Part shown: positions 1-64,000 of the stretch, piece by piece
Numbering within the stretch: position 1 is the first letter of the stretch
Layout of the letters: each line of letters begins with the position of its first letter
From: a virus
Taxonomy: Duplodnaviria; Caudoviricetes
Strand: one strand, 5' to 3'
IMG/VR virus record: IMGVR_UViG_3300025849_003344
DNA: 64,000 bases
Translations under genes and position numbers: made by a program
The notes under the pieces: generated by a model
Databases searched by the model: none
What the model saw: only the letters and a program-made list of their open reading frames with translations
Told to the model about the DNA's origin: nothing

Positions 1-440
1 ATACTGTATTCTTTATAAATTCTTTCCAGCTTTTCAGTAGCTTCGCTTTCGCCACCAAAGATATGTACGAATGGATTTATAATATCTTCATTGGCATTCT
101 TTTCTGTCAAGAATTCTGGATTATAAACCATTCTATGTTTAGCAGAACCACGGAATAAATTTTCTATTCTATCAGGTGGTATTGTGGATTTAACAACTAT
201 TAGACCGCTTCGTCGTTGTGCAACTTTCTTTAAAAGTTGTTCAACGATAGACGTATCGCACTGTCCATTTTCGTGCATTGGAGTCGGTAGACACATAAAT
301 GTAACATCAGCAGATATTGATACATCATCTAAACCGACCCCATATTTAGGATCGATAATTTGTTTTTCTACGTCATCTTGAAATGCGTAATCGATTGCCT
401 TGCCAACAAATCCGTGGCCAATGATTGTAATTTTTAACAT
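1..440 (-). CDS. UDP-glucose/GDP-mannose dehydrogenase family protein (runs off window edge)
   Basis: Manual translation from ATG at 440: MLKITIIGHGFVGKAIDYAF (GxGxxG), FMCLPTP, VVKSTIPP, YNPEFLTE. Not in the ORF track because there is no stop within the window. Confidence 0.85.
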   Translation of the reverse strand, partial: MLKITIIGHGFVGKAIDYAFQDDVEKQIIDPKYGVGLDDVSISADVTFMCLPTPMHENGQCDTSIVEQLLKKVAQRRSGLIVVKSTIPPDRIENLFRGSAKHRMVYNPEFLTEKNANEDIINPFVHIFGGESEATEKLERIYKEYS

Positions 441-446
441 AGTTTA

Positions 447-1463
447 TTATACCATAAATTCATCTAGTTGTACACCCCTCATAGGCGGAATTCCTTGTCT
501 TTGTTCCCAGCCGGATTCCCATCCAGATGCATTTGATAATGTCGAAGGAATATGATCAAACGTTCCATTTCCACGTGGTACATAGTTTTGTCCGAACCTA
601 ACAAAGTCACACATAACATCTTCAAGATCTTTTGGTTTACCACCAGTTTTTTCTCTTAATAAGTCCATAAAATTATCTGGCTTCCACCCACTTGATAATT
701 TTTTCATGCACCTTACTGCGTTATTACCTAAATATGTATGAGAGTCTACGTCAGCATTTTCTGGAAAATAGTCAGAACAATCCATAGAGAAGGCAGCATA
801 CTGAAAATTAAATTTACGATGACCAGCTTTTTTATTATGCTCATTTAAATGATCTACAATTTCTTTATGTCCTCTTTTTTTCAAAAGTAGAAAATCTGTA
901 AACCTGTTAATAACTTCAGGCAATTCATTTACCATGAAGTCAACATTACTAACTCCTTTCTTTGGAGCCGGAGGTTGATTGCCTATAGACGTAAACATTG
1001 GTTTGCCTGAAGCTTTAGTCTCTGCTAAATCTTCTGCCATATCTTTAATGTCTCTATGTTTACTCCAATGTTGAATTATGTTATTACGATAACCGTGGTC
1101 ATTTTCAAATGAAGCCCCTGATCCAGTTATGCGATGACAAAGAAATGTGTATAGCCAGGTTTCAATAGTCCAGTTAATATCATCGTTTGATGCTGAAATC
1201 TTACGTCTATCTTCTTTCTGCCATCTCCACTTAGGAGTTTTAGATCCGAACCTTAGATCTTGTAATACGTTTGAGAAGCCTGCAGCATTTCTCGTTTTAC
1301 AATCGTAGATATCAATCTTTTGCATAAGAGGATCATTGATAATGTTATTTGCTTCTGGACCTTCATAGTCCAATTCACCCCAATTAACATTATCTTGTAA
1401 CCAACCGGCTTTTGGATAATAATAATTTACAAGAACATCAATTGCTTCTTCATTGAGCCACAT
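447..1463 (-). CDS. aGPT-PPlase / amino acid:DNA transferase-like protein (HhH-glycosylase-like fold)
   Basis: Motif order FLCHRITG, FQYAAFSMDCSDY, YLGNNAVRCM, DLEDVMCDFVRF parallels the aGPT-PPlase pattern (LLFRxF, FxAYQxxxD, GPGAxRGL, IxxxLCExxKY). Adjacent to a PLP enzyme. Confidence 0.6.
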   Translation of the reverse strand: MWLNEEAIDVLVNYYYPKAGWLQDNVNWGELDYEGPEANNIINDPLMQKIDIYDCKTRNAAGFSNVLQDLRFGSKTPKWRWQKEDRRKISASNDDINWTIETWLYTFLCHRITGSGASFENDHGYRNNIIQHWSKHRDIKDMAEDLAETKASGKPMFTSIGNQPPAPKKGVSNVDFMVNELPEVINRFTDFLLLKKRGHKEIVDHLNEHNKKAGHRKFNFQYAAFSMDCSDYFPENADVDSHTYLGNNAVRCMKKLSSGWKPDNFMDLLREKTGGKPKDLEDVMCDFVRFGQNYVPRGNGTFDHIPSTLSNASGWESGWEQRQGIPPMRGVQLDEFMV

Positions 1464-2337
1464 TCTTTTCCCAATCTCTATATGAATCTATTGTATCTGG
1501 TAACGCTTGATTCTGTAATACTGGTTCCTGCCCTACATTCCAAAATAGAATATCGCGATTTGTATCTTTAGGAATATATTTCCATACTTTACCATCGTAG
1601 GTATCTATAGTTGGGAATGGTGGAAGATTATCTTTTTTCTCTGCCGCGGTAAACGCTAATGGTTCTGATACTGCCTCTGCAATACCCAATTCACCAGCCT
1701 TCATATTGCGTGACACGCAAACAGAAGTAAACTTGGCATTAGGCCACGCGATTTGTAAAGCTCTTGTAAGTACCCCAGTAGACGTGGCAGTATATACTTC
1801 TTCAGGTTCTTTTATCTTAGAAGCTGTCTTTACAATGCCTGCCGTTACCATTTCATGCTTAAGACCTAGCGGAACAAAGAAAGCATTCTTTCTTTCATCG
1901 GCCCATTTCTTTGCAATTAGATTTAAATTAGGCATAGCTGCTATTCTATGAAAACTAGTACGAGCCCCTCGTTCGATGCAGCAGGCTTGGTGATCGCTAA
2001 TTCGTTTTGAGGAGGGCATGAAAAGCATGACGTCTTTTTCGTGTCGCTTGGCCACGTCAAGTATACTAACACCAGCAAGGCCAGTGCGAGGTTGAACGTA
2101 AACGATAGTATCAATGTGAGGGCCCAGGCTACTGATGAGGCAATCGCCACCACGAACTTTAGAGCCAACCAAAAAATCATCACGGACAACACGAATATTG
2201 TTATGCCGGCTAATATGTGGGATTCCATAAGGATCCTCCCAGTTTTCTGCTAATTCTAAATAGTACTCTTTCGGGTCTCCGTAAAACGGATTAATATCTT
2301 TATTAATTTTATCAATAACGTGATTATTATGTGGCAA
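1450..2337 (-). CDS. PLP-dependent enzyme, fold type II (cysteine synthase/ACC deaminase-like), putative base-modification decarboxylase
   Basis: GSKVRG (Schiff-base Lys), ATSTGVL phosphate loop, DTYDGK, LFWNVG. Confidence 0.75.
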   Translation of the reverse strand: MPHNNHVIDKINKDINPFYGDPKEYYLELAENWEDPYGIPHISRHNNIRVVRDDFLVGSKVRGGDCLISSLGPHIDTIVYVQPRTGLAGVSILDVAKRHEKDVMLFMPSSKRISDHQACCIERGARTSFHRIAAMPNLNLIAKKWADERKNAFFVPLGLKHEMVTAGIVKTASKIKEPEEVYTATSTGVLTRALQIAWPNAKFTSVCVSRNMKAGELGIAEAVSEPLAFTAAEKKDNLPPFPTIDTYDGKVWKYIPKDTNRDILFWNVGQEPVLQNQALPDTIDSYRDWEKNVAQ

Positions 2338-3292
2338 GAGGCGATACTCCCCAATCGTTGCGTCTATAATATGGCGGGGCTATATGAAAACTAGAACCAT
2401 GTTCCATATAGGTATTTGCGTATTTTTCAGGATCCATTGTATACCATTCTTTTGGTGGCATAATGACTTTGCCTTTAGACTCATCATTAAGCACGTCAAT
2501 AAATTCGTTTGTAAGATCCCACCGCTCTTTCCATGAACCAAAGAATGGAGTCTTTTTGTAAAATCCTGATTTAGGTATACGTCTACCTTCAAACTCTACC
2601 GGCACTGGAGCGGTAAACCATACATCGTCAGATAATTCGTTGCCTTGTCTTACATATTCTTTTATTGTATATCTAAGAGAAAAATCGCCATGACGTAAAA
2701 CATGATGCCTAATATCAATTGAGCCCATACATAATGTAAGCTTTCCAATGGATTCCGATATTTCAGATCGTAAACCTTTTCGAATAGTTCCAAATAAAGT
2801 TTTACCATCAGTACGGTACACGCGATCGCCAGCCCCGCTATAAGCGATTGTGTGTGAATCTCCAAAGGTAATGCCATCGGTTTTTAGATCCTTCTGCTTG
2901 AGGGATGTAATACTTCTAATTCGTTTAGAGACAGCATTACACCACATAGGAGTGATGCCTTTATATGTTGTAGGAGCTTCAAGTCGTTTCTTCAACATCT
3001 CTCCATAATCAGGCATATCCCAATCTAACGAAACAATGTTATCGCATGACATTACAAGATTAATTCTATCATATACTTCTTTGTTAGCGCCACCAAACAA
3101 ATTCAAAGTACCACTAAAATTAGCCCCATGATCTATATAGACTACGTCAGCTTTTTTAATTTGAGGTGTGCATTTGTGGTCAATAGAAGCTTTTAATTGA
3201 TCTCGCCACAGTTGAGTCCACCCGTGCACGTGGGACTTTTCATTCTTGGGTATATTGCTTATAGGGTTCGTAATCACATTCGATAAATTCAT
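2327..3292 (-). CDS. Putative DNA-base glycosyl/acyl transferase: beta-glucosyltransferase-like N-domain plus SGNH-like C-domain
   Basis: N-half LNLFGG resembles the INFFGG loop of T4 BGT. C-half has GDSH, MGSIDIRHH and SFHIAP, resembling SGNH blocks. Start placed at ATG 3292 (GGAG 6 nt upstream). Confidence 0.45.
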   Translation of the reverse strand: MNLSNVITNPISNIPKNEKSHVHGWTQLWRDQLKASIDHKCTPQIKKADVVYIDHGANFSGTLNLFGGANKEVYDRINLVMSCDNIVSLDWDMPDYGEMLKKRLEAPTTYKGITPMWCNAVSKRIRSITSLKQKDLKTDGITFGDSHTIAYSGAGDRVYRTDGKTLFGTIRKGLRSEISESIGKLTLCMGSIDIRHHVLRHGDFSLRYTIKEYVRQGNELSDDVWFTAPVPVEFEGRRIPKSGFYKKTPFFGSWKERWDLTNEFIDVLNDESKGKVIMPPKEWYTMDPEKYANTYMEHGSSFHIAPPYYRRNDWGVSPLAT

Positions 3293-3734
3293 ATTCAACT
3301 CCAGTTTCTCCAAACATATCGCTTGTACGCTCAAAGGATTCCAGCCACTTATCAGGATAATCGGCAGCAGGCATTACAACACGAGTTATGCCTACCTGTA
3401 TAATACCTTTTGCGCAGTCAGAGCAGACAGGAAGACCCCACACATACAAAGTTGCTTGATCTAATGATACGCCGTTATATGTGGCATTGTATATAACATT
3501 CTGTTCTGCGTGCACAACAAACTGATATTTTGTTTTTCTATCATTATAGCGGATATCGCCATCGTAAATTCCACGCGGAAAACCGTTATAACCCTGAGCT
3601 AATACTTGACCTTTAGATCCAACAGCGATTGCGCCGATCTGAGTAGACGGATCTTTAGACCAACTTGAGACTTCTCTTGCTAATCCCAAATAGCGGTGAT
3701 CCCACTTACTTGACAAGGTGGAAGTGCTTTTCAT
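3240..3734 (-). CDS. cd: dCMP deaminase
   Basis: SKDPSTQIGA, GYNGFPRG, HAEQN, PVCSDCAKGIIQVGI zinc motifs. Confidence 0.92.
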   Translation of the reverse strand: MKSTSTLSSKWDHRYLGLAREVSSWSKDPSTQIGAIAVGSKGQVLAQGYNGFPRGIYDGDIRYNDRKTKYQFVVHAEQNVIYNATYNGVSLDQATLYVWGLPVCSDCAKGIIQVGITRVVMPAADYPDKWLESFERTSDMFGETGVEYEFIECDYEPYKQYTQE

Positions 3735-4389
3735 AGACGTGCAGGTTTTGTACTTGCCATGTAATAGAACCTTCTTCGATTTGAGCGCCGTCATCATAAA
3801 GGCTTAAGCCGTTATAATCTCTGACTAATCTTCTCATTACTTCACGTTGCCATGCGTAATCATTCTTATATCCAAAGACAACATCATTAGAACGCATCTG
3901 AACTACAGAATGTAGAATGCTATCACGAATATAGTAAGTGACACTGTTAGTACAAATAAAATCCGATTTTCCATTTTCATTAAACTCCAACCAAATAGAC
4001 GGCCTATTGTAGATCATAGAAGCGCGCCGGCCGTCTGGTCTTTCTAACAATTCATCTAGCACACAACCATATTGATTATAGTATTTGTCTGAAAAGATAA
4101 GATGTCCATAATTAGAATTAATTTCACCATGTTTATTTGCAGCGTACTCCCAAGCTTTTGGAGGTACTTCGCGAATATCATTAATGTTTGTAGATTGGCT
4201 GTCATACCATTCTAATTCTTCTTGAACATAATCATAGCTGACTGTTCCAAAGATAGCTGGCTCATCAGCAATAAAAGATGCGCCAAGCATTTCTATTGTC
4301 TTAGCGCCGGTCTTATCGATTGTATAAGCTTCGTCTTTTAGTTCATCAATAAAATATTGACGAATGTCACGGACTGCTGTCATTTGCAT
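3706..4389 (-). CDS. 42: dCMP hydroxymethylase (T4 gp42-like, thymidylate synthase superfamily)
   Basis: DKTGAKTIEMLGASFIADEP, GEINSNYG, SDFICTN, MRSNDVVFGYKNDYAWQ, LHVYEKHF all match T4 gp42 closely. Confidence 0.88.
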   Translation of the reverse strand: MQMTAVRDIRQYFIDELKDEAYTIDKTGAKTIEMLGASFIADEPAIFGTVSYDYVQEELEWYDSQSTNINDIREVPPKAWEYAANKHGEINSNYGHLIFSDKYYNQYGCVLDELLERPDGRRASMIYNRPSIWLEFNENGKSDFICTNSVTYYIRDSILHSVVQMRSNDVVFGYKNDYAWQREVMRRLVRDYNGLSLYDDGAQIEEGSITWQVQNLHVYEKHFHLVK

Positions 4390-4789
4390 ATTGAACTCTC
4401 TTTCTCAAATCAGACGACGAGAACCTATGGTCTCGCTTATTAAAATAAAGTTGAATGCCACGTTTGCGACACTCATCCTTACCAGTAAAATCTTTATCTC
4501 TGTACTCTTCACCAAGAATACGTACATCAATTGGATACATGTTTATTATATCACATAAATCAGATTCTGTACAATAAATAATTACCTCATCAACATATTT
4601 TATTGCTGCTAACTGAGCCTGTCTTTCTACTATCGATTGAACAGGTTGATTCTTTTTTGGTCTATCAAGCGTTGGATCTACTTGTAAACCACAAATCAAA
4701 TAGTCACAAACAGACTTTGCTTCACGTAACATGGCAACATGTCCCGCGTGAAGTAAATCAAATGTGGATGCTGTAAATCCTACTTTCAC
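4367..4789 (-). CDS. HIGH-motif cytidylyltransferase (TagD-like)
   Basis: FTASTFDLLHAGH, LICGLQVDP, RDHRFSSSDLR. Confidence 0.85.
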   Translation of the reverse strand: MKVGFTASTFDLLHAGHVAMLREAKSVCDYLICGLQVDPTLDRPKKNQPVQSIVERQAQLAAIKYVDEVIIYCTESDLCDIINMYPIDVRILGEEYRDKDFTGKDECRKRGIQLYFNKRDHRFSSSDLRKRVQYANDSSP

Positions 4790-5127
4790 GCGTGGCCTAC
4801 TGTTTCTCGTTTAATATCGTTGTGATTAAACTCAGCCCAGTACAACTCAAACGCTACGCCATCTTCAAGACATTCGAATTGATGATATACACCTGGCTTG
4901 ACCTTTGTGTACATTCCAGGCTCGAGAATGGTTTCATCAACCAAGTCGTAGTCTTTCTGCCATACACGAATAAGCATACGACCCGACTCTACATAGAATC
5001 CATTCCACTTAAATTCATGAAGATGCTTAGAACACACTCCACCTTTATTCATTTCAATGCGATGGAATTCCAAAGCACCATTTGCTTCTACGAGTTCCGT
5101 ATTTCCCCACACCTTACCTGCGATCAT
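4786..5127 (-). CDS. Cupin-domain protein (sugar isomerase-like)
   Basis: KVWG; [18 protein letters not shown]; PGVYHQF cupin His motifs. Confidence 0.7.
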
Positions 5128-5345
5128 TCTAATTCTCCTCGCTGTGATTTTATCACCTGTTCATACATAAAAAATAATTGCTCAAACTTCCACTGATAAA
5201 GTTGCTGAATCCCCATGAGGGCGTTCATCATCTCATCGTGGGTAGGCTCACGTTCACCATCACCGATCTGTTTGAACACTGTCTCAAGATCATTACATAT
5301 ATGCCAACAGTCCATAATTGGCTGTTCAAGATCGTATAGTTTCAT
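5124..5345 (-). CDS. Hypothetical protein
   Basis: ORF tightly coupled to both neighbours. Confidence 0.6.
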
Positions 5346-6009
5346 TCCATTTCCTTGCATCTTCTGCTGTGTTAATTTCTATTCCATTAAACTCGCATGG
5401 AAATACACCTATATCCCAGCCATTTTTTAGCCAACGTAATTGTTCTAATCCTTCTATTCGTTCTTCGCGGGTGCCTGTCAAACCTGGATACATTTCTAGG
5501 GCATTTCGCTTGTATCCATAGATACCTAAATGCCAATCTCCATATCCTGTTATGCCTCTACCAAACCACAAACATTTATCAGCTGCTCTCACTAACTTAA
5601 CTGTGTTGGGATCATTCTGCTGTTCTTCTGGCATCATAGCACACATAGTAGTAACAGAATAATTTTTTAAATGCCAGATAGTCTTTTCAATCATCTCTTG
5701 CGTCACATCTGGCATGTCACCTTGTACGTTAATGAACTGATCATATTGCTTAAAGAACCGAGACTTTATAGCACCTGCGCATCTCTCTGTTCCATTAGAA
5801 TATTCAGTTTTATCTATCCAACAATTATTAGATCCAAATAAGGAAAAAATACGCATATCATCTGTCAACACATAAGTGTCGATGCCGGATTGTACGCAAT
5901 TATCGTAGACACGTTGAATCATTGGCGCGCCGCCCAGATCTACAAGCGGTTTGCCAGGAAATCTTGTAGAATTATATCTAGCTGGAATAAGTATTGCTGT
6001 TGACGTCAT
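5326..6009 (-). CDS. kdsB: 3-deoxy-manno-octulosonate cytidylyltransferase (CMP-KDO synthetase)
   Basis: [45 protein letters not shown]. Confidence 0.93.
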
Positions 6010-6760
6010 AATTAAACTCTACTATCTGCTCTACTACTTTATCAAAATCTTCTAATTTTAACATATTAGGTCCATCACTTGGCGCATTGTCTGGATCTTC
6101 ATGTACTTCTATGAAGAAGTTTGAAACACCCAAAGCAGAAGCAGACCTGCAAAGACCTGGGACATAATCCCTATTACCCCCACTACTATCACCTTGTCCT
6201 CCTGGCTTTTGCACTGAGTGAGTGGCATCAAGTACAATATTATCAAAATTGTCAAGCATGTACTGCAGGCCAGTAAAATCAACAACCAAGGTATTATATC
6301 CAAAACTTGTACCTCTTTCGGTGATCCAGACTTCTTTAGCATCCTTTGTTTTACTAAGAATGCCTTTAACATCCCACGGTGCTAGGAACTGGCCTTTCTT
6401 AATATTAACAATGCAATCGGTGTTACAAGCAGCTAAAATAAGATCTGTTTGTCGACATAGAAATGCAGGAATCTGTAAAACATCTACAAAACTTCGGCAT
6501 CTACTTATTTGTCCCTCGGTGTGAACATCTGTTAAAATCTTTATACCAAGAGTTTCCTTTAAAGCTAAGAGATCCGGAAGAGCAGCATCAATTCCTACAC
6601 CGCGCTCGCCACTTAGAGACGTGCGATTAGCCTTATCAAAACTTGCTTTAAAATAATACTCTATGCCATACTTATTACATATCTCATTGCAATGCTCAGC
6701 AATTTTTAAAGACTGTTCAAATGATTCGTGCTGGCACGGTCCTGCAATTATTCTTATCAT
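5978..6760 (-). CDS. kdsA: KDO 8-phosphate synthase
   Basis: IIAGPC, FKASFDKANRTS, LQIPAFLCRQTDL, VNIKKGQF, TERG, DATHSVQ, FIEVHEDP, SDG. Confidence 0.95.
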   Translation of the reverse strand: MIRIIAGPCQHESFEQSLKIAEHCNEICNKYGIEYYFKASFDKANRTSLSGERGVGIDAALPDLLALKETLGIKILTDVHTEGQISRCRSFVDVLQIPAFLCRQTDLILAACNTDCIVNIKKGQFLAPWDVKGILSKTKDAKEVWITERGTSFGYNTLVVDFTGLQYMLDNFDNIVLDATHSVQKPGGQGDSSGGNRDYVPGLCRSASALGVSNFFIEVHEDPDNAPSDGPNMLKLEDFDKVVEQIVEFNYDVNSNTYSS

Positions 6761-6879
6761 TTAATAAAGTTCTCTTTAGGATTTCTTAATTCTTCTATAC
6801 GAATGTAAGCAGCATTCAATTGTTCTTGAAGCTGCCTAACATTTTCTTCTAGAATTTTTATATGCTCATCCTTCGTCAT
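6757..6879 (-). CDS. 40-aa coiled-coil hypothetical protein (not in ORF track)
   Basis: MTKDEHIKILEENVRQLQEQLNAAYIRIEELRNPKENFIK. Its stop overlaps the kdsA ATG (ATGA) and it fills the gap exactly. Confidence 0.55.
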   Translation of the reverse strand: MTKDEHIKILEENVRQLQEQLNAAYIRIEELRNPKENFIK

Positions 6880-7210
6880 TTTTCTTTACTCTATTTAAGA
6901 AATCGCGATTAGGGTCTTGACCGTCAATTTTACCACGAGAATAGGCAACAGCAAACGAAGAATAATTAATTAGATCTTTGAGCGAATCTTCAACACCTTC
7001 AAAGTTAGGCTCATAGTTAGGATCATTCTCCATAGCTTCGAGTACAGACCATAGACGAATAGTCTTTGTGTTAATCAATTCCATGATTGACATGACGCCG
7101 CGTGGATAATAATCAGCTTGACGAATACGTGAGTTTTCGTTTTGATAATCGTTAGATTTTCTTGCTTGAATTTCTGCACATTCTTGCAGGACTTTTAGTG
7201 ATTCTTTCAT
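6866..7210 (-). CDS. Nucleotide-modification-associated domain 1 (DUF1599)-like all-alpha protein
   Basis: KSNDY ... TKTIRL ... EGVEDSLKDLINYS pattern. Confidence 0.6.
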   Translation of the reverse strand: MKESLKVLQECAEIQARKSNDYQNENSRIRQADYYPRGVMSIMELINTKTIRLWSVLEAMENDPNYEPNFEGVEDSLKDLINYSSFAVAYSRGKIDGQDPNRDFLNRVKKNDEG

Positions 7211-7212
7211 CT

Positions 7213-7539
7213 TTATGCTGCTTTCATTTTATATAGATTAGTAGGACGATTAGTACGACCGTATTGACCTTTATCTTCGACATAAATCTTTTGACGTGTT
7301 CCAGAGCTATGATCGAAAGCTATACCTTTTTTTGCCATTGTACGCATTCTATCTTGAATAAGACTTTGAAATAATGGATCAGTAGCATGACCGCCGATCA
7401 GACCAATCATGTCGCTACCGGTAATATTACTATGGCTTGAGAATCTATGTAACTGATTAAAACATATTACCTCAGCTTGATGTCTATACGCAGCTCTTAC
7501 TGCAGCTTTTTTTAACTTTTCTTTTTCTTCACTATTCAT
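7213..7539 (-). CDS. Hypothetical protein
   Basis: ORF in operon orientation, no recognisable motif. Confidence 0.6.
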   Translation of the reverse strand: MNSEEKEKLKKAAVRAAYRHQAEVICFNQLHRFSSHSNITGSDMIGLIGGHATDPLFQSLIQDRMRTMAKKGIAFDHSSGTRQKIYVEDKGQYGRTNRPTNLYKMKAA

Positions 7540-7560
7540 AACATATCCTTTCTCACTCTA

Positions 7561-8007
7561 TTATAACACAACATTCAATTGTTGTACATAGTTATTTAAT
7601 ATTTCACTTGACGAATTTGTTTTCTTTCCACCGACATTAAATTCCCATTTCATCCAAGGATGATCGCCATATTTTAAATATTCAGGGGTATTTTCTAAGC
7701 TTCTATCTCCGCCATTTGCAAATAACAAATACGATGCATTATGGCCTAATACTTTATCTATAGCATCATTCGAAGTTCCATCGTCATCATTAAATGATAT
7801 GACGTCACTTACATATTTAATAGCACCTAAAACCGCTGCTCGTTCTTCAAAGGGTAGAAAGAATTTACCTTTTTTTCTGATCAGCCATTCGTCAGAATTT
7901 AGTCCTACTATTAATCTGTATCCAAGCGACCTAGCTTCCTTTAGATATGAAATGTGTCCTGAGTGAACAGGATCAAATCCTCCGGTAACTAATACTATAT
8001 TAGGCAA
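7561..8007 (-). CDS. HIGH-motif nucleotidyltransferase (cytidylyltransferase-like)
   Basis: VTGGFDPVHSGH, LIVGLNSDEWL, FANGGDR, KTNSSS. Confidence 0.85.
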   Translation of the reverse strand: MPNIVLVTGGFDPVHSGHISYLKEARSLGYRLIVGLNSDEWLIRKKGKFFLPFEERAAVLGAIKYVSDVISFNDDDGTSNDAIDKVLGHNASYLLFANGGDRSLENTPEYLKYGDHPWMKWEFNVGGKKTNSSSEILNNYVQQLNVVL

Positions 8008-8470
8008 CTTTACAATACCATCCTGTAAATTGACTATCTATTAATCTGCTAATTACACTTTCTGCTTTTTCGTATTTTATAAATTTGTGCGGAACAATAT
8101 CGCCAACTTGAAATAATTTATCCGTATCTTCAGTAGTATAAAATAAAAAATGTGTTAACATATTCTTTTCAAAAATAGATTGTTTTAAATTATATAAAGT
8201 TTTAGGATCTGTAATATTAAAATTATCAGTTGCGCATCTTTTTAAATCTGTCAAATGCGGCGGATTAAAATTAAAGATTAGGTCGTGTCTCCATCTATGA
8301 CTAGGAGGATTAGCAAGTTTATTTTTAATTAACCACCATTCAAGAAAGAGGTAATCGCAATTTTTTTCACTTTTATAGCTACCTTGATTCCAGTGATGAT
8401 TTCTATAATCAATAAAGTCTTGCGTAACAACCAGATCTCTATTAATAAGATTAGATATTTTTGTAGACAT
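8000..8470 (-). CDS. Hypothetical protein, possible PD-(D/E)xK nuclease fold
   Basis: RHDLIF...LTDLKR resembles D-xn-(D/E)xK; AT-rich. Confidence 0.4.
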   Translation of the reverse strand: MSTKISNLINRDLVVTQDFIDYRNHHWNQGSYKSEKNCDYLFLEWWLIKNKLANPPSHRWRHDLIFNFNPPHLTDLKRCATDNFNITDPKTLYNLKQSIFEKNMLTHFLFYTTEDTDKLFQVGDIVPHKFIKYEKAESVISRLIDSQFTGWYCKVA

Positions 8471-9380
8471 ATTCTAATGCTCTATCTGCTTCAACGTCCA
8501 TAGGACGGTTTTCATACCAATTGCCAGTTCCCATATCAAACTCTCGACATAGATTAGTTATCTCATGTGACGTGATCGGATACTGTCGTTCAACAGCTCT
8601 TGCCGCAACCGCAACCATTATCTGATACATCTTATGATACCAGCCAGTATTTGAAATGATTTGATATTCTCCGGCCAGTTTCTTTGGCCAGAAAGGACAG
8701 TCACGATAACTTGTCCATACTATATTTGTATTATCTAGTTTTGATTTTTTGTGTTCAAGAACTTGTTTTTGTAAAGCTTCAGGGAGTCTATCGATAAAGT
8801 TTTTGCTTGATTTTTGTGCGTACTCATGTTTTGCCATGAGTTTGAATGGATCAATATGTTCGCCATCATCATTAGAAAAGATGAAGTTATAAGCATTATC
8901 GTAAGTTGCCGGAATATAATACATACGAGATAAATCTTTAGTCTGTTTATCTGCCATGTTACCAAGCTCTGAGTTGAGAGCATACCAGAAGTGCTTGATT
9001 TTATCTTGCTCAACGAAAGATTTAAGTGGGAAAACTACACGAAATTTTGGAAATTCATGAGTGCTACTAGCGGTACTATAACACACATATGTGTAATTAC
9101 CAAAGCGCTCATTAAGTTCATCTTCTAGTTTGCCCTTAAAAACGTGATCGTCAACATCAATAGCAGCCCAACCTGCCCAAGCATCCACATTCTTGTTGGC
9201 CCTAGTTGTATCAGAAACGTATACAGCTGGCGATATAAGTTGCGCATCTTTTTTTCCCTTTACAGGTTGTTTAGACAATTTATAGAAAAGCTCCGAGAGC
9301 TGTTGCCAGTTCTCGAAGTCCATTCTACGATGTGTTTTATTATCAAAGACGCTCTTAAAGAGCGTTAGCGAAATCGCCAT
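8451..9380 (-). CDS. Archaeo-eukaryotic primase (AEP/PrimPol)-like protein
   Basis: AAIDVDD (DxD), YSTASST...KFRVVFPL, DLSRMYYIP. Confidence 0.7.
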   Translation of the reverse strand: MAISLTLFKSVFDNKTHRRMDFENWQQLSELFYKLSKQPVKGKKDAQLISPAVYVSDTTRANKNVDAWAGWAAIDVDDHVFKGKLEDELNERFGNYTYVCYSTASSTHEFPKFRVVFPLKSFVEQDKIKHFWYALNSELGNMADKQTKDLSRMYYIPATYDNAYNFIFSNDDGEHIDPFKLMAKHEYAQKSSKNFIDRLPEALQKQVLEHKKSKLDNTNIVWTSYRDCPFWPKKLAGEYQIISNTGWYHKMYQIMVAVAARAVERQYPITSHEITNLCREFDMGTGNWYENRPMDVEADRALEYVYKNI

Positions 9381-9765
9381 GGTTACCCTCATGATCAGGA
9401 CCCTGCCAGTCAGCAGGTTTAATTAAGTCTGGTAAACCAAATGGATTAGGTCGACCAGGTTTCACTCCAGATTCTTTTGACATATTTGCTTCATAGATAG
9501 CGTCCCATGCTTTATTAGCATCGACACCAAATACGTCAAGCGTGCCAATAGCAAATACGCACATATCAATTAGCCCATCAACAATCTCTTCTGGATCTTT
9601 ATTGTCAAATGCATCTAGCGTTTCGCCTAGTTCTTCTTGGCACATTGATAAACGAAACTTGAGATACGTAGCCATTAAATCTTTATCGTCTTTATTTTTT
9701 TCAAACCATTCTTTGACACCAAATTTATTATGCATCATATAAATGTCATTAGCCCAATCGCTCAT
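9355..9765 (-). CDS. MazG-like (DR2231/PRA-PH-type) nucleoside triphosphate pyrophosphohydrolase
   Basis: EELGET...EEIVDGLIDM...ANMSK...LIKPADWQGPD. Confidence 0.8.
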   Translation of the reverse strand: MSDWANDIYMMHNKFGVKEWFEKNKDDKDLMATYLKFRLSMCQEELGETLDAFDNKDPEEIVDGLIDMCVFAIGTLDVFGVDANKAWDAIYEANMSKESGVKPGRPNPFGLPDLIKPADWQGPDHEGNHGDFANAL

Positions 9766-9977
9766 TAGTATATTTTCCTCACTTGATAGTTAAATTGGTC
9801 AGTAGTTTTAATGTTAATTTTGCGACCCTTCATATCTCTGCCTTTAAGAGACGTTTGGTCAATCTTACTTAGTTCTGATAGTTCAAAGAACTGTGTTCTC
9901 TTAGTACCATCACTTTCATTGTACCATATTGTGACTTCGTACTTATCATACAAAAGCCTTTTTAGCCAGTTTGTCAT
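9765..9977 (-). CDS. Hypothetical protein
   Basis: Coupled ORF between gp43 and the MazG-like gene. Confidence 0.6.
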   Translation of the reverse strand: MTNWLKRLLYDKYEVTIWYNESDGTKRTQFFELSELSKIDQTSLKGRDMKGRKINIKTTDQFNYQVRKIY

Positions 9978-12484
9978 ATAAAGAAATCCTCCAACGTGTT
10001 TGTATTATCATAGTTAATAAACCAACCAGTCGGATCCAGAATAGGTTTTAATGGATCGCTAAACGTTTTTGAATATTGCATATCGTAATCCACGTACTTA
10101 TCTAAACCGAATTCTTTTGGCAAATAATCAGGGAATGCGATAACATTCTCATTGATAGGATTAGGAGTTTTGAGATAACAGAACTTAACCTTTTCGCCGT
10201 TTTGAATTTTAGTATATTTCTTGTGCAAATTATATTTGTCGATAAGACCATTATACAACAAACTGCCACGAATGTGAATAGGCGTTCCCTTTTTATATGC
10301 GATTTTTTCACCTTTTTTTGTTGCCCACTTGGTTACCTCTCGGGCGCCACGTGGGAAGGATATCGATTCAGGCGGAAACGAACGAAACTCATTATAGAAA
10401 TCTGTGATAAATTGTTGTGTATCTGTTTCATTACCATTTATAATAATTTTAAACGCTTGCTTAAATTTATCACGTACAACTTCAGGAGTTGAAGACTTAA
10501 TAGCTTCAATACCCATAATCTTAAGTTTGGGTTCGGCGTACTGAACACCTTCTGAGTTATGCACATTTAGAATGTATCGCTTCTTAGCAGTCCAGATACC
10601 ACGATCAGCAATAACTTCTCTACCCATTTCCATACGTGGCTTGTAAGCATTCATCTGATCAAACAATAATGCGTATGTTTTACTAAGCACTGACTCAAAA
10701 TGTTCTGAGCATATTTTATCCAGAAACTTGACAGGATCTTTAGGTTTAAAATGATCTACGAGACCGCCCATGTTAATATACAAAGAATCAGTATCAATAG
10801 CGATAACATAGTCAACATTATTAGTCTTGAGTATATTGTTCATCTCCTCGTTAATAGCTCTTTCGGCCCATATAACTGATAGCTGGCCTGACAAGGTGAT
10901 GCCTTCGGCCATTCGCATATCAAAGTATCGGAAATATTTATTACCGAGTGCGCCATAAAGAGAGTTGAGTAGAATCTTAATAGCCATCTGCCGATTATTA
11001 TATCGATTGATTTCTCGCTCAAGCTCTACGGTTTTGTTCTTCTGGTATTTTTGCTCAACACTAAGCATCTCTTTTTTGATTTGAGAACGCTCACTATAAT
11101 AGGCCTCAATAATCTTAGGCAAAATACCTTGAAAGTCTTTATGGTATGTAGAGCCATTAGCCGCCACAGAATGTGGAGATGTGACCTTGTCTTCTAAGTT
11201 AAGGTAATAATCAACACCAGACCGCTCTGTCTGACCTATAAGCGTCTCAGGTGACATGTTGTATTGTACGATCAGGTTTGGATACAGAGAATTAAGATCG
11301 AAGGATACTACCCAGTCGTGCAGACCGACTTGAGGTTCTTTTACATAACCGCCTGGATATGGGTTCTTAATCTTTTCATTGTTAGGCGGTATGGCAATTT
11401 TTTTCTTGTTAAGCTCGCGATAGATAATAGAATCCCATATAGCCGTAGTGCCAAATGTATCGGCAAGATTGACTCCACCACGATATGCCATAGTTTGTGC
11501 CAACTGAATAAGACCCATCTTTTCTTCGATGCGGTTAACTAGCTGAACGTCTTTGATGTTATAGTCTATAAACTTTTGATGATCTTCTTTATACAAGGTA
11601 TATAGATTGCCATGTTCTTCGTACGATAATTTCTTTTCGCCGAGAACAACATGAGCGATGTGATCAAGCTTGTATGATTCTTGTGCGCCATATGAGTAAC
11701 CGAATTTCTTAAATAGTTCTAGATAGTCGGCTTGTTGTACGCCGACGATTTCATAACCGTATTGTGTACGGCCAGTAATTTCTGTATTACGCTCATTCAC
11801 CATATTCCATGGAGACAAGCGTCTTACGGCTTCAGCAGATCCAATACGTGCGATGCGATTAATAAGATAAGGAATATCGAAAAAACGACTGTTCCAACCA
11901 GTGACGATGTCTGGACGATTTTCGCACCAGAACTTATGGAAACTAGCCAGAAGAGCTTCTTCAGTATCAAACTTACGATATTGAATAAGATCGCCATACA
12001 TTTCAATGGCACATTTTTCATAGTTGTAATCTCCTAGACCCCAAACGTGGTAGATAGATGACTGACTTGATTTAAGAGCAATTGAGATAATCGGTTGAAT
12101 AGCTTCTTCAGGTTTTGGGAAACCGTCATCAGACGCAACCTCGATATCAAAGTTAACAACATTGACGTGTGAAGGATTAAATTTAATTTCTTCTGGAAAC
12201 ATGTCGGTAATACATTGCTGAATATAGTTTGTATTACCGTAGACTTTAAATTGATCGATATCTTTATATTGGTCAATAAAGTTACGAGCCTCTTTCATGG
12301 ATGCAAAACCCATAGGCTCGACTGGCGTACCATCGAGGGCTAGCCAGTCTGTGTTTTTATTTTTACTTGGAATAAAAAGTGTTGGTGAGTATTTAATTTT
12401 CTTTTCAACACGCACGCCATTGTCGTTGTAACCGCAATATAGGATCTGATTACCGTAGCGGTTTACTGATGTGTAAAATGACAA
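9974..12484 (-). CDS. 43: DNA polymerase, family B (T4 gp43); likely TTG start
   Basis: FDIEV exonuclease, TGWNSRFFD, SFDLNSLYP, KILLNSLYG, IAIDTDS, KKRY. GGAGGT SD sits 7 nt before TTG at 12484, giving the conserved (M)SFYTSV N-terminus. Confidence 0.98.
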   Translation of the reverse strand: MSFYTSVNRYGNQILYCGYNDNGVRVEKKIKYSPTLFIPSKNKNTDWLALDGTPVEPMGFASMKEARNFIDQYKDIDQFKVYGNTNYIQQCITDMFPEEIKFNPSHVNVVNFDIEVASDDGFPKPEEAIQPIISIALKSSQSSIYHVWGLGDYNYEKCAIEMYGDLIQYRKFDTEEALLASFHKFWCENRPDIVTGWNSRFFDIPYLINRIARIGSAEAVRRLSPWNMVNERNTEITGRTQYGYEIVGVQQADYLELFKKFGYSYGAQESYKLDHIAHVVLGEKKLSYEEHGNLYTLYKEDHQKFIDYNIKDVQLVNRIEEKMGLIQLAQTMAYRGGVNLADTFGTTAIWDSIIYRELNKKKIAIPPNNEKIKNPYPGGYVKEPQVGLHDWVVSFDLNSLYPNLIVQYNMSPETLIGQTERSGVDYYLNLEDKVTSPHSVAANGSTYHKDFQGILPKIIEAYYSERSQIKKEMLSVEQKYQKNKTVELEREINRYNNRQMAIKILLNSLYGALGNKYFRYFDMRMAEGITLSGQLSVIWAERAINEEMNNILKTNNVDYVIAIDTDSLYINMGGLVDHFKPKDPVKFLDKICSEHFESVLSKTYALLFDQMNAYKPRMEMGREVIADRGIWTAKKRYILNVHNSEGVQYAEPKLKIMGIEAIKSSTPEVVRDKFKQAFKIIINGNETDTQQFITDFYNEFRSFPPESISFPRGAREVTKWATKKGEKIAYKKGTPIHIRGSLLYNGLIDKYNLHKKYTKIQNGEKVKFCYLKTPNPINENVIAFPDYLPKEFGLDKYVDYDMQYSKTFSDPLKPILDPTGWFINYDNTNTLEDFFI

Positions 12485-12510
12485 ATGATAGACCTCCAAT
12501 GAATATGTTT

Positions 12511-12540
12511 ATTCTAACACGAAATGAAGGGAAAGTACAC
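12511..12540 (-). promoter_or_regulatory. Early (sigma70-type) promoter for gene 43
   Basis: GTGTACT-N17-TAGAAT on the minus strand. Confidence 0.7.
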
Positions 12541-12562
12541 AACTATTTTCAGTTGTGTACTT
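12533..12562. terminator. Perfect 12-bp inverted repeat (terminator or operator) overlapping the gene 43 -35 box
   Basis: AAGTACACAACT-ATTTTC-AGTTGTGTACTT. Confidence 0.55.
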
Positions 12563-12578
12563 ATTTAATATACAGCTA

Positions 12579-12791
12579 TTAGGTTTTGCTAGAAACAAAA
12601 GAATACATTTCTTTTGCTTTCTCCTGAAGTTCTTCCATCGTATACATTTGTGGAACATCTTCGATTGTTTTTTTGCCAGCTTCCATCATTTGAGTGAAGA
12701 GGACCGTATTTAATTCTACTTGTTTATCCATATAGTCTTTTGCCATTGCAAGAATATCTGCACGGATTTCGAAGGGATTTTTATTAGACAT
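12579..12791 (-). CDS. Hypothetical protein
   Basis: CAGGAG SD; NPFEIRADIL...AKEMYSFV small helical protein. Confidence 0.75.
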   Translation of the reverse strand: MSNKNPFEIRADILAMAKDYMDKQVELNTVLFTQMMEAGKKTIEDVPQMYTMEELQEKAKEMYSFVSSKT

Positions 12792-12814
12792 ATTGTCTCC
12801 TGTGTGTGTTTGTG

Positions 12815-13015
12815 TTATTTTAGGTATTTATTTACCATTTCAAGTAAATCATCATATTTGGCTACTTCATCAAGTTCTTTTTCAATTTCCTCAATGATGT
12901 CTCCATTGTTGCCAACTCCAACTGGATTGGCAAGCAATACTTCTACGTTTGCTAAGTGTTTATCAACATGACCTTTTGCATGCGATACAAAGCATTCAAG
13001 TAATCGATCTCTCAT
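12815..13015 (-). CDS. Hypothetical protein
   Basis: Coupled (TAATG) to the upstream gene; similar small ORFs are typical of marine T4-like phages. Confidence 0.7.
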   Translation of the reverse strand: MRDRLLECFVSHAKGHVDKHLANVEVLLANPVGVGNNGDIIEEIEKELDEVAKYDDLLEMVNKYLK

Positions 13016-13374
13016 TAGTAATGTTCTCCATCAGCTGCCCGACCATTATACTTAGATCCAGACTGTAGCAATTTATTAATTGAGTCTGGATTGTTTTCTG
13101 CTTGACGGAATGTTATCGCCGTAATTGTAATACCGCTAATTAATAGAAGATGAAATACAGCGCTAAGTCCGAATGCAATTATGCTGCCAACCATTAGGGC
13201 AAAGATACCACTCCAAATAAAGAACAAACATTGGAATACCATATGAGCTACCATAGGATCTAGTTTCCGAAGCGGCGAGTTCTCGATTGTCATTACGCTA
13301 TCCCACATTTCTCGTGGGAGTTTTACAAGTTCTGTAAGGGTAGTTTCCCACCCGATAGGTTTATTATATTTCAT
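13015..13374 (-). CDS. Small membrane protein
   Basis: Long hydrophobic stretch HMVFQCLFFIWSGIFALMVGSIIAFGLSAVFHLLLISGITITAITF; TAATG-coupled to cytochrome c. Confidence 0.7.
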   Translation of the reverse strand: MKYNKPIGWETTLTELVKLPREMWDSVMTIENSPLRKLDPMVAHMVFQCLFFIWSGIFALMVGSIIAFGLSAVFHLLLISGITITAITFRQAENNPDSINKLLQSGSKYNGRAADGEHY

Positions 13375-13745
13375 TATTCCTCACCCATTGATTGCAAATA
13401 TGCAATTATGTCTGCGCGCTTGGCTTCTTTCTTTTCCTTAAAGTTCATCTTTGTACGTTTAACCAACTTCTTTGAGTTAGTTAGCCAAGCGTCCATAAGC
13501 TCAGGTGTCCATTTAGGATTCTCTTCAGCCCAAGCAACAAACGTTTTACTATATTTATATTTCTCGGTTACGCCTGTGCCGCGGTTCATAATATTCCAAA
13601 GGTTAGGTCCAGTCTTATTTTTTCCGCCTTCTTCAATACTATGACATGATGCGCATTTCTTAAAGTTTTTTTCGCCTTTAGCGACGTCACCGGCAAAAGC
13701 AGTTGATGCCGATAAAACTAATAATGTAGTAATTGTTTTAATCAT
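13374..13745 (-). CDS. Cytochrome c2-like class I c-type cytochrome with signal peptide
   Basis: Signal MIKTITTLLVLSASTAFA; GDVAKGEKNFKKCASCH (CxxCH), KTGPNL, TKMNF axial Met, DIIAYL. Confidence 0.93.
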   Translation of the reverse strand: MIKTITTLLVLSASTAFAGDVAKGEKNFKKCASCHSIEEGGKNKTGPNLWNIMNRGTGVTEKYKYSKTFVAWAEENPKWTPELMDAWLTNSKKLVKRTKMNFKEKKEAKRADIIAYLQSMGEE

Positions 13746-13766
13746 GTTCTACTTCCTCTCGTGTTA

Positions 13767-13787
13767 TAAAAGGGGGCCGAAGCCCCC
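13767..13787 (-). terminator. Rho-independent terminator
   Basis: Minus strand GGGGGC-TTCG-GCCCCC followed by TTTT. Confidence 0.8.
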
Positions 13788-13792
13788 AATTA

Positions 13793-13975
13793 CTATGCTT
13801 TTCTAAGATCTTTAATTTGCATCATGCAATATTTAGATTGTTCATGCAAACCGTTAGCAGCTAAGTGTGCTGCTGCTCTGCTATATCCGATAATCTCAAA
13901 CTGTATGACAATGCTCTCCCAGATTCTGGCGAAAAAAGGACGATAACCAACATTATTGCTTTCAACATATGACAT
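13793..13975 (-). CDS. Small hypothetical protein
   Basis: TAATG-coupled to the DUF1127 gene; GYSRAAAHLAANG resembles small Rhodobacterales proteins. Confidence 0.6.
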   Translation of the reverse strand: MSYVESNNVGYRPFFARIWESIVIQFEIIGYSRAAAHLAANGLHEQSKYCMMQIKDLRKA

Positions 13976-14163
13976 TATACCCACCCTCGTAAGTTAGGGT
14001 TCATGTCTACATCTTTGCGAGCGACAGAATATATATCGCCTCTGCTGATACCAATGTCGTTTAGTTCTTTATTAGTTAGCTGATTAAGTTCTTTAACCGT
14101 CTTCCTAATTTCACGTGTAGATAGATAAGAATTATAAATCTTATTCAAGAAGTTCTTTAGCAT
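13975..14163 (-). CDS. DUF1127 (YjiS-like) small protein
   Basis: RKTVKELNQLTNKELNDIGISRGDI signature; start at MLKNFL. Confidence 0.88.
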   Translation of the reverse strand: MLKNFLNKIYNSYLSTREIRKTVKELNQLTNKELNDIGISRGDIYSVARKDVDMNPNLRGWV

Positions 14164-14587
14164 TTTTATTTTCCTCGTAATGCCCAATATTGATTTTACG
14201 AGGACGCATTTCTTCTGGGATAACATATTGCAATTCGATTGCCAAGATGCCATCCTGAATATCTGCTCCGTTTACGTGTACGTGTTCAGACAGCCTAAAA
14301 GTACGCTTAAATTTCTTTGTCGAAATGCCGCGATGGATAAACTCTCTACCTTTAGAAATGTGTTCCCCTGTAACAGTCAAAGTTCTGTCTTTAACTTCTA
14401 CAGAGATCTCATCTTTTGTAAACCCAGCAATAGCCAATTCAATCAGATAATCTGTTTCTGAGGCTCTAATAATGTTGTGAGGTGGATAGTGATCATTTGA
14501 ATGTTTAGCTGTAAATTCCAGCTCATTAAATAAATGATCGAATCCTACGAAAGATGAACGCGGGAAAAGTGTATGTACGCCTGTCAT
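14141..14587 (-). CDS. hsp20: Small heat shock protein Hsp20 (IbpA-like)
   Basis: FVGFDHLF, YPPHNI, IELAIAGF, FIHRGIS, FKRTFRLSEHV, DGILAIEL, PEEMRPRKI. Confidence 0.95.
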   Translation of the reverse strand: MTGVHTLFPRSSFVGFDHLFNELEFTAKHSNDHYPPHNIIRASETDYLIELAIAGFTKDEISVEVKDRTLTVTGEHISKGREFIHRGISTKKFKRTFRLSEHVHVNGADIQDGILAIELQYVIPEEMRPRKINIGHYEENKNAKELLE

Positions 14588-14640
14588 TGTTATCTCCTTT
14601 TGACCAAGCAAGATTGTAATGGACCCGTTTCCGGCATCCG
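14588..14640 (-). promoter_or_regulatory. ROSE-like RNA thermometer in the hsp20 5' UTR
   Basis: AUCUUGCUU-GGUCAA-AAGGAGAU: the U(U/C)GCU motif pairs with the SD leaving a bulged G; preceded by a GGAUGCCG-GAAA-CGGGUCC hairpin. Confidence 0.7.
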
Positions 14641-14643
14641 ATT

Positions 14644-14682
14644 TATTTATACATTATACAACATTATTACATCGTTGTACAC
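14644..14682 (-). promoter_or_regulatory. Tandem early (GTGTACA-N17-TATAAT) and late (TATAAATA) promoters for hsp20
   Basis: -35 at 14676-14682, -10 at 14653-14658, late box at 14644-14651. Confidence 0.75.
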
Positions 14683-14867
14683 TATTTTTTTCGTCTTTTT
14701 CCAAATCCAAGACGATGCATGACTATCATGCGGTCTTCATAAGACATTTTAGACCAAGATGATATCTCGTCTATAGTCCTATTACACCCCTTGCACACAC
14801 GGGTATCTTTGTCTATATGACATACGCCTATGCAAGGAGTTATGTATAAATTATCTTGTGTTTCCAT
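14682..14867 (-). CDS. DUF1289 family Cys-rich small protein
   Basis: ITPCIGVCHID...CKGCNRTIDEISSWSKMS. Confidence 0.88.
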   Translation of the reverse strand: METQDNLYITPCIGVCHIDKDTRVCKGCNRTIDEISSWSKMSYEDRMIVMHRLGFGKRRKK

Positions 14868-14878
14868 ATGGAATGCCG

Positions 14879-16024
14879 TTATTTATTTTTTATAAGTTTC
14901 TTTACTATATATTTAATAAATTCTTCTGTACTACTTCTTTTCATATAATGATAGTAATTATATGTTATCTTTTCTCTTGTAAGAGGATTATCAAAATCTT
15001 TATTCTTTTTAAGTCTAATCATTTCATCTACTAAAGATTTTATCGTTAACTCGTTTGAGTAATCAAACAACTCGTCATATATTTCATAACCTTCGGTTTT
15101 TAAATGGTTACTAAAAGATCCACCTTCTGCAAATGTAAAAAACGGCACCTGAGCAAAAATAGGTTTTAAAGATTTTTCAGTATGCATATAATGATGATTC
15201 TCTATTGTGATATAATATTCGCTGTCAAATATATGCTGTGAAACTCTACGTTGTTCGGTTGTGCGGTATGTGTATTGTTTATTATCAGAATAGCTTATCT
15301 CAAAATCTTCAAATAGTCTTTCTTTAAACAAATGCTCATACTCATCATATTTTTCTATTTTTCCTTTTTTATGTCTTTGATCATCACATAACGTCCAGAA
15401 AAACTGATCATTCAATAAACCATTTTGCTCACAATATACTAAAAATTCTTGATTTAATTTTTTATGTTTAGATCCTAAATAACTGCAGAACAGATATTTT
15501 TTCTTATCGAACCAATTTGGATTGTAAAACAGATATTTCCTATTCATTGTATTCAATGAATCTGTTCTGAAATTAAACTCAAAAAACCTACTAAAGTTTA
15601 CTATAAGATCATCTTCATAGTGCGAATGACCCATTATTTTTATATTATAATTTTGTAAAAATTTCCACCAGTCTTGACTTGTAATAAACACACCATCTTG
15701 TTTTGATATATTTAGTATTTCCCAAGATCGATCTAAATAGCATTGAATGCCATGTTTATTACACCATTCAAATATATTTTCATTTTGCTGTAATAGATAA
15801 AGTTTACGTTCTGGATCGGTTAACCTATGACATATCTCATTACTTAAAACTTTATTAAAGAAGAATATTTTTGGAAGAGATGAACTAGGTGTGTCTATGA
15901 AAATATGTTTTGTCTTTCCGAATGCATATTGTGCAATTTGTCTTTCCTGTAAAAGACCTTCTAATCCGCTTCTTCTATCTGTTTTTCTACGATCAACCCA
16001 TAATTCAAATATTGGTGTTTCCAT
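14879..16024 (-). CDS. Glycosyltransferase-like protein (GT10/fucosyltransferase-like C-terminus)
   Basis: YITIEN...HTEKSLKPIFAQVPF...GYEIYDELFDYS; very AT-rich. Confidence 0.5.
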   Translation of the reverse strand: METPIFELWVDRRKTDRRSGLEGLLQERQIAQYAFGKTKHIFIDTPSSSLPKIFFFNKVLSNEICHRLTDPERKLYLLQQNENIFEWCNKHGIQCYLDRSWEILNISKQDGVFITSQDWWKFLQNYNIKIMGHSHYEDDLIVNFSRFFEFNFRTDSLNTMNRKYLFYNPNWFDKKKYLFCSYLGSKHKKLNQEFLVYCEQNGLLNDQFFWTLCDDQRHKKGKIEKYDEYEHLFKERLFEDFEISYSDNKQYTYRTTEQRRVSQHIFDSEYYITIENHHYMHTEKSLKPIFAQVPFFTFAEGGSFSNHLKTEGYEIYDELFDYSNELTIKSLVDEMIRLKKNKDFDNPLTREKITYNYYHYMKRSSTEEFIKYIVKKLIKNK

Positions 16025-17114
16025 ATGGAATTGCTCCGAGTCTTTCTCTCCATGGATCTACTATAACAGATCCTTCAGGGAATTCATAATCAGTATTTGA
16101 AGAGCCAAATGTTGTTTGATGTGAATGCGCTAGTAAGAATACGGCTGGTTTACTAAAATCATCGAATGTACAATCGCAAAATTGAGAAACTAGAATAGAT
16201 GGAGATCCATCTTCATATGGCACATCAGGTTTAAAACCTTTACCAATAATTATAATAGGAAGATCATGCTCAGTTGATAATTTTTTAAGATACTTTGCCA
16301 TGTTAGCAGCTTGTTTTTCTCTAGCTACTATGATAGTATCAAACATATCATAGCCTAGATCTAATTCTTGAGCTAGCCAACGCAATGCAATGTTATCACG
16401 AGGGTGACAGCTACCTCCGTCACCCATGCCGGCTTTCATATATTTAGGTGACATAATGCGTAGTGTAGATTGTGCTAAGGCATCTGTAACAACATCGACG
16501 TTCATATTACCTAATTTCATAGCAACGTCTTGCACCATATTAGCAAGAGTAATTTTAGTCGTTATAAACGTATTATAGAATATTTTAATAGATTCGCATT
16601 CTTCATATGTGCCACGAATGTATCTGTCACAATCACAAATACCTTTATAGAAATTTTCTAAAATCTCCATTGCTGATTCATCACCGCCCATCATAATCAT
16701 TTCAGGATTAACAAAGTCTTCTTTGACTGTTCCCATTGCGATTAGATAAGGGTTATATACAAACTTTGCATTTTGAATACGAGGTTCAAATTCCCTAGCT
16801 GTTGTTCCTGGTAATACTGTAGAAATTAATACAACAATCTGATCTTTATTCACTAAAGGATTGATTGCTTCGAGTGTTTCATTAACAATAGAATAATCAA
16901 AATCTTTTGGTTCTAGATCTGAACAAACATATCTTCCGTCATACAGCGGATCGTGAGGAGTTGGAACAGCTATAAAAATTATATCTTTATTTAAAACTGC
17001 GTCTGATATTGATCCTCTACCATCGATATCATAACCAGTGACGTCATGCTGTGTAGCCATGACTTCACTGACTGGATTTCCTAGTTTACCTAATCCAATA
17101 AATCCGATTTTCAT
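16005..17114 (-). CDS. UDP-glucose/GDP-mannose dehydrogenase
   Basis: GFIGLGKLG, FIAVPTP, ISTVLPGT, YNPYLIAMG, KIFYNTF, GDGGSCHPRD, GKGFKP. Confidence 0.92.
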   Translation of the reverse strand: MKIGFIGLGKLGNPVSEVMATQHDVTGYDIDGRGSISDAVLNKDIIFIAVPTPHDPLYDGRYVCSDLEPKDFDYSIVNETLEAINPLVNKDQIVVLISTVLPGTTAREFEPRIQNAKFVYNPYLIAMGTVKEDFVNPEMIMMGGDESAMEILENFYKGICDCDRYIRGTYEECESIKIFYNTFITTKITLANMVQDVAMKLGNMNVDVVTDALAQSTLRIMSPKYMKAGMGDGGSCHPRDNIALRWLAQELDLGYDMFDTIIVAREKQAANMAKYLKKLSTEHDLPIIIIGKGFKPDVPYEDGSPSILVSQFCDCTFDDFSKPAVFLLAHSHQTTFGSSNTDYEFPEGSVIVDPWRERLGAIPYGNTNI

Positions 17115-17620
17115 TATTTACCTGCTATTTCTAAGTTATATAATTTATCGTGGATATGATAATAGTAATTATATTTTTCATTAAAGCATGATCGTGCGGT
17201 GCTTCTCGGAAAGGCTAAACTTAGATTAACAATAATACCCTTTCTTGCATTATCTATTGCTATGTCATCATAAGTACTGTATATACATCTATCAATATGT
17301 TGCCCGCAGAAAAAAATATTTGGCTTATGTTTATGTTTTAATTCCTGAGTATAAAACCAATTCTTTGCCTCAACTTTAGGCCAGTCATGATCAGTTAATG
17401 ATTCTATCTAACCATTATGTGTGTTATGCGACACTATCTGATATCCATTGTTCGCTAAAACACTTAGACTGTACTTAAGATAATTATAAAAATATGCTCC
17501 TGACTTTAATACGTCATAAAAATCACTTGTATTGCTAGATTTAAGAGTATTTTCTTTCCAATGAGATTCACTCCACATATCAACTACGACAATATATCCT
17601 TTAGGCCAAGGTGAAGACAT
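17114..17620 (-). pseudogene. Isochorismatase/cysteine-hydrolase-like ORF interrupted by an in-frame TAG
   Basis: 169-codon frame with a single TAG at 17408-17410. N-part has IVVVDMW, C-part has IFFCGQHIDRCI. The terminal TAA overlaps the next ATG. Confidence 0.6.
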
Positions 17621-18788
17621 TATATAAGTGTTCCTTGTATTTAGAAATTCTAGAATTTTTCATGTACAAATAATAGTTATATTCTATCTTTTCAATTAAA
17701 GAAGGTTGACTAAATATTGACATTGGTTCTTTTTCAAGTCGTTTGACGTTGTCAGCAATATGCTGAGCTCTCTTGTATATATTATATCTGCCGTCATCTT
17801 CACCTCCTTGTGGTTCTTCAAAAGAGTAATCAAACAGCTCATCGTATAATTCAAAGCCATATTTACTTGCAAATATTTGATTATCTTTAGGACCGCCAAA
17901 TATAATAAAAGGAAGCTTAGCTATTACGTGCTTAAAAGTTTTTTCTGTATAAAATCCATCAACCGCCATAGTCTCATTAACTACAGAGAAATGGCAATTT
18001 AGCATTTCTTGAGGTATTCTTCTTTCATCTATAATATTTAAAGGATCTTTAGGATTAAAATAAGAATATTTAAATTGCAATTCGTATGGATCGTGTTTTA
18101 AAACTTCTTGCTGATTATTTTTTGCGTAATTAATAAATTGTAAATAACCAGAATCTTTTATATCTAAATTGCAATTGCTAATCCATTCTAGTTTGTTAAG
18201 ATCACTTTTATTAATTTTTGTAACGATAGAGTTCTCATCTATCAAATCATTATATGCAAACACCGAATACAATATACTAGACTTGTCTTTTGTAATATCG
18301 CCTACAAATAAATTATAAAAATATTCTTTATCAGAGAATCTAGAATGGTAAGTATTTTGCCTAGTTCTATGATTCCATTCGTCATGCTGATAACGCATAC
18401 TAAAGAAAAAACTATTAATGTCAACAAAAATAGGATTGTCGGTAATAGTATTTGTTAATATTTTTATATTGTTATCGAGAAAAAACTTTTCGTATTGTCT
18501 TGTCAATTGACTAAGATTTTCACCACCATATTCCCAACTATCGTCTAGAAACACTTTAATATTATTATCTAGACACCATTTTATTTCCTTCATTTGGGTC
18601 TCAGGAAATACACTATTATGTTGTATACTATGATTGTAGTAAATTATTGCAATGTTTTGCTCATTATGATTTACATCTAAAAAGAAAGGTTTGTGGGTAA
18701 ACGTAGTCTCCCACAAACCTGCTAACTTCACGTCTTGAAGCCATGAATTGCCTCCATGGATATCATAATCTAAATATGTATTAATCAT
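17601..18788 (-). CDS. Glycosyltransferase-like protein (GT10-like C-terminus), paralogue of 14879..16024
   Basis: SVVNET...YTEKTFKHVIAKLPFIIFG...GFELYDELFDYSFE. Confidence 0.5.
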   Translation of the reverse strand: MINTYLDYDIHGGNSWLQDVKLAGLWETTFTHKPFFLDVNHNEQNIAIIYYNHSIQHNSVFPETQMKEIKWCLDNNIKVFLDDSWEYGGENLSQLTRQYEKFFLDNNIKILTNTITDNPIFVDINSFFFSMRYQHDEWNHRTRQNTYHSRFSDKEYFYNLFVGDITKDKSSILYSVFAYNDLIDENSIVTKINKSDLNKLEWISNCNLDIKDSGYLQFINYAKNNQQEVLKHDPYELQFKYSYFNPKDPLNIIDERRIPQEMLNCHFSVVNETMAVDGFYTEKTFKHVIAKLPFIIFGGPKDNQIFASKYGFELYDELFDYSFEEPQGGEDDGRYNIYKRAQHIADNVKRLEKEPMSIFSQPSLIEKIEYNYYLYMKNSRISKYKEHLYNVFTLA

Positions 18789-18790
18789 TA

Positions 18791-19201
18791 TTACTTATTG
18801 CCGATATTATATTTTGGGCAAAGTTCCCACTGTTCTTTCTCTTTAAAAGGAATAATTTTAATCTGTCTAAGTGGCGCTAATGGTTTGGCTTCTTCAGCAT
18901 TTTGAATCTCAACCAAACCCCAATCAGACATTAGAGTTGTAATAGTATTTCTACGAGCTACATCATTTTCTTCAAGATTTGCTTTCTTACCGTCAAGCAA
19001 GAATAACTCTTTAAAATGCACAATAAAATAACGGCCTTGTTTATGCAATATATGACAAGACTGAAATAGTTTTTTATCTTTACGGGATGCGACACCAATA
19101 CGTGTCAATGTTTCACGAACCTTTAAAAAATCATCTGGTTCGTTTAAAGTAATTTCCAACATAGTAGCTGGAGACCACTCAACAATTATTTGTTCTTCCA
19201 C
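18791..19201 (-). CDS. regA: Translational repressor RegA
   Basis: PDDFLKVRETLTRIGVAS, LFQSCHILHKQGRYFIVHFKELF. Confidence 0.97.
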   Translation of the reverse strand: MEEQIIVEWSPATMLEITLNEPDDFLKVRETLTRIGVASRKDKKLFQSCHILHKQGRYFIVHFKELFLLDGKKANLEENDVARRNTITTLMSDWGLVEIQNAEEAKPLAPLRQIKIIPFKEKEQWELCPKYNIGNK

Positions 19202-19565
19202 CTTTATTCACCTTCTTCTTTAACCCATTTATTTGTTCGGGTGAGAGAAGTGGTAATATTTGACGAGCTTTCTCATTACTATAGCCATAATATTTTTTAA
19301 CCACTTCAACGTCACTCTCAATCTGAGGCTTTATCCATTTAGAAAAGCGTTTGCGCTTTCTAACCATATTTATAAGAAAGTCAAATTGTAAACGATTGTC
19401 AAGGTGGTGGTAGCGATTCATCTCATTAGCTAGTACAACAGTATCGTTAAAATAAGAAAGTGAACGATTGACCATAAAACTGTTATATGCTTTTTCTGTT
19501 ATATCATCTGTTATAACATCTTTTTTAGTGGTATTAATAGAATTTAAATAATCAAACGGGTTCAT
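19179..19565 (-). CDS. 62: Clamp loader small subunit gp62
   Basis: PFDYLNSIN, YNSFMVNRSLS, QFDFLIN, YYGYSNEKA. Confidence 0.93.
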   Translation of the reverse strand: MNPFDYLNSINTTKKDVITDDITEKAYNSFMVNRSLSYFNDTVVLANEMNRYHHLDNRLQFDFLINMVRKRKRFSKWIKPQIESDVEVVKKYYGYSNEKARQILPLLSPEQINGLKKKVNKGGRTNNC

Positions 19566-20602
19566 AGCTGTCCTTCAATTCCACTATCTACTCCAGGCCA
19601 TTCGGGCTTAAATAGTCTTTTGATACCTTCTAACATTTCAAATGTTTCTTCTGGCCTAGATACGTGAAAACATCGATGAGGAAACGATTGTATTTGTTTA
19701 GCAAAAGGATAATCGTTGCCGCCTTCTTGAGTATCATCGCCAAAGAAGATAATACTATTATACACTTCTTCTAGGTGTTTGTACACCTGTCCTTTATCCC
19801 TTCCGTCTTCACACACGTCGATGCCAGTTTCTCCAGCAATTTGAGCAGAGTACGAATGAAATACTGAATTAAATTCTCTTGCTAAGATTTCTCTTTCATT
19901 AGTGCGTTCATCATATTTAATATATTCCTGACGTTTCTTCTTTGTACAGCCTCTTCCTATAATAGAGAAATTCATCATACCAGGACGTAGGTCAATATGT
20001 TTTTTACCAGTCCTATATGGAAACTTGCTTTCTTCAAGTCGCTGCTTACACCATTTAACCATTACTGTCGACATAGTAAACGTAGGAACAGACTTGACCA
20101 ACTCATCATTTACCCATAACTCATTACCAGCGCACTGATAAGAACCTTTTACAACTTTAGTTAAATCTCCTAATTGCTCTTTAGTCTTGGCAAAGTCTGA
20201 TCCAGTAAGAAAGTAAATATCGACACTACTAGAAAGTTGCCGTATTACTTCTGCATAATCAGGATCGATCTTTTCTCTACTAGGAGTAATAGTTCCATCA
20301 ACATCAAAAACAAGACAATTATCTTTTTTAGTTTGTGCTATAGCTTCTTTTATTCTCTGACCTAAATTTTCACCTGTCAGCTTTTTTGTATCAATATCTT
20401 TATTGATCCATATGTCATGACCAGGCACTCTCCAATAAAGCATAGGAACAGTCTTATGACCTTTCCTTTTCAGGAAGGCTTTTGCCTCTGGATCTTTGGT
20501 AATGTCGACTGCTTGAAAGTCTTCGGTGCCATCCATCTTACTGAGCATGCGCTTCATGATCTCACAATAGTGGCATCTTGGTTGTGTGTATAGTATTAGC
20601 AT
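19562..20602 (-). CDS. Glutaredoxin (NrdH-like) fused to a HAD-family eukaryotic-type phosphomannomutase
   Basis: N-term YTQPRCHYC (CxxC) and TVP; C-term FDVDGTITPSR, TGSD, NFSIIGR, FFGDDTQEGGNDYP. Confidence 0.8.
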   Translation of the reverse strand: MLILYTQPRCHYCEIMKRMLSKMDGTEDFQAVDITKDPEAKAFLKRKGHKTVPMLYWRVPGHDIWINKDIDTKKLTGENLGQRIKEAIAQTKKDNCLVFDVDGTITPSREKIDPDYAEVIRQLSSSVDIYFLTGSDFAKTKEQLGDLTKVVKGSYQCAGNELWVNDELVKSVPTFTMSTVMVKWCKQRLEESKFPYRTGKKHIDLRPGMMNFSIIGRGCTKKKRQEYIKYDERTNEREILAREFNSVFHSYSAQIAGETGIDVCEDGRDKGQVYKHLEEVYNSIIFFGDDTQEGGNDYPFAKQIQSFPHRCFHVSRPEETFEMLEGIKRLFKPEWPGVDSGIEGQL

Positions 20603-21540
20603 TAATTAAACTCTACATTTGCCATTATCTCTGTCATACAAGCCACAACATTTAATTCGTGATCTGCCACGAAAGCGTGCTTGTATTGATAGTCTGCTAA
20701 TATAAGTACGAGTTGCGGTATTGATCTACTAGCAACTACTTCTGTCATATTATCATATAATCCACGAAAGATAGATGAGGCATCGACGTCCATGTTATTT
20801 GCGACCCAATGCCTCATCTTCTTGAAGTCTTTTTCTTTTAGGTGTTTGGAGAGATCACTAATGGAAGCAAGGCCATTGCTATTATCGTTACCATTAATCC
20901 CGCTACCACCAAATCCACTTCTTTGCCCTTCATTTAATACTCTCCTCCAGTCTGGAGCGTACTTCATAACGAGATTAGCCGCAGCATTTTTCTCGAATGA
21001 TACGCCTTCTTGATTAAGTATATATACGAAACGCTTGAAAAATTGTGCTGCTAGCTCGGCCATTTCTTTCTTTGAAGTATTAAATTCGTATACACCACAG
21101 CGAGAGTGAAGTGGTTCGATAATACGATTTTTAAAATTACAAGTAAGAATGAACCGGCAATTATTGCTAAACTCTTCAATAAATCCGCGAAGTGCAGGTT
21201 GAGTAGATTGTGGATTAAGATAATCTGCTTCGTCTAAGATAACAACTTTATATCCACCCTGTAATGAAACAGTAGATGCAAATTGCTTGATCTTAGTACG
21301 AAGTGTATCAATGTTGCCTTCTTCCGAACCATTGATTATGATATAATCTAAGCCCAGTTCATTGCATAATGCTTTAGCAACAGTCGTTTTACCTAGACCG
21401 GCTGTACCGGTGAAAAGCATGTTAGGCATTTCACCGGTATCAACCATGCTCTGAAACGTGTCTTTAAGTCTAGGAGGCAGTATCGTTTCAGATATAGCTT
21501 TAGGCCGATATTTTTCGACCCATAGAAATTCGTTTGACAT
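20602..21540 (-). CDS. 44: Clamp loader large subunit gp44
   Basis: LWVEKYRP, GTAGLGKTT, ILDEADYL, NCRFILTCN, PLHSRC. Confidence 0.97.
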   Translation of the reverse strand: MSNEFLWVEKYRPKAISETILPPRLKDTFQSMVDTGEMPNMLFTGTAGLGKTTVAKALCNELGLDYIIINGSEEGNIDTLRTKIKQFASTVSLQGGYKVVILDEADYLNPQSTQPALRGFIEEFSNNCRFILTCNFKNRIIEPLHSRCGVYEFNTSKKEMAELAAQFFKRFVYILNQEGVSFEKNAAANLVMKYAPDWRRVLNEGQRSGFGGSGINGNDNSNGLASISDLSKHLKEKDFKKMRHWVANNMDVDASSIFRGLYDNMTEVVASRSIPQLVLILADYQYKHAFVADHELNVVACMTEIMANVEFN

Positions 21541-21562
21541 ATTCTTTCCTTCATAATATAAT

Positions 21563-21592
21563 ATAATAACATAGTTCAATAGGAAAGTACAT
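21563..21592 (-). promoter_or_regulatory. Early-type promoter upstream of gene 44
   Basis: ATGTACT-N17-TATTAT. Confidence 0.5.
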
Positions 21593-21594
21593 AG

Positions 21595-21819
21595 TTATTC
21601 AGCGGTAGCTTGCTCCTGCTGATAGTTTTCTGCCAATTGAATAACTTGAACACATTGGTCACGAAGTTGTCCAATAGTAGAAAGCTCTTCTCCTTTAAAG
21701 GCACCTCGTTGACACATAGTGTCAATCACCGCAATCATACTGCGCGAAGCACGATTACTTGTTTCATAAATGGGAGCATGCGGATCCGCTGCTTGCTCTT
21801 CTTTTTTATTTTTTGACAT
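21595..21819 (-). CDS. Hypothetical protein
   Basis: ORF between gp45 and gp44; AMIAVIDTMCQRGAFKGEEL-like motif. Confidence 0.7.
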   Translation of the reverse strand: MSKNKKEEQAADPHAPIYETSNRASRSMIAVIDTMCQRGAFKGEELSTIGQLRDQCVQVIQLAENYQQEQATAE

Positions 21820-21820
21820 T

Positions 21821-22495
21821 TTATACTCCGTATTCTGATGTCTTTTCAAGGGCGATCCAATATTGAATGCCTACTTCTTTGTTAACAAAATGTGAAATAA
21901 GTTTTGATGAGATACCAACTTCATAATCACCCGGAATCATTTTCAGATTTGCAATATTAAAGATGAAGTTAAAATTATCTCCTACAAATTCTCCACTCAC
22001 ATCAATGGAGAATGCATTTGACGTTGCGTTTTGACTATCAACAACTGATAGACTTAACACTCCGTCTTTTCCAGTAATGGAAAGCTCAGAGTGGCCAAGA
22101 GTCGAGGCCGCTCGTTTAATTCGATTTAGTGTATCTTGATCCAAATTAAATGTCACATCAGCAGATGGCATTTTAACATCCTTACTAGGAGACGTTAGCA
22201 TCTCAGGATCAGAAAAGAAATATTTAATTCGAGAGCGATTACTGCTATCTGTAATAACCACATAATCTTGCTCAAATGCTAAACGAGGTTCACCAACGAG
22301 ATTGATAACACCTAGAAACTCATTGAGATCATAGATGCCAAATTCTTGTGGGAAACTTTCATCGAGCGTAGCCGAAGACAAAACATTGCGTGCCTCGGTC
22401 ATAGTTTTAATTGTGTTACCTTCTTGAATCACGATATTGGGATTAATCGATGCGTAATTCTTCAATACAGAAAGTGTTGAGTCTTTCAGTTCCAT
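21821..22495 (-). CDS. 45: Sliding clamp gp45
   Basis: TLSVLKNYASIN, FGIYDLNEFL, IKYFFSDP, YWIALE; position. Confidence 0.96.
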   Translation of the reverse strand: MELKDSTLSVLKNYASINPNIVIQEGNTIKTMTEARNVLSSATLDESFPQEFGIYDLNEFLGVINLVGEPRLAFEQDYVVITDSSNRSRIKYFFSDPEMLTSPSKDVKMPSADVTFNLDQDTLNRIKRAASTLGHSELSITGKDGVLSLSVVDSQNATSNAFSIDVSGEFVGDNFNFIFNIANLKMIPGDYEVGISSKLISHFVNKEVGIQYWIALEKTSEYGV

Positions 22496-22521
22496 TATAT
22501 ACTCCAGTTGATTATGTATAT

Positions 22522-22551
22522 ATTATACCACATGTTAACGTCATTGTAAAC
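22522..22551 (-). promoter_or_regulatory. Early promoter upstream of gene 45
   Basis: GTTTACA-N17-TATAAT (T4 early consensus). Confidence 0.75.
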
Positions 22552-23575
22552 TATTAAATTCAAATCCACGAATTTTATTCATAATTTTTGTGTTCCTTTC
22601 TAACTCTTCTTTGCAAAAATGATCATACTGAGAAATTATCTCCATAGGCAAATATTCTACGCTATCGATTTCTTTTTGAGTCATGGTGAATATTGGAGAG
22701 CACCACCGTGGATCATATACAATATTATTCCAGACTAGGTTACATTCTATATTTAGAGAGTTATGCCATTCTGTTATTTCGTTAAGACTGCGAATATTAT
22801 AACTAGAAATTGTTGGAACAATACTTAAAACTTGTATTCCTAAATTAAAAACTAACTCTAAGTTTTTTACTGTTTTATCAAACGGAGTACCTCTAATCCA
22901 ATCATATTTTCTTCCTACAGCATCAATGCTGAATATTAATTCGAAATTATAATGATATTTTTTTATAATATCTAAAAACTTCTGAGGTATTAGTACGCCA
23001 TTAGTTACAATTACAACTCGGCAAAAAGGATTTATTTCAAATAAAGATTCTAATATTTGAACGTTACGCATGTCAGCAAAAGGTTCTCCACCTTTCAATG
23101 TTAATGTTTGCAAATCAGGTAATATTTCTAATACCTTTTCTAAATCGTTAGCCGATAAACTATATGATTTTTCTGCTGGACGATCGAAGTAATGTTCTAT
23201 TTTTCTCCACTGGCTACTAAACTTACTTCCACAGGTTACGCATTGTTGATTGCAAGTATTGCTTGTCGTAAGTTCTAAATATTGTAAAGTTTTTAGATCT
23301 GGATCAAATCTCTGAGAATCGTCATAGCCAGTAAAAATGTTTTGCTTTTTGTCATTCTGACAAGCAACACAATCCTTTATTTTGTTCCATCCAAAAAGGT
23401 CAAACGATTTTTGTATTTTTTCATATTCTTCACCATAAAAAAAATCATATAAACTATCTACGTCGCTTATGTGAATATTAAAAATACCTTTTTTGCTTTC
23501 AATCATACAGCATAACGTTAAATAACCCTGCGGATCAATAGTCATGCCAGTCCATGGAAAAGTACAGTTTTTCAT
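22541..23575 (-). CDS. Radical SAM protein with N-terminal SPASM/twitch-like segment
   Basis: CTFPW...LTLCC; TSNTCNQQCVTC (CxxxCxxC); GGEPF, TNG, SIDA. Confidence 0.88.
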   Translation of the reverse strand: MKNCTFPWTGMTIDPQGYLTLCCMIESKKGIFNIHISDVDSLYDFFYGEEYEKIQKSFDLFGWNKIKDCVACQNDKKQNIFTGYDDSQRFDPDLKTLQYLELTTSNTCNQQCVTCGSKFSSQWRKIEHYFDRPAEKSYSLSANDLEKVLEILPDLQTLTLKGGEPFADMRNVQILESLFEINPFCRVVIVTNGVLIPQKFLDIIKKYHYNFELIFSIDAVGRKYDWIRGTPFDKTVKNLELVFNLGIQVLSIVPTISSYNIRSLNEITEWHNSLNIECNLVWNNIVYDPRWCSPIFTMTQKEIDSVEYLPMEIISQYDHFCKEELERNTKIMNKIRGFEFNSLQ

Positions 23576-23576
23576 T

Positions 23577-25283
23577 TTAAGCCGCTATTTTACTAAAGTT
23601 TTTTTCTTTTATAAATTCTAGTTTATGCTGAAACTTTCCATCCAGAATATCTCCCTTGTGAGAAATGATGAACGTATTTGAATTCTCATCAAGTGAATGT
23701 AAGATTTTCATGAGGTTTTCAACGCCATCGTGATCTAGACTGGAATCAAACGTTTCATCTAGTAGAAGTAGGTTTGTTGAAATAGAGTTTTTCATTTTAG
23801 CAATCATTCTCCAAGTAAAGAGAAGCGCCAAATCGATACGCTGCTTTTCACCTTCAGAAAATGAGTCATATGAGAATGCATCTCTGTGGCGTGATCTTAT
23901 TGTTTCTTGAAAGCTTTCATCTAAATCAAAATGAACGTAAAAATCTAAGATTTGCAGATATTGATTAACTAGCTTATTGATCACTGGCATGTATTGCTTA
24001 ATGATTTTTGTTTTAATGCCTGTATCCTTTAGCATCTCTGACATAACATTGTTGTAAGAGTATTCTTCGTTTAGTTCAAATTTCTTATAATTTAAATCAC
24101 TAACAGTATTTTCCATTACTGATAGTTCATCTTTAGCAGATTCAATATCACCAGTTTGATCTAGTTCTGTCTCCAGAGTTCGAATCTCATTTTGGATCCT
24201 GGCGATTGTTTTATTGTTAGAATGAATAACTGACTGCTTCGATCGCACTCCAGTGAGTTCATTAGTGACCCTCGTAATATTTGTTTCCAGATCAGCATAC
24301 TTTTCAGAGGCATGGTCCATTGCTTCTTTAAGTTCTTTTGCTTTAGCTTTGGAGTTATCCAGCTTCGATGATCTGAGTTCATCACTAATATCTTGGCTGC
24401 ACGTTGGGCAATTCTCATTTTCTTCGTAGAACTTAGAATCTTTAACGACCTGGGACATTTGCTGGCGGAATTGAGCTTGGTACTGTACGATCGCTTGCCT
24501 TTTATCGTGGACTTTATTAAGTTCTTCTTCGAGCGGGGCTTGCCTTTCTTCAACTTCCGCCGATAGGCCAATGTTTTCATCTTGTAATTCCTTAGCTTCT
24601 TTAGTTAGCTCATTAACTCTAGAATCTTTCTTTTCCTTCTCTACATTATTCAATGCTTTAATATCAGAAATGTATTTTTTCTGAGTTGTAATTTTATTAT
24701 TTTCGACGTCTAATTTAAAGGAAATATCTTTTAGACTATCTTTAAGTGTAGCAGTTTTTTCTTTTAAAAGCTGATTCATTTTAGAAAAAACATTAATGTC
24801 CAGAAGATCCTCGATCACATCCCGCCGGTGTTGTGCAGGGAGTTGCATGAAAGGAACAAAGGAGGACGACCCCAAGACAACGATCTGATGAAAGCTTTTA
24901 TGATTTAGCTTCAAGATGTTTTGCTCGAGAATCTTCTGGTACTCTTTGGAATGAGATGATTGATTAATCATATCACCATTCTTCCAAATCTCAAATACGT
25001 TTGGTTTAATGCCACGTATAATTTTATACGAAGCTTTACCTACATCAAAGGTAACTTCAACCGAACAGTTTTTATTGTTAATTGAATTTACTAATTGTGG
25101 TTTGTTGATATTACGATGTGGCTTACCAAATAAACCAAACGCAATAGCGTCTAGCATGGTTGACTTGCCAGCACCATTTTGACCTACAATCAATGTAGAC
25201 TTAGATTGGTTTAAATTGACTTCTGTCCAATTATTACCTGTAGACAAGAAGTTTTTAAACCTTAAACTTTTAAATAAAATCAT
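23577..25283 (-). CDS. 46: Recombination endonuclease subunit gp46 (Rad50-like)
   Basis: GQNGAGKST, CPTC hook, FSEGEKQRIDLAL, LLLDE. Confidence 0.97.
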   Translation of the reverse strand: MILFKSLRFKNFLSTGNNWTEVNLNQSKSTLIVGQNGAGKSTMLDAIAFGLFGKPHRNINKPQLVNSINNKNCSVEVTFDVGKASYKIIRGIKPNVFEIWKNGDMINQSSHSKEYQKILEQNILKLNHKSFHQIVVLGSSSFVPFMQLPAQHRRDVIEDLLDINVFSKMNQLLKEKTATLKDSLKDISFKLDVENNKITTQKKYISDIKALNNVEKEKKDSRVNELTKEAKELQDENIGLSAEVEERQAPLEEELNKVHDKRQAIVQYQAQFRQQMSQVVKDSKFYEENENCPTCSQDISDELRSSKLDNSKAKAKELKEAMDHASEKYADLETNITRVTNELTGVRSKQSVIHSNNKTIARIQNEIRTLETELDQTGDIESAKDELSVMENTVSDLNYKKFELNEEYSYNNVMSEMLKDTGIKTKIIKQYMPVINKLVNQYLQILDFYVHFDLDESFQETIRSRHRDAFSYDSFSEGEKQRIDLALLFTWRMIAKMKNSISTNLLLLDETFDSSLDHDGVENLMKILHSLDENSNTFIISHKGDILDGKFQHKLEFIKEKNFSKIAA

Positions 25284-26341
25284 ACTGTTTCGATAGCCTG
25301 TGCTTCAGTCATAAGATTACGCATAGAAACCTTTAGCCTAGGTTTATCTAAGTCTGTATCAACAGCTTCGATATACGAATCCAATAATTCAGTCGTCTCT
25401 TCAATTGAAACAGATTCATCTTCAACATTATCACCAATAAACTCGTCAAAGTTTTCAGCAATTTTTAGATCATGAATCTTCCTGTTTTGTATTCTATCAA
25501 CAAATCGATCAAATGTAAACAGGTCTTTTTTATTAACGACAACAATTTTTACGAACTTATTATCTAAATCAGTTACGTTGTACTTATTATAATCTATTTT
25601 GTCGTCATTGTACACAATTTTATGAAATAAAGTGTGAGGATTTTGTATAGCTTCTATCTCACGTGTTTCTGTATCAACAACATGAAAGTGTTTGGGATCA
25701 TCGGCATCAGACCAAAAGAATTCTAATTGAGTGCCAAGATATGTTACATTGTCACGCTGCGATTTAGTATGGTAATGTCCTGATAAAACTTTTTCAAACC
25801 GAGATAGTGTTCTATGATCTAATCCGTGCGGAGCAACAACACCACGCATAACATTAAAACCAGCAAATTCAAAGTGACCGCCGACCCAGTCGCACTTGGC
25901 ATTTTGTATAAACTCCATTGTGCGGTCGTTGTTTTCAGGACAAATCCACGGTATCATTCCAATCTTAAGAGATCCATATTCCATTACGGTTGGTTCATGA
26001 ATAATATGGACCTCATTCATGTAATGCCCAAGTAACTCTTTTAATGAATTTAGATCATTAGTGTTTTTGTAGTAAGTGTCATGGTTACCACAAATGATAT
26101 CCATTGTTATTTTTTCTTTCCGAATCCGTTCAAGGAATACATGGCGGTTCCGGTTAAGAGCGCGGAAGTTAATAAATTTCCTGTTATCAAAGTAATCGCC
26201 AAGATGGATAATATGGCGAATATCATGTTCCAAAAGATAAGGAAAAAATACATCATTATAAAATTTCTCTGCATTATCGAGAAATACGTCAGAGCTATTG
26301 CGGATACCACAATGAGTGTCATTTAAAATTGCTACTTTCAT
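25280..26341 (-). CDS. 47: Recombination endonuclease subunit gp47 (Mre11-like)
   Basis: NDTHCG, HLGDYFD, GNHD, GHFE, SGHYH. Confidence 0.97.
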   Translation of the reverse strand: MKVAILNDTHCGIRNSSDVFLDNAEKFYNDVFFPYLLEHDIRHIIHLGDYFDNRKFINFRALNRNRHVFLERIRKEKITMDIICGNHDTYYKNTNDLNSLKELLGHYMNEVHIIHEPTVMEYGSLKIGMIPWICPENNDRTMEFIQNAKCDWVGGHFEFAGFNVMRGVVAPHGLDHRTLSRFEKVLSGHYHTKSQRDNVTYLGTQLEFFWSDADDPKHFHVVDTETREIEAIQNPHTLFHKIVYNDDKIDYNKYNVTDLDNKFVKIVVVNKKDLFTFDRFVDRIQNRKIHDLKIAENFDEFIGDNVEDESVSIEETTELLDSYIEAVDTDLDKPRLKVSMRNLMTEAQAIETV

Positions 26342-26916
26342 TTAAAAAACTTTGTCAAATCAGAATCTACTTTTTGCATTGGACGCCGGCGTTTCTTTTC
26401 TTTTTTAACAAAAGCTTTTACTTCAGTATCATATTCTTTTACTTTTTCGATACGGCCTCTTAACGTGTCAATGAAGTGAGCTGATACTGCATTATCAGTT
26501 TCGTCCAATAAGAAAGATTCAACACCTGTTTGTGACATGTATTTAAATTTAATATCTTGCTGTTTCTTTTCTTTAGCAATACGACGTAAAAACGCATACC
26601 AAGAAATCTGTGTAAAGTATGCAAACGCATTAGGTTTACCAGATCGTGTGGCTGCTTCTAGATTATAATTTTCGATGGCTTTTAAACAATTTTCAACTGC
26701 GTCCATAACCATTTCTTCACGATACGTATACCGAATAAAGTTTGATTTATGAGAAAGTCCTTCAGCAATCTTAAGAAAACACTGAGCAATATAGTTTGGA
26801 ACTATAGGGAGAGCTTCTTCGTTTTGCTTAGCTTCACGTACAATTGTAACGTAGTCTACAACCGCTTGTGAGAATTGTGCATTATTTACGTAATGTGGTC
26901 TATCTTTAGGTTTCAT
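26338..26916 (-). CDS. 55: Late sigma factor gp55
   Basis: HYVNN, NFIRYTYREEMVMDAVENC, FAYFTQISWYAFLRRI. Confidence 0.97.
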   Translation of the reverse strand: MKPKDRPHYVNNAQFSQAVVDYVTIVREAKQNEEALPIVPNYIAQCFLKIAEGLSHKSNFIRYTYREEMVMDAVENCLKAIENYNLEAATRSGKPNAFAYFTQISWYAFLRRIAKEKKQQDIKFKYMSQTGVESFLLDETDNAVSAHFIDTLRGRIEKVKEYDTEVKAFVKKEKKRRRPMQKVDSDLTKFFK

Positions 26917-26937
26917 AATATATCCTCAATATAATAT

Positions 26938-26967
26938 ATTCTATCACATTTGGGCACGGATGTACAC
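26938..26967 (-). promoter_or_regulatory. Early promoter upstream of gene 55
   Basis: GTGTACA-N17-TAGAAT. Confidence 0.75.
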
Positions 26968-26999
26968 TAAAAAAATAATTAATTTTAGCTAAATTAACT

Positions 27000-27029
27000 G
27001 TGTACAAACCATATAAACTGGTGTATAAT
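27000..27029 (+). promoter_or_regulatory. Divergent early-type promoter with no downstream sense ORF
   Basis: GTGTACA-N17-TATAAT on the plus strand. Confidence 0.6.
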
Positions 27030-27064
27030 TAAAGAGTAAGCACTGAGGGAGGACAGTATACCTG

Positions 27065-27487
27065 TCAGTGTATCTTATCTGAAGGTCCCGGAAACGATAT
27101 GATATTTCCTAATTCTGCAGAATCTAATCCTTCTTGATCTGACATGTATTGTCTAGCTTTTTTCTCTGCCGTCTTTTTAACGTCATCTTCGTTATTGTCA
27201 CTTGTAAGCCCTTCTAATGAAATAAAATACTCATTAATAAGATCTTTAGATGGAGCAGCTTCAGCCATAATATGTGAACATTGAATTATTTGAAAAGCTT
27301 CAGGTTCTAATTGATACATCATATAAGGGCGAAAGGCAAAAAATCTAACCCCGCTTGGATTCATGCTTTCGATAGCATATAGTTTAAGAGCTTTACGAAC
27401 TACAATAGCGTCTTCTTCTTCGTGAAATTCTACAACTTCACACATGACTTCTTCGCCGCCTGATAATTTAAATTGTCTAAGATCCAA
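27065..27487 (-). CDS. Conserved hypothetical protein between uvsW and gene 55
   Basis: QFKLSGGEEVMCEV N-terminus; likely TTG start after GAGGT. Confidence 0.75.
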   Translation of the reverse strand: MDLRQFKLSGGEEVMCEVVEFHEEEDAIVVRKALKLYAIESMNPSGVRFFAFRPYMMYQLEPEAFQIIQCSHIMAEAAPSKDLINEYFISLEGLTSDNNEDDVKKTAEKKARQYMSDQEGLDSAELGNIISFPGPSDKIH

Positions 27488-29003
27488 TTGGTACCTCAAT
27501 TATTTTATAATTAAACTCTTCTTTATTATATATTTTTACTCTTTCTTCGCTATGAAGGAGAGCATAGTTCTTTCTTCCTTTAGTATGCAAATCATCCGCT
27601 AAGTCAAAAAGTTTAGTAGCCTGTCCATTCTCCGATTTCCGTAATCCTCGCCCAATCGATTGTAATACTTTGATTTGTGATTTTGAGGGACTTGCAAATA
27701 TAATATTATGCAAATTCCGTATATTGATACCAGTGCTGAAAGTACCAAGACTAGCGACAATGATAGCATTTTTCTGACTCTCTGTAATTTCTCTTATAGC
27801 TTCTCGATCAGATGTTGCAACTTCACCAGATACATAAAAAATCTTTCTACCTTCTTCAGCCTTATTATTAATCATATCAAAAAGAGGCTTACCGTGTTTA
27901 TCGACATAGTTGAATAACACAAGAGTATTTCCATCAGTATCTAAAGCTAAATTTCGAATAAAATTATTACGTTTTTCATTTCGAACAATAAAGTCAATTT
28001 CATCTTGATAATTTGCTTTTCCTAAAGACTTACGAATTTCTTCATCATATTTAAGAACAATTATATTTATATCGAGTTTAGCAAGCGTGTTACTGTCTTG
28101 CAGAGCCTTGGTTGTTGTAACCCTATGGATTTTACCGAACAAGCCTTGTAATACAAGGTGGTGGACTTGGGCGTTGTCCAGAGTACCAGTTGTACCAATT
28201 CTATATTTTGCTTGACTACATTTATTCATAATGTCTGTCAGAGACTTAGATTTAAATCCATGGCACTCATCTCCGATAACCATGCCAAATTGCTCAAACC
28301 ATTCAGGATCTAGTTTATAAATTGACTGCCACGTAGAAACTACAATATCAGAATCTATGCGGTCTTTGTCTTTACCCGAATAGATTTTATGAATGCCTTT
28401 AGCGTTATATCCATAATCAATAAAATCTTTTTCCATCTGCTCAACAAGTGAAGTTGTAGGAACAACTACTAACACTTTATCGGCTTCAGGATAATTAACT
28501 TCGTTTGTTAAATATTTAAGCCATATTTGAGCTAAACAGTAGATAATTAAAGATTTACCAGAACCAGTTGGAGATAGTAGTACGCATCTATTTAAATTTA
28601 ATGCTTTCATTACAGCATCAAATTGGTAATCTCTTATGTCAATTGGCTTGCCACGAGATTGAAGTTTTAGATCTTTAATATATGTAAAAACATCATTTGG
28701 GTCTTGCTCGCTTCTGTCTACTAAAGATCCGTAATCAGATGATTCTACTTTTAGAGTATAACTATTTCTTTTACAAAATTCATCAACAAAAGGATAAAGT
28801 CCTGCCGGCAATTCTCTTGATGTAGAATTAAATAATCTGATTTTACCATCCCAGATTTTTCGTTTGTACAGTTTCATGTACTTGTAACCAGGAACGAAGA
28901 AAGAAAAATATTCACTTAAACCATGAGCAATACCTGCATCGCAATCTACTAAAGCTATACTTTCATTTTTCTTCCATATTGTAATATCACCCGCCACTCT
29001 CAA
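27477..29003 (-). CDS. uvsW: DNA helicase UvsW
   Basis: RDYQ, SPTGSGKS, DECH, GTTGT, LQSIGRGLR. Confidence 0.97.
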   Translation of the reverse strand: MRVAGDITIWKKNESIALVDCDAGIAHGLSEYFSFFVPGYKYMKLYKRKIWDGKIRLFNSTSRELPAGLYPFVDEFCKRNSYTLKVESSDYGSLVDRSEQDPNDVFTYIKDLKLQSRGKPIDIRDYQFDAVMKALNLNRCVLLSPTGSGKSLIIYCLAQIWLKYLTNEVNYPEADKVLVVVPTTSLVEQMEKDFIDYGYNAKGIHKIYSGKDKDRIDSDIVVSTWQSIYKLDPEWFEQFGMVIGDECHGFKSKSLTDIMNKCSQAKYRIGTTGTLDNAQVHHLVLQGLFGKIHRVTTTKALQDSNTLAKLDINIIVLKYDEEIRKSLGKANYQDEIDFIVRNEKRNNFIRNLALDTDGNTLVLFNYVDKHGKPLFDMINNKAEEGRKIFYVSGEVATSDREAIREITESQKNAIIVASLGTFSTGINIRNLHNIIFASPSKSQIKVLQSIGRGLRKSENGQATKLFDLADDLHTKGRKNYALLHSEERVKIYNKEEFNYKIIEVPIGS

Positions 29004-29430
29004 ATATTCTCCACTTAATCATATTGCCAATTGTTTGATGTCGCCAAGTAACGTTATTAATAATTTCGTTTAATGTTTCAATAATTGTTTTTAAATATTC
29101 TATTTTCTCAACAGAGTGCTGTATTTCCGGATCTGCATCGTAGTAATAATCCATTTCGCCTTTGAGTATCTTAAGCCCATCAAAAGGGTCCGGCTTCCAG
29201 CCTTTTTCACCAATTTCACTTTGATCCATTTTGCCATTGTAATAAAGCCACTTGTCCTTAAGCAATATTTTCTGGTTCTGTTCAGCCTTTTTTAGGCGAA
29301 GTTTTGTTGTTGAAAGAAGTTCTAAATATTTTGCATGAAGCATGGGAGTTTGTCTAGAAGATTCATCTAAACTAGTTTGACCAATAACACAGTCGCTCGA
29401 CCACATGTCGAGAATCATTTTTAAATCCAT
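28987..29430 (-). CDS. uvsY: Recombination mediator UvsY
   Basis: LHAKYL, KWLYYNGK, YYDADPEI, IGNMIKWRIFESG. Confidence 0.93.
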   Translation of the reverse strand: MDLKMILDMWSSDCVIGQTSLDESSRQTPMLHAKYLELLSTTKLRLKKAEQNQKILLKDKWLYYNGKMDQSEIGEKGWKPDPFDGLKILKGEMDYYYDADPEIQHSVEKIEYLKTIIETLNEIINNVTWRHQTIGNMIKWRIFESGG

Positions 29431-29444
29431 AATATATCCTAAGG

Positions 29445-29981
29445 TTATTCAATTTCAAAGTATGAGAACCTAAACGAAATGGGGAATGTCATATACTGAA
29501 CATCTCCAGCCGCGGCTTCAAAAGCAATATCTCCTAATAGAGTGGGCACTGCATCTCTATATATTATCTTCTTCGCTATGTTATTATGGCTAGTCAATAT
29601 AGAAAGACTAATATCAGCAGTTGAAGGACCCTTTGCTCCGTTCTCTGCCTCTGCAGGTTTTACGTCTGGCGCTTCTACAAATGATTTCAGCCACTCATAC
29701 ATTTCAGTATAAGCTGAAAGGTTTTCATCCATAATAATCATTGCGGTCATTTCACCAAAAACTAGTTTGTCACCAGTAAGAGGGATAGATCCAATTCTTC
29801 TATAAGGAACTTCAATAGCTGAAATTTGCATATCTGGGTGTTGTACAGACTGCGCAAAATATTCAACGTTTGGAAAATACTTACGGTTAATGCCTAACTT
29901 AAATCCAGTTGGCTGTAAGTAGTTTACATTTGTTGCAAGAGTAGATTCTAGAATTCCAGTTGATATAGTTGGTGTAGCCAT
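29445..29981 (-). CDS. 3: Tail tube terminator / tail completion protein gp3
   Basis: NYLQPTGF, FAQSVQHP, GDKL, MDENLSAYTEMYEWL; position before uvsY. Confidence 0.85.
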   Translation of the reverse strand: MATPTISTGILESTLATNVNYLQPTGFKLGINRKYFPNVEYFAQSVQHPDMQISAIEVPYRRIGSIPLTGDKLVFGEMTAMIIMDENLSAYTEMYEWLKSFVEAPDVKPAEAENGAKGPSTADISLSILTSHNNIAKKIIYRDAVPTLLGDIAFEAAAGDVQYMTFPISFRFSYFEIE

Positions 29982-29983
29982 AA

Positions 29984-30598
29984 TTAGTGTCCGTTCGTTA
30001 CGGTGTTATAAAACAACTTGCCAGAGAAATCTGTAGTTTTAGCTATGCTAGGACCAGAGTAACTGAATACCGCCGTACCTGGGCCAGTATCGTTACCGAA
30101 AATAGCATATAGTTTATAGTATTGGCCGTTTATTAAATTAAATGTGCCACTTCTTTCTGTCGCGCCATGTCTACCGCCATTTTGTACAACAGCATTATCC
30201 AGGTCTTCATTTGCAGGAGGTCCAGCGTCAGGTCCAAGGAAAAGATAACTGGCGTCATCTGAGTTAATAAAGAAAGTAAATTCGCCTGTAGCTGGTGCTA
30301 AGAAATAACCAGTCTCAGTATAGGTTGTACTCTCACTAACTGTTCCAGGCCTACTAACGCTAGTAGTAGCACCTTCAGCCGAGATAGTTGCCCCGCCGTT
30401 AATAATAACTGAGTCGTACGTAGGTTGGTCATCATAAGGTCCGGAACCTAGTTGTCCGAAGTAATTATTATAAGTTCTCTCATATACACCAGATGCAAGG
30501 GTAAGATCACTAACGTCATCAGCGACAACGTCGCCCATCTGTATATTCCTGATCATGGAAACTCCAAGACCAGATCCCATACCCATACTAATAGTCAT
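29984..30598 (-). CDS. Putative head fibre with PA14/GLEYA carbohydrate-binding domain
   Basis: GYFLAPATGEFTFFINSDDASYLFLG, NGGRHG, GQYYKL; N-terminal ISMGMGSGLGV peptide. Confidence 0.75.
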   Translation of the reverse strand: MTISMGMGSGLGVSMIRNIQMGDVVADDVSDLTLASGVYERTYNNYFGQLGSGPYDDQPTYDSVIINGGATISAEGATTSVSRPGTVSESTTYTETGYFLAPATGEFTFFINSDDASYLFLGPDAGPPANEDLDNAVVQNGGRHGATERSGTFNLINGQYYKLYAIFGNDTGPGTAVFSYSGPSIAKTTDFSGKLFYNTVTNGH

Positions 30599-30599
30599 T

Positions 30600-30863
30600 T
30601 TACCAAAGACCTACTAGGTTAGTTGCAGTAGTTCCGGTCGCATATACTCTAGACGCTCTAACAGGAATAACAGTACCGGCAACCACGCCACTCAACGTTA
30701 CGGTATCACCTAAAACCGTATCGATTTTGACATTACCTGCTCCACCAATATACAACGATCTAGTAGCATTAGTTAAATCAGTTGTGTCATTAGGTGTGAT
30801 AGCAGCCGCATTTTCTGCAGGTGACTCAAGATGCGGCGAATAGCTTTTATATTTGTCTGACAT
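30600..30863 (-). CDS. Head spike base protein (RcGTA Rcc01079-like)
   Basis: LESPA...ITPNDTTDL...RSLYIGGAG...GTVIPVRASRVYATGTTA matches the Rcc01079 pattern. Confidence 0.8.
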   Translation of the reverse strand: MSDKYKSYSPHLESPAENAAAITPNDTTDLTNATRSLYIGGAGNVKIDTVLGDTVTLSGVVAGTVIPVRASRVYATGTTATNLVGLW

Positions 30864-30888
30864 TATTTTTCCACTTTACCTTTAAATG

Positions 30889-30896
30889 TATTTATA
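30889..30896 (-). promoter_or_regulatory. T4-type late promoter for the spike base/fibre genes
   Basis: TATAAATA. Confidence 0.75.
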
Positions 30897-30897
30897 A

Positions 30898-30923
30898 TAA
30901 AAAAAGGGCCGCCGAAGCGACCC
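30898..30923 (-). terminator. Rho-independent terminator after gene 23
   Basis: GGGTCGC-TTCG-GCGGCCC followed by a T run. Confidence 0.88.
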
Positions 30924-30948
30924 TCTAGTTAGATTTTTCCTATTTGGC

Positions 30949-32277
30949 TTAAGCCATAATGTTGTCGACTCGGAAAATTCTGTAGTATTGGTTTGATTTC
31001 GCAGCAGCAAGACCATTTGCAGGTGTTGCACCGACGAATGGGTTTGAAGCCATGCCGTAGCGAGTTTTGAAACCAATTTTTGGCTGGAAGTTATCTTCAC
31101 CAACCGCACGAACCATTGTGAGCGGTACGTATGGGCAATAGAAGAGACCAGCGTCATATGGGTTTGTACCCTTATAACCAACAGTCACATAGTCAACAGT
31201 TGCATATGGGTCAATATAGACTCTTGTGCGACCGTTAAGAACACCAGCAAATGTGTTGCCTGTGTCATCTACGTTCAAGTTAGTGGACAGCGCTGGAGTG
31301 TAATCCAACATACCGGAAGCAGCCAAAGCAGAAGCTACGTCTGAAGAACAGATAATGAAGTTACCTTTTCCTCTACGTGTTTCTTTTGCAATTACGTTTG
31401 CTTCACGTTCGATTTGAACGATCAGGCCTTTGAATTTCTCAACAGACCAACGGCCATCTGCATCAGATGACATATCAAAGATACCGTTAACAGCTGTGGA
31501 AGCTTGAAGGGCACCAGTTTTGGCTTGCGAGTTGATTGTACGAATTACTTCGCGGTTGATTTCAGCCAAGATTTCAGTTGAAAGAATGTTGGCCAACTCT
31601 GTTTCAGCGTCAAGACCGTGAATCGCTTTCAAGTCTTGAGCAAGCTCTAGCGAGTACTCAGCTTTTAGCGCACGTGATTTCGCTGTCACAGTTGCTTTTT
31701 CAATGGTGAAACCCATTTGTTCGAAAGCATTGTTTGCGGAATCACCAAGAGTTTCAGCAGAGTCTGTTGTCATACCAATGTTAGCAAGATTGGTCAGACG
31801 ATCTGAGTCAATTGTGTTTGGTGAGTTAGCGTTAGTAACATCCAAACCTGAACCGTCTGCACCAGCAGCCGCAGCAGTTTTTGTACCTGCGTGACGCGCG
31901 TTAGCTTCGTTGAACAGAGCTTCTGTTGAACCAGTTGCACCAGAGTCGTAACGTGATTTCATCGCAAAGATGAGACCAGTTGGGCCGGACATAGGCTGAA
32001 CGCCAGCAACGTCATATGCCATTAGGTTTGGCATGGAACGACGAACCAATGAGATCAATACTGGATCCCATGTTCCGATTGAACCGGTGTTTGCACCAGC
32101 AGGAGCAGCTTCGGACAAGAAGCCATTGTGCTGTGCACGCTCTTCGCGCAGAGCAATTTCTTGGTTTTCTAGAATAGCAGCTGTAACTGCTTTTTTGTGG
32201 TGATCATTAATAGTGCCAGCAGACTCTTCATTAAGTACTGGCGCCCACTTTTCGATCAACTTATCGTAAGATTGCAT
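30949..32277 (-). CDS. 23: Major capsid protein gp23
   Basis: KWAPVL, GVQPMSGPTGLIFAM, RALKAEYSLELAQDLKAIHGLDAE, FYCPYVPL. Confidence 0.99.
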   Translation of the reverse strand: MQSYDKLIEKWAPVLNEESAGTINDHHKKAVTAAILENQEIALREERAQHNGFLSEAAPAGANTGSIGTWDPVLISLVRRSMPNLMAYDVAGVQPMSGPTGLIFAMKSRYDSGATGSTEALFNEANARHAGTKTAAAAGADGSGLDVTNANSPNTIDSDRLTNLANIGMTTDSAETLGDSANNAFEQMGFTIEKATVTAKSRALKAEYSLELAQDLKAIHGLDAETELANILSTEILAEINREVIRTINSQAKTGALQASTAVNGIFDMSSDADGRWSVEKFKGLIVQIEREANVIAKETRRGKGNFIICSSDVASALAASGMLDYTPALSTNLNVDDTGNTFAGVLNGRTRVYIDPYATVDYVTVGYKGTNPYDAGLFYCPYVPLTMVRAVGEDNFQPKIGFKTRYGMASNPFVGATPANGLAAAKSNQYYRIFRVDNIMA

Positions 32278-32294
32278 TGTTTTGGACTCCCAAA

Positions 32295-33347
32295 TTATTT
32301 GTGCGTCGATTTACGAATCGCGTTAATGTATTGAGCCATTGAAGTAGAAGATTCCATGATGTTTCCATCATCGTCTTCTGTTGTTTCTTCAATTACAGAC
32401 TCAACTGTTTCTTTTTTGAAGTATGATTCTTTTACAACTTTAACTTTTTCAGCAAAAGTTTCAGTGTCTTCGAAATCGATATCTTCCACAAGCTTCGCAA
32501 GTTTTTCAACTTGAGTTTCTGCTAGATCTTTAGACGCTTCACGAATTACTTCGCTTCGTTTCATCATTTCTAGTTCTTCTGAGACTTGAATTGCTTTTTG
32601 CATAGAACCGTTCAGAGCTTCTTCAAGCTCTTCTACTTCTGCTGCAAGTTCGTCAACTAGGTCAACTTTAGATTCAGGAACTTCAATGTAAGACTCGGTA
32701 AAGAGATCTTTCAAAGATGTCATAAACTTCTCAGCAATCTCGGTGCGTAGACCAGATTGTACTGCTAGTTTATTTTCTTCCATCCATCCTTCTACGACGT
32801 AGTTAAGGTAGCTGTCAACTTTCTCTACAAGGTCAGCCTTAGTAGCTGATAGTTCCTCTTCGAGTTCATTGGCATATGATTCTTCCAAACGGTCAATTTC
32901 TTCTGACAATTTAGATTTAATAGCTGCTTCAAAAATTACCGCTGTTTTAGCTTTAAACTCTTCGGAAAGAGTAGCTTCAGACTCGATTAATGCATCTAGA
33001 TCTTGAGAAAAATCAGCTTGATATTCAACCATTGGTTGCGCATCGGTTTCCAATTCTTCTGCAACAGTTTCGCCCATAATTTTATTGAACATGCCTGCTA
33101 GCTCTTCTTTTTTCATTTTGCTAGCTTTCATGTACATCGCATTAATCATACCAGCTTTAGTTCCTGGCAGTTTTTGCATAGGATCTTTGGCTCCGCCTTT
33201 GCCACCTGGCTCTTTAGCGGTTTTGCCTTTTCCTTCAGCACCTTTTACAGAAGCGATTGATTGTGCTTCTGCATTCTTAGGATCGTGAGCTTCTTCGATT
33301 TCATTCTCGTCGAGCTCAACATCCTGGTCTTGGATTTGATCAGTCAT
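32295..33347 (-). CDS. 22: Prohead core scaffold protein gp22
   Basis: LSEEFKAKTAVIFEAA, YLNYVVEGWMEEN; position. Confidence 0.95.
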   Translation of the reverse strand: MTDQIQDQDVELDENEIEEAHDPKNAEAQSIASVKGAEGKGKTAKEPGGKGGAKDPMQKLPGTKAGMINAMYMKASKMKKEELAGMFNKIMGETVAEELETDAQPMVEYQADFSQDLDALIESEATLSEEFKAKTAVIFEAAIKSKLSEEIDRLEESYANELEEELSATKADLVEKVDSYLNYVVEGWMEENKLAVQSGLRTEIAEKFMTSLKDLFTESYIEVPESKVDLVDELAAEVEELEEALNGSMQKAIQVSEELEMMKRSEVIREASKDLAETQVEKLAKLVEDIDFEDTETFAEKVKVVKESYFKKETVESVIEETTEDDDGNIMESSTSMAQYINAIRKSTHK

Positions 33348-33362
33348 GTTTTGACTCCTATA

Positions 33363-34022
33363 TTATAGTTTAGTTTTCAGTAACGAGAGGAAATTCTTAA
33401 ACTCACGAGTCTGAGTCTCATAGAGATCAGCACGTGGAGCTGTCTTAATTTCAGTCTCCATTTTTTCAATTTCTTGAGCTTCAATGAGGCCATTATTCCA
33501 GATCCAGTCAACGCCTTCCATAATTCCATTAACAAAAGCTCCTGGAGCTGATGGATCTTGTACGATGTCAATCGTATTAAGCATAAAGTCCTCTTTGACA
33601 AACATGGCATCACCACGTTTCTCAAGGCTACCCATACCACGAGTTGATACGCCTAGTTGTACGCCGCCTTCAAGCAAACCTTTTACGATTTGACCCATAG
33701 GGGTGTCCAATATGCGTGCTTTGCCCATCACATTATTGTTCTCAAACTTGAGGTCAGTAATAAGATGGGAAACTTTATCCAAGTTAACAGTAGGCCCGTC
33801 AGGGTGATTAAGTTCACCGACAGCTCTCTTTGTGTCAACTTGTTCTTTGGAGTATTTTTTTACCGCAGCTTCCATAATAGCTTTTGGGTAAATACGTCCA
33901 TTTCTATTCTTTTGTTCAGCTTGTGCAAATACACCTTCGATGGTATAATTCTTAGTACCATCTTCCTTGGCTTCTACCAAGCATTCAATATTTTGTTCTG
34001 TGTATTCAGCAATAAGCTTCAT
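33363..34022 (-). CDS. 21: Prohead protease gp21
   Basis: NRNGRIYP, GELNHP, LGVSTRGMGSL, DIVQDPSAP. Confidence 0.97.
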   Translation of the reverse strand: MKLIAEYTEQNIECLVEAKEDGTKNYTIEGVFAQAEQKNRNGRIYPKAIMEAAVKKYSKEQVDTKRAVGELNHPDGPTVNLDKVSHLITDLKFENNNVMGKARILDTPMGQIVKGLLEGGVQLGVSTRGMGSLEKRGDAMFVKEDFMLNTIDIVQDPSAPGAFVNGIMEGVDWIWNNGLIEAQEIEKMETEIKTAPRADLYETQTREFKNFLSLLKTKL

Positions 34023-34222
34023 TATTCTATTTCCTTAACAAACTGCATAAGCATTTTTTGCGCATGCCGTTTCGTATCATACGTATCTAATTTTTCACCG
34101 TCTACATATGCTTCAAACTTGTCATACTTTTGAATTATTTCAAGTTTGTAGCCCATATATTTTCTTTGAAAAACTGTACGTTCTTTTTTGACAGCTTCCC
34201 TAATCGTCCTCAGAGTCTTCAT
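34022..34222 (-). CDS. Small prohead-core protein at the gene 68 position
   Basis: Position between gp67 and gp21; 66 aa from MKTLR. Confidence 0.55.
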   Translation of the reverse strand: MKTLRTIREAVKKERTVFQRKYMGYKLEIIQKYDKFEAYVDGEKLDTYDTKRHAQKMLMQFVKEIE

Positions 34223-34487
34223 CGGCGTGTTCTGTATCGTCTTCGTCGTCAACATCTAAGTCATCCTCTTCAGACTCTACGTCGTCATCATCTTCTAAGT
34301 CTAATTCAAGCTGTTCTTCATCAGTGTCCTCTGCTTCCAAACCATTATAAATTTGACCAGATACTCTGATCCTCTCTTGATCCAATGCGTCGTTCATTTT
34401 AGCTGCCATAATATCTGCAAAAGTACCATTTGCCTTTGCTAAATCTTGATCAGTAGCTTGTTGAATCAATTGTTCAATATTTTCCAT
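34200..34487 (-). CDS. 67: Prohead core protein gp67-like
   Basis: Position after the portal; very acidic C-terminus. Confidence 0.65.
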   Translation of the reverse strand: MENIEQLIQQATDQDLAKANGTFADIMAAKMNDALDQERIRVSGQIYNGLEAEDTDEEQLELDLEDDDDVESEEDDLDVDDEDDTEHADEDSEDD

Positions 34488-34506
34488 AATATCTCCGTTT
34501 AACAAT

Positions 34507-34514
34507 TATTTATA
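34507..34514 (-). promoter_or_regulatory. T4-type late promoter
   Basis: TATAAATA upstream of gene 67. Confidence 0.75.
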
Positions 34515-34520
34515 ATAAAA

Positions 34521-36029
34521 CTATTCTTCATCTTGCACCGGAGCATCATTTTGTTCCGGTTCTTCTTCGTCTGACTGCTTTTCAACTTGTTTAATGTCAT
34601 CGTCATTAAACTGTAAAACATTCTTCATAACCCACTCTTTTGAGAAATAGTCTCCGACATACTGGCTAACTTGATCCAGTGTCTGTAAACGCTCTCTAAG
34701 TAGTTCGGCATCTTTTAGTTCAGTGAAATGATTATCACGTGTGAAATCAATAATAATATCGTTTTTCCACTCATTCCAATCATCCTCGGTAATTAAGCCT
34801 TTCATGATCAATTGTTTTTTTAGAATCTCTAGAAATAACATTGAAAAGCGTTTACGAAGTCTATCAATAAACTTTTGGAATTTAAGTTCGTCGCGATTAA
34901 TTTCTGTAGATCTGCCTAAACTAAATTGCTGTTCTTGTTCTAAGCGATTAATCGGAACATTGAGAGACCTATAAAGACGCTTTTGAAAATAGATAATATC
35001 GTCGATTTGACCGAGATTTTCTCCTCCTGGTAAAGTAGAGATCTCAGTTCCTCTACCTCCTTCACGCCGAGGTAACCAAAAGTCTTCGAGCATTGACATA
35101 TGTTTTCTGTCATCTCTAATCTGTCCTGTGTCTGCGTCATATACAAGTTTATTACGATAACGAGACATGATGTCTTTCATATATTGCTCAGATTTACCGC
35201 GAGGTAGGTTACCGACGTCAATATAGAAAATACGCCTCTCAGGCGCTCGTGCAAGCCGATAGATGACTAGTGAGTCTTCCATCATTCGAAGTTGATTGAT
35301 TGGCTTCACCGCTTTATGTAAATGCGATACAACCTTCTTACGACTAGCATCTAGTAAGCCTGATGTAACATAACTAACAGAATCGTTTGAAAGTTTTATA
35401 CCAGAAGTCTGTGATCCAGGTTTTTCTTGATAAATGTAATATTCGTCAATTGACTCAACTAAATTTGCTCCAGTTATCGGATCTTTCTTTTTCTTTATTT
35501 GTTTTACTTTACGAATCTTTGCAGAATCAATAGGTCTAATTTCCTGAATGCCTGCCTTAATATTAGATTCATTTACAACAAGATGATGATATAAACGGCC
35601 GTCAACATACCAACGTTTAAACATATCATGGCCGTTGTTAGTAAAGTCCAACATTGAAATAACATTGTCAAACTCTTCCGTAATTCCTTTTTTAATCTGA
35701 TCGGATACTTCAACTTTATCAAGAACAATAGAGACTGGTTGTTCTTGTTCTTGAGCTGATACAGATTCGTTAATAATATCTTCAATCGCAGCATCAACTT
35801 CAGGATGAGTTGAAATGCCACGGTATTTCATAATTAACTGATGATTATCCTTAGAATCATCTCCATCAATATTAACATATTGACCGTAATGTGAACCAGA
35901 AGCAGTTACGTATCCAGCACCATCGTCATCTTGACGAGGTACAATAGACTGTAACTTCTTGTCTTCTTGTTTCTGATTGGCTCTACGAATTTCAAAGCCA
36001 AAGATTTTTAATGCGTTATTATCGGCCAT
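34521..36029 (-). CDS. 20: Portal protein gp20
   Basis: FKRWYVDGR, SHLHKAVKPINQLRMMEDSLVIYRLARAPERRIFYIDVG, EDFWLPRREG. Confidence 0.99.
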   Translation of the reverse strand: MADNNALKIFGFEIRRANQKQEDKKLQSIVPRQDDDGAGYVTASGSHYGQYVNIDGDDSKDNHQLIMKYRGISTHPEVDAAIEDIINESVSAQEQEQPVSIVLDKVEVSDQIKKGITEEFDNVISMLDFTNNGHDMFKRWYVDGRLYHHLVVNESNIKAGIQEIRPIDSAKIRKVKQIKKKKDPITGANLVESIDEYYIYQEKPGSQTSGIKLSNDSVSYVTSGLLDASRKKVVSHLHKAVKPINQLRMMEDSLVIYRLARAPERRIFYIDVGNLPRGKSEQYMKDIMSRYRNKLVYDADTGQIRDDRKHMSMLEDFWLPRREGGRGTEISTLPGGENLGQIDDIIYFQKRLYRSLNVPINRLEQEQQFSLGRSTEINRDELKFQKFIDRLRKRFSMLFLEILKKQLIMKGLITEDDWNEWKNDIIIDFTRDNHFTELKDAELLRERLQTLDQVSQYVGDYFSKEWVMKNVLQFNDDDIKQVEKQSDEEEPEQNDAPVQDEE

Positions 36030-36047
36030 TTTTCACCTAAAGAGTTA

Positions 36048-36071
36048 GGGAGGGACGTAGTTGCCCCTCCC
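36048..36071 (-). terminator. GC-rich hairpin after gene 19
   Basis: GGGAGGGGC-AACTAC-GTCCCTCCC; weak U tract. Confidence 0.6.
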
Positions 36072-36079
36072 AAATAATA

Positions 36080-36607
36080 TTAAGAAGTTGTATTGGATGT
36101 CCAATATTGATACGTAAACTCAACAGTAAATTCTTCAATCTGATCATTTGCATCGTATGCAAGCTCGATTGGAGAAACGCCTGTTGGGAATGACGCAATA
36201 AAGTTATATGTCTTAAGAATGTTCTCATCTTTATCAAGTTGATCTACTTTGAGATCCGCCTGATAATCTGTAGGATTCACAAGACCAGTATTTAATGTGT
36301 GAGCATTAATACCATTCATCCAACGTTCCATTGAATCACGAATAGTGAAATTAGTATCGTTAATAATTGTCACTGTCCATGGTTCAAAAACACGATCGCC
36401 AGCCATTTGTAACTGTCTGCCTCTGAAAGGAACAGTCATTGCTGGAATCGTAGAACCAGGCAACTGAGCCGATCTACACATGAATGATGTTAATTCAACA
36501 TCACCTCCAGCATAAGCTGGAAAATTCAAAGTTGCCTTGAATAGGTTGGGGCGAGCACCGCCACCAGCCAGTTTTGCTTTAAAATCGTCTACACCTAAAA
36601 TAGCCAT
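36080..36607 (-). CDS. 19: Tail tube protein gp19
   Basis: GGGARPNLF, VPFRGRQL, AGDRVFEPWTVTI, EEFTVEF. Confidence 0.97.
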   Translation of the reverse strand: MAILGVDDFKAKLAGGGARPNLFKATLNFPAYAGGDVELTSFMCRSAQLPGSTIPAMTVPFRGRQLQMAGDRVFEPWTVTIINDTNFTIRDSMERWMNGINAHTLNTGLVNPTDYQADLKVDQLDKDENILKTYNFIASFPTGVSPIELAYDANDQIEEFTVEFTYQYWTSNTTS

Positions 36608-36618
36608 TTGTTATCTCC

Positions 36619-38355
36619 TTATACGCCTGAGATTTCACTGAAATCGACGCCAGTACGAACGGCAACAAAGTTAAGAGTAACAAAGTTGATTGAACGTGCA
36701 GGTTTGACTAAGATCGTAGCGACAAACTCATTTCTATCTATAACAGCACCAGTGTTGTTTGTTTCGTCACAAATAACACGGAAGTCTGTAATACCACGAC
36801 GACCTTTAATGTCCCTCAAGAACGGCTCTACAACACCAACAAATTCTGCTCTTGTAAATTCATCATTGAATTCGAACATAACGTTACGCGCTGCAATTGA
36901 AATTGCTCTTTCGATTGTCAAGAACAAACGACGTACGTTAATACGATCGAATGCTGAAGGTCTTGCCAGTTTTGTCTTATCACCGAACAACAACAAACCT
37001 TGTCCAGGAATATTAGAAATTGGGTTAACACCATTTCTATATAGCACATCTCTCTGAGATTTATTTGGAGAGTATGCAAGTCCTGTTACTCCAAGATACT
37101 GACCACGACGTGGACCAGCTGGTGAGAACCATGTTGCCGCAGTTACATCAGTAGCTGCCATGATACCGGCTGTTGAGGAGTTAGCTGGGATAAAAATAAA
37201 CTCATCGTTATATTTATCATACACTTTAAGGTAATTGTTATCAACTACTAGGTAAGAGGATGATGTGAATGTTGCAGCAGTTGCAACCGCATTTGTATTT
37301 GCGGCAGTCGCAGTAGCTCCGACAATATCAGTTCTTGCAGGTGATGCAACAACCACACAGTCTTTACGCTGACCTTGAGCAATACTTACCATATCGTTAA
37401 CGATTGTAGTTGTATCTGTACGACTTGACATTTGAGGAGCAATCATAAGATCCACTTGGATATTATCTTTGTCTTCAAATTGGTCAAAACCAGTAATGTA
37501 ATCACCAACATCCATGTTAGTAGATTCATCACCTTGAGTCAGATCGTAGTTTTTAGCATTTAGAACTGAAGCAGAAAGTTGGAAGTCAACACCAGAATCA
37601 GCATCGTCACCAGCATTTGCAACATTATAGTCGGAATCAAAACCGGCCATCCAAATGTATTCTGATTTTCTATTAATAACGTCTCTTACAAAGTTTGTAG
37701 AACCGTCAGATGTTTTAGCGTTAGCGGCCAAAGATACAAATGGATATGTTTCTAGAACTGTACCTTTTGTTCCTGTAAATTTACCGCCAGTATCAACGAT
37801 AGCTACGTGAACTTCGTCGTTATCTGCGTTTAAACCTTCAGCAAAACCGGATGTTCCTGGAGCTGCGTCAAAGTTATCTTTATATGTCCAACCATCGAAC
37901 GCTGAGTCAGCTCCTTGTTGTGGGCATAGAGATACTCTCAAGCTGTTGCCGAGTTCGCCTGGCCATTTAGCAATGAAAGTATGTTGATCCGAATCAAAGC
38001 CTGACAACGCGTTATCAAAACCGTCGTTATCTTTGATGCGAACATTTAAACCTGCTGATGCTTCGTTTGTGTTGTATGCGTTAAAGCCATCGCTATCGCC
38101 AAGAACACGAACAACCTGTAAAGCATTAGTATACTTAAGAAAGTAAGCTGCTGAATGATAGTCAACAGCATTTGCAGATGTAGGCGCTCCAAAGGTAGCA
38201 GACAACTCAGCTTCATTAGAAATAAGAGTTGGCTGTTCCACTGGGCCCCATCTGAAGTTACCGACAAATGCACCGGTCGAAGAGGAAACTGCTGGTACAA
38301 CACCAGACGCGTCGACCTCTCTTACGGTAATTGCCGGAGATTCTGAAAATGCCAT
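36619..38355 (-). CDS. 18: Tail sheath protein gp18
   Basis: SPAITVREVD, FRWGPV, WFSPAG, SAFDRINVRRLF, KPARSINFV. Confidence 0.97.
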   Translation of the reverse strand: MAFSESPAITVREVDASGVVPAVSSSTGAFVGNFRWGPVEQPTLISNEAELSATFGAPTSANAVDYHSAAYFLKYTNALQVVRVLGDSDGFNAYNTNEASAGLNVRIKDNDGFDNALSGFDSDQHTFIAKWPGELGNSLRVSLCPQQGADSAFDGWTYKDNFDAAPGTSGFAEGLNADNDEVHVAIVDTGGKFTGTKGTVLETYPFVSLAANAKTSDGSTNFVRDVINRKSEYIWMAGFDSDYNVANAGDDADSGVDFQLSASVLNAKNYDLTQGDESTNMDVGDYITGFDQFEDKDNIQVDLMIAPQMSSRTDTTTIVNDMVSIAQGQRKDCVVVASPARTDIVGATATAANTNAVATAATFTSSSYLVVDNNYLKVYDKYNDEFIFIPANSSTAGIMAATDVTAATWFSPAGPRRGQYLGVTGLAYSPNKSQRDVLYRNGVNPISNIPGQGLLLFGDKTKLARPSAFDRINVRRLFLTIERAISIAARNVMFEFNDEFTRAEFVGVVEPFLRDIKGRRGITDFRVICDETNNTGAVIDRNEFVATILVKPARSINFVTLNFVAVRTGVDFSEISGV

Positions 38356-38418
38356 GATTTTTTCCTCTCGAAAAATTAAATTATATGCGGGTCCATAATA
38401 CGAATATTCAATTACTAG

Positions 38419-38426
38419 TATTTATA
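38419..38426 (-). promoter_or_regulatory. T4-type late promoter
   Basis: TATAAATA upstream of gene 18. Confidence 0.75.
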
Positions 38427-38430
38427 ACTT

Positions 38431-40017
38431 TTAAATATCTGGCGAATACTCGATAGCCCACGGCATACCTTCTTCTTCTTTAGGGTTATAGTCTGATAAA
38501 CCATCATCTATAAACCCGAAAGGTGGTAAGTCGTCTTCAATTTCTCTCATTTTTTGTTTAAACATCATTTCTTTCAAATTGATATCAGTCATATCAGAAA
38601 AATATTGAGTAGATACAAAATATCCAAACATAACAAAATTCATGACTAAGTCATCGTGATTGCCAGTTGAAGCTTCATATGATTGACCTTTAGCAACAAA
38701 GGTAGAAATTTCTATAATTGTGTCATCGTCTACAATGTCTAGTTTTTTGTTTTCTAATACATCTTTAAATGCTGAACATCCTAATCGTTTTACTTTACGT
38801 GTCATCTCAACTCCTAAAGCATTTGCTTTAATAGCAGATTCTACATGCATATTTTCGTATTCTAAATCATGATAAAGACCATTTGTCACAAGCGAACCTT
38901 GATCATTTGATTCAATTACAACATATGCTTTATTATAGGAATTAGCCCACTTATATATAATGTTAGGGAAGAGTAATGGAGAGATAATGTTATTGCGATA
39001 TACGGCAACCTGTTTAAAAGGTCTACAGCTTATGTCGATTAAATTAAAAGTAGAATAGTCCTGTCCTCTTCCCTTCGACACATCTACAAGCATAATATAT
39101 TCATGATCCTTTTCGGTTTCAGTATATATCTTTAAGTCGCCTCCTTCAAGGAACCTAATAGGGTTACTTGCTCTTAAATTCAATAACGTTTCGGCGTTAA
39201 TTAATGTATCCCCGGTGCCAAAAAATGTATTTCCAAACTCTTGGTCAAATTGTAGTCGAGACGTATTTGCTATTGTCTGGGTTTTCCACGCTTCATCACG
39301 TCCAGGAACGTCCCACCAATCAACACGAAAAGGCTTAAATTCGTTAACTCCTTGGGATGCACCTTCCCATATTTTATGAAACACATTACCAATACCATTT
39401 GCAGTAGAAGTAATAATAATTTTAGTATCTTTACCAGATGAAACAACCGGATAAGTCGATGTATAAAACTGAGCATCATTTTCAACAAATGCAAACTCGT
39501 CCAAATACAATAGCGACACAGACATACCTCGAATCGAGGAACCTGAAGTTGCAGCTGCAACGATCCGCGAATTATTTGAAAATTCAATCGAACCCTTATT
39601 CAAAGCCTTACAGCCAGGCTGCAAGAAGAATGGTAGATTTTCTAGCATAAGAGTGATACGGCCAAGCATCTCACGTGCCGTAGCACCTTTGTTAGCCATA
39701 ACAGCAATAGTTTTTTCTGTATGAAATAACGCATACCATAGTAGATATGCAACAGAAGATATAGATTTACCGGATTGCCTACAAGCTAAAACAATATTAA
39801 ATCTATTCTTATTGAACTCCGTAAACATTTGCTGCTGATATGGATACAGTTGAAACGGGACAAGACCCTCATCCAACGAAATAATTTTACAATATTTAGA
39901 TGCAAAATATGATGGATCTTTCATACACCTTGCGTATTCTAAAACTTCCTCTTGATTCCAATTAGCGACGACACCGTCTCTTTTTACATTTGGATTTCCA
40001 AGATATGTTTCATTCAT
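38431..40017 (-). CDS. 17: Terminase large subunit gp17
   Basis: YLGNPNVK, CRQSGKS, YLDEFAF, ITSTANG, HDDLVM. Confidence 0.98.
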   Translation of the reverse strand: MNETYLGNPNVKRDGVVANWNQEEVLEYARCMKDPSYFASKYCKIISLDEGLVPFQLYPYQQQMFTEFNKNRFNIVLACRQSGKSISSVAYLLWYALFHTEKTIAVMANKGATAREMLGRITLMLENLPFFLQPGCKALNKGSIEFSNNSRIVAAATSGSSIRGMSVSLLYLDEFAFVENDAQFYTSTYPVVSSGKDTKIIITSTANGIGNVFHKIWEGASQGVNEFKPFRVDWWDVPGRDEAWKTQTIANTSRLQFDQEFGNTFFGTGDTLINAETLLNLRASNPIRFLEGGDLKIYTETEKDHEYIMLVDVSKGRGQDYSTFNLIDISCRPFKQVAVYRNNIISPLLFPNIIYKWANSYNKAYVVIESNDQGSLVTNGLYHDLEYENMHVESAIKANALGVEMTRKVKRLGCSAFKDVLENKKLDIVDDDTIIEISTFVAKGQSYEASTGNHDDLVMNFVMFGYFVSTQYFSDMTDINLKEMMFKQKMREIEDDLPPFGFIDDGLSDYNPKEEEGMPWAIEYSPDI

Positions 40018-40351
40018 TCTTAGGTGTAACATCAATCATTTCATCCTGTAACATACGCTGCAAATCAGTCGTAGACCCGACAAACACATTATTGGTTGTT
40101 TGACCAGGTAAAGCTTTCACATTTTCTTTTCTATTAAAGTCTTTTCGCTTCTTATGCATATCCATAAGATTGCCATTAATATCTGCTATATTTTTCATCA
40201 TATTAGACAAAACTTCAAAAGCGCGTGGATGTTCAGTTGCTCTGGCAACTTCCATCATTTCTTCCATAGACTCTGATCCCTTTGCTAACAGATCATGATA
40301 TATCTGTCTAGAATATTCAAAGTCATCTTCTGCATTGGTTGAATCTATCAT
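40010..40351 (-). CDS. 16: Terminase small subunit gp16
   Basis: DDFEYSR, EHPRAFEV, NNVFVGST; position. Confidence 0.88.
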   Translation of the reverse strand: MIDSTNAEDDFEYSRQIYHDLLAKGSESMEEMMEVARATEHPRAFEVLSNMMKNIADINGNLMDMHKKRKDFNRKENVKALPGQTTNNVFVGSTTDLQRMLQDEMIDVTPKNE

Positions 40352-41133
40352 AACGCACTGTCAATCTCTTGTATCAATGTTGTAAAGCCAAAGTCACTAT
40401 CCGGTCCAGCATCAGACGGATTAGGAGTAATTGTAATTCTTTCTAATGGAACATCCGAATCATTTAAACCAGCACCGATATCTAAAATATCTGTAATTGC
40501 TGTACGAATAATACCTGCAGATGAAATCGGACCATGAAACATGACATGCATATCAAAGTCCATGGTATAAATGATTGTTCTCCTAGATTCCATTGCTCCT
40601 TCATATTCATCGTTTAAAACAACGCCGGTCAGAATAATAGGAACATCTTCTTTTATTGTATCAAAATCAGTAAATGGCTGAATAGTTAAAGTATATTGTG
40701 GATTAAAATATGGTATTACCTGCTCAACAATCTGTAAAGCATCGTCCTGATTTTTAGCATATGCACTAAGCTGAAAGCTAATAATATACGGAATACCTTG
40801 AGTAATCTTATTTCTAGATAAAACTGATCCCGCGACTGGTTGACTAGTCGTATTAATTTTCGGTAACTGCCTAGCAGGATCGTATGATATATTTGTAATT
40901 TCAAACGACAATCTTGGAAGTTTAATTGCAACCTTTGTATCTTCACGAAGATCTGGAACTTCTCTAATTCTATCTAAGAATTTTGATCGAGGTCCGTACG
41001 ATAGTGGCACTTTTTGAGTACTAATAACGCCACCGCCGGAATCTTTACGCAAAACGTATATGTCATTAAACATGGCACCAAATGTAGCCACTGCTTTTCT
41101 GATTCTTTGATGATAAAAATAATTGCCAAACAT
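40348..41133 (-). CDS. 15: Tail sheath stabiliser / terminator gp15
   Basis: YFYHQRIRK, FGAMFND, KVPLSYGP, QIVEQVIPYFNP. Confidence 0.95.
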   Translation of the reverse strand: MFGNYFYHQRIRKAVATFGAMFNDIYVLRKDSGGGVISTQKVPLSYGPRSKFLDRIREVPDLREDTKVAIKLPRLSFEITNISYDPARQLPKINTTSQPVAGSVLSRNKITQGIPYIISFQLSAYAKNQDDALQIVEQVIPYFNPQYTLTIQPFTDFDTIKEDVPIILTGVVLNDEYEGAMESRRTIIYTMDFDMHVMFHGPISSAGIIRTAITDILDIGAGLNDSDVPLERITITPNPSDAGPDSDFGFTTLIQEIDSAL

Positions 41134-42005
41134 TAATCAGGATCTCCGAATGGATTTGTTTCACTAAAGTCAATAAAGTCTAGACCATCAAAATCGTTAT
41201 TTTGTTCATTGCCGTGTAACTGATTATCTTCTGTGAATGATGATAAAGTAGCACTAGCATTAGATTCTTGACCAGTAATTGTTCTTCCTGTAGATGGCAA
41301 GTGGAATTTACCATCACTACCACCAAGATGAACAACTGAAAGTGAATTTGTATCTGATACCCACTGAGATACTTCGGCAGACAAAATAGTTCCGTCAGCA
41401 AGAGTTTGTTCTACACGTTCACCGACCTCAAAGGTTCCAGTTACTCCGGTAAGAATCATATCAAATTCATAAGCAGATGAGTTTTCAATGCCATCAATAT
41501 CACTAATACCAGTGTCAAGATCCTCATCGCTATATTCAAATAGTTGACAGCGCATCTTAAATGTTGGTAAGTTTGATAACTGATAGAATGGCTGCTCATG
41601 CTCAACGTGCATAACTTCAAATAAAGACTTAGAAAGAGGAAGATAAACTAAATCACCTTCCCTTGGGCGTTCACCTTCTATTTCATTATCAACGCGACCA
41701 ACCGTATTATTCCAACGTCTGCGAGCGACGACAAAAGTAGCTTCGTCTCTGATCTCAACACCGAACTTAGTGAATAGATCTCCTTCTCCTTCAAATCCTT
41801 CTGTGTTTTCAATGTACATCTCGATTTTGTATGAGTTACTAAATTGCGAGGAAACGTCTTCGCCTAGTATTCTATTTTCGTTAACGATAGTTCTTGGCAG
41901 ATAATAGACGTCTTGTCCATACATCTTTAAAGATTCTATAATTATATTCTCATATAAGTGCTGCTCAGAACGTACTGCTTCTGAAAAATAGATATTGCGT
42001 GCCAT
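41133..42005 (-). CDS. 14: Neck protein gp14
   Basis: ESLKMYGQDVYYLPR, RPREGDLVYLP, FEYSDE. Confidence 0.95.
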   Translation of the reverse strand: MARNIYFSEAVRSEQHLYENIIIESLKMYGQDVYYLPRTIVNENRILGEDVSSQFSNSYKIEMYIENTEGFEGEGDLFTKFGVEIRDEATFVVARRRWNNTVGRVDNEIEGERPREGDLVYLPLSKSLFEVMHVEHEQPFYQLSNLPTFKMRCQLFEYSDEDLDTGISDIDGIENSSAYEFDMILTGVTGTFEVGERVEQTLADGTILSAEVSQWVSDTNSLSVVHLGGSDGKFHLPSTGRTITGQESNASATLSSFTEDNQLHGNEQNNDFDGLDFIDFSETNPFGDPD

Positions 42006-42006
42006 G

Positions 42007-42762
42007 TTAACCTACAAAAAAGTTAGGTGGAAGTTCATGTTCTAAACGAATTCGCTCTCTTAGTCTTTCAATATCTTGCATAGCATCATCAAATAATTGT
42101 CTTCCATTTAACGATACTCCACCAGGTAATTGCATACCTTCGAACTTAATTAGGTTAGCTCCCCACTGCTGCTTAATCAAAGCTGTAGAATATTCTTTTA
42201 ACCACATATCATCATAAACTGACGTGTGAGTATCTGGATCTACGATTTGATAAACTTCAGCAATTATATAATCTCCGGCTTTAATATCTTTATCTGCAAA
42301 GTCGCCATGAATATATAATCTGTTTTGTCTTCTAGAAAATTCTACTTGTGGATGCCCATTAAGCTTCATATCTAGAAGTGATAGATACTGTTGCATCTGT
42401 TCGTAGTATGCCAAATCGCCAGCCCAGTTTTGTAGATCAGCGATATCATTTAGCATCATTTGATATTTAACATCAAAGAAATTGCGAGAAGCCCCAAAAG
42501 CATTATTAACGGGTAACAGCCGAGAAACAAATATGATGCTACTAGAAATAGGGATATATTCATTCGTAACATCGTCAGCTGTTACTAGATGCTTTAAATA
42601 AGTTTTTACAGTAGCATCTGAGTGATACTCTTGATACATTTGCAATGAGTCATCTATGCGTTCTTCAAGCTGATCAACATCCACGTTAATTTCAATAACT
42701 GGATCGCCAAGTCTTCGAAGACAATAATCGATGAGTCCTTGTCTTGATGTTGGAGCTGCCAT
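42007..42762 (-). CDS. 13: Neck protein gp13
   Basis: YCLRRLGDPVIEINV, WLKEYSTALIKQQWG, QLPGGVSLNG. Confidence 0.95.
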   Translation of the reverse strand: MAAPTSRQGLIDYCLRRLGDPVIEINVDVDQLEERIDDSLQMYQEYHSDATVKTYLKHLVTADDVTNEYIPISSSIIFVSRLLPVNNAFGASRNFFDVKYQMMLNDIADLQNWAGDLAYYEQMQQYLSLLDMKLNGHPQVEFSRRQNRLYIHGDFADKDIKAGDYIIAEVYQIVDPDTHTSVYDDMWLKEYSTALIKQQWGANLIKFEGMQLPGGVSLNGRQLFDDAMQDIERLRERIRLEHELPPNFFVG

Positions 42763-42789
42763 CTTAAGTCCTTTTAAAGAATTTGTATC

Positions 42790-42797
42790 TATTTATA
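42790..42797 (-). promoter_or_regulatory. T4-type late promoter for genes 13-17
   Basis: TATAAATA. Confidence 0.75.
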
Positions 42798-42806
42798 TAA
42801 AAAAAG

Positions 42807-42836
42807 GTGTACATACATATTGATGTGTGGTATAAT
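42807..42836 (+). promoter_or_regulatory. Early-type promoter for the inverted heptose operon
   Basis: GTGTACA-N17-TATAAT; ATG begins 7 nt after the -10 box. Confidence 0.7.
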
Positions 42837-42842
42837 AGAATA

Positions 42843-43241
42843 ATGAAAACAGTATTTACAAACGGCTGCTTCGATATATTACATCGAGGTCATCTAGAAT
42901 ATTTAAAGGAATCTGCCTTTTTCGGAGATAGGCTTATAGTAGGTATTAACTCTGATGATAGCGTTAAAAAACTAAAAGGTTCAACTAGGCCTGTCAATAG
43001 TCAAGAAGACCGTAAGTTTGCTTTAGAATGTTTAAGTTTTGTCGATAAGGTTTATATATTTGACGAGCAGACTCCATATGAATTAATTAAATATATAAAA
43101 CCAGATATGATTACCAAAGGTGGTGATTATATATCGGACGATGTTATTGGTAATAATTTAGCTAAAGTAAAAATTATACCTTTAACAAAAGGTTATTCTA
43201 CAACTAAGTTTATTGAAAGGATTTGCAATGACACAACTTAA
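42843..43241 (+). CDS. D-glycero-D-manno-heptose 1-phosphate adenylyltransferase (HldE/RfaE domain II)
   Basis: VFTNGCFDILHRGH, GINSDDSV, KGGDY, GYSTT. Confidence 0.9.
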   Translation: MKTVFTNGCFDILHRGHLEYLKESAFFGDRLIVGINSDDSVKKLKGSTRPVNSQEDRKFALECLSFVDKVYIFDEQTPYELIKYIKPDMITKGGDYISDDVIGNNLAKVKIIPLTKGYSTTKFIERICNDTT

Positions 43242-43587
43242 AGGCTTTGTTGAAAAAGGTTGGGGCCATGAAAACATTTTTGCTACAAATGATAAGTATA
43301 CGGGAAAGCTTTTAGTATTTAATGAAGGCGCTCGTTTCTCTATGCATTTCCATGCTATAAAGGATGAAACATTCTACGTTCTTGAAGGAGTATTTGATTT
43401 ACTTACAGTCGAAACTAATACTGCTAGTGTGAAAAAACATAGGTTAGACGTCGGTGATTCTATAAGAATAGAACCTTTAACTCCGCATCAAATTATTTGT
43501 GTAAAAAAAGGTACTATTATAGAAGTATCTACTCCAGATTCAGTTGAAGATAATTACCGAGTTGCTAAGGGCGATAGCCAAAAATGA
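43228..43587 (+). CDS. Cupin-domain protein (sugar isomerase-like)
   Basis: VEKGWGHE, FSMHFHAIKDETFYV, PHQI, IEVSTPDSVEDNYRV. Confidence 0.75.
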   Translation: MTQLKGFVEKGWGHENIFATNDKYTGKLLVFNEGARFSMHFHAIKDETFYVLEGVFDLLTVETNTASVKKHRLDVGDSIRIEPLTPHQIICVKKGTIIEVSTPDSVEDNYRVAKGDSQK

Positions 43588-44468
43588 TAATATGGGGCAT
43601 GTCAAAAAACGGACATGACTGGGCAATTGCTGTCTTTAAAAGTGGTAATCATATACAAACCTTTTCTGGAAAAGGTAAATCACATCCATTGACTGCTGTG
43701 CATGAAGCTAAAGATTTAGGCTGTCCTTCACTTGTTATTTGGTATGAAAATCCATATCTCAAAGCTTTAAGACAATTTATATCAGGCCAACCAAAACCTT
43801 TTAAAAGAAATAATATTAAACGCTATTTACGCGATCTTAATATCAATTGCAGATGGGATTATGTGGGTCATCATGAATCGCACGCCGCGGCCTTTTATAA
43901 AAGCGGATTTGATGATGCAACAGTTGTTGTCTTTGATAGTATAGGTGAATTTGACTGCACATCCATATGGAAAGCAGAACACGATAAACTTAAAAAAATT
44001 AAGTCGACTAAATATCCTCATAGCATAGGACTATTTTATTCAGCTATGACGGATCGCATAGGATTGAAGCCGCAACAAGACGAAGCGGTGTTTGAACAAA
44101 TATCTCAAGCGTATACACCATTTTCGCAATTAGTAACACAAATGGAAAATGACATAATAAAACAATGGGAGCCTATGCCTAAATTCAGAGTAAACTTTCA
44201 CCATGGAGTAAGACAAATGTGGTGGAACAAAGGCAAAAAAGAAATAGCTAGTGCTGCACGTATAATCTTTGAGAGTTTAGTTACTAAAGTTCTACTTCAC
44301 GCAAGAGAAGTTACTGACAGTCATAATATTGTATTAAGTGGCGGTGTTGCCTTTAATAAGTCTGTACCAAATATTGCAGGTAAGATATTTAATAATTTAT
44401 ACATACCGCCAAATCCAGGTGATATTGGTTCTGCAGAGGGAGCAGTGTTGTCATATCTCAGGAAATAG
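43584..44468 (+). CDS. Carbamoyltransferase (NodU/CmcH) N-terminal Kae1-like domain only
   Basis: GHD, HHESHAAAFY, DSIGE, SIGLFY, LSGGVAFN, PGDIGSAEG. Ends with no C-terminal YrdC-like domain. Confidence 0.75.
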   Translation: MIIWGMSKNGHDWAIAVFKSGNHIQTFSGKGKSHPLTAVHEAKDLGCPSLVIWYENPYLKALRQFISGQPKPFKRNNIKRYLRDLNINCRWDYVGHHESHAAAFYKSGFDDATVVVFDSIGEFDCTSIWKAEHDKLKKIKSTKYPHSIGLFYSAMTDRIGLKPQQDEAVFEQISQAYTPFSQLVTQMENDIIKQWEPMPKFRVNFHHGVRQMWWNKGKKEIASAARIIFESLVTKVLLHAREVTDSHNIVLSGGVAFNKSVPNIAGKIFNNLYIPPNPGDIGSAEGAVLSYLRK

Positions 44469-45098
44469 ACATTCATCAATATAGCGACGAACCGTAACTG
44501 GATCTACTCCTAGGCTTTCCATAACTCGTGGAGTATGCGGATTCTTTTTCTGATTGATAGCATACCAATTGTGTTGTTCTGTATAATCGTTTTCGGTTTC
44601 TTGTCCAATATTATGAAGAAAATAATCTAGATTATCATTAGCAAGATCTAAAATTGTTTGTAACTCTTCAGGATCTCGTACATTCCCAGCAGAAACCATA
44701 CTACCACTAAAAATGTTTCTAGCCCATTCTGGTAATTCTCTTGGTTTAGAAGGAATAAAACTGTGTACTTTCTCTGTGAAATGTTGTAATATATGATTAT
44801 TAGGATCTACCGGACTAAAATCGTGAAATGCTCCAGTAACTTTATTTGGACCGGCAATAATGTCAAAACCATAAATCGGTGAAGGATCATTAAGATGAGG
44901 ATATACGCAAAGATGCATCATCCAAAGTTTACGATCTTCAGTAGCATCAATGATGTCTAAGTCTGCTCTACGAAATATAGAAGGATTAACATAGCTAATT
45001 GCCGGCCATTGAAAGTCATGTTCATAGCTGCTAACTGAAAGAGATTCCAATTGATCCTGCATTTTAGCCGCAGCCTGTGTTAACTTTTCAAAGATCAA
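44451..45098 (-). CDS. pcyX: Ferredoxin-dependent bilin reductase, PcyX/PcyA-like
   Basis: WMMHLCVYP, PIYGFDIIAG, VTGAFHDFSP, RELPEWARNIFS, QKKNPHTPRVM. Confidence 0.88.
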   Translation of the reverse strand: MIFEKLTQAAAKMQDQLESLSVSSYEHDFQWPAISYVNPSIFRRADLDIIDATEDRKLWMMHLCVYPHLNDPSPIYGFDIIAGPNKVTGAFHDFSPVDPNNHILQHFTEKVHSFIPSKPRELPEWARNIFSGSMVSAGNVRDPEELQTILDLANDNLDYFLHNIGQETENDYTEQHNWYAINQKKNPHTPRVMESLGVDPVTVRRYIDECLFPEI

Positions 45099-45681
45099 AA
45101 CGTTTCTCTAAATCATAAAATAAATTGATTGCACACTCAAAACAAACATTTGCTTCATCTGCCATGTCTAGTGTAAGCATCGTACGTATTTCTTTAATAA
45201 TTTCATACTTATTTTCAAATGTGTATATGTTAGTCCACCATTCTTCTGTAACAGGTCTATGTCCATCACTATCAGGAGGAAAGGCCTCTAAGTTGGGTTC
45301 AGGTAGCTTGCTTTTAATAATTTGCCCACCATGCATATCTCCAAAATGGCGGACATAAATATGAGCTAGTACATCTTCTTCGCTTAATTCTGTAGCGTAT
45401 TCCATATAGTCTAACGTAGACTTTTCTAATCCTGTATTATACTTAAAAAAATTTAAGTCCGCAGCAAACTTATTAACTTGAGCTATGCTCTTTAAAACAG
45501 GATATTTATTAAATAGATTTAATTCGTTGGCTCGTGCTTCTAAAGCTGAATAAGCCTGTAGCTGGTTGTATAAATATTGTCCGTACTGATGATTGGTCAT
45601 ATTTCCGGAAACAAGTAATTGAGCCCATTTAGATTGTTCAGCTTTTTTATGATTTAAATCAGTTAGCTTCTTAAGAGACAT
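45088..45681 (-). CDS. hemO: Heme oxygenase (phage HemO-like)
   Basis: LKKLTDLNHKKAE (proximal His), YLYNQLQAYSALE, AHIYVRHFGDMHGGQII, EANVCF. Confidence 0.9.
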   Translation of the reverse strand: MSLKKLTDLNHKKAEQSKWAQLLVSGNMTNHQYGQYLYNQLQAYSALEARANELNLFNKYPVLKSIAQVNKFAADLNFFKYNTGLEKSTLDYMEYATELSEEDVLAHIYVRHFGDMHGGQIIKSKLPEPNLEAFPPDSDGHRPVTEEWWTNIYTFENKYEIIKEIRTMLTLDMADEANVCFECAINLFYDLEKRFDL

Positions 45682-45709
45682 AAATAACTCCATAATATGT
45701 GTAAAGTGG

Positions 45710-45717
45710 TATTTATA
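45710..45717 (-). promoter_or_regulatory. T4-type late promoter for hemO-pcyX
   Basis: TATAAATA about 30 nt upstream of the hemO ATG, overlapping the divergent kinase start. Confidence 0.65.
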
Positions 45718-46637
45718 TGATAAATGTAATAGGCGATATTATTATTGACGAATATTGGTATGGCGATACAACTCGTATTTCGCCTGAGGCTCCCGTACCA
45801 ATTGTAAATCTTAATAAGAAAAAAATATCTTTAGGCGGCGCTGGCAACGTTTATATGAATTTACTTTCTCTTAATAAGAAAGTAACTCTAAACGGATATT
45901 ACGACGCAGCACACGAATATATATTTAATGAGATACAGGCTACCGGTAATCTAATGATTACTGAACAAATGCCGCATAAACTTAGAATTTTTTCTGGCTC
46001 CCAATATATGTCAAGGGTTGATGCCGAAAAAACAATAGAAGAAAATGATGTACAAGATAAATTCTTTGTACCAAACATATATGATGTGGTCATATTATCA
46101 GACTACAATAAAGGAACAGTTAAAGATCCACAAGCGATCATTAAAAAATCTAAGCGCACCATTGTTGACCCAAAAGTTTCATTAGACAAATATAAAGGTG
46201 CTTTCATACTTAAACCAAATCTTAAGGAATTTGAAGACTATATTGGAAAGAAAACAAATCCAAAGTCTTTAATGTCAGAAGCTCAACGATTAAGACATGA
46301 ATTGGAAATTGACCATTTTATTGTCACATTAGGACCAGAAGGAGTTCTATACGTTGGAGATTCTATCGAACACTATGATGCAACTGCTCAAGAAGTGTTT
46401 GATGTTACTGGAGCGGGAGATACCTTTACTGCCGCACTCGCATATGGGATATATAATAACTTAGAAGTTCAAGACTCTGTAATTCTGGCAAATAAAATGG
46501 CTGGATTAGCAGTGAGTAAATCTGGAACCTATGTAATAAATCCTAAAGATTTTAATGAAGCTATGGAAAATATCAATGAATATATTAATAACAGGTCATC
46601 GAGGTTTCATCGGGAAAAACTTATGGCTTTACTTTAG
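45717..46637 (+). CDS. D-glycero-D-manno-heptose 7-phosphate kinase (HldE/RfaE domain I, PfkB family)
   Basis: GDIIIDEYWYG, RISPEAPVP, GGAGNV, SDYNKG, VDPK, DVTGAGDTF. Confidence 0.92.
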   Translation: MINVIGDIIIDEYWYGDTTRISPEAPVPIVNLNKKKISLGGAGNVYMNLLSLNKKVTLNGYYDAAHEYIFNEIQATGNLMITEQMPHKLRIFSGSQYMSRVDAEKTIEENDVQDKFFVPNIYDVVILSDYNKGTVKDPQAIIKKSKRTIVDPKVSLDKYKGAFILKPNLKEFEDYIGKKTNPKSLMSEAQRLRHELEIDHFIVTLGPEGVLYVGDSIEHYDATAQEVFDVTGAGDTFTAALAYGIYNNLEVQDSVILANKMAGLAVSKSGTYVINPKDFNEAMENINEYINNRSSRFHREKLMALL

Positions 46638-47400
46638 ATCAAAAGGGCATAATGTTCAAGGTTGGGAATGGGGCGACACCCCTGAGTTTATTCTACCTAA
46701 AGATTTAGATTTGGTTATTCACTGCGGCGCTATTAGCAGCACCACGGAGAATAATGCCGATAAACTTATGGAGCAAAACTATGAGTTTACCACAGATCTT
46801 ATTGTACAGTGTCTTGAAAAAAATATAGACTTGCAATATGCATCTTCAGCATCTGTGTATGGGGATAGTACTACATTCGATGAAGATGATGAATGTATGC
46901 CTATGAACGGTTATGCGTGGTCTAAGTATCTTATTGATAGGTTTGTGAAAGAAGCTATTAGCCTACCTTTACCTATTAATATCCAAGGCTTCCGATACTT
47001 TAATGTATATGGAAAACATGAAATCAAAAAGGGTAATCAAGCTTCTCCTATTACAAAATTTACTATGCAAGCTATAACCGAAGAATCAATTATGCTATTT
47101 GAAGATTCTGAAAAATACAAACGAGATTTTGTGTGTGTCGACGATGTATGTAAGGTTCATGAACAGATGATTGAGCAAGACGTGTCCGGCATCTTTAATG
47201 TTGGTACGGGTAGAGCAGTTAGTTTCCAGACCGTAGGTGAGCTTATTGCTGAGAAACACAATGTATATATTAATCAAATCCCAATGCCAAATGTATTGCG
47301 TGGAAGTTATCAAGAATTCACTAAAGCTAATATCGATAAGCTAATGAAGCATGTTGATATTGAGTGGACTAGAGTGGAGGATTATATTAACAATGTTTAA
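46576..47400 (+). CDS. hldD: ADP-L-glycero-D-manno-heptose 6-epimerase
   Basis: ITGHRGFIG, HCGAISSTTE, YASSASVYG, YAWSK, FRYFNVYG, RDFVCVDD, FNVGTG. Confidence 0.92.
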   Translation: MNILITGHRGFIGKNLWLYFRSKGHNVQGWEWGDTPEFILPKDLDLVIHCGAISSTTENNADKLMEQNYEFTTDLIVQCLEKNIDLQYASSASVYGDSTTFDEDDECMPMNGYAWSKYLIDRFVKEAISLPLPINIQGFRYFNVYGKHEIKKGNQASPITKFTMQAITEESIMLFEDSEKYKRDFVCVDDVCKVHEQMIEQDVSGIFNVGTGRAVSFQTVGELIAEKHNVYINQIPMPNVLRGSYQEFTKANIDKLMKHVDIEWTRVEDYINNV

Positions 47401-48043
47401 TATGTGGGGTGAGTCAACGAGTCAGCAAACACAAGAACCACAGAATGGGTCGGCCGATCAACACCTGGATAGAAAACAGCTTAATGCCAAATACCCAAAA
47501 CCTCTTATTGCCATTGATCGCGATGGAGTTATTATTGAGTGTAATGGTAATGTAAAAACGCCTGAACAATTCATTCCAATTGAAGGATCCATCCAAGCCA
47601 TTTCATTGCTGAGATCGAAGGGATATAAAGTAGCAATTGTTTTTGATCAACCAGGCATTTCTAAAAATGAAATTACAATTGCAGAAGTTGAAAATATGAA
47701 TGTTTTCATGTTAGACTTATTTGGAAAGGCTGGATGTCCTAGTATTGATGGTATTCTCTATAACACATCTGAATCAAAGGATGATCCATGGTCAAAGCCA
47801 AAGCCACTGATGTTTAATAGATTACGCGACGAATTTAAGGTACCTACTAAAGGTGGATATTATGTGGGTGATAGACTCGTCGATGCTAAAATGGCTAATA
47901 AAGGAAAGCTTAAACCAGTCTTAGTTAGAACAGGCCAGTATTCTGAGGACTTGAAGAAATTTGATAGCTTTTCTAATAAGCAGCTAAAAAAGAAAACAAA
48001 GGTGTTTGATAATCTATTAGAGTTTGCAATATCTCTTCCATAA
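47393..48043 (+). CDS. gmhB: D,D-heptose 1,7-bisphosphate phosphatase (HAD)
   Basis: IDRDGVI, DQPGI, SKPKPLMF, YVGDRLVD, LVRTG. Confidence 0.85.
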   Translation: MFNMWGESTSQQTQEPQNGSADQHLDRKQLNAKYPKPLIAIDRDGVIIECNGNVKTPEQFIPIEGSIQAISLLRSKGYKVAIVFDQPGISKNEITIAEVENMNVFMLDLFGKAGCPSIDGILYNTSESKDDPWSKPKPLMFNRLRDEFKVPTKGGYYVGDRLVDAKMANKGKLKPVLVRTGQYSEDLKKFDSFSNKQLKKKTKVFDNLLEFAISLP

Positions 48044-48069
48044 AAAAAGGCGGCCACGGGCCGCCTTTT
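48042..48069. terminator. Bidirectional rho-independent terminator between convergent genes
   Basis: A7-GGCGGCC-ACG-GGCCGCC-T4. Confidence 0.9.
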
Positions 48070-48088
48070 GAGTTTGAGGTGCTTAGTA

Positions 48089-49900
48089 TTATTCGTTAGG
48101 AACTTTGATTAGCTTACCGTGTTCTGGCAAATACATATATTCAATATCTGATTTAACAAGAGTCATAATAGCATCATCGATTGTCTCAACGAGTGGATCT
48201 CCGCCCAGGTTAAAACTGGTATTGAACACAATGGGAACACCAGTCTTTTCTTTAAACGCTTTAATTAGTTTATAGTATAGAGGATTCTGTTCTTCAGTTA
48301 CAGTCTGAATTCGACATGTTCCATCAACGTGGATAATAGAAGGAATCTTTTCTTCAATACCAGGTTGACAGTTGACAGCATACATCATATGTGGTGTCTC
48401 ATCCATACCACGAAGATCAAACCATTCGTGAACATCTTCAGCTAGAATGGATCCAGCAAACGGTCTAAAATATTCACGGTCCTTAACTAGATTAACATAA
48501 TCTTTACCATCTTCAAAAGTTGGATCGAAAAGAATAGACCTATTACCTAATGCACGTGGCCCATTTTCTGAACGACCTTGATAGAATGTGACAATGTTCT
48601 TATCTGTCATTAGATCTACAACGTCTGTTTCAGTAGCATCTGTCACTTCAGCTTCTTCATATTTTGAAACAGCATTCATAACATCATCGGTAGTATATTG
48701 ATGATCTGGGCCAAGATATAGAGTGTCTAGCTTACGGTTAGTTTCATCATCTGTACGAGCGTGCCAGTACATAAGTGCAGCGCCCATAGCGGTACCAGCA
48801 TCATTTGAAATTGGTTCAACATAAATGTTAATACCTTCATCCTTTAGAGCTTCAAGGTAGTGGTAGTTGGCTACGCAATTAAGACCATATCCACCAGAAA
48901 TCACTACGTTGTTTTGACCAGACATTTCAACAGCTTTGCGAATAAGCTTGACCATCTCATCTTGAGTCTGAGTTTGAATAGCATACGCCATATCACGACG
49001 ACAGGTTAGCTTAGTAGCATCTCCTTGCACATTTTCCCAATCTTCTTGTGATGCTTGAAAGAAGTCATAAAAACCTTCATTTACAAAAGCTCCATTAGGA
49101 ACATTGGGAATAAACATATTACGATCAAACACACCTGGAACCGGCGAGCGTGGATCAAACAGATTTTTCAAGTTTTCATTTTCTGATCCATATGGAAAAA
49201 GACCCATTGTCTTTCCAGCTTCAATTGGTTGCCATCCACAATATTGTGTTACAGCCTCATAGGCTTTAGTCAAGCCCCCTCGGTCAGTAATCATAGCATC
49301 AAATTGGCCTTCTTCGCCAAACATCTCACTATCAAGTTTGGTCATCGTGCCAACAAGCGGATCTCTACAACCTAAATGCTTATATAAAGTTTTAAAAGCT
49401 GCAGGATATTCACAGTTAATAATTGATTCATATTCCCAAATAGCAATCCCGCCACCTTGGGGATTGGAAATAGGAATCACCGAACCTGCGCCATCAGCAA
49501 TTAGAGCTACAGCTTCATCAAACGGTGAGCGATAGAATGCTATAGCAGCATGTAGCTTGTGATGCATAATAGACATATCAATTACTTGCGGGTGATTTGG
49601 GCCTCTAGCGTGACGATCGATTAGACCTAGTTTGCGCGACAGGCCAGTATATACATCATCTCCACTAAAGTCAACTTTACCCGCAGTTTCATGCAACGAT
49701 TGGGTGTGAGCAATTACCAGATAATCAAGCTTATCTGTATAATCGAGAATCTTAACAATACCTGCATATGGCCCACCATCATATTTTGCACGTGAAAGGC
49801 GTTCTTCTTCAATAGAGAATACAATCTCGCCATTTTTCAGAAGGCAGACTCCAGCATTGTGACCTCGAGCAATACCTGCAATCCATACATCATTTTCCAT
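48089..49900 (-). CDS. Carbamoyltransferase, NodU/CmcH/TobZ family (full length)
   Basis: GHNAG, EEERLSRAK, HHKLHA, GKTMGL, SGGYGLNC, DAGTAMG, GPRALGNRSIL, REYFRPFA, HVDGTCR, NTSFN. Confidence 0.95.
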   Translation of the reverse strand: MENDVWIAGIARGHNAGVCLLKNGEIVFSIEEERLSRAKYDGGPYAGIVKILDYTDKLDYLVIAHTQSLHETAGKVDFSGDDVYTGLSRKLGLIDRHARGPNHPQVIDMSIMHHKLHAAIAFYRSPFDEAVALIADGAGSVIPISNPQGGGIAIWEYESIINCEYPAAFKTLYKHLGCRDPLVGTMTKLDSEMFGEEGQFDAMITDRGGLTKAYEAVTQYCGWQPIEAGKTMGLFPYGSENENLKNLFDPRSPVPGVFDRNMFIPNVPNGAFVNEGFYDFFQASQEDWENVQGDATKLTCRRDMAYAIQTQTQDEMVKLIRKAVEMSGQNNVVISGGYGLNCVANYHYLEALKDEGINIYVEPISNDAGTAMGAALMYWHARTDDETNRKLDTLYLGPDHQYTTDDVMNAVSKYEEAEVTDATETDVVDLMTDKNIVTFYQGRSENGPRALGNRSILFDPTFEDGKDYVNLVKDREYFRPFAGSILAEDVHEWFDLRGMDETPHMMYAVNCQPGIEEKIPSIIHVDGTCRIQTVTEEQNPLYYKLIKAFKEKTGVPIVFNTSFNLGGDPLVETIDDAIMTLVKSDIEYMYLPEHGKLIKVPNE

Positions 49901-50852
49901 TCTTAGCACCTTTGCTCACAACAATATCCAATTCTTTAGCAATTTCATCAACCGCTTTATCAGAAAGCATCATAACTCCTTCATGTGATCTTCCAATTTC
50001 TTCTTCAAAAGAAATACGGATCGGATCATATCGACGTTTACCTGCTCCCAAGTCTAACACTTGAAATATATCATTGTCATCATAGCTTACATTTTCTGGG
50101 TATGTTGCGCCAACGACTGTAACTGCTGGCGTTTCTAAAGAGTACGCGAAATGCTGACCCACGCTATCACAACCAAGAAAACCATCAGCGGCTTTAATTG
50201 CACTTGCCCAAATCCGCAAGGGCGCGCCTTCTGGTTGAGCAACAGCCTCGGTAATACCAAACTGTGAAAAGTCTGTAGGGAACTCACTCATAAGAACAAT
50301 AGCATATTTCTTTTGTAACTTCTTAATAAGTTTTACAGTATCACTCACTGAGAAACTCCGCCCGCCACTATCTATTAGTTGTTGACCTTTGTTTCCCATA
50401 GGCTGAGTACTACGACCATATGGTTGAAATACAATTACCTTTTGCTTTTGAGTTTTTTCTTTTACTTCATCAATGATATCTTTTCCACTGATGAGTTCGT
50501 CAGCCCAAAGATGAAGGTTTGGTGCTGGAAGATCTCGAACACCCTTATTATTAATTTGAATATCAAACGCCTGCGCTAGGCTAGCTTTTTGATTATAATA
50601 CTCCCACACTCGATATGGTTCGGTAGACACACAAGTTCGGTTTTTAATCTTATCTTCAAAAAGTCCTTTATGCCAGTTATCAAAGGCGCGCCTATGTAAG
50701 GTTGGATGACCCTTGTACATGTCCATGCCACCTTCACAGACAATGATAAAATCATCATCTGGATTGTCTACTTCATATTTTTCTAAAGCTGGAATTGAGC
50801 AGACGTGACGTCCTGCTCCACCGTTCACGAAGAACGCGGTTGATCTTGTCAT
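49890..50852 (-). CDS. GT9 (heptosyltransferase)-like glycosyltransferase
   Basis: GGAGRHVCSIPAL; VFQPYG; GFLGCDSVGQHFAYSLETPAVTVVGAT resembles the GT9 GxDSGxxHxAxA..P....GPT motif. Confidence 0.65.
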   Translation of the reverse strand: MTRSTAFFVNGGAGRHVCSIPALEKYEVDNPDDDFIIVCEGGMDMYKGHPTLHRRAFDNWHKGLFEDKIKNRTCVSTEPYRVWEYYNQKASLAQAFDIQINNKGVRDLPAPNLHLWADELISGKDIIDEVKEKTQKQKVIVFQPYGRSTQPMGNKGQQLIDSGGRSFSVSDTVKLIKKLQKKYAIVLMSEFPTDFSQFGITEAVAQPEGAPLRIWASAIKAADGFLGCDSVGQHFAYSLETPAVTVVGATYPENVSYDDNDIFQVLDLGAGKRRYDPIRISFEEEIGRSHEGVMMLSDKAVDEIAKELDIVVSKGAKNGK

Positions 50853-50883
50853 TTTGCACCTCACAAGAATAAATTATAAATGA

Positions 50884-50950
50884 ATGATTAATTAATCATC
50901 ATGTCTTATATATACATGATTTAATGGAGCCTTATTTCTAAAGCTCCATT
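50884..50950. other. Cluster of three inverted repeats in an intergenic region
   Basis: ATGATTAATTAATCAT (perfect 16-bp palindrome); ATCATGT-N9-ACATGAT; AATGGAGC-N12-GCTCCATT (probable terminator). Confidence 0.55.
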
Positions 50951-50957
50951 ATTTTTA

Positions 50958-51644
50958 TTATGCGCTGTCGTTAGCTGCCGCAAGAGAGGCTACAAGAGAA
51001 TCGGAATCTCCAGGAGTTAGCCTAAACCCTACCTCGTGCGGAAGTAATCCAGCGGTTTGCCAAGCATCGACTTTATTTTCAGCTTCCGTTTTACACGAAT
51101 TATATGCAGCGACTATGTCGGAATCAGCACCTGCTGAATCGTTTTCTGCTAACCACGTATTAATAGAGTTAACCACAGCATCTGCCTGATTAGCTATACC
51201 GCTCCACGTCATCCAAGTCGTATGCCATGGATAAGGTTTAACCCATGACAAAGTTTCTTCATTCCACCGCATAGCATCTGCTTGATATGCTTTATGAGGT
51301 GGAAGGGGCCATGGATACGAATACGTGACACCATCTGGACCAGTTTTTACTTTTTGAGGAAGATCACTAATATCTGAATCTCTCATTCCCCAAAGAATAG
51401 AGGCTTCCAGCGGATTACCCAATGCATTCAATAGAAGGCATTGGTCATGGTCATTAGCATCTTCTGCATTCCATGCATCCAGCGTTGTTTCATCTACCGA
51501 TTGAATCATGCCATTATCTGATAGGTGAACGTGAAGATATTTTGGCCCGTGATATGTAAAGCTAGCTGAGGAATCATTTTCTGCCTCTTGTAGCGTATAA
51601 TCGTCGGGTACTTTATACGTAAAAGTTTTTGTTACTCTAGACAT
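50958..51644 (-). CDS. Hypothetical protein at the end of the fibre module
   Basis: Last gene of the Cys-rich operon; Trp/Pro-rich central part. Confidence 0.7.
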   Translation of the reverse strand: MSRVTKTFTYKVPDDYTLQEAENDSSASFTYHGPKYLHVHLSDNGMIQSVDETTLDAWNAEDANDHDQCLLLNALGNPLEASILWGMRDSDISDLPQKVKTGPDGVTYSYPWPLPPHKAYQADAMRWNEETLSWVKPYPWHTTWMTWSGIANQADAVVNSINTWLAENDSAGADSDIVAAYNSCKTEAENKVDAWQTAGLLPHEVGFRLTPGDSDSLVASLAAANDSA

Positions 51645-51653
51645 TTTATTTCC

Positions 51654-52694
51654 TTATGAATAGCTTATTCTTATCATTCCGGGACCACCACGGGAACCAC
51701 AGCAACAGGTACCACCGCATGTAGCAGGTGTAAACCCACCTTGACCTACAGCTTGCTGGTTTGGCGCGCCCGTCGCAATAATACCTGATCCAACCATCAT
51801 ACATTGAAAGTAGTTGTGCACGCCGCCTATCGTATTACACCATTTAATTGCAACAAGACCACCATTTACTGAAGGTTTTTCAATATGACCCATTACAGGC
51901 AACTTAAAAAGGCCACCGGGGTAGGGAACAAATTCTTTATCGCCGCAACGCGACGCGTCAATGCCGGACGATGTCCCACAACATGATGTTTGATGGCATG
52001 CGTATATACCCTTACTTCCCCCATCAGCACCATAGTATTTTGCTGGAGCGAATACATCGTTATCACTATCTGTCGTGGATCTGCCTAACATACAATCCAT
52101 TCTAACTGTAACGCAAGCAAAGCAGGTATTTGCGGTATGATACCCTTGACCATAAGTTGACGATGCCCAACCACAACAGACAGCAGCTCCAGGGTTTCCG
52201 CCCTCGGCGCAAAGATTGTCGAGGCCTGTTCCTGTAACATATGTTTTCATCCCCCGCGTACCGCGGCTAACAAATCCTAAGCCTTGGTCAGTTAACACTG
52301 TTGTGCCATCAGCGCAGAATGTGCGTGTGCAACAGTGTCTTTCTACACCATTAAAACACAAGGTGTATACGTCACCTGGAGTAACATCTACGGCTTTATA
52401 GGCATAAGCTCCAGATCCTCCACCCAAACCCTGTGAGCAGAGATTGGATCCAGCACCCATGCCGCCGCCACCCCACAGGTGAAATGTTGCTCTGCTAGTT
52501 CCAACTGGAACTTCCCATTTATACTTAAAATAAAGTTCGGGGCAAAGTGCATCTGACCGTATCGCGGTACAATACTGTCCCTCGACGTTGCTTCTAACTT
52601 TAAAAAAGAAGTCATTCACATCATCATCAGCGGCGTTGATATTAGGTTGATCCGCAGAATATTGACCTAAGAATGATTGTAGTTGTTTAGCCAT
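51654..52694 (-). CDS. Cys/Gly-rich paralogue 6 (glycine-rich fibre-associated domain)
   Basis: MAKQL; WEVPVGTSRATFHLWGGGG; GAYAYK; TCGGTCCCG..GGPGMIRISY. Confidence 0.7.
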   Translation of the reverse strand: MAKQLQSFLGQYSADQPNINAADDDVNDFFFKVRSNVEGQYCTAIRSDALCPELYFKYKWEVPVGTSRATFHLWGGGGMGAGSNLCSQGLGGGSGAYAYKAVDVTPGDVYTLCFNGVERHCCTRTFCADGTTVLTDQGLGFVSRGTRGMKTYVTGTGLDNLCAEGGNPGAAVCCGWASSTYGQGYHTANTCFACVTVRMDCMLGRSTTDSDNDVFAPAKYYGADGGSKGIYACHQTSCCGTSSGIDASRCGDKEFVPYPGGLFKLPVMGHIEKPSVNGGLVAIKWCNTIGGVHNYFQCMMVGSGIIATGAPNQQAVGQGGFTPATCGGTCCCGSRGGPGMIRISYS

Positions 52695-53695
52695 TATGCT
52701 TCATCCTCATGAAATCTAATTATTTGCAGCGGGGAGGATCCAGGGGCGCCGCAGCAGCACGCGCCACCACACGTTTGGGCTGATGGAAGGCTCATCCCCT
52801 GCATCATATAACCTGAATACTCCGACCGACCACCATAATCGCAACAGTATGTGTTCCGATGAGAGAACCCACCCATTCCTTGCTCGCAGAAATCAGTCAT
52901 TCTTATCATTACTGAACCACTTCTATAACCAGATTGCTTCCAGTTACCAAATGAAGACCACATGGGTTTTCCACAAATGCCGCTGTCACAGCGGTTAATA
53001 CACGATCCAGATTCGAAGCCATAGTTAGAAGACGCCTTACAATACACACAATCGTACCCATAATCTTCAGCGGGCGTTGGGTTTTCCAAACAGGATGAGT
53101 GGCAAGTCGCCATAGTACATCCACGACAAGATGGATGAAGCGCAGCACCGCTTGAGCCAAGTGCGCCATAATTACAGCATGGATTATAACCATAAGTACA
53201 GACACCTGCAGCGCCACATCCGCTTTCAGTCTTTATACAGTTAATAATTGTTCCACCAGCACCACCAGATCTATGCTGTACATTAGTATGACCGCTACAT
53301 TTTCCATTGCACTCCGGGGTGCAACAACCGCAACCACTGGAAACGCAAATGAATAGATGATCACTATCTCCAACCCATTGAGGAGAATATTTAGCAACGC
53401 CGCCAGACCTACCAGATGAGCTTTGTTGGCAACAGCATGTGCCGCCTGATGGCCCACCGCCGCCAAACATATATATGTCGGTGCCACCATCTTCGAGTTT
53501 ACCCTTTTTCATACTCCCGCCGCAAAACGTATGGCGCTTCCTGTCCATATGATAGTGTTGGTGGCCATAGTCTGTACCGCCGGCGCAGCCATTCATATCT
53601 GGTCCGTACGGACCAGTATATACTATAGTCTTATATTTTAAGTCAGACGTTGCCGTTATAGACCCAGGTTGAAATGTCGATAAATTTTTTGCCAT
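52694..53695 (-). CDS. Cys/Gly-rich paralogue 5
   Basis: MAKNL; IYMFGGGG; GTCCCQ; TCGGACCCG. 32 Cys in 333 aa by my count. Confidence 0.7.
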   Translation of the reverse strand: MAKNLSTFQPGSITATSDLKYKTIVYTGPYGPDMNGCAGGTDYGHQHYHMDRKRHTFCGGSMKKGKLEDGGTDIYMFGGGGPSGGTCCCQQSSSGRSGGVAKYSPQWVGDSDHLFICVSSGCGCCTPECNGKCSGHTNVQHRSGGAGGTIINCIKTESGCGAAGVCTYGYNPCCNYGALGSSGAALHPSCRGCTMATCHSSCLENPTPAEDYGYDCVYCKASSNYGFESGSCINRCDSGICGKPMWSSFGNWKQSGYRSGSVMIRMTDFCEQGMGGFSHRNTYCCDYGGRSEYSGYMMQGMSLPSAQTCGGACCCGAPGSSPLQIIRFHEDEA

Positions 53696-54612
53696 TAGGT
53701 TCCATCCTCGAAAGTATTACAGCAGCTGTATGTTATCCTAATTCTTCCAGGACTCCAATATCCGCCACAAGCCGAGTTTCCACCGCAATGTGCTACACCT
53801 GGTTTACCCCAACCTGCCATAAACACTTTGCCGCTTTCGGAGTTGCAAGAACCATAGAAGTCTGAAAGAATACCATCAGTAGGGCCTGATCCCCCACAAC
53901 ATATATTAGTACTACTCAGCTGAAGATGTCCTATTAAATGGCCACCTCTTTTATTCCAAAGCCCACCTGGATAAGGTATACCTTGTCTATAATAGTTATA
54001 ATTCGTTTGATCAAGGGCTGAGTCGATCAACTGAATAAATCCAGGATGCCCTCTAGTGCCTCCGTCAGCGCCAAAATATCTTGCTCCCTCATTTTCACTA
54101 TCTTGGAACATATATTGTTTTGATCCATCTGCTGGCGCAAGATTGCAACATACTACAGAAGATGAGCATCCGTGTTCAGCACAGAAATTTGTCAACCCTG
54201 TGCCAGTAATCCAAGTGTGGCGATTGGTATTGTTACATGGCGTTGATTTTGTCGTATCAGATCCTCCATTTGGAGGATAACAGCAATATTGCCAAGCAGT
54301 ATGAGTTCTATAACATGTGTTTGGAGTAACAGTCAAATATTTATATGCATACGCCCCAGCCGCGGCAGGTCCAGAGTACATACAATTGCATCCGCCACCC
54401 GGCGCGCCACCTGTGCCCCATATCTCAAACTTTACACAGCAGATATCTGCAGGCACGCAAAAGAATTGCTCATGTGTAAAATTCACACATGACCGATCCT
54501 CGTTAAAACGTGTTCTTGGAACATAATCCCATGTACAATAAGGAACTAGACCAGCAACGTCGACCGACGATGAGCCTATAGATTTTACAAAAGTGTTTAG
54601 ATTCTTAGCCAT
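53695..54612 (-). CDS. Cys/Gly-rich paralogue 4
   Basis: MAKNL; FCVPADICCVKFEIWGTGG; GAYAYK; GLTNFCAE; PGRIRITY. Confidence 0.7.
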   Translation of the reverse strand: MAKNLNTFVKSIGSSSVDVAGLVPYCTWDYVPRTRFNEDRSCVNFTHEQFFCVPADICCVKFEIWGTGGAPGGGCNCMYSGPAAAGAYAYKYLTVTPNTCYRTHTAWQYCCYPPNGGSDTTKSTPCNNTNRHTWITGTGLTNFCAEHGCSSSVVCCNLAPADGSKQYMFQDSENEGARYFGADGGTRGHPGFIQLIDSALDQTNYNYYRQGIPYPGGLWNKRGGHLIGHLQLSSTNICCGGSGPTDGILSDFYGSCNSESGKVFMAGWGKPGVAHCGGNSACGGYWSPGRIRITYSCCNTFEDGT

Positions 54613-54620
54613 ACTAATTC

Positions 54621-55700
54621 CTATTTATACGTGATAGCCACTAGGCCCATACCACCATAATCGCCACAGCAACATGTTCCGCCACATGTCCATGAACTTG
54701 CCCCACCAACACCTATCATAGCACCACCATTATCAAATTGATTGTTAGCTACTGTTGAGCCCATCATCATCTGCCGTTCAGCGGTACCGTGCGGCCCAAA
54801 CATTCCGAAGGAGGTGTTAACGCAATTCCGATAGTGATTGCCTACATGATATCCATACTTACTATTTAGTGTAGTTCCCATCCACCATTTCCCGCCAGGC
54901 ATTGCAATCCAGTGAATAAAGCTGGATTCATTACAACAGTTAGCTTCGAAGCAGCCGCAACAACCGTGCTGCCATTCAGAATGTAGTCCTCTTGACCCGC
55001 CATCTGCTCCATAGTAACAAGCAGTTCTAAATCTAGAACTATCGCTATCGTTAGGATCTCTGTCTAACATATCACAAGCCCTAACCCTAGCATCCTGTTC
55101 GAATGTTACGCCGCGGCCACCATTGGGGCCGTCAAAAAGCCGGGCACAGCCACCTCTGATATGCGCTTGAGCCGTAAAGCCAGGATTCCCGCCTTCAGCA
55201 CAAAAGTTTGTAAGACCTGGGCCAGTTACATAAGCAGTGATACCTTTACATCCTGCCATAATATAACAAGTGCAACTGGCGGCCGTGGCGTCCCAGCTTT
55301 CCGCAGCCGTTCCCGGAGGGCAACAGAAATGCGCGGCTGAGGTGGAGCAAGATAATGTTTGCACATCACCTAAGCATGAAACATATCTGTCACCTGCTGA
55401 AAACCCGCTTGTTATTTTCTTATATGCATACGCTCCAGCACCAGCGTGAAAACCTTGCATACAACAATGTGAGCCGGCTCCAACGCCTCCGCTTCCCCAT
55501 GCATGGACAGTTATTTCTGAGGTCCCCGGAGGAACTATCCAAACGTCTTTAGTCCCACCCGCATTTGCGGAAGATCCATGACGCGTGATCCAGTCCACAC
55601 CGGTGCCGATTTTCTGATTAGTAAACCAATGAACTTTCACCTCGGTCTCGGCAACTTGGGAAGGTGCCAAATTAATTAGAGATTGTAATGTTTTAGCCAT
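54621..55700 (-). CDS. Cys/Gly-rich paralogue 3
   Basis: MAKTL; WIVPPG...HAWGSGG; GAYAYK; GLTNFCAEGG; TCGGTCCCG. Confidence 0.7.
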   Translation of the reverse strand: MAKTLQSLINLAPSQVAETEVKVHWFTNQKIGTGVDWITRHGSSANAGGTKDVWIVPPGTSEITVHAWGSGGVGAGSHCCMQGFHAGAGAYAYKKITSGFSAGDRYVSCLGDVQTLSCSTSAAHFCCPPGTAAESWDATAASCTCYIMAGCKGITAYVTGPGLTNFCAEGGNPGFTAQAHIRGGCARLFDGPNGGRGVTFEQDARVRACDMLDRDPNDSDSSRFRTACYYGADGGSRGLHSEWQHGCCGCFEANCCNESSFIHWIAMPGGKWWMGTTLNSKYGYHVGNHYRNCVNTSFGMFGPHGTAERQMMMGSTVANNQFDNGGAMIGVGGASSWTCGGTCCCGDYGGMGLVAITYK

Positions 55701-55721
55701 ATTATCCTACTTTTCCTAGCA

Positions 55722-56666
55722 CTATTTATACCAAATAGTAATGAATGCAGGCTGCCCCGGCCCACCGCAATAACAGTTGCCACCCGTGGCAACCGCCGGA
55801 AATCCGCCAGTTCCGGCCGTACAAATTCCGCCCATACCAAAGGATGGGTTTGTTCCCCCAAACATTCTCATGAAACCACATGTTGTGGTCCCGCCATGTT
55901 GGTTGTCTGTTTTGGTCATCGGCGCGCCGGCATAGTGTGATAAATTAGTTTTAAAATGATTGAGATCTGCAAAATGACTAGTTCCGCACAACGTATTTGG
56001 CGGGCTCGCACAACATGCTGTAACGACAAAACCTGGGCGTGATTTAAATACGTTTGCGTCTGAATCAAAAATAGCTCCTTTAGTAGTGGCTATAGAGCAT
56101 GCCTGACACCCATATACGCTTATATTGGATATCTGATTGTCTGGCTCCCAACATCTACCCGCGGTCGTGCTGCTGATATCACCCCAACAGTGGCAGAAAC
56201 AATTGCTTTGGTTTTGCATATTACAGCATGATCTCGTGCATGCCGCGCCATCAGCCTTAAAAACAAGCTCACTATTAGTATCGTTATATATTTCAATCTG
56301 GCAGCCTTGTTGACCATTATCAGTTGCAACACAACAGCCACCGGCGCGGATACAGAAGCACCATTTTTCATCTGCTACAACATCTACATCCAATATTCCT
56401 GAAGAACCTGAATTGCCAGGCACACTGGTCTGGCAACAGTTAGTACCACCTGTACTAGATCCGTTAGCCACATAAAAGAATTTAGCTTGTGTGATTCCGG
56501 TAGGAACTGTCCACTTATATCCATGCCCACCATAATTAGGGGTACGCGGGCCTACACCGTTGTGACATCCATTCCCAGCTCTAAACGTCTGAACCTGCCA
56601 GCTGCCAAGACCTAGAGTTACCTCGCCAGCCATGCCCGGCGCAAATTGTGTTATATTTTTCGCCAT
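55722..56666 (-). CDS. Cys/Gly-rich paralogue 2
   Basis: MAKNI; WTVPTGITQAKF; TNCCQ; GGNCYCGGPG. Confidence 0.7.
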   Translation of the reverse strand: MAKNITQFAPGMAGEVTLGLGSWQVQTFRAGNGCHNGVGPRTPNYGGHGYKWTVPTGITQAKFFYVANGSSTGGTNCCQTSVPGNSGSSGILDVDVVADEKWCFCIRAGGCCVATDNGQQGCQIEIYNDTNSELVFKADGAACTRSCCNMQNQSNCFCHCWGDISSTTAGRCWEPDNQISNISVYGCQACSIATTKGAIFDSDANVFKSRPGFVVTACCASPPNTLCGTSHFADLNHFKTNLSHYAGAPMTKTDNQHGGTTTCGFMRMFGGTNPSFGMGGICTAGTGGFPAVATGGNCYCGGPGQPAFITIWYK

Positions 56667-56674
56667 AGTTCCTA

Positions 56675-57583
56675 CTAACTGAATAAAATTCTAATTTTGC
56701 CCGCTTCGTTTAGGTGCCCGCATTTTGTGGTGCCGGCGCAAATTGTGTACCCAGGCGAGCCCATTCCAGCCATCTCCCAATTTTGTGGGATAGCGGATTC
56801 AAGGCCCGTTGCGATGCACATCCCCTGGTCCATATTCATACCAAGCATGCGGTACATGATCTGTGCTGAAACATCGTTACAACAAGCTGCAACTTGAATA
56901 TGACCACCTAATTTACCATAAACATTACATCCTGGTAATGGTGCCCAAAACCGAAAATTACAAAGGGATGTAGCTATACCTAGACTATTAGTTGTTAAGT
57001 ACCCCTTTTCGCCACGAAGTCCATTTTCTGCTCCATAGTAACAAGCCCTATTAGGTCCTCCAGCAGAATCACCGTTTCCGTAATATGGAGTTGCACTATC
57101 AAATAAACTAGCAGCAAAACCAAGTGTATCGCAACACACGTATCCGGAATGATAGCCAGATTGTGCACAAAAATTAGTTAAGCCAGTTCCTATAACATAC
57201 GTGTCGCCATGCGCGGAATCTCTAATATCTCCAGCTAACCAAGTAGCATCATAGGTATGGCAACATCTTTTCACTCCGCCATGAATCGCGTAACAGTCGC
57301 CTGGAGTAACACTTACGGTTTTATATGCATAAGCTCCAGAGCTACTAGGAACACCTACACCACATCCAGTTCCGCCGCCCACATATCCGCCAGCCCCCCA
57401 AATATGAAATGTTGCTGTTGAAATTCCAGGTGGAACGCACCAAGATGTCCAATTCGCGCCATGATTACACGCGCACTGCCCCATGGCGGTTGGAACCCAG
57501 TCAAAGATATGTTGGTCTTTAAATGGCAATGGGTTCCCCCCAGAAGAGAAGCTTTTTACATATCTTGATAAATTTTTAGCCAT
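56675..57583 (-). CDS. Cys/Gly-rich paralogue 1
   Basis: MAKNL; WCVPPGISTATFHIWGAGG; GAYAYK; GLTNFCAQ; AGKIRILF. Confidence 0.7.
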   Translation of the reverse strand: MAKNLSRYVKSFSSGGNPLPFKDQHIFDWVPTAMGQCACNHGANWTSWCVPPGISTATFHIWGAGGYVGGGTGCGVGVPSSSGAYAYKTVSVTPGDCYAIHGGVKRCCHTYDATWLAGDIRDSAHGDTYVIGTGLTNFCAQSGYHSGYVCCDTLGFAASLFDSATPYYGNGDSAGGPNRACYYGAENGLRGEKGYLTTNSLGIATSLCNFRFWAPLPGCNVYGKLGGHIQVAACCNDVSAQIMYRMLGMNMDQGMCIATGLESAIPQNWEMAGMGSPGYTICAGTTKCGHLNEAGKIRILFS

Positions 57584-57609
57584 GATGTGTTCCTAAATTA
57601 ATTTATTAC

Positions 57610-58035
57610 TTATCCTTGAACGACAAATTGCCATCCATAAGTATCACCAGACCATACAATCTGTACAGCAATACCTTGAGTATTAATTAGAATATCACTG
57701 TCCTGACCAAGAATTTTTTCACCGGTTGCAGGAGAAATTGTAAAGTTATTTGTTGCAAAGTTTTGCGCAAGGTCAACAAAAGTAATTTTACCATCGCCAG
57801 CAACGTTTCCACTCACTGATGGAAGTGTTGCAGTAACTGCTGCAGAAGATGTGTTTACAAAGTGTCCACCATAACTATCAGCGTTAAAGTCAACAGCATC
57901 TGTTGACCATGAAGTCGATTGTTCGATACCATTTGCTGCTTTAGTAAGATACGCTAATTGTTCTGGGGTCGCAGAAGTAATAGACGTATTAATCTTATCA
58001 AGCAACGCATTTCTGACTGTATCAATACTTGCCAT
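57610..58035 (-). CDS. Small tail-fibre adaptor-like protein (single gp34-type beta repeat)
   Basis: FVNTSSAAVTATLP...TFVDLAQNFATNNFTI...ILG...IVWSGDTYGW. Confidence 0.55.
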   Translation of the reverse strand: MASIDTVRNALLDKINTSITSATPEQLAYLTKAANGIEQSTSWSTDAVDFNADSYGGHFVNTSSAAVTATLPSVSGNVAGDGKITFVDLAQNFATNNFTISPATGEKILGQDSDILINTQGIAVQIVWSGDTYGWQFVVQG

Positions 58036-58067
58036 TTTTTATTTCCTTTTACTGTGGTTATCTCTAT

Positions 58068-61000
58068 TTATTTAAGATTTTTACCATCATTTTTTGTTAC
58101 ATCATAGATATTAAATCCCATGAATAGCTCTGTGGCTAATGCACCGGATTTAGCGTTTGCGGGTAAGGACAATGAGGATGCTCCTTCAAGCTTTGTATCC
58201 ACGTATGTCTTAACTGCTGACTCTGTAGGTACGGCCGTGGTTGAATTACCAGATAATGTGCCGTCCGTTGAGAATTCGTTAATAGAAGCACCTAGCTGAG
58301 CACCAATCGAACCAAGTCTCAATGATGTCAAACCTGAAAGGTCAAATGCCGATGCATCCAATGTTGCTCGACCAGTCGCCTGATCAATTCTAAAGTAATT
58401 ACCAACTCTAAAGTTACCAGATTGGTCAGTAGATACGTAGTAAACGCGGCCTTGAGCCAATTCAACCACTTCATTAGCTTGTGCTGGTTGTTGGTTTGGA
58501 TCTCCAGGATAATTTGTTTGTGTTTTATTACCAGTACCAATATTCAAGAAGTCATGACCTGTAAGTCTTGCTTGTGAATAGTTATATCTGATTTTTACTT
58601 GTTGTCCTTCAGCAGCAGGTCTTTGTGAAGTTTTCTCTTGAGCAAAGACTAACAGAACATTACCAGTAGCCGAGTCGTAATCAGTGACAGTTTGAATAAC
58701 GTAGCTTCCGATTGAATCGTAACCTGAATCTCCTAAGTTTCCAACAAATTCTAATGATCCACCTGGTCTTGGCTTAGCGGCAGTAAATCCGTCAAACGCC
58801 ATAGTAAATCCATATTGATCGTGGGCAGTATCGCTATCTGATAGAATTGCTGATACAACTCCTGCGCTATCTTCAATAGAGTCACCATCAATAAATCCAG
58901 TGCCGATAATGTTATCGATAATAATTTTATTTGCACCTGGCTGATGATTAATTACAGTAGCTCTTGGCCCAACCGCAAAGATTTGTGCCGAGTCAAGGTC
59001 ATCACCTGAGTCAGTAAGTCTTAGAGTACCACCAGATGTATATACTGAATATGACGTAGCATTTACGTCCGATGGATCTACAATCGTAAATTCACCATGT
59101 AGTGTTCCAGTTCCGCTATTTGCATAGTGAAGAGTATTTGGAGCAGAGCTGTCAACTTCAATAACCATACGGTTACCTGCTGTTGCTCTTGAATTTCTAA
59201 CGCCAGTTGTATATTCGCCGCTATAAGAAACTGCTGACCATCCAGTCGAATCTGTTGTAGTTAGATAGAATGCGCCACTAACTGATGAATCAATATCAAA
59301 TAGATATTTAGAACCACGATAAAGTGTAGCATTCGGTTCAACTGAAGCCGAATATGATTGTCCGCCAATTGTACCAGTCAAAGTATAGTCTGCACCGGTT
59401 TTTGCAACCGTAATATGACTATGTTCAGCTTCACGCAAATTAATGGTTGAAGACGTATGATCATGAACACTAAAGTGCTGGTTATTAACCTGCGTCATTC
59501 CGCCAACGTTTTGAATGCGTAGAAGATCCCAGCTATCAAACGAATGAGATGCTACAGTTACAGTCATTGGATTTGAACGAGTAATATCTGTAATACCAAC
59601 GTTCGTGACCGATCTTCCACCAATCGATGTACCATCTGCCGGATTTGACAATCCAGTATTAGTGTAAAGATCCATTGTATTTGAATCAATTATATCGGCA
59701 TAATATTCTGTAGTTTCATCAAATGAAGCCCAAGAAGCAGGAAGTTGAGGATCTACTCGAATGAGATGACCGTCTGAAAGACCGTGAGGTTCTTTTGTAC
59801 CAATACGAATGGGGCTAGATCTAGTTAAGAATGATACTTGTTTTAAACGATCTGGAGATTTAATAATTGCATTGTTTGCAAAGTCTCCTCCTAGATTTGT
59901 ACCATCCTGATAGTCTAAGCTATAACCACGAACATTACCGTTGTTTGTTGTTTCTGTAGAATCGAATCCGTATGAAACAGCGCCATAACGACCGTAAGAG
60001 TTGTTACCGTTTAGAGCACGAATAAATCCACCGTCCGATGTTGCATATCCAAAATCGCAATAATAAGTAAAGCATGATACAATCTCAGCTTTACCATTTC
60101 TTCGTACCCAGAAACCAACACCGCCGTCATGAATTTGTGTATATGTGTGGAATACCATTGATCCATTGTTATTTGGATCGTTATTCAAACCACCATCAAC
60201 AATTGCTCCAATACCTCCGGTTGAAAAGGCAGAACATTCTTTGATATAAGGAGATTTTGTAATTACCGCAGCTGGATCTAGTCGTAAAAATACACCACCG
60301 ACTGTAGCTGTTTCAATGTGATCTGGTCCATTAGAATCTGGAATAAATCCAGTTAGTCCAGATAAAACAAGCTCTTTCATTAAGACACCATTGTTCAATA
60401 AGAACATGGTTTCTTGTTCATCGCCAGCTTGTGGTTTAATAAAGCAGTTACGTTGGCCAGCGCCCATCACAGTAACATTTGTTGGAATTGTAATAGGAAG
60501 CTGTTCTTCGTAAGATCCTTCGGAAATATGAACCACCGCAGTTGAATCTACATTTTTATTTGCAGTAATGTGATCCATTGCATAACGTACAGATGCAAAT
60601 GGTTTTTGTTTTGATACGCCTGAAGACGCACTATCGATTCCATCCGGAGATATATAAAAAGTATTTGGTGAGTTATCAGTATAGTCTAACAAAAAGCCTG
60701 ACGCATCGTTTTTAACAACAATAGATTTACCAACATCACCCGCTGTAATTGTAGGAAGAGCTCCTGAACCACCAGCAGCAAAGACTGTCCATCTACCGTC
60801 TGACTCATCATTAGCAAAGTTAGACGTCGACGTATGAGTATTTTGCGCAATGTACGATGATGTACCAGATTGAATAATATCGTTTACGACATAAAGGGTG
60901 GATTGTCCCCAAGTTCCTCTATTTCGAACACCTTCAGCAAACGCTACAATTTTACTTGAACTTAAGTCGGTTGCAAAAGTTCCTGAAGTGTGAGCTTGTT

Positions 61001-62018
61001 CTACGATATATGTTGTACCACCGTATTTTACCAACGTGCCAGGCAAATAAGTTTGCGCTGTCGCCCATGTTCCACCATTACTAACACTATCAATTAATAT
61101 GCGCCATGCAGTTGGCGTAGCGGATGGGGTAGAACCTGTAGAAGCTAACAAGGCAAGATAAAGTTGACCACCAGCAAGAACTACTTCACCTGGATAATAT
61201 TTTCTTGCGGCGTCATAATTACCTACAAATGATTGACCATCTAGGAAAGATTCCCAATAAATGGTGTTAATTGGATGAGTTCCGGTTATATCGCCTTTAG
61301 CTTTATATAGATTTCCACCAAATCTTACGATATCATTTTTGACATATGCAGTAGCGCTATCAAAAGAATCTTTTAAATCAAAGCCACCAACAAATTGTTC
61401 CCAGTTTGGACTACCTTGGCTCGGAGCCGTACCGCTAACATCTTGTAAAGCCTTATAAGTTGTACCACCGTAAGTTACAATATCGTCTTTTTGATATGAA
61501 GCGGCAGCGCTATATGTTCCTTCAACCTGAAGACCTGATGAAAACACATCCCATGCAGAATCTACCGCGCTTGGTACTTCAGAAGTAGTATCTCTTTTGG
61601 CAACATAAGAGGTACCGCCGTGAGTAACAATATCAGATAGTTGATAAGCTGATGCGCTATCCCATACACCTTCATATTGAAGACCGTCAACAAACTTTGA
61701 ATAATGCGATAAGCTAGGAGGTGTTACCCCGGTAACCGTATCGGCAGTAACAACATAAACGGTACCACCATATGAAAAGCCGTCGCCAATCACGTATGTT
61801 GTAGCAGCGTTATAGACTCCTTCAAAATTGAAGCCTTCCATCATCAGATCCCAATACGTAGTATTGGTTGGTACGTTACCTGATAACGCCGTACCGTATT
61901 TGTATACGTATACGTTACCACCGTATTTTACTACGTCGTTCCATTCGTATACCTTAGAGCCACTATAAACTCCTTGATATTCGAATCTGATTTTACCTAA
62001 ATCAATTATTGTTGCCAT
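58068..62018 (-). CDS. Large virion/fibre protein with N-terminal CBM5/12-like repeats, putative beta-helix and FCCH-like segment
   Basis: 8 Y..gDxVxyGGxxY repeats; FYISPDGIDS...KPFASV; ITDITRSNPMTVTVASH; C-term EFSTDGTL...VPTESAVKTYVD. Confidence 0.7.
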   Translation of the reverse strand: MATIIDLGKIRFEYQGVYSGSKVYEWNDVVKYGGNVYVYKYGTALSGNVPTNTTYWDLMMEGFNFEGVYNAATTYVIGDGFSYGGTVYVVTADTVTGVTPPSLSHYSKFVDGLQYEGVWDSASAYQLSDIVTHGGTSYVAKRDTTSEVPSAVDSAWDVFSSGLQVEGTYSAAASYQKDDIVTYGGTTYKALQDVSGTAPSQGSPNWEQFVGGFDLKDSFDSATAYVKNDIVRFGGNLYKAKGDITGTHPINTIYWESFLDGQSFVGNYDAARKYYPGEVVLAGGQLYLALLASTGSTPSATPTAWRILIDSVSNGGTWATAQTYLPGTLVKYGGTTYIVEQAHTSGTFATDLSSSKIVAFAEGVRNRGTWGQSTLYVVNDIIQSGTSSYIAQNTHTSTSNFANDESDGRWTVFAAGGSGALPTITAGDVGKSIVVKNDASGFLLDYTDNSPNTFYISPDGIDSASSGVSKQKPFASVRYAMDHITANKNVDSTAVVHISEGSYEEQLPITIPTNVTVMGAGQRNCFIKPQAGDEQETMFLLNNGVLMKELVLSGLTGFIPDSNGPDHIETATVGGVFLRLDPAAVITKSPYIKECSAFSTGGIGAIVDGGLNNDPNNNGSMVFHTYTQIHDGGVGFWVRRNGKAEIVSCFTYYCDFGYATSDGGFIRALNGNNSYGRYGAVSYGFDSTETTNNGNVRGYSLDYQDGTNLGGDFANNAIIKSPDRLKQVSFLTRSSPIRIGTKEPHGLSDGHLIRVDPQLPASWASFDETTEYYADIIDSNTMDLYTNTGLSNPADGTSIGGRSVTNVGITDITRSNPMTVTVASHSFDSWDLLRIQNVGGMTQVNNQHFSVHDHTSSTINLREAEHSHITVAKTGADYTLTGTIGGQSYSASVEPNATLYRGSKYLFDIDSSVSGAFYLTTTDSTGWSAVSYSGEYTTGVRNSRATAGNRMVIEVDSSAPNTLHYANSGTGTLHGEFTIVDPSDVNATSYSVYTSGGTLRLTDSGDDLDSAQIFAVGPRATVINHQPGANKIIIDNIIGTGFIDGDSIEDSAGVVSAILSDSDTAHDQYGFTMAFDGFTAAKPRPGGSLEFVGNLGDSGYDSIGSYVIQTVTDYDSATGNVLLVFAQEKTSQRPAAEGQQVKIRYNYSQARLTGHDFLNIGTGNKTQTNYPGDPNQQPAQANEVVELAQGRVYYVSTDQSGNFRVGNYFRIDQATGRATLDASAFDLSGLTSLRLGSIGAQLGASINEFSTDGTLSGNSTTAVPTESAVKTYVDTKLEGASSLSLPANAKSGALATELFMGFNIYDVTKNDGKNLK
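60780..61980 (-). repeat. Eight degenerate ~45-50-aa protein repeats (approximate bounds)
   Basis: YEWNDVVKYGG, YVIGDGFSYGG, YQLSDIVTHGG, YQKDDIVTYGG, YVKNDIVRFGG, YYPGEVVLAGG, YLPGTLVKYGG, YVVNDIIQSG. Confidence 0.8.
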
Positions 62019-62039
62019 AGGACTAGTGTCTCCGGATCA

Positions 62040-62354
62040 TTAATACACAACCATTTCTATATGGCCGGTATTGTTATTAAATCGAAATGTAATTGCATCT
62101 ACTGACCAAAAATGTGCTTTGTAGTCGTCAGGATGCATAAATGTTACGTTAGAATCCGTTGCTGTAGAATCAACATAGGATCTGTATGCAGTATGGTTAG
62201 CCGAAGGTAATTTTACCGTATCGCTATCGTGTGGTTTAATTACTTCAATGTCTAAATGGCCTACGCTGTCAAGTTTAAAGCCATAAGAAGTTTTATCCGA
62301 AAAAGAAGTTCCAGTATAAACTCCACCTTCGTTATCGTGACCATAAGAACTCAT
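62040..62354 (-). CDS. Hypothetical protein (structural module)
   Basis: Coupled ORF in the late operon. Confidence 0.65.
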   Translation of the reverse strand: MSSYGHDNEGGVYTGTSFSDKTSYGFKLDSVGHLDIEVIKPHDSDTVKLPSANHTAYRSYVDSTATDSNVTFMHPDDYKAHFWSVDAITFRFNNNTGHIEMVVY

Positions 62355-62689
62355 GTTTCAACTTCCTGTACAACGGTCATGATAATACTAAATGCATTAT
62401 CTAATGGAGCTGATACTTTAATTAAATCTCCATTTTCTACCATTACTTTAGAGTTATTTATAAGTAAGTCAACGGTGTCATTTGGTAGAATTCTTTTATT
62501 AAATGCCATATAAATTATATCAGATCCACGGACTAATTTAACAGTAATAGGCAATGCCGAACCAAAAATATTGGTTGTCATCATACTAACAATTAAATGT
62601 CGGCCAGTCAATCCTGCAGGAGCGGTGTACAGAGTTTGTTCTGTACTTCCTACATTTTTAACAAAACTGGTTTCGAATACTGCTGCCAT
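62351..62689 (-). CDS. Small beta-sandwich virion structural protein
   Basis: FETSFVKNVGSTEQTLYTAP...KVMVENGDLIKVS pattern typical of marine T4-like structural genes. Confidence 0.6.
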   Translation of the reverse strand: MAAVFETSFVKNVGSTEQTLYTAPAGLTGRHLIVSMMTTNIFGSALPITVKLVRGSDIIYMAFNKRILPNDTVDLLINNSKVMVENGDLIKVSAPLDNAFSIIMTVVQEVET

Positions 62690-62714
62690 TTTACCTACTG
62701 AATCTTTTATTGTT

Positions 62715-62722
62715 TATTTATA
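62715..62722 (-). promoter_or_regulatory. T4-type late promoter
   Basis: TATAAATA. Confidence 0.7.
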
Positions 62723-62740
62723 TAAATCTGAATTACAAAT

Positions 62741-64000
62741 TTACATATTAATGTAACCAAATAATCCGCCGCCGGCACCACCGCCACCGCCACCGAGAGT
62801 TGATGCTAAAGTGTCTGCTCTAACTTTTCTAAGTTGACCACCAGTTGTTCCACTATATACTAAGAAATATTCTGACGTATTTACCCAAGAATCTGCAAAG
62901 ACTTCTTCATGCCTTGTAATATGGCGTTCATGAAGTTTAAATCCTCCGACTGAACCATAAGCAGAATCAAATGTAAGATCTCCAAGGCTGTCTTCATTGT
63001 CTTTAAAGTGTTGGAAAAATTCTGCTTCAGATGGTCCATTATAGGTTAGCGAACCAGCAATAGAATCGTAAATTAGTGATCCGTCTCCGCCACCGTCTAT
63101 AACGCTTATAGCTGATCTTGCTCTAGCCGCAGTAAAGTATTGAGTACCGCTAGCCGAATCAGCTGATGGATCTTCGGGTAAATTAGATGTATTATGATTA
63201 GATAAGTCTGAAACTTGACCCGTAACATTGCCTGTTACATTACCAACAATATTACCATAACCAGTACCAAACTGAATATTAGCATCTGTATATGATGAAT
63301 CTGAAGTATTGATAGAAGCATCGATAGTCGATGTGTATCCATCAAAGAATTTAAATCTTCCGTCAGCGTTATCTCTAAACGCACCAGCTCTTGCAAATGG
63401 ACCATTCGGTGGATTATAATTACCAATCAGACCAAGATCAAGGTTAGAAGGAGCAGCGGTACCACTCCATCTTTCATTTACATCATGACCTGTTGCAGCT
63501 TCAAACTCAAAGCTAATTCCGTGTCTAAGATCACCAGTTAGTCCGTTAGTTGATAGGTTCCACGAAGAAGGACCGCCATCAGATTCAAAGTTTAGGAGAG
63601 TTGTAAAATCTGAATCAAAAGACCAAACAAGTGTGTCACCTGACGAGTCAGCGCTAGTTATTTTTAAGTAATAAGCAACATCAGAATCACCTGTGTAAGT
63701 ACCCACTAACGACAGATCATCAAGTCCAGAATCTAGCGCATTGGCTGTGACAGTATCACCAGCCGCAAGGAATACAAAGTTATCGGAAACTGCTAAGTTA
63801 GCAACCTGAGTTTGTGTCTCAGTTCCAAGTAAGTTAAGGTTACCAGCGATAGTAACATCAGCATCAAATCGCGCGTTACCTTGGACTCTAATATTCTCAA
63901 AGACTTCAGCTTTTAGTCCAACCTGAATACAACCACCAACATTGCCACCTGTTGCCGAATCAGCTACAAGAACAACACCAACTTCAAAAGGATAGTTAGG
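62741..64000 (-). CDS. Tail-fibre-like structural protein (5' end beyond the window)
   Basis: The frame stays open to the window edge (PNYPFEVGVVLV...GNLNLLGTETQTQVANLAVSDNFV), a typical fibre-shaft signature. Confidence 0.7.
   Translation of the reverse strand, partial: PNYPFEVGVVLVADSATGGNVGGCIQVGLKAEVFENIRVQGNARFDADVTIAGNLNLLGTETQTQVANLAVSDNFVFLAAGDTVTANALDSGLDDLSLVGTYTGDSDVAYYLKITSADSSGDTLVWSFDSDFTTLLNFESDGGPSSWNLSTNGLTGDLRHGISFEFEAATGHDVNERWSGTAAPSNLDLGLIGNYNPPNGPFARAGAFRDNADGRFKFFDGYTSTIDASINTSDSSYTDANIQFGTGYGNIVGNVTGNVTGQVSDLSNHNTSNLPEDPSADSASGTQYFTAARARSAISVIDGGGDGSLIYDSIAGSLTYNGPSEAEFFQHFKDNEDSLGDLTFDSAYGSVGGFKLHERHITRHEEVFADSWVNTSEYFLVYSGTTGGQLRKVRADTLASTLGGGGGGAGGGLFGYINM

What the first reader, a model, noticed from the sequence alone, without database searches (positions are those of the whole stretch)
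29984..30896. RcGTA-type head-spike module (base plus lectin fibre) on a T4-like capsid
Seen: immediately after the gene 23 terminator, a late promoter drives an 87-aa protein matching the RcGTA spike base Rcc01079, then a 204-aa protein starting MTISMGMGSGLGV with a PA14 domain. Established: in the Rhodobacter capsulatus GTA, Rcc01079 pentamers sit on capsid vertices and hold the Rcc01080 fibre through its N-terminal hydrophobic/Gly peptide (MIALGLGLGL); the spikes bind capsule polysaccharide. Inference: a siphovirus/GTA decoration system has been transplanted onto a myovirus head with a swapped PA14 tip, giving head-first adsorption to host capsule.
Basis: partly seen in the sequence, partly recalled or inferred. 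Interest (0 to 1): 0.8.

Follow-up and report, generated by a model that had tools for sequence, protein, structure and literature searches.

The report
GTA-type head spike on T4-like phage
A marine T4-like phage has picked up, right behind its major capsid gene, the two-gene "head spike" known from the Rhodobacter gene transfer agent, here tipped with a calcium-type sugar-binding (PA14) domain, so its capsid corners probably carry sticky fibres that T4-type heads are not known to have.

Summary
On the minus strand, gp23 (30949-32277) ends in a terminator (30926-30903). A TATAAATA late promoter (30896-30889) follows, then an 87-aa gene (30863-30600), a 204-aa gene (30598-29984) and gp3, each 1-2 nt apart.

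- **Base.** The 87-aa protein is a member of NCBIfam NF048002, "spike base protein, RCAP_Rcc01079 family" (113 bits, cut-off 28). It matches PDB 6TB9 by sequence (E 2.6e-12) and by fold (TM 0.81).
- **Fibre.** The 204-aa protein has a disordered N-peptide, MTISMGMGSGLGV, of the alternating hydrophobic/small type that plugs Rcc01080 into the base pentamer. The rest is a Flo5/Epa-like PA14 domain with the Ca2+ motif (D114-D115, N169) intact.
- **Recent insertion.** None of the 80 closest gp23 relatives has the pair. Four of them keep the same terminator and promoter, driving gp3 directly. Three diverged relatives do carry the pair, under purifying selection.
- **Second T4-type case.** Flavobacterium phage immuto, also with a gp23-type head, has a base-plus-fibre pair at the same spot.

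Location on the virion and glycan binding remain inference. I rate it a new variant of a known kind, of moderate interest. This scan has noted GTA-type spike pairs before on other DNA, but not on T4-type heads.

The parts
30949..32277 (-). gp23-type major capsid protein (442 aa), the presumed docking platform; no gp24 paralogue in the window
   Evidence: PF07068 E 2.5e-147; T4 gp23 E 2e-86 and gp24 E 1e-17 in the PDB; no second copy found by tblastn
30903..30926 (-). intrinsic terminator after gp23
   Evidence: 10-bp stem with 6 GC pairs plus a T-run; the same sequence is present in relatives that lack the cassette
30889..30896 (-). T4-type late promoter TATAAATA. In relatives it is the gp3 promoter; here it drives base, fibre and gp3
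30600..30863 (-). head-spike base protein (87 aa), RCAP_Rcc01079 family
   Evidence: NF048002 113 bits against a cut-off of 28; 6tb9 E 2.6e-12; AF2 pLDDT 92 and Foldseek TM 0.81 to 6tb9; pN/pS 0.19
30536..30598 (-). fibre residues 1-21: flexible N-terminal anchor peptide MTISMGMGSGLGV...
   Evidence: pLDDT below 50; alternating hydrophobic/small pattern as in Rcc01080 residues 2-10 and in the genes that follow base homologues elsewhere
29984..30535 (-). fibre residues 22-204 plus stop: PA14/GLEYA lectin domain with DcisD (D114-D115) and N169
   Evidence: Pfam; Foldseek hits to Flo5/Epa1/Flo1, E about 2e-9; invariant D114, D115 and N169; motif definition from PMC6218569
29445..29981 (-). gp3-like tail-tube-fold protein, the normal neighbour of gp23, now third gene of the operon
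   Evidence: phrog_45 E 1.6e-26; follows gp23 directly in relatives

Best explanation
The two genes are a mobile head-spike cassette. Five copies of the 87-aa jellyroll base would sit on each of the 11 non-portal capsid vertices, here pentamers of the gp23-type capsid protein. One 204-aa fibre would plug into each base pentamer through its N-terminal peptide of alternating hydrophobic and small residues. Its C-terminal PA14 domain would then hang out on a short flexible link and bind a surface glycan through a Ca2+ ion, as Flo5/Epa lectins do. This would give weak, multivalent, reversible attachment of the head before the tail engages. The cassette was inserted between the gp3 late promoter and the gp3 start codon. 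It is therefore made late, together with structural proteins, and is translationally coupled. Shown: homology, fold, motif conservation, insertion, purifying selection. Inferred: position on the virion, 5:1 stoichiometry, glycan binding, role in adsorption.
For: - **Base.** NF048002 equivalog, E 5e-33. PDB 6tb9 Rcc01079, E 2.6e-12, with E13 aligned to the cation-binding Glu12. Foldseek gives significant hits only to the two solved capsid spike bases: 6tb9 (TM 0.81) and 8cjz, 'Carin1 bacteriophage mature capsid' (TM 0.72).
- **Anchor peptide.** Residues 1-21 are disordered. Relatives read MTISMGMGIGFGV and MTISMGMGLGFGT. The genes after base homologues in other phages start MGLGLGIGLGL, MIGLGLDLSL, MYIGLGISL and MIGLGLNIW. 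In IMG/VR, 28 of 75 downstream ORFs have at least 4 alternating I/L/M/V/F residues, against about 5% of all ORFs.
- **Lectin.** PA14/GLEYA. Flo5/Epa/Flo1 top the fold search. D114-D115 and N169 are invariant and align with Flo5's DD and Asn. These are the features required for Ca2+-dependent binding (PMC6218569).
- **Late structural expression.** The terminator and TATAAATA are shared with relatives, where they precede gp3. Intergenic gaps are 1-2 nt.
- **Selection.** pN/pS is 0.19 for the base and 0.12-0.14 for the fibre, against 0.14 for gp23. The layout is the same in relatives whose base is 99, 83 and 79% identical.
- **Symmetry argument (inference).** A pentameric base matches only the capsid five-fold vertices of a T4-type virion.
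- **Second gp23-type case.** Phage immuto has base plus fibre directly after gp23.
Against: - No virion data exist for this or any gp23-type phage.
- All solved examples are on capsids whose capsid protein is not detectably gp23-like.
- The capsid-binding N-arm is the most variable part of the family, and the Glu is not conserved family-wide.
- The window's peptide has Ser at one of the alternating positions (S9).
- The fibre has only about 20 residues between plug and lectin, so it is a knob rather than a fibre.
- The host and its glycans are unknown.
- Public annotation calls the family 'tail fiber protein' (phrog_12296), and in many phages the pair lies at the end of the tail genes.
Confidence: 0.6

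Rival explanations
1. The spike is on the capsid as described, but its job is not host adsorption. The PA14 lectin would tether virions to marine gels, particles, algal surfaces or non-host cells. That would raise encounter rates or persistence, as proposed for T4 Hoc on mucus.
For: After the yeast adhesins, the nearest bacterial structural matches are the PA14 domain of the Marinomonas ice-binding adhesin, described as mediating a bacterium-diatom interaction (abstract of 10.1101/2020.11.18.389155). Very similar PA14 bodies (70-75% identical) occur with a different N-terminal anchor in other marine phage contigs. The cassette is dispensable: close relatives lack it.
Against: In the only tested system, the spikes bind the recipient cell's own capsule (PMC7296036 and PMC5026251). 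Presence/absence variation between close relatives fits host-range fine-tuning equally well.
Confidence: 0.2
2. The base does not dock on gp23-type pentamers. The pair attaches elsewhere on the virion (neck or tail), or acts as a free lectin complex released at lysis.
For: gp23 carries an insertion domain and differs greatly from the RcGTA capsid protein. The base N-arm of the T4-type clade (MSDKYKSYSPHLESPAEN) differs from that of its nearest HK97-type relatives. Many cassettes lie among tail genes, and the family is annotated 'tail fiber'.
Against: Both solved homologues are capsid-vertex proteins. A pentamer has no symmetry-matched site on a six-fold tail or a twelve-fold portal. In two independent gp23-type phages the pair lies directly after the capsid gene. 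The 'tail fiber' label appears to rest only on similarity and position (PMC5026251).
Confidence: 0.15
3. The cassette is a passenger in a hypervariable slot and has no function in this phage.
For: In relatives the gp23-gp3 gap holds many unrelated inserts. Cassette presence is patchy on the gp23 tree.
Against: The ORFs are intact at 79-99% identity, with synonymous sites near saturation and pN/pS of 0.12-0.19. The Ca2+ motif and the plug peptide are invariant. The genes are translationally coupled upstream of the essential gp3.
Confidence: 0.04

Closest known systems
RcGTA head spike: GhsA/Rcc01079 base plus GhsB/Rcc01080 fibre (PDB 6TB9, 6TBA, 6TSU, 6TUI; Bardy et al. 2020, PMC7296036; Westbye et al. 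2016)
   Same: The base is a curated family member with the same fold. The two genes are coupled. The fibre begins with an alternating hydrophobic/small peptide, and a glycan-binding role is expected.
   Different: The capsid is gp23 (T4) type, not the small HK97-type GTA head. The fibre body is a 180-residue PA14 lectin with no similarity to the RcapMu protein reported as an Rcc01080 homologue. The fibre is 204 aa rather than 325. One plug position is Ser. The cassette sits inside a lytic phage's late operon, not beside a capsule locus.
Flavobacterium phage vB_FspM_immuto (MW353176), genes 204-206
   Same: It has a gp23-type capsid gene (32% identical, E 5e-35). A base homologue (41% identical) follows directly, then a gene starting MYIGLGISL.
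   Different: The fibre is 546 aa with no PA14 domain. The pair is annotated 'tail fiber protein' and 'hypothetical' and, as far as I could find, has never been discussed as a head spike. Whether it shares one origin with the window's cassette is unresolved.
PDB 8CJZ chain h, 'Spike Base Protein' of the Carin1 bacteriophage mature capsid
   Same: It is the second solved capsid-vertex base of this fold (E 7e-5 by sequence, TM 0.72).
   Different: It is only 25% identical. Its capsid protein is not hit by gp23. No paper on it was found in the library.
PA14/Flo5-like lectins (ScFlo5, Epa1, Cea1; MpIBP PA14)
   Same: The beta-sandwich fold, the DcisD motif and the CBL2 Asn are shared.
   Different: P0002 has no cysteines, so it lacks the disulfide-linked neck of the fungal adhesins. 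It is viral and anchored by a 20-residue peptide. Its ligand is unknown.
T4 Hoc and Soc capsid decoration
   Same: All are non-essential proteins added to a gp23 lattice; Hoc is proposed to mediate adherence.
   Different: Hoc and Soc bind hexamers or their interfaces, not vertices, and are unrelated in sequence and fold (statement from general knowledge).

Membership tests
Spike base protein, RCAP_Rcc01079 family (NCBIfam NF048002) | Whole-protein score above the curated cut-off | tested here: met
   113.2 bits against a cut-off of 28, E 5.2e-33, covering model positions 1-85 of 85
Spike base protein, RCAP_Rcc01079 family (NCBIfam NF048002) | Six-stranded jellyroll fold of the solved base | tested here: met
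   AF2 pLDDT 92; Foldseek 6tb9 TM 0.81, E 4.6e-7, and 8cjz_h TM 0.72; no other hit below E 0.1
Spike base protein, RCAP_Rcc01079 family (NCBIfam NF048002) | Forms pentamers on capsid five-fold vertices via its N-terminal arm and an acidic residue (Glu12) that shares a cation with the capsid protein | tested here: inconclusive
   E13 aligns with Glu12, but this column varies across the family (T/E/D/S). Docking on gp23 cannot be modelled with these tools.
RcGTA-type two-gene head-spike cassette | A fibre gene directly downstream, translationally coupled, whose product starts with about five alternating hydrophobic residues | tested here: met
   There is a 1-nt gap between the genes. The pattern is I3, M5, M7, S9, L11, V13; relatives have I or L at position 9. 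The pattern is enriched about 8-fold in downstream ORFs.
RcGTA-type two-gene head-spike cassette | Physical binding of the fibre peptide to the base pentamer | not testable with these tools
   A pentamer could not be submitted. The four-copy job gave no verdict.
GhsB/Rcc01080 fibre family | Homology of the fibre body | tested here: not met
   No significant similarity to RcapMu58, reported as an Rcc01080 homologue (E 0.12 over 21 residues; PMC8601537). The body is PA14 instead.
PA14/Flo5-like Ca2+-dependent lectins | PA14/GLEYA domain above the Pfam gathering scores | tested here: met
   GLEYA 47.8 bits (cut-off 26.2); PA14 34.3 bits (cut-off 24)
PA14/Flo5-like Ca2+-dependent lectins | DcisD motif in CBL1 and Asn in CBL2 | tested here: met
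   D114-D115 and N169 align with Flo5's DD and Asn and are invariant in 10 homologues. Definition from PMC6218569. The cis-peptide geometry itself was not tested.
PA14/Flo5-like Ca2+-dependent lectins | Disulfide-stabilised neck subdomain of the fungal adhesins | tested here: not met
   P0002 has no cysteine
PA14/Flo5-like Ca2+-dependent lectins | Ca2+-dependent glycan binding | not testable with these tools
   Needs a glycan array with and without EDTA
T4-type head module | gp20 portal, gp21 protease, gp22 scaffold and gp23 capsid protein in order | tested here: met
   gp23 by Pfam. The syntenic relative L092 has Portal_T4, Peptidase_S77, T4_CASP and Gp23 in order.

The most novel reading that the evidence does not exclude
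The Rcc01079-type base is a general adaptor for HK97-fold capsid vertices that can also dock on gp23-type pentons. A roughly 13-residue alternating hydrophobic/small peptide would then be enough to turn any binding domain into a head fibre. Here a PA14 lectin that elsewhere carries a different 75-residue anchor has been re-tagged with that peptide. This would give T4-type marine phages a swappable, vertex-mounted second adsorption device.
Probability: 0.5. Interest if true: 0.65.

Novelty: new variant of a known kind. Interest (0 to 1): 0.55.

Why it matters
T4-type capsids are among the best-studied virus shells, and no vertex-mounted fibre is known on them. If the spike really sits on gp23 pentamers, three things follow.

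- The base is a capsid-lineage-independent adaptor.
- Marine T4-like phages have a second, exchangeable receptor-binding device on the head.
- The short plug peptide is a natural tag for hanging cargo on capsid vertices, which is of interest for phage display.

The finding also flags a very large family (13,645 cluster representatives) that phage databases still label "tail fiber protein".

Tried and rejected
- **Complex prediction.** Four copies plus fibre residues 1-60 gave "no answer" (score 0.04). This is evidence neither way.
- **Base phylogeny.** The tree has 87 columns and is unresolved. It cannot say whether the window clade and immuto share one acquisition.
- **IMG/VR loci found with the base.** None of the 80 has gp23 or the PA14 fibre within 6 kb, so they gave no further T4-type cases.
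- **Whole genome.** It is not held, so gp24 could be excluded only within the window.
- **Literature.** Nothing was found on 8CJZ or Carin1, or on vertex fibres of T4-like phages. The Jorvik and HFTV1 papers mention head spikes only in passing.
- **Metatranscriptome contigs.** In run X17, two 151-nt contigs with one mismatch each cover 30363-30513 and 30556-30706, the second bridging the base-fibre junction. DNA carry-over cannot be excluded, and contigs cannot show strand or level. The other three runs cover only gp23 or gp3. Parts without cover say nothing.
- **Alternative anchor.** Pfam and PHROG searches of the alternative 75-residue anchor and its neighbours gave nothing informative.

Full report
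**Anatomy.** All genes of the region lie on the minus strand. The gp23-type major capsid protein occupies 30949-32277 (442 aa; PF07068, E 2.5e-147; T4 gp23 E 2e-86 in the PDB). It is followed by a strong intrinsic terminator at 30926-30903 and an exact TATAAATA at 30896-30889. Fourteen of the window's 15 copies of this octamer are on the coding strand.

Then come an 87-aa ORF (30863-30600, P0001) and, one nucleotide later, a 204-aa ORF (30598-29984, P0002). Two nucleotides after that comes a gp3-like tail-tube-fold protein (29981-29445; phrog_45), followed by UvsY and UvsW.

**The base.** P0001 scores 113 bits against NCBIfam NF048002, "spike base protein, RCAP_Rcc01079 family" (cut-off 28, E 5e-33). 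It matches the RcGTA head-spike base in PDB 6TB9 at E 2.6e-12, and the "Spike Base Protein" of 8CJZ at E 7e-5. An AlphaFold2 model (pLDDT 92) has only two significant structural neighbours in the PDB. These are the same two capsid proteins: 6tb9 (TM 0.81) and 8cjz, "Carin1 bacteriophage mature capsid" (TM 0.72).

Pfam has no model for the family. PHROGs calls it "tail fiber protein" (phrog_12296), a label that goes back to similarity-based annotation of RcapNL (PMC5026251). A profile search finds 13,645 cluster representatives at E no higher than 1e-3, so the family is very large.

**The fibre.** In RcGTA, residues 2-10 of Rcc01080 (IALGLGLGL) form a five-point star that puts five (iso)leucines into hydrophobic pockets of the five base subunits. 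The rest of the fibre is flexible and binds capsule (PMC7296036). P0002 begins MTISMGMGSGLGV, which gives I3, M5, M7, S9, L11 and V13 alternating with small residues. This stretch is modelled as disordered (pLDDT below 50 for residues 1-21). In three relatives position 9 is Ile or Leu.

The same signature opens the gene that directly follows base homologues in unrelated phages:
- RcapNL: MGLGLGIGLGL
- P8625: MIGLGLDLSL
- ZHS: MIGLGLNIW
- immuto: MYIGLGISL
- elemoF: MFISIANAIGV

In 75 IMG/VR loci, 28 downstream ORFs have a run of at least four alternating I/L/M/V/F residues. About 5% of all ORFs in the same loci do, and that figure includes the true positives. These downstream proteins range from 48 to 1041 aa. 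The plug peptide is therefore conserved while the tip is freely exchanged.

Residues 22-204 of P0002 form a PA14/GLEYA beta-sandwich. Its best structural matches are the Ca2+-dependent yeast lectins Flo5, Epa1 and Flo1 (E about 2e-9), followed by the Marinomonas adhesin PA14 domain. The two features that define Ca2+-dependent binding in this class are the DcisD motif and an Asn in calcium-binding loop 2 (PMC6218569). Both are present (D114-D115 and N169), align with those of Flo5 and are invariant in ten homologues. The body has no similarity to the RcapMu protein reported as an Rcc01080 homologue, and it has no cysteines.

**Only the anchor was swapped.** The closest relatives of the PA14 body outside the 204-aa forms are abundant 257-aa proteins that are 70-75% identical over residues 22-204. 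They carry a different, roughly 75-residue N-terminal region and lie in other large-phage contexts without a base gene. This points to a short plug peptide grafted onto an existing phage lectin.

**A recent, dispensable insertion.** None of the 80 closest gp23 relatives in IMG/VR (71-92% amino-acid identity) has the base or the fibre. In most, gp3 starts about 80-120 nt after gp23, as it does in the nearest isolate, Kyanoviridae phage C48C1. Four relatives at 89-92% gp23 identity keep the same terminator and TATAAATA, but the next start codon there is that of gp3. The cassette therefore sits between the native gp3 late promoter and gp3.

Metagenomic relatives whose base is 99, 83 and 79% identical carry the same base-PA14-gp3 layout. 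On a well-resolved gp23 tree the cassette-bearing genomes fall inside one 11-member clade (support 99/98) but are not monophyletic, so at least two gain or loss events are needed. In other relatives the gp23-gp3 gap holds unrelated inserts; it is a variable slot.

The next-closest base proteins (69-71% identical) belong to HK97-type head modules (PF05065 capsid). This fits transfer across capsid lineages, but the base tree is too short to name a donor.

Both genes are under purifying selection. pN/pS is 0.19 for the base and 0.12-0.14 for the fibre, with synonymous sites near saturation; gp23 gives 0.14. The phage occurs in marine metagenomes from more than ten studies.

**A second T4-type case.** Flavobacterium phage vB_FspM_immuto has a gp23-type capsid protein (32% identical to the window's). 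Directly after it comes a base homologue (41% identical, annotated "tail fiber protein"), then a 546-aa protein that starts with the plug motif. The arrangement is therefore not unique to this window. I found no paper that recognises it.

**Mechanism and its limits.** The most likely reading is a vertex-mounted lectin knob. Base pentamers would sit on gp23 pentons; no gp24 paralogue is in the window. Each would hold one fibre by its N-peptide, and the PA14 domain would bind a surface glycan through Ca2+. A pentamer has no symmetry-matched site elsewhere on a T4-type virion, which is an inference.

What is not shown:
- docking on gp23, since both solved examples are on capsids that gp23 does not hit by sequence;
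- the stoichiometry;
- the ligand;
- the host.

The capsid-binding N-arm is the most variable part of the family. It is specific to the T4-type clade here, which could reflect adaptation to a new capsid or equally a different docking site. Weak RNA-library coverage exists but proves nothing.

**Verdict.** It is unproven for virion location and head-first capsule adsorption, and the proposed origin ("siphovirus/GTA") is too narrow. This is a new variant of a known kind: a known spike system on a new capsid lineage, with a new, re-anchored lectin tip.

Noticed in passing
L117, L129, L131, L132, L137, L145, L146, L154, L166, L171, L177 (gap between gp23 and gp3): In relatives, the gp23-gp3 junction is a hypervariable slot. 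It holds unrelated inserts of 0.4-3 kb: signal-peptide or lipoprotein-like ORFs, an HNH-like ORF, and in L171 two paralogous Gly-rich proteins of 282 and 488 aa that both start MAENSN.YxP.LKNF.
   Followed up: partly
P0128, P0149, P0157 and relatives; L109:8001-8774: Abundant 257-273-aa marine phage proteins share 54-75% identity with the PA14 body of the fibre but carry a different N-terminal region of about 75 residues. No base gene is nearby. What that region anchors to is unknown; Pfam and PHROG find nothing.
   Followed up: partly
L002:4989-6912 (Flavobacterium phage vB_FspM_immuto_3-5A, MW353176): A cultured phage with a gp23-type capsid gene has a base homologue and a 546-aa plug-motif protein directly after gp23. 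They are annotated 'tail fiber protein' and 'hypothetical'. It is a ready experimental test case.
   Followed up: partly
L016-L019, L050-L054, L063-L069 and others (ORF after the base): Many cassettes have a short ORF of only 48-82 aa after the base that carries the plug-like N-peptide (MLIGLNLKLP..., MGLANWIAISI...). This suggests split anchors, in which the plug is a separate micro-protein.
   Followed up: no
P0161 (331 aa), P0162 (234 aa), P0179 (185 aa): Some family representatives contain two base-like stretches in one protein, so they look like tandem or fused spike-base domains.
   Followed up: no
L005:3001-3222 (Ralstonia phage RSJ5, NC_029007, 43159-43380): A clear base homologue (50% identical) lies in an unannotated stretch at the end of this T7-like genome. 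No plug-motif gene follows it.
   Followed up: no
L092:5599-5898 and L101:504-1242: In the relatives whose base is 83% and 79% identical, extra opposite-strand ORFs sit between gp23 and the base, and the base has its own TATAAATA. The insertion therefore has more than one configuration.
   Followed up: no
window 30556-30706: A 151-nt contig from a marine metatranscriptome (run X17, one mismatch) bridges the base-fibre junction. This is compatible with co-transcription but is not proof.
   Followed up: partly

Follow-up and report, generated by a model that had tools for sequence, protein, structure and literature searches.

Do sugar-modifying enzymes encoded beside the fibre genes of a cyanophage act on the virion itself or on the surface of the host? 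The question is raised by a 64,000-nucleotide stretch of DNA (the window) from an uncultured ocean T4-like cyanophage that has no DNA-level match among deposited phages. Within positions 48089-57583 every gene is on the minus strand: six Cys/Gly-rich paralogues come first and are followed by a 228-aa open reading frame (ORF), a structured 105-nt spacer, a GT9-fold glycosyltransferase-like (GT-like) gene and a full carbamoyltransferase gene overlapping it. ORFs and sequence confirmed everything that a preliminary description had placed there, and that description proposed that the phage decorates its own receptor-binding proteins rather than host lipopolysaccharide (LPS). Our results suggest, with a probability of about one half, that the enzyme pair tailors virion proteins and forms a fibre-tip maturation module.

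Gene content of the locus

The module is headed by a 1316-aa long fibre with CBM5/12 repeats (58068..62018, minus strand; CBM_5_12 E 1.1e-22), syntenic with the S-CAM1 and P-SSM2 fibres, and a small gp9/10-N-like tail protein (57610..58035, minus strand; weak PF07880 match, phrog_31104 and tail-protein PHROGs), syntenic in related loci, precedes the array. All six paralogues begin MAK(N/Q/T)(L/I) and contain 6.0-9.6% Cys (18-32 residues each) and 14-17% Gly. Five match phrog_4205: paralogues 1 (302 aa; 56675..57583; E 1.1e-23; 6.0% Cys), 2 (314 aa; 55722..56666; E 2e-5; 7.6% Cys), 3 (359 aa; 54621..55700; E 7.9e-31), 4 (305 aa; 53695..54612) and 6 (346 aa; 51654..52694; E 4.1e-34). Paralogue 5 (333 aa; 52694..53695; 9.6% Cys), the most divergent, has no PHROG match and aligns with a family alignment (A2), sharing the N-terminal MAKNL and a C-terminal Gly-rich motif. 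Pairwise identity is only 21-34%, and the best pairs, 1/4 (32%), 2/5 and 3/6 (34%), indicate a duplicated triplet. Relatives of paralogue 6 were found by tblastn only in S-CAM1, S-CAM3, S-SSM7/6a, Sf-FS3, P-SSM2 and P-SSM5. An TATAAATA box (55730-55723) lies directly downstream of paralogue 2, ahead of paralogue 3.

In line with the original proposal, the paralogues resemble fibre tips that bind receptors. The model of paralogue 4, the one that was folded (AF2 pLDDT 77.6; distant homologues carry PF21722), had as its best Foldseek match the cyanophage Pam3 fibre gp24 (7YPX_A; E 2.3e-6, TM 0.42/0.50), followed by the Bxb1 tail tip and the ALK glycine-rich domain. The acidic 228-aa ORF (50958..51644, minus strand; phrog_9740 E 1.1e-13) starts 10 nt past paralogue 6 and accompanies the Cys-rich array in most related loci. 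In Pam3, fibre gp24 has a chaperone, gp25, encoded by the gene that comes next downstream (PMC9608196), and by analogy with that gene position the 228-aa protein is probably a tip chaperone.

The spacer (50853..50957, minus strand) contains, besides a GAGG ribosome site and a TATAAT-like box, a 16-nt perfect palindrome (ATGATTAATTAATCAT) and a hairpin of 13 bp; its RNA fold is -27.9 kcal/mol (z = -4.96 versus shuffles). Relatives have at this site a GC hairpin with a T-run and then the motif [A/C]TAAATA, which lies 19-50 nt ahead of the GT-like start in 33 of 49 distinct relatives, compared with 2% of background windows; NATAAATA is the cyanomyovirus late promoter (PMC2984593). The late motif was not found before the GT-like gene in this window, where the hairpin and TATAAT-like box stand instead.

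The GT-like gene (49890..50852, minus strand; phrog_8954 E 7e-136) most likely starts at ATG 50852, giving 320 aa, the length of its homologues. For the carbamoyltransferase (48089..49900, minus strand) the likeliest start is ATG 49900, which lies 8 nt ahead of the GT-like stop codon and gives an 11-nt overlap. The enzyme has both Kae1-like and YrdC-like domains (Carbam_trans_N 5.6e-29, Carbam_trans_C 1.7e-57; phrog_1601 E 5e-167), and its domains and PDB sequence matches (7XB6 3.9e-53, NovN 5.3e-46, GdmN, TobZ 4.6e-43) place it, as had been expected, in the TobZ/NodU-type family that O-carbamoylates sugars and small molecules.

The ADP-heptose genes, previously thought to continue on the strand of the GT-like gene, lie on the plus strand and converge on the carbamoyltransferase at a bidirectional intrinsic terminator (48044..48088; AAAAAAAGGCGGCCACGGGCCGCCTTTTGAG, by direct reading), whose stem-loop GGCGGCC-ACG-GGCCGCC is flanked by an A-run and a T-run. 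Nearest are an HldA-like heptose-7-phosphate kinase (45717..46637; TIGR02198 E 5.4e-72, under the trusted cut-off; Pfam PfkB), an HldD-like ADP-heptose 6-epimerase (46555..47400; TIGR02197 E 4.2e-72) and a GmhB-like heptose-1,7-bisphosphate phosphatase (47351..48043; NF006506 E 3.8e-28; HAD-IIIA). Beyond an inverted ho1/bilin-reductase cassette, and outside 48089-57583, follow on the same plus strand an HldC-like heptose-1-phosphate adenylyltransferase (42807..43241; TIGR02199 E 3.1e-48), a WbuC-family cupin (43213..43587; Cupin_2 E 1.1e-8) and a short carbamoyltransferase paralogue with the Kae1-like half only (43584..44468; Carbam_trans_N E 5.2e-21, no C-terminal domain). A phage supply of ADP-heptose near the GT-like gene is borne out for four of the five steps; no GmhA is present, and the cupin, a companion of hldC, hldA and hldD both in related loci and in the phages P-SSM2, S-SM2 and P-TIM68, may stand in its place. 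The heptose genes are a unit separate from the enzyme pair: the polysaccharide islands of S-SM2 and P-TIM68 carry the heptose cassette and lack the GT-like gene and tip family.

Linkage of the enzyme pair to the tip genes

Across about 130 related viral contigs, GT-like and Cys/Gly-rich genes were neighbours wherever the flank sufficed, inverted orders included. A forward search with the GT-like protein recovered 80 IMG/VR loci, of which 61 extended 5 kb or more upstream; Cys-family genes lay upstream on the same strand in 53 of these, were convergent after rearrangement in five (L022, L066, L067, L071, L072), and were represented in one (L075) by a divergent protein whose Cys content is 12% and Gly content 21%, while in the last two the contig end cuts off the relevant side. 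The carbamoyltransferase was less than 2 kb from the GT-like gene in every case, adjoining it in 45 of 72 loci and lying about 0.8-1.8 kb off, with one extra ORF between, in the other 27. The reverse search with the Cys family recovered 72 loci; in 59 of them 3 kb or more followed the array, and all 59 held the GT-like gene (58 on the same strand and no more than 3.5 kb downstream, one convergent).

The same cultured cyanophages carry both the GT-like and the Cys-rich family. Among 185,579 species genomes, close GT-like relatives occurred only on metagenome-assembled genome (MAG) contigs with the same GT-like/carbamoyltransferase pair, and those that were long enough also held fibre and Cys-family genes. 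The gene-neighbourhood statistics that the preliminary description had called for show, in both search directions and across inversions, that nothing else is linked to the pair nearly as tightly as the tip genes are. As the arrangement recurs in every evaluable related locus, it is not due to chance, and because the pair stands beside fibre-tip genes in every relative sampled, it probably decorates the phage's own fibres.

The glycosyltransferase-like protein and its possible acceptors

The label "GT9-like" holds by fold and falls short by Pfam, where PF01075 reached 16.6 bits and the cut-off is 22. That threshold was passed, at 24.5 bits, by a distant homologue from Vibrio phage D505, whose gene directly precedes the one for a 1756-aa tail-tip protein. 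The AF2 model (pLDDT 86.9) aligned by VIA-align with Z values of 17.6-22.4 to 3TOV, WaaF, PnsB1, TibC and WaaC and of at most 12.6 to other GT-B folds. This fold cannot separate an AAH/TibC-like enzyme (TibC Z 18.9 over 264 residues) from a WaaC/WaaF-like one (18.0-20.5), and no NCBIfam model, the BAHT model included, matched the protein. Heptosylation of adhesin Ser residues as by AAH/TibC had been the precedent invoked; the tip-family alignment contains no Ser or Thr conserved at 90% or more, which makes a fixed-site version unlikely. The conserved nucleophiles of the tip family are Asn142, Lys91, Tyr88, Tyr101 and five Cys.

Under virion tailoring, the six Cys/Gly-rich proteins would be receptor-binding tips of the gp38/Pam3-gp24 type, in each of which a docking peptide at the N-terminus would be joined to TNF-like and glycine-rich parts. 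The GT9-fold transferase, whose gene is translationally coupled to the carbamoyltransferase gene, would act in the cytoplasm and, before assembly, heptosylate the tips or a different component of the fibre, drawing ADP-heptose from the phage HldA, GmhB, HldC and HldD; the carbamoyltransferase would next add a carbamoyl group via carbamoyl-AMP, formed from carbamoyl phosphate and ATP. Which sugar is donated and to what, in which order the two enzymes act and what the phage gains (such as tip stability, receptor fit or masking) are inferences; LPS-core mimicry or shielding from proteases, the purposes first suggested, are speculative. The published virion proteomes are those of S-SM1, S-PM2 and Syn9, and none of these phages is among the matches for either family.

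The pair might instead remodel the host envelope by building a carbamoylated inner-core-like heptose (perhaps Kdo-heptose) attached to the lipid A of the host or to a different lipid-linked glycan, giving an altered receptor for the neighbouring tips and hence superinfection exclusion, or keeping progeny from sticking to debris; we regard this as possible but rather unlikely. It agrees with the literature reading of cyanophage "LPS genes" (PMC3037559; PMC12801897) and with the nearest known chemistry, that of LPS, in which Pseudomonas HepII is 7-O-carbamoylated by a putative WapO beside WaaC/WaaF (PMC8005017). Although WaaF and WaaC are among the best structural matches (Z 20.5 and 18.2), the N-terminal acceptor domain of the GT-like family (median pI 6.5, net charge -1) is without the basic charge of LPS heptosyltransferases (pI 9.3-10.0 and net +5 to +8 in E. 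coli WaaC, WaaF and WaaU). Genes for KdsA and KdsB, the second classical route to the LPS inner core, are also present in the window and leave room for an LPS-like glycan, as does the position of the heptose cassette within the islands of S-SM2 and P-TIM68; in marine Synechococcus WH8102 and CC9311, however, the LPS as published contains neither Kdo nor heptose (PMC4515613) to serve as acceptor. The near-neutral acceptor domain and this LPS composition lead us to favour virion tailoring. Moreover, the late-type promoter motif of most relatives fits poorly with an early surface change, and host remodelling alone leaves the constant pairing with one tip family, even after inversion, unexplained, although receptor-modifier co-adaptation could explain it.

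It is improbable, in our view, that the GT9-fold protein is no transferase but helps the Cys-rich tips to assemble or serves as their scaffold, comparable to the structural GT9-like PnsB1 of plant NDH, with the carbamoyltransferase acting alone, for example directly on a fibre side chain or a small molecule. An invariant Arg19 occupies the position of the WaaC catalytic Asp13, and the β1-α1 segment (residues between 8 and 27) has no acidic residue, so the protein may use a different chemistry or be noncatalytic; PnsB1 chains (Z 19.3-19.6) match it as well as enzymes do. Yet the donor motif CDSVGQH is conserved, and its Asp233, Ser234, Gly236 and His238 are invariant across the family and align with the GT9 nucleotide-sugar motif, in the same stretch that Pfam GT9 matched. 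In favour of the scaffold reading, carbamoyltransferases (about 40% identical) also abut a fibre array in the cyanophages P-RSM4 and S-CAM8, which have no GT-like gene and lack heptose genes in the region examined; against it, the GT-like gene here is translationally coupled to a sugar-type carbamoyltransferase. Some records with the GT-like gene are without hldD (4 of 10 large related records checked), whereas ADP-heptose genes accompany it in at least 34 of 55 judgeable records.

Very improbable is a generic mobile sugar cassette for which the fibre region is merely an insertion hot spot: Sullivan et al. raised the possibility of "stuffer DNA," the heptose genes shift between genomic contexts and the ho1/bilin-reductase cassette, which is unrelated, has been inserted into the present cluster, but the pair is never away from tip genes in about 118 evaluable loci, rearranged ones included, the GT-like family keeps 52-86% identity while the tips fall to 21-34%, and RNA-library contigs from two studies, possibly DNA carry-over, are identical to both genes.

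The proposal that the phage decorates its own receptor-binding proteins, not host LPS, is in sum partly upheld. Linkage, tip fold, carbamoyltransferase family, the four heptose steps, the nonbasic acceptor domain and the published LPS speak for it, as do the late-type motif of most relatives, the tail-tip gene beside the D505 homologue and the fibre arrays beside the P-RSM4 and S-CAM8 carbamoyltransferases. The fold does not discriminate; the Arg at the catalytic Asp position, the want of a conserved Ser/Thr, KdsA/KdsB, the missing late motif and separate heptose unit of this window, the heptose cassette of the S-SM2 and P-TIM68 islands and the records without hldD speak against it.

Comparison with known systems

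The pairs TibC/TibA and AAH/AIDA-I (BAHT) resemble this locus in that a GT9-fold enzyme stands beside an adhesin, and the enzyme here would likewise use ADP-heptose and act in the cytoplasm. The GT-like protein is, however, only 9-11% identical to TibC, and direct reading of its sequence found no CxxC pairs for an iron finger, a feature of BAHT enzymes; the putative substrates are glycine-rich tips without a conserved Ser, whereas BAHT substrates are β-helical autotransporters. Mycobacteriophages offer a parallel, as they encode glycosyltransferases whose targets are their own virion proteins: work by Freeman et al. in 2023, which PMC12801897 cites, by its title reportedly links this glycosylation to immune recognition, and the targets are said to be capsid and tail-tube proteins and the enzymes to belong to other GT families. 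We know of no heptose or carbamoyl chemistry in mycobacteriophage virion glycosylation.

GT9 heptosyltransferases, L,D-heptose and a NodU-family carbamoyltransferase come together in a single described pathway, that of Pseudomonas WaaC/WaaF and WapO (PA5005), which yields 7-O-carbamoyl-heptose (PMC8005017). There, enzymes with basic acceptor domains act on Kdo2-lipid A at the membrane, whereas here the acceptor domain is near neutral, the catalytic Asp is missing, the setting is one of fibre genes and the likely hosts are without that core. Pam3 gp24/gp25 and S16/T2-type gp38 share with the present tips the N-terminal docking part, a build of TNF-like and glycine-rich parts and a helper gene that follows immediately. 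The match to gp24 is limited (TM only 0.42-0.50), the present tips are Cys-rich and occur as three to six paralogues, and they have a short conserved MAKNL peptide in place of a long helical shaft; the passages of the Pam3 account considered report no glycosylation of gp24 (PMC9608196).

Closest is the cyanomyovirus cassette T4-GC 302-308 of P-SSM2 (PSSM2_304-313), S-CAM1 (SXBG_00216-00226), S-SSM7, S-CAM3, Sf-FS3 and P-SSM5, with the same families in the same order: fibre, small proteins, Cys/Gly-rich proteins, phrog_9740, GT-like protein, Nol-like carbamoyltransferase, heptose adenylyltransferase, kinase, HAD phosphatase, cupin and epimerase. Identity is 44-54% for the GT-like protein and 50-63% for the carbamoyltransferase. 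The present locus differs in having six tip genes rather than the usual three, a full 230-aa GmhB-like phosphatase, and heptose genes that are inverted, split by the ho1/bilin-reductase cassette and convergent on the carbamoyltransferase. In P-SSM2, S-SSM7 and S-CAM1 this cassette has been annotated since 2005-2010 as "LPS genes," with its function unassigned there; our combined results suggest that its enzyme pair may tailor the fibre tips encoded beside it.

Source phage and the array of putative fiber tips

The source of the window is an uncultured marine T4-like cyanomyovirus, in which T4-type DNA polymerase, clamp-loader-like and fiber genes occur alongside those for heme oxygenase and ferredoxin-dependent bilin reductase. 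By megablast, the entire region gave no DNA-level match to any deposited phage, and the phage is therefore considered uncultured. For the 4.6-kb stretch 48089-52694, at least half of the sampled words were found in marine metagenomes of 11 studies. Contigs from RNA libraries matched parts of the transferase-like (GT-like), carbamoyltransferase and heptose genes; being contigs with possible DNA carry-over, they give no information on timing or operon structure, and the parts they leave uncovered are meaningless. The module-bearing IMG/VR contigs behind three related loci (L067, L071 and L079) measure 126 to 223 kb at a CheckV completeness of just 35 to 60%, so some carriers may be jumbo phages of at least 350 kb.

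Within 48089-57583, ORF calls on the minus strand recovered every part that the preliminary description had named, each in its assigned place. Six paralogous genes (five of them matching phrog_4205) spanning 57583 to 51654 (minus strand) encode proteins of 302 to 359 aa with 18 to 32 Cys residues each (6.0 to 9.6%) and 14 to 17% Gly; all six begin with MAK(N/Q/T)(L/I), and most carry a C-terminal motif resembling G-x-G-x-(I/V)-R-I-x-Y. Pairwise identity is 21 to 34%, and the best pairs, 1/4, 2/5 and 3/6, indicate that the array is a duplicated triplet; the usual number of copies in relatives is three. A Pfam scan matched none of the six, and the glycine-rich domain PF21722 is present in distant homologs (E 1e-15 to 1e-4). 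In Foldseek searches with the predicted model of paralogue 4 (pLDDT 77.6), which appears to combine a TNF-like with a glycine-rich fold, the fiber gp24 of cyanophage Pam3 ranked first (E 2.3e-6 and 6.3e-4; TM scores modest, 0.42 to 0.50), followed by the Bxb1 tail tip and the glycine-rich domains of ALK/LTK. According to PMC9608196, gp24 is a virion fiber in which a docking part is joined to a TNF-like domain and to a receptor-binding domain rich in glycine, and its chaperone gp25 has a gene of its own, coexpressed with gp24 from a single gp24-gp25 DNA segment. From the match of paralogue 4 to gp24, the paralogues are best read as putative receptor-binding fiber tips. An acidic 228-aa ORF (51644-50958, minus strand; phrog_9740) begins 10 nt past the last paralogue, where a chaperone gene would be expected, and is by position a putative chaperone.

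Conserved among 51 members of the tip family are Asn142 (in a T-N-F-C motif), Lys91, two Tyr and five Cys residues, and no Ser or Thr; if the tips are acceptors, a fixed Ser site like that of TibC is therefore unlikely. The published cyanomyovirus virion proteomes are those of S-SM1, S-PM2 and Syn9, none of which was among the phage-collection hits of the tip family.

Between the 228-aa ORF and the GT-like gene is a 105-nt spacer (50957-50853) in which a 13-bp hairpin and a perfect 16-nt palindrome accompany a TATAAT-like box and a GAGG ribosome site; the spacer folds far more strongly than shuffled sequence (z = -4.96). The hairpin is a possible terminator that has no U-run after it on the minus strand. 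In relatives, the corresponding gap typically holds a GC hairpin with a T-run, as judged by eye in the listed loci. Past the hairpin, 19 to 50 nt 5' of the GT-like start codon, 33 of 49 distinct sequences have an [A/C]TAAATA motif, compared with 2% of background windows. The sequence NATAAATA is the cyanomyovirus late promoter (PMC2984593). Before the GT-like gene of the window and of its closest relative the motif is absent, and the TATAAT-like box stands there instead. T4-type late boxes (TATAAATA) occur at 54629-54622, 55730-55723 and 54345-54338 (minus strand), immediately 5' of paralogue 4, immediately 5' of paralogue 3 and within paralogue 4, respectively, and another lies at 45717-45710, just 5' of ho1. 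Of the 15 such boxes in the window, 13 are on the coding strand; their total, against a shuffle mean of 8.75, was reached in 5 of 100 shuffles and is not clearly above chance.

The GT9-fold protein and the carbamoyltransferase

The GT-like gene (50852-49890, minus strand) most likely starts at ATG 50852 and encodes 320 aa, the same length as its homologs. The label GT9-like given to it earlier is upheld by its fold, though not by its Pfam score or by the residue at the catalytic position. PF01075 matched residues 220 to 259 only, at 16.6 bits (cut-off, 22); the protein matched phrog_8954, a family annotated as of unknown function, at E 7e-136, and some homologs carry the JGI COG-style label "ADP-heptose:LPS heptosyltransferase." An NCBIfam scan, with a library assumed to include the BAHT model, yielded no family at E of 0.001 or below. 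Searching PDB sequences with the family profile retrieved no GT9 chain, so the relation to GT9 is visible through fold comparison only. The AlphaFold model is confident (pLDDT 86.9) and matched GT9 structures in Foldseek at E 7e-9 to 1e-7. In VIA-align, solved GT9-fold proteins (3TOV, WaaF, plant PnsB1, TibC and WaaC) gave Z scores of 17.6 to 22.4, and other GT-B families gave at most 12.6; matches to GT9 enzymes spanned 252 to 276 residues at an rmsd of 3.3 to 4.0. The score was highest for 3TOV (22.4), and those for WaaF (20.5), TibC (18.9) and WaaC (18.0 to 18.2) are effectively tied and do not separate LPS-type from TibC-type enzymes.

Invariant in 30 sequences of the family is the motif CDSVGQH (Asp233, Ser234, Gly236 and His238), which aligned with NDSGLMH of Escherichia coli WaaF (hhalign, low probability) and fits the D-S/T-G-x-x-H nucleotide-sugar motif. 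Near the N terminus, GAGR19 falls opposite SMGD13 of WaaC, anchored by a common PAL motif (hhalign probability, 15%); independently of this alignment, Asp and Glu are absent from residues 8 to 27, and position 19 is Arg throughout the family. WaaC Asp13, at the start of helix 1, is the catalytic Asp. Given the sub-cut-off Pfam score and the lack of this residue, we call the protein GT9-fold and not a GT9 member. Its family has a near-neutral acceptor domain (median pI 6.5, net charge -1); in WaaC, WaaF and WaaU of E. coli this domain is strongly basic (pI 9.3 to 10.0). A complex prediction for the GT-like protein with paralogue 4 scored 0.00, which speaks neither for nor against binding.

The carbamoyltransferase gene (49900-48089, minus strand) starts at an ATG 8 nt ahead of the GT-like stop codon. 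Its product had been described as a full carbamoyltransferase and is indeed full-length, scoring 102 bits with PF02543 (cut-off, 24) and 194 bits with PF16861 (cut-off, 27), so that the Kae1-like N-terminal and YrdC-like C-terminal domains both exceed curated cut-offs. Among solved proteins it matched 7XB6 (E 3.9e-53), NovN (5.3e-46), GdmN (2.5e-45) and TobZ (4.6e-43), and its HHKLH...ADGAG aligned with HHRAH...NDG of 7XB6, the HxxxH...D pattern that we take to be the metal site of the Kae1-like domain. Judged by sequence, the enzyme clearly belongs to the TobZ/NovN/GdmN/NodU family, whose known members carbamoylate hydroxyl groups on sugars and small molecules. A short paralogue of 294 aa (43584-44468, plus strand) consists of the Kae1-like half only; it retains HHESH...FDSIG and has no YrdC-like domain, and similar short copies occur in many related loci.

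Conserved neighborhood and the heptose cassette

Gene-neighborhood statistics, which the preliminary description had proposed as a check, agree with its linkage of the array to the transferase gene: in all evaluable loci, tip genes adjoin the GT-like gene. Of 583 IMG/VR relatives of the GT-like protein, the best 80 were examined, and 61 of these loci have 5 kb or more of upstream sequence. Tip genes lie upstream on the same strand in 53 of these and are convergent, rearranged, yet adjacent in 5; one locus has a divergent tip-like protein (12% Cys, 21% Gly), and in two the relevant side is cut off. Conversely, a GT-like gene is present in every one of the 59 tip-family loci whose sequence extends 3 kb or more past the array; 58 have it on the same strand, no more than 3.5 kb downstream, and 1 has it in convergent orientation. 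The carbamoyltransferase is always less than 2 kb from the GT-like gene. In 27 loci, about a third, an extra ORF of 286 to 306 aa separates the two (e.g., L049 10956-11816 and L061 11006-11926); it had no Pfam or PHROG match, and its opening FGCSFT resembles block I of the GDSL/SGNH type, which makes it a candidate acyl-esterase or acyltransferase for sugars. Heptose genes were found within 9 to 10 kb in 28 of the 55 loci with at least 9 kb of downstream flank, a lower bound, since hldD lay 12 to 15 kb away in 6 of 10 further "negative" records (it was not found in the other 4, all incomplete). These counts define the module core as tips, GT-like gene and carbamoyltransferase; the heptose pathway is a frequent yet looser companion.

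In the phage collection, the cultured cyanophages with both the GT-like and tip families, in the same synteny as in the window, are S-CAM1, S-CAM3, S-SSM7/S-SSM6a, Sf-FS3, P-SSM2 and P-SSM5. The closest carbamoyltransferases without a GT-like gene, those of P-RSM4 and S-CAM8 (about 40% identity), also converge on a fiber array. There (L157 8576-12404 and L163 7586-11806, respectively), three paralogues of about 290 aa, not Cys-rich, are followed at the array's end by a glycine-rich protein of 387 to 393 aa; the P-RSM4 protein has 33% Gly and a C terminus, GGSGVVIVRYQTP, like that of the glycine-rich-domain family. A distant GT9-like homolog above the Pfam GT9 cut-off (24.5 bits in D505) occurs in 31 Vibrio phage records; its context was taken from one record, D505, in which the gene of the 245-aa protein (L003 9004-9741) has that of a 2109-aa protein on one side and on the other lies directly before that of a tail-tip protein of 1756 aa. 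A scan of 185,579 species genomes found no cellular context for the GT-like gene, the hits being MAG contigs with the phage GT-like/carbamoyltransferase pair and, where long enough, fiber genes. Two distant family members (P0363 and P0366) lie on other, apparently phage, contigs with no carbamoyltransferase, heptose genes or clear substrate; one of the two contigs has SU10-type portal and adaptor genes.

The preliminary description was mistaken in placing the ADP-heptose operon on the strand of the array: the cassette (42807-48043) is on the plus strand, convergent with the carbamoyltransferase gene, and a strong bidirectional terminator stands where the two meet. Its genes are divided in two by an inverted heme oxygenase and bilin reductase cassette (44451-45693, minus strand). 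The HldA-, GmhB-, HldC- and HldD-like proteins matched at E 1e-28 to 1e-72, below equivalog cut-offs, and a search among the scanned window proteins found no SIS-type GmhA, leaving the five-step ADP-L-glycero-D-manno-heptose set incomplete. A cupin constantly accompanies the cassette and may replace the GmhA step. By its co-location with hldA, hldC, hldD and gmhB genes, ADP-heptose is the putative donor for the GT-like protein. In P-SSM2, S-SM2 and P-TIM68, whose cassettes likewise contain no SIS-type GmhA, the annotated "phosphoheptose isomerase" (PSSM2_311 of P-SSM2, at L002 16021-16365, and its homologs) starts with MSKRYCIDIDGTICT, the DxDGT motif of HAD phosphatases, and is probably a misnamed GmhB-type phosphatase.

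Elsewhere in the window, a second cupin (4786-5127, minus strand) and two further cytidylyltransferase-like genes (4367-4789 and 7561-8007, minus strand) resemble the hldC/cupin pair and adjoin thymidylate synthase and dCMP deaminase genes. Two further sugar-nucleotide genes stand amid replication genes, one like UDP-glucose/GDP-mannose dehydrogenase (16005-17114, minus strand) and one in which glutaredoxin is fused to a eukaryote-type phosphomannomutase domain (19562-20602, minus strand).

The target of the pair and its relation to known systems

We put at about one half the probability that the GT-like/carbamoyltransferase pair acts on virion fiber proteins. This target is favored because the linkage is tight, bidirectional and inversion-proof, and because relatives have late-type promoters and the acceptor domain is not basic. 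A more specific proposal, which we advance tentatively, is that a divergent, phage-only GT9-fold branch, which has a nonbasic acceptor domain and Arg where the catalytic Asp would be, would act with a dedicated carbamoyltransferase to place carbamoylated heptose on gp38/gp24-type glycine-rich tips. The linkage might be through Asn, Tyr or Cys and not Ser, which is conceivable in view of the conserved residues in the tip family.

The main rival is the published reading, in which the enzymes remodel the host envelope. The nearest known chemistry, carbamoylated heptose in the LPS core of Pseudomonas (PMC8005017), points that way, as does the occurrence of the heptose cassette within the polysaccharide islands of S-SM2 and P-TIM68. 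The window also encodes KdsA-like Kdo-8-phosphate synthase (5978-6760, minus strand; DAHP_synth_1, E 4.7e-52) and KdsB-like CMP-Kdo synthetase (5326-6009, minus strand; CTP_transf_3, E 1.6e-28), with which the phage could make CMP-Kdo; such genes are rare in phages, and a comparably similar KdsA is present in only four records of the phage collection, S-SCSM2R being the sole cyanophage. Kdo and heptose are reported absent from marine Synechococcus LPS (PMC4515613), which again favors the fiber target; we consider host remodeling less likely than that target. It is also possible that the GT-fold protein is noncatalytic, given that the Asp is missing and that PnsB1, a structural protein, is matched just as well; the invariant donor motif argues against this. 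S-carbamoylation of Cys, by analogy with HypF/HypE, is a minor possibility, since the enzyme clearly belongs to the TobZ/NodU type and its match to HypF is only weak (E 1e-4).

Cyanomyoviruses, whose host range is determined by their fiber tips, are major killers of Prochlorococcus and Synechococcus. If the tips are decorated, host recognition would depend on both protein sequence and a glycan made by the phage, models of receptor binding and resistance for these phages would change, protein tailoring would join the auxiliary metabolic functions, and the acceptor range of the GT9 fold would widen. The idea is directly testable, since several carriers are in culture. To the "LPS genes" of P-SSM2 and relatives, no function has been assigned since their first description.

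Adhesin heptosylation by TibC and AAH, the carbamoyl-heptose of Pseudomonas LPS and mycobacteriophage virion glycosylation (Freeman et al. 2023, as cited in PMC12801897) are precedents; no paper among those returned by literature searches described a combination of these at receptor-binding tips of T4-like phages. If correct, the proposal would make this the first case of glycosylated receptor-binding proteins in a T4-like phage, with a new acceptor chemistry for GT9 enzymes, widespread among ocean cyanophages. The gene set itself is T4-GC 302-308, a cyanomyovirus cassette that has stood in annotations since 2005-2010 with no function given; to it the window adds an uncultured member whose tip array is doubled and whose heptose operon is rearranged. 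As in the BAHT systems (TibC and AAH), in which the transferase gene lies beside that of the adhesin, the GT-like gene has genes for adhesin-like tips as neighbors, and these tips are the putative substrates of its product.
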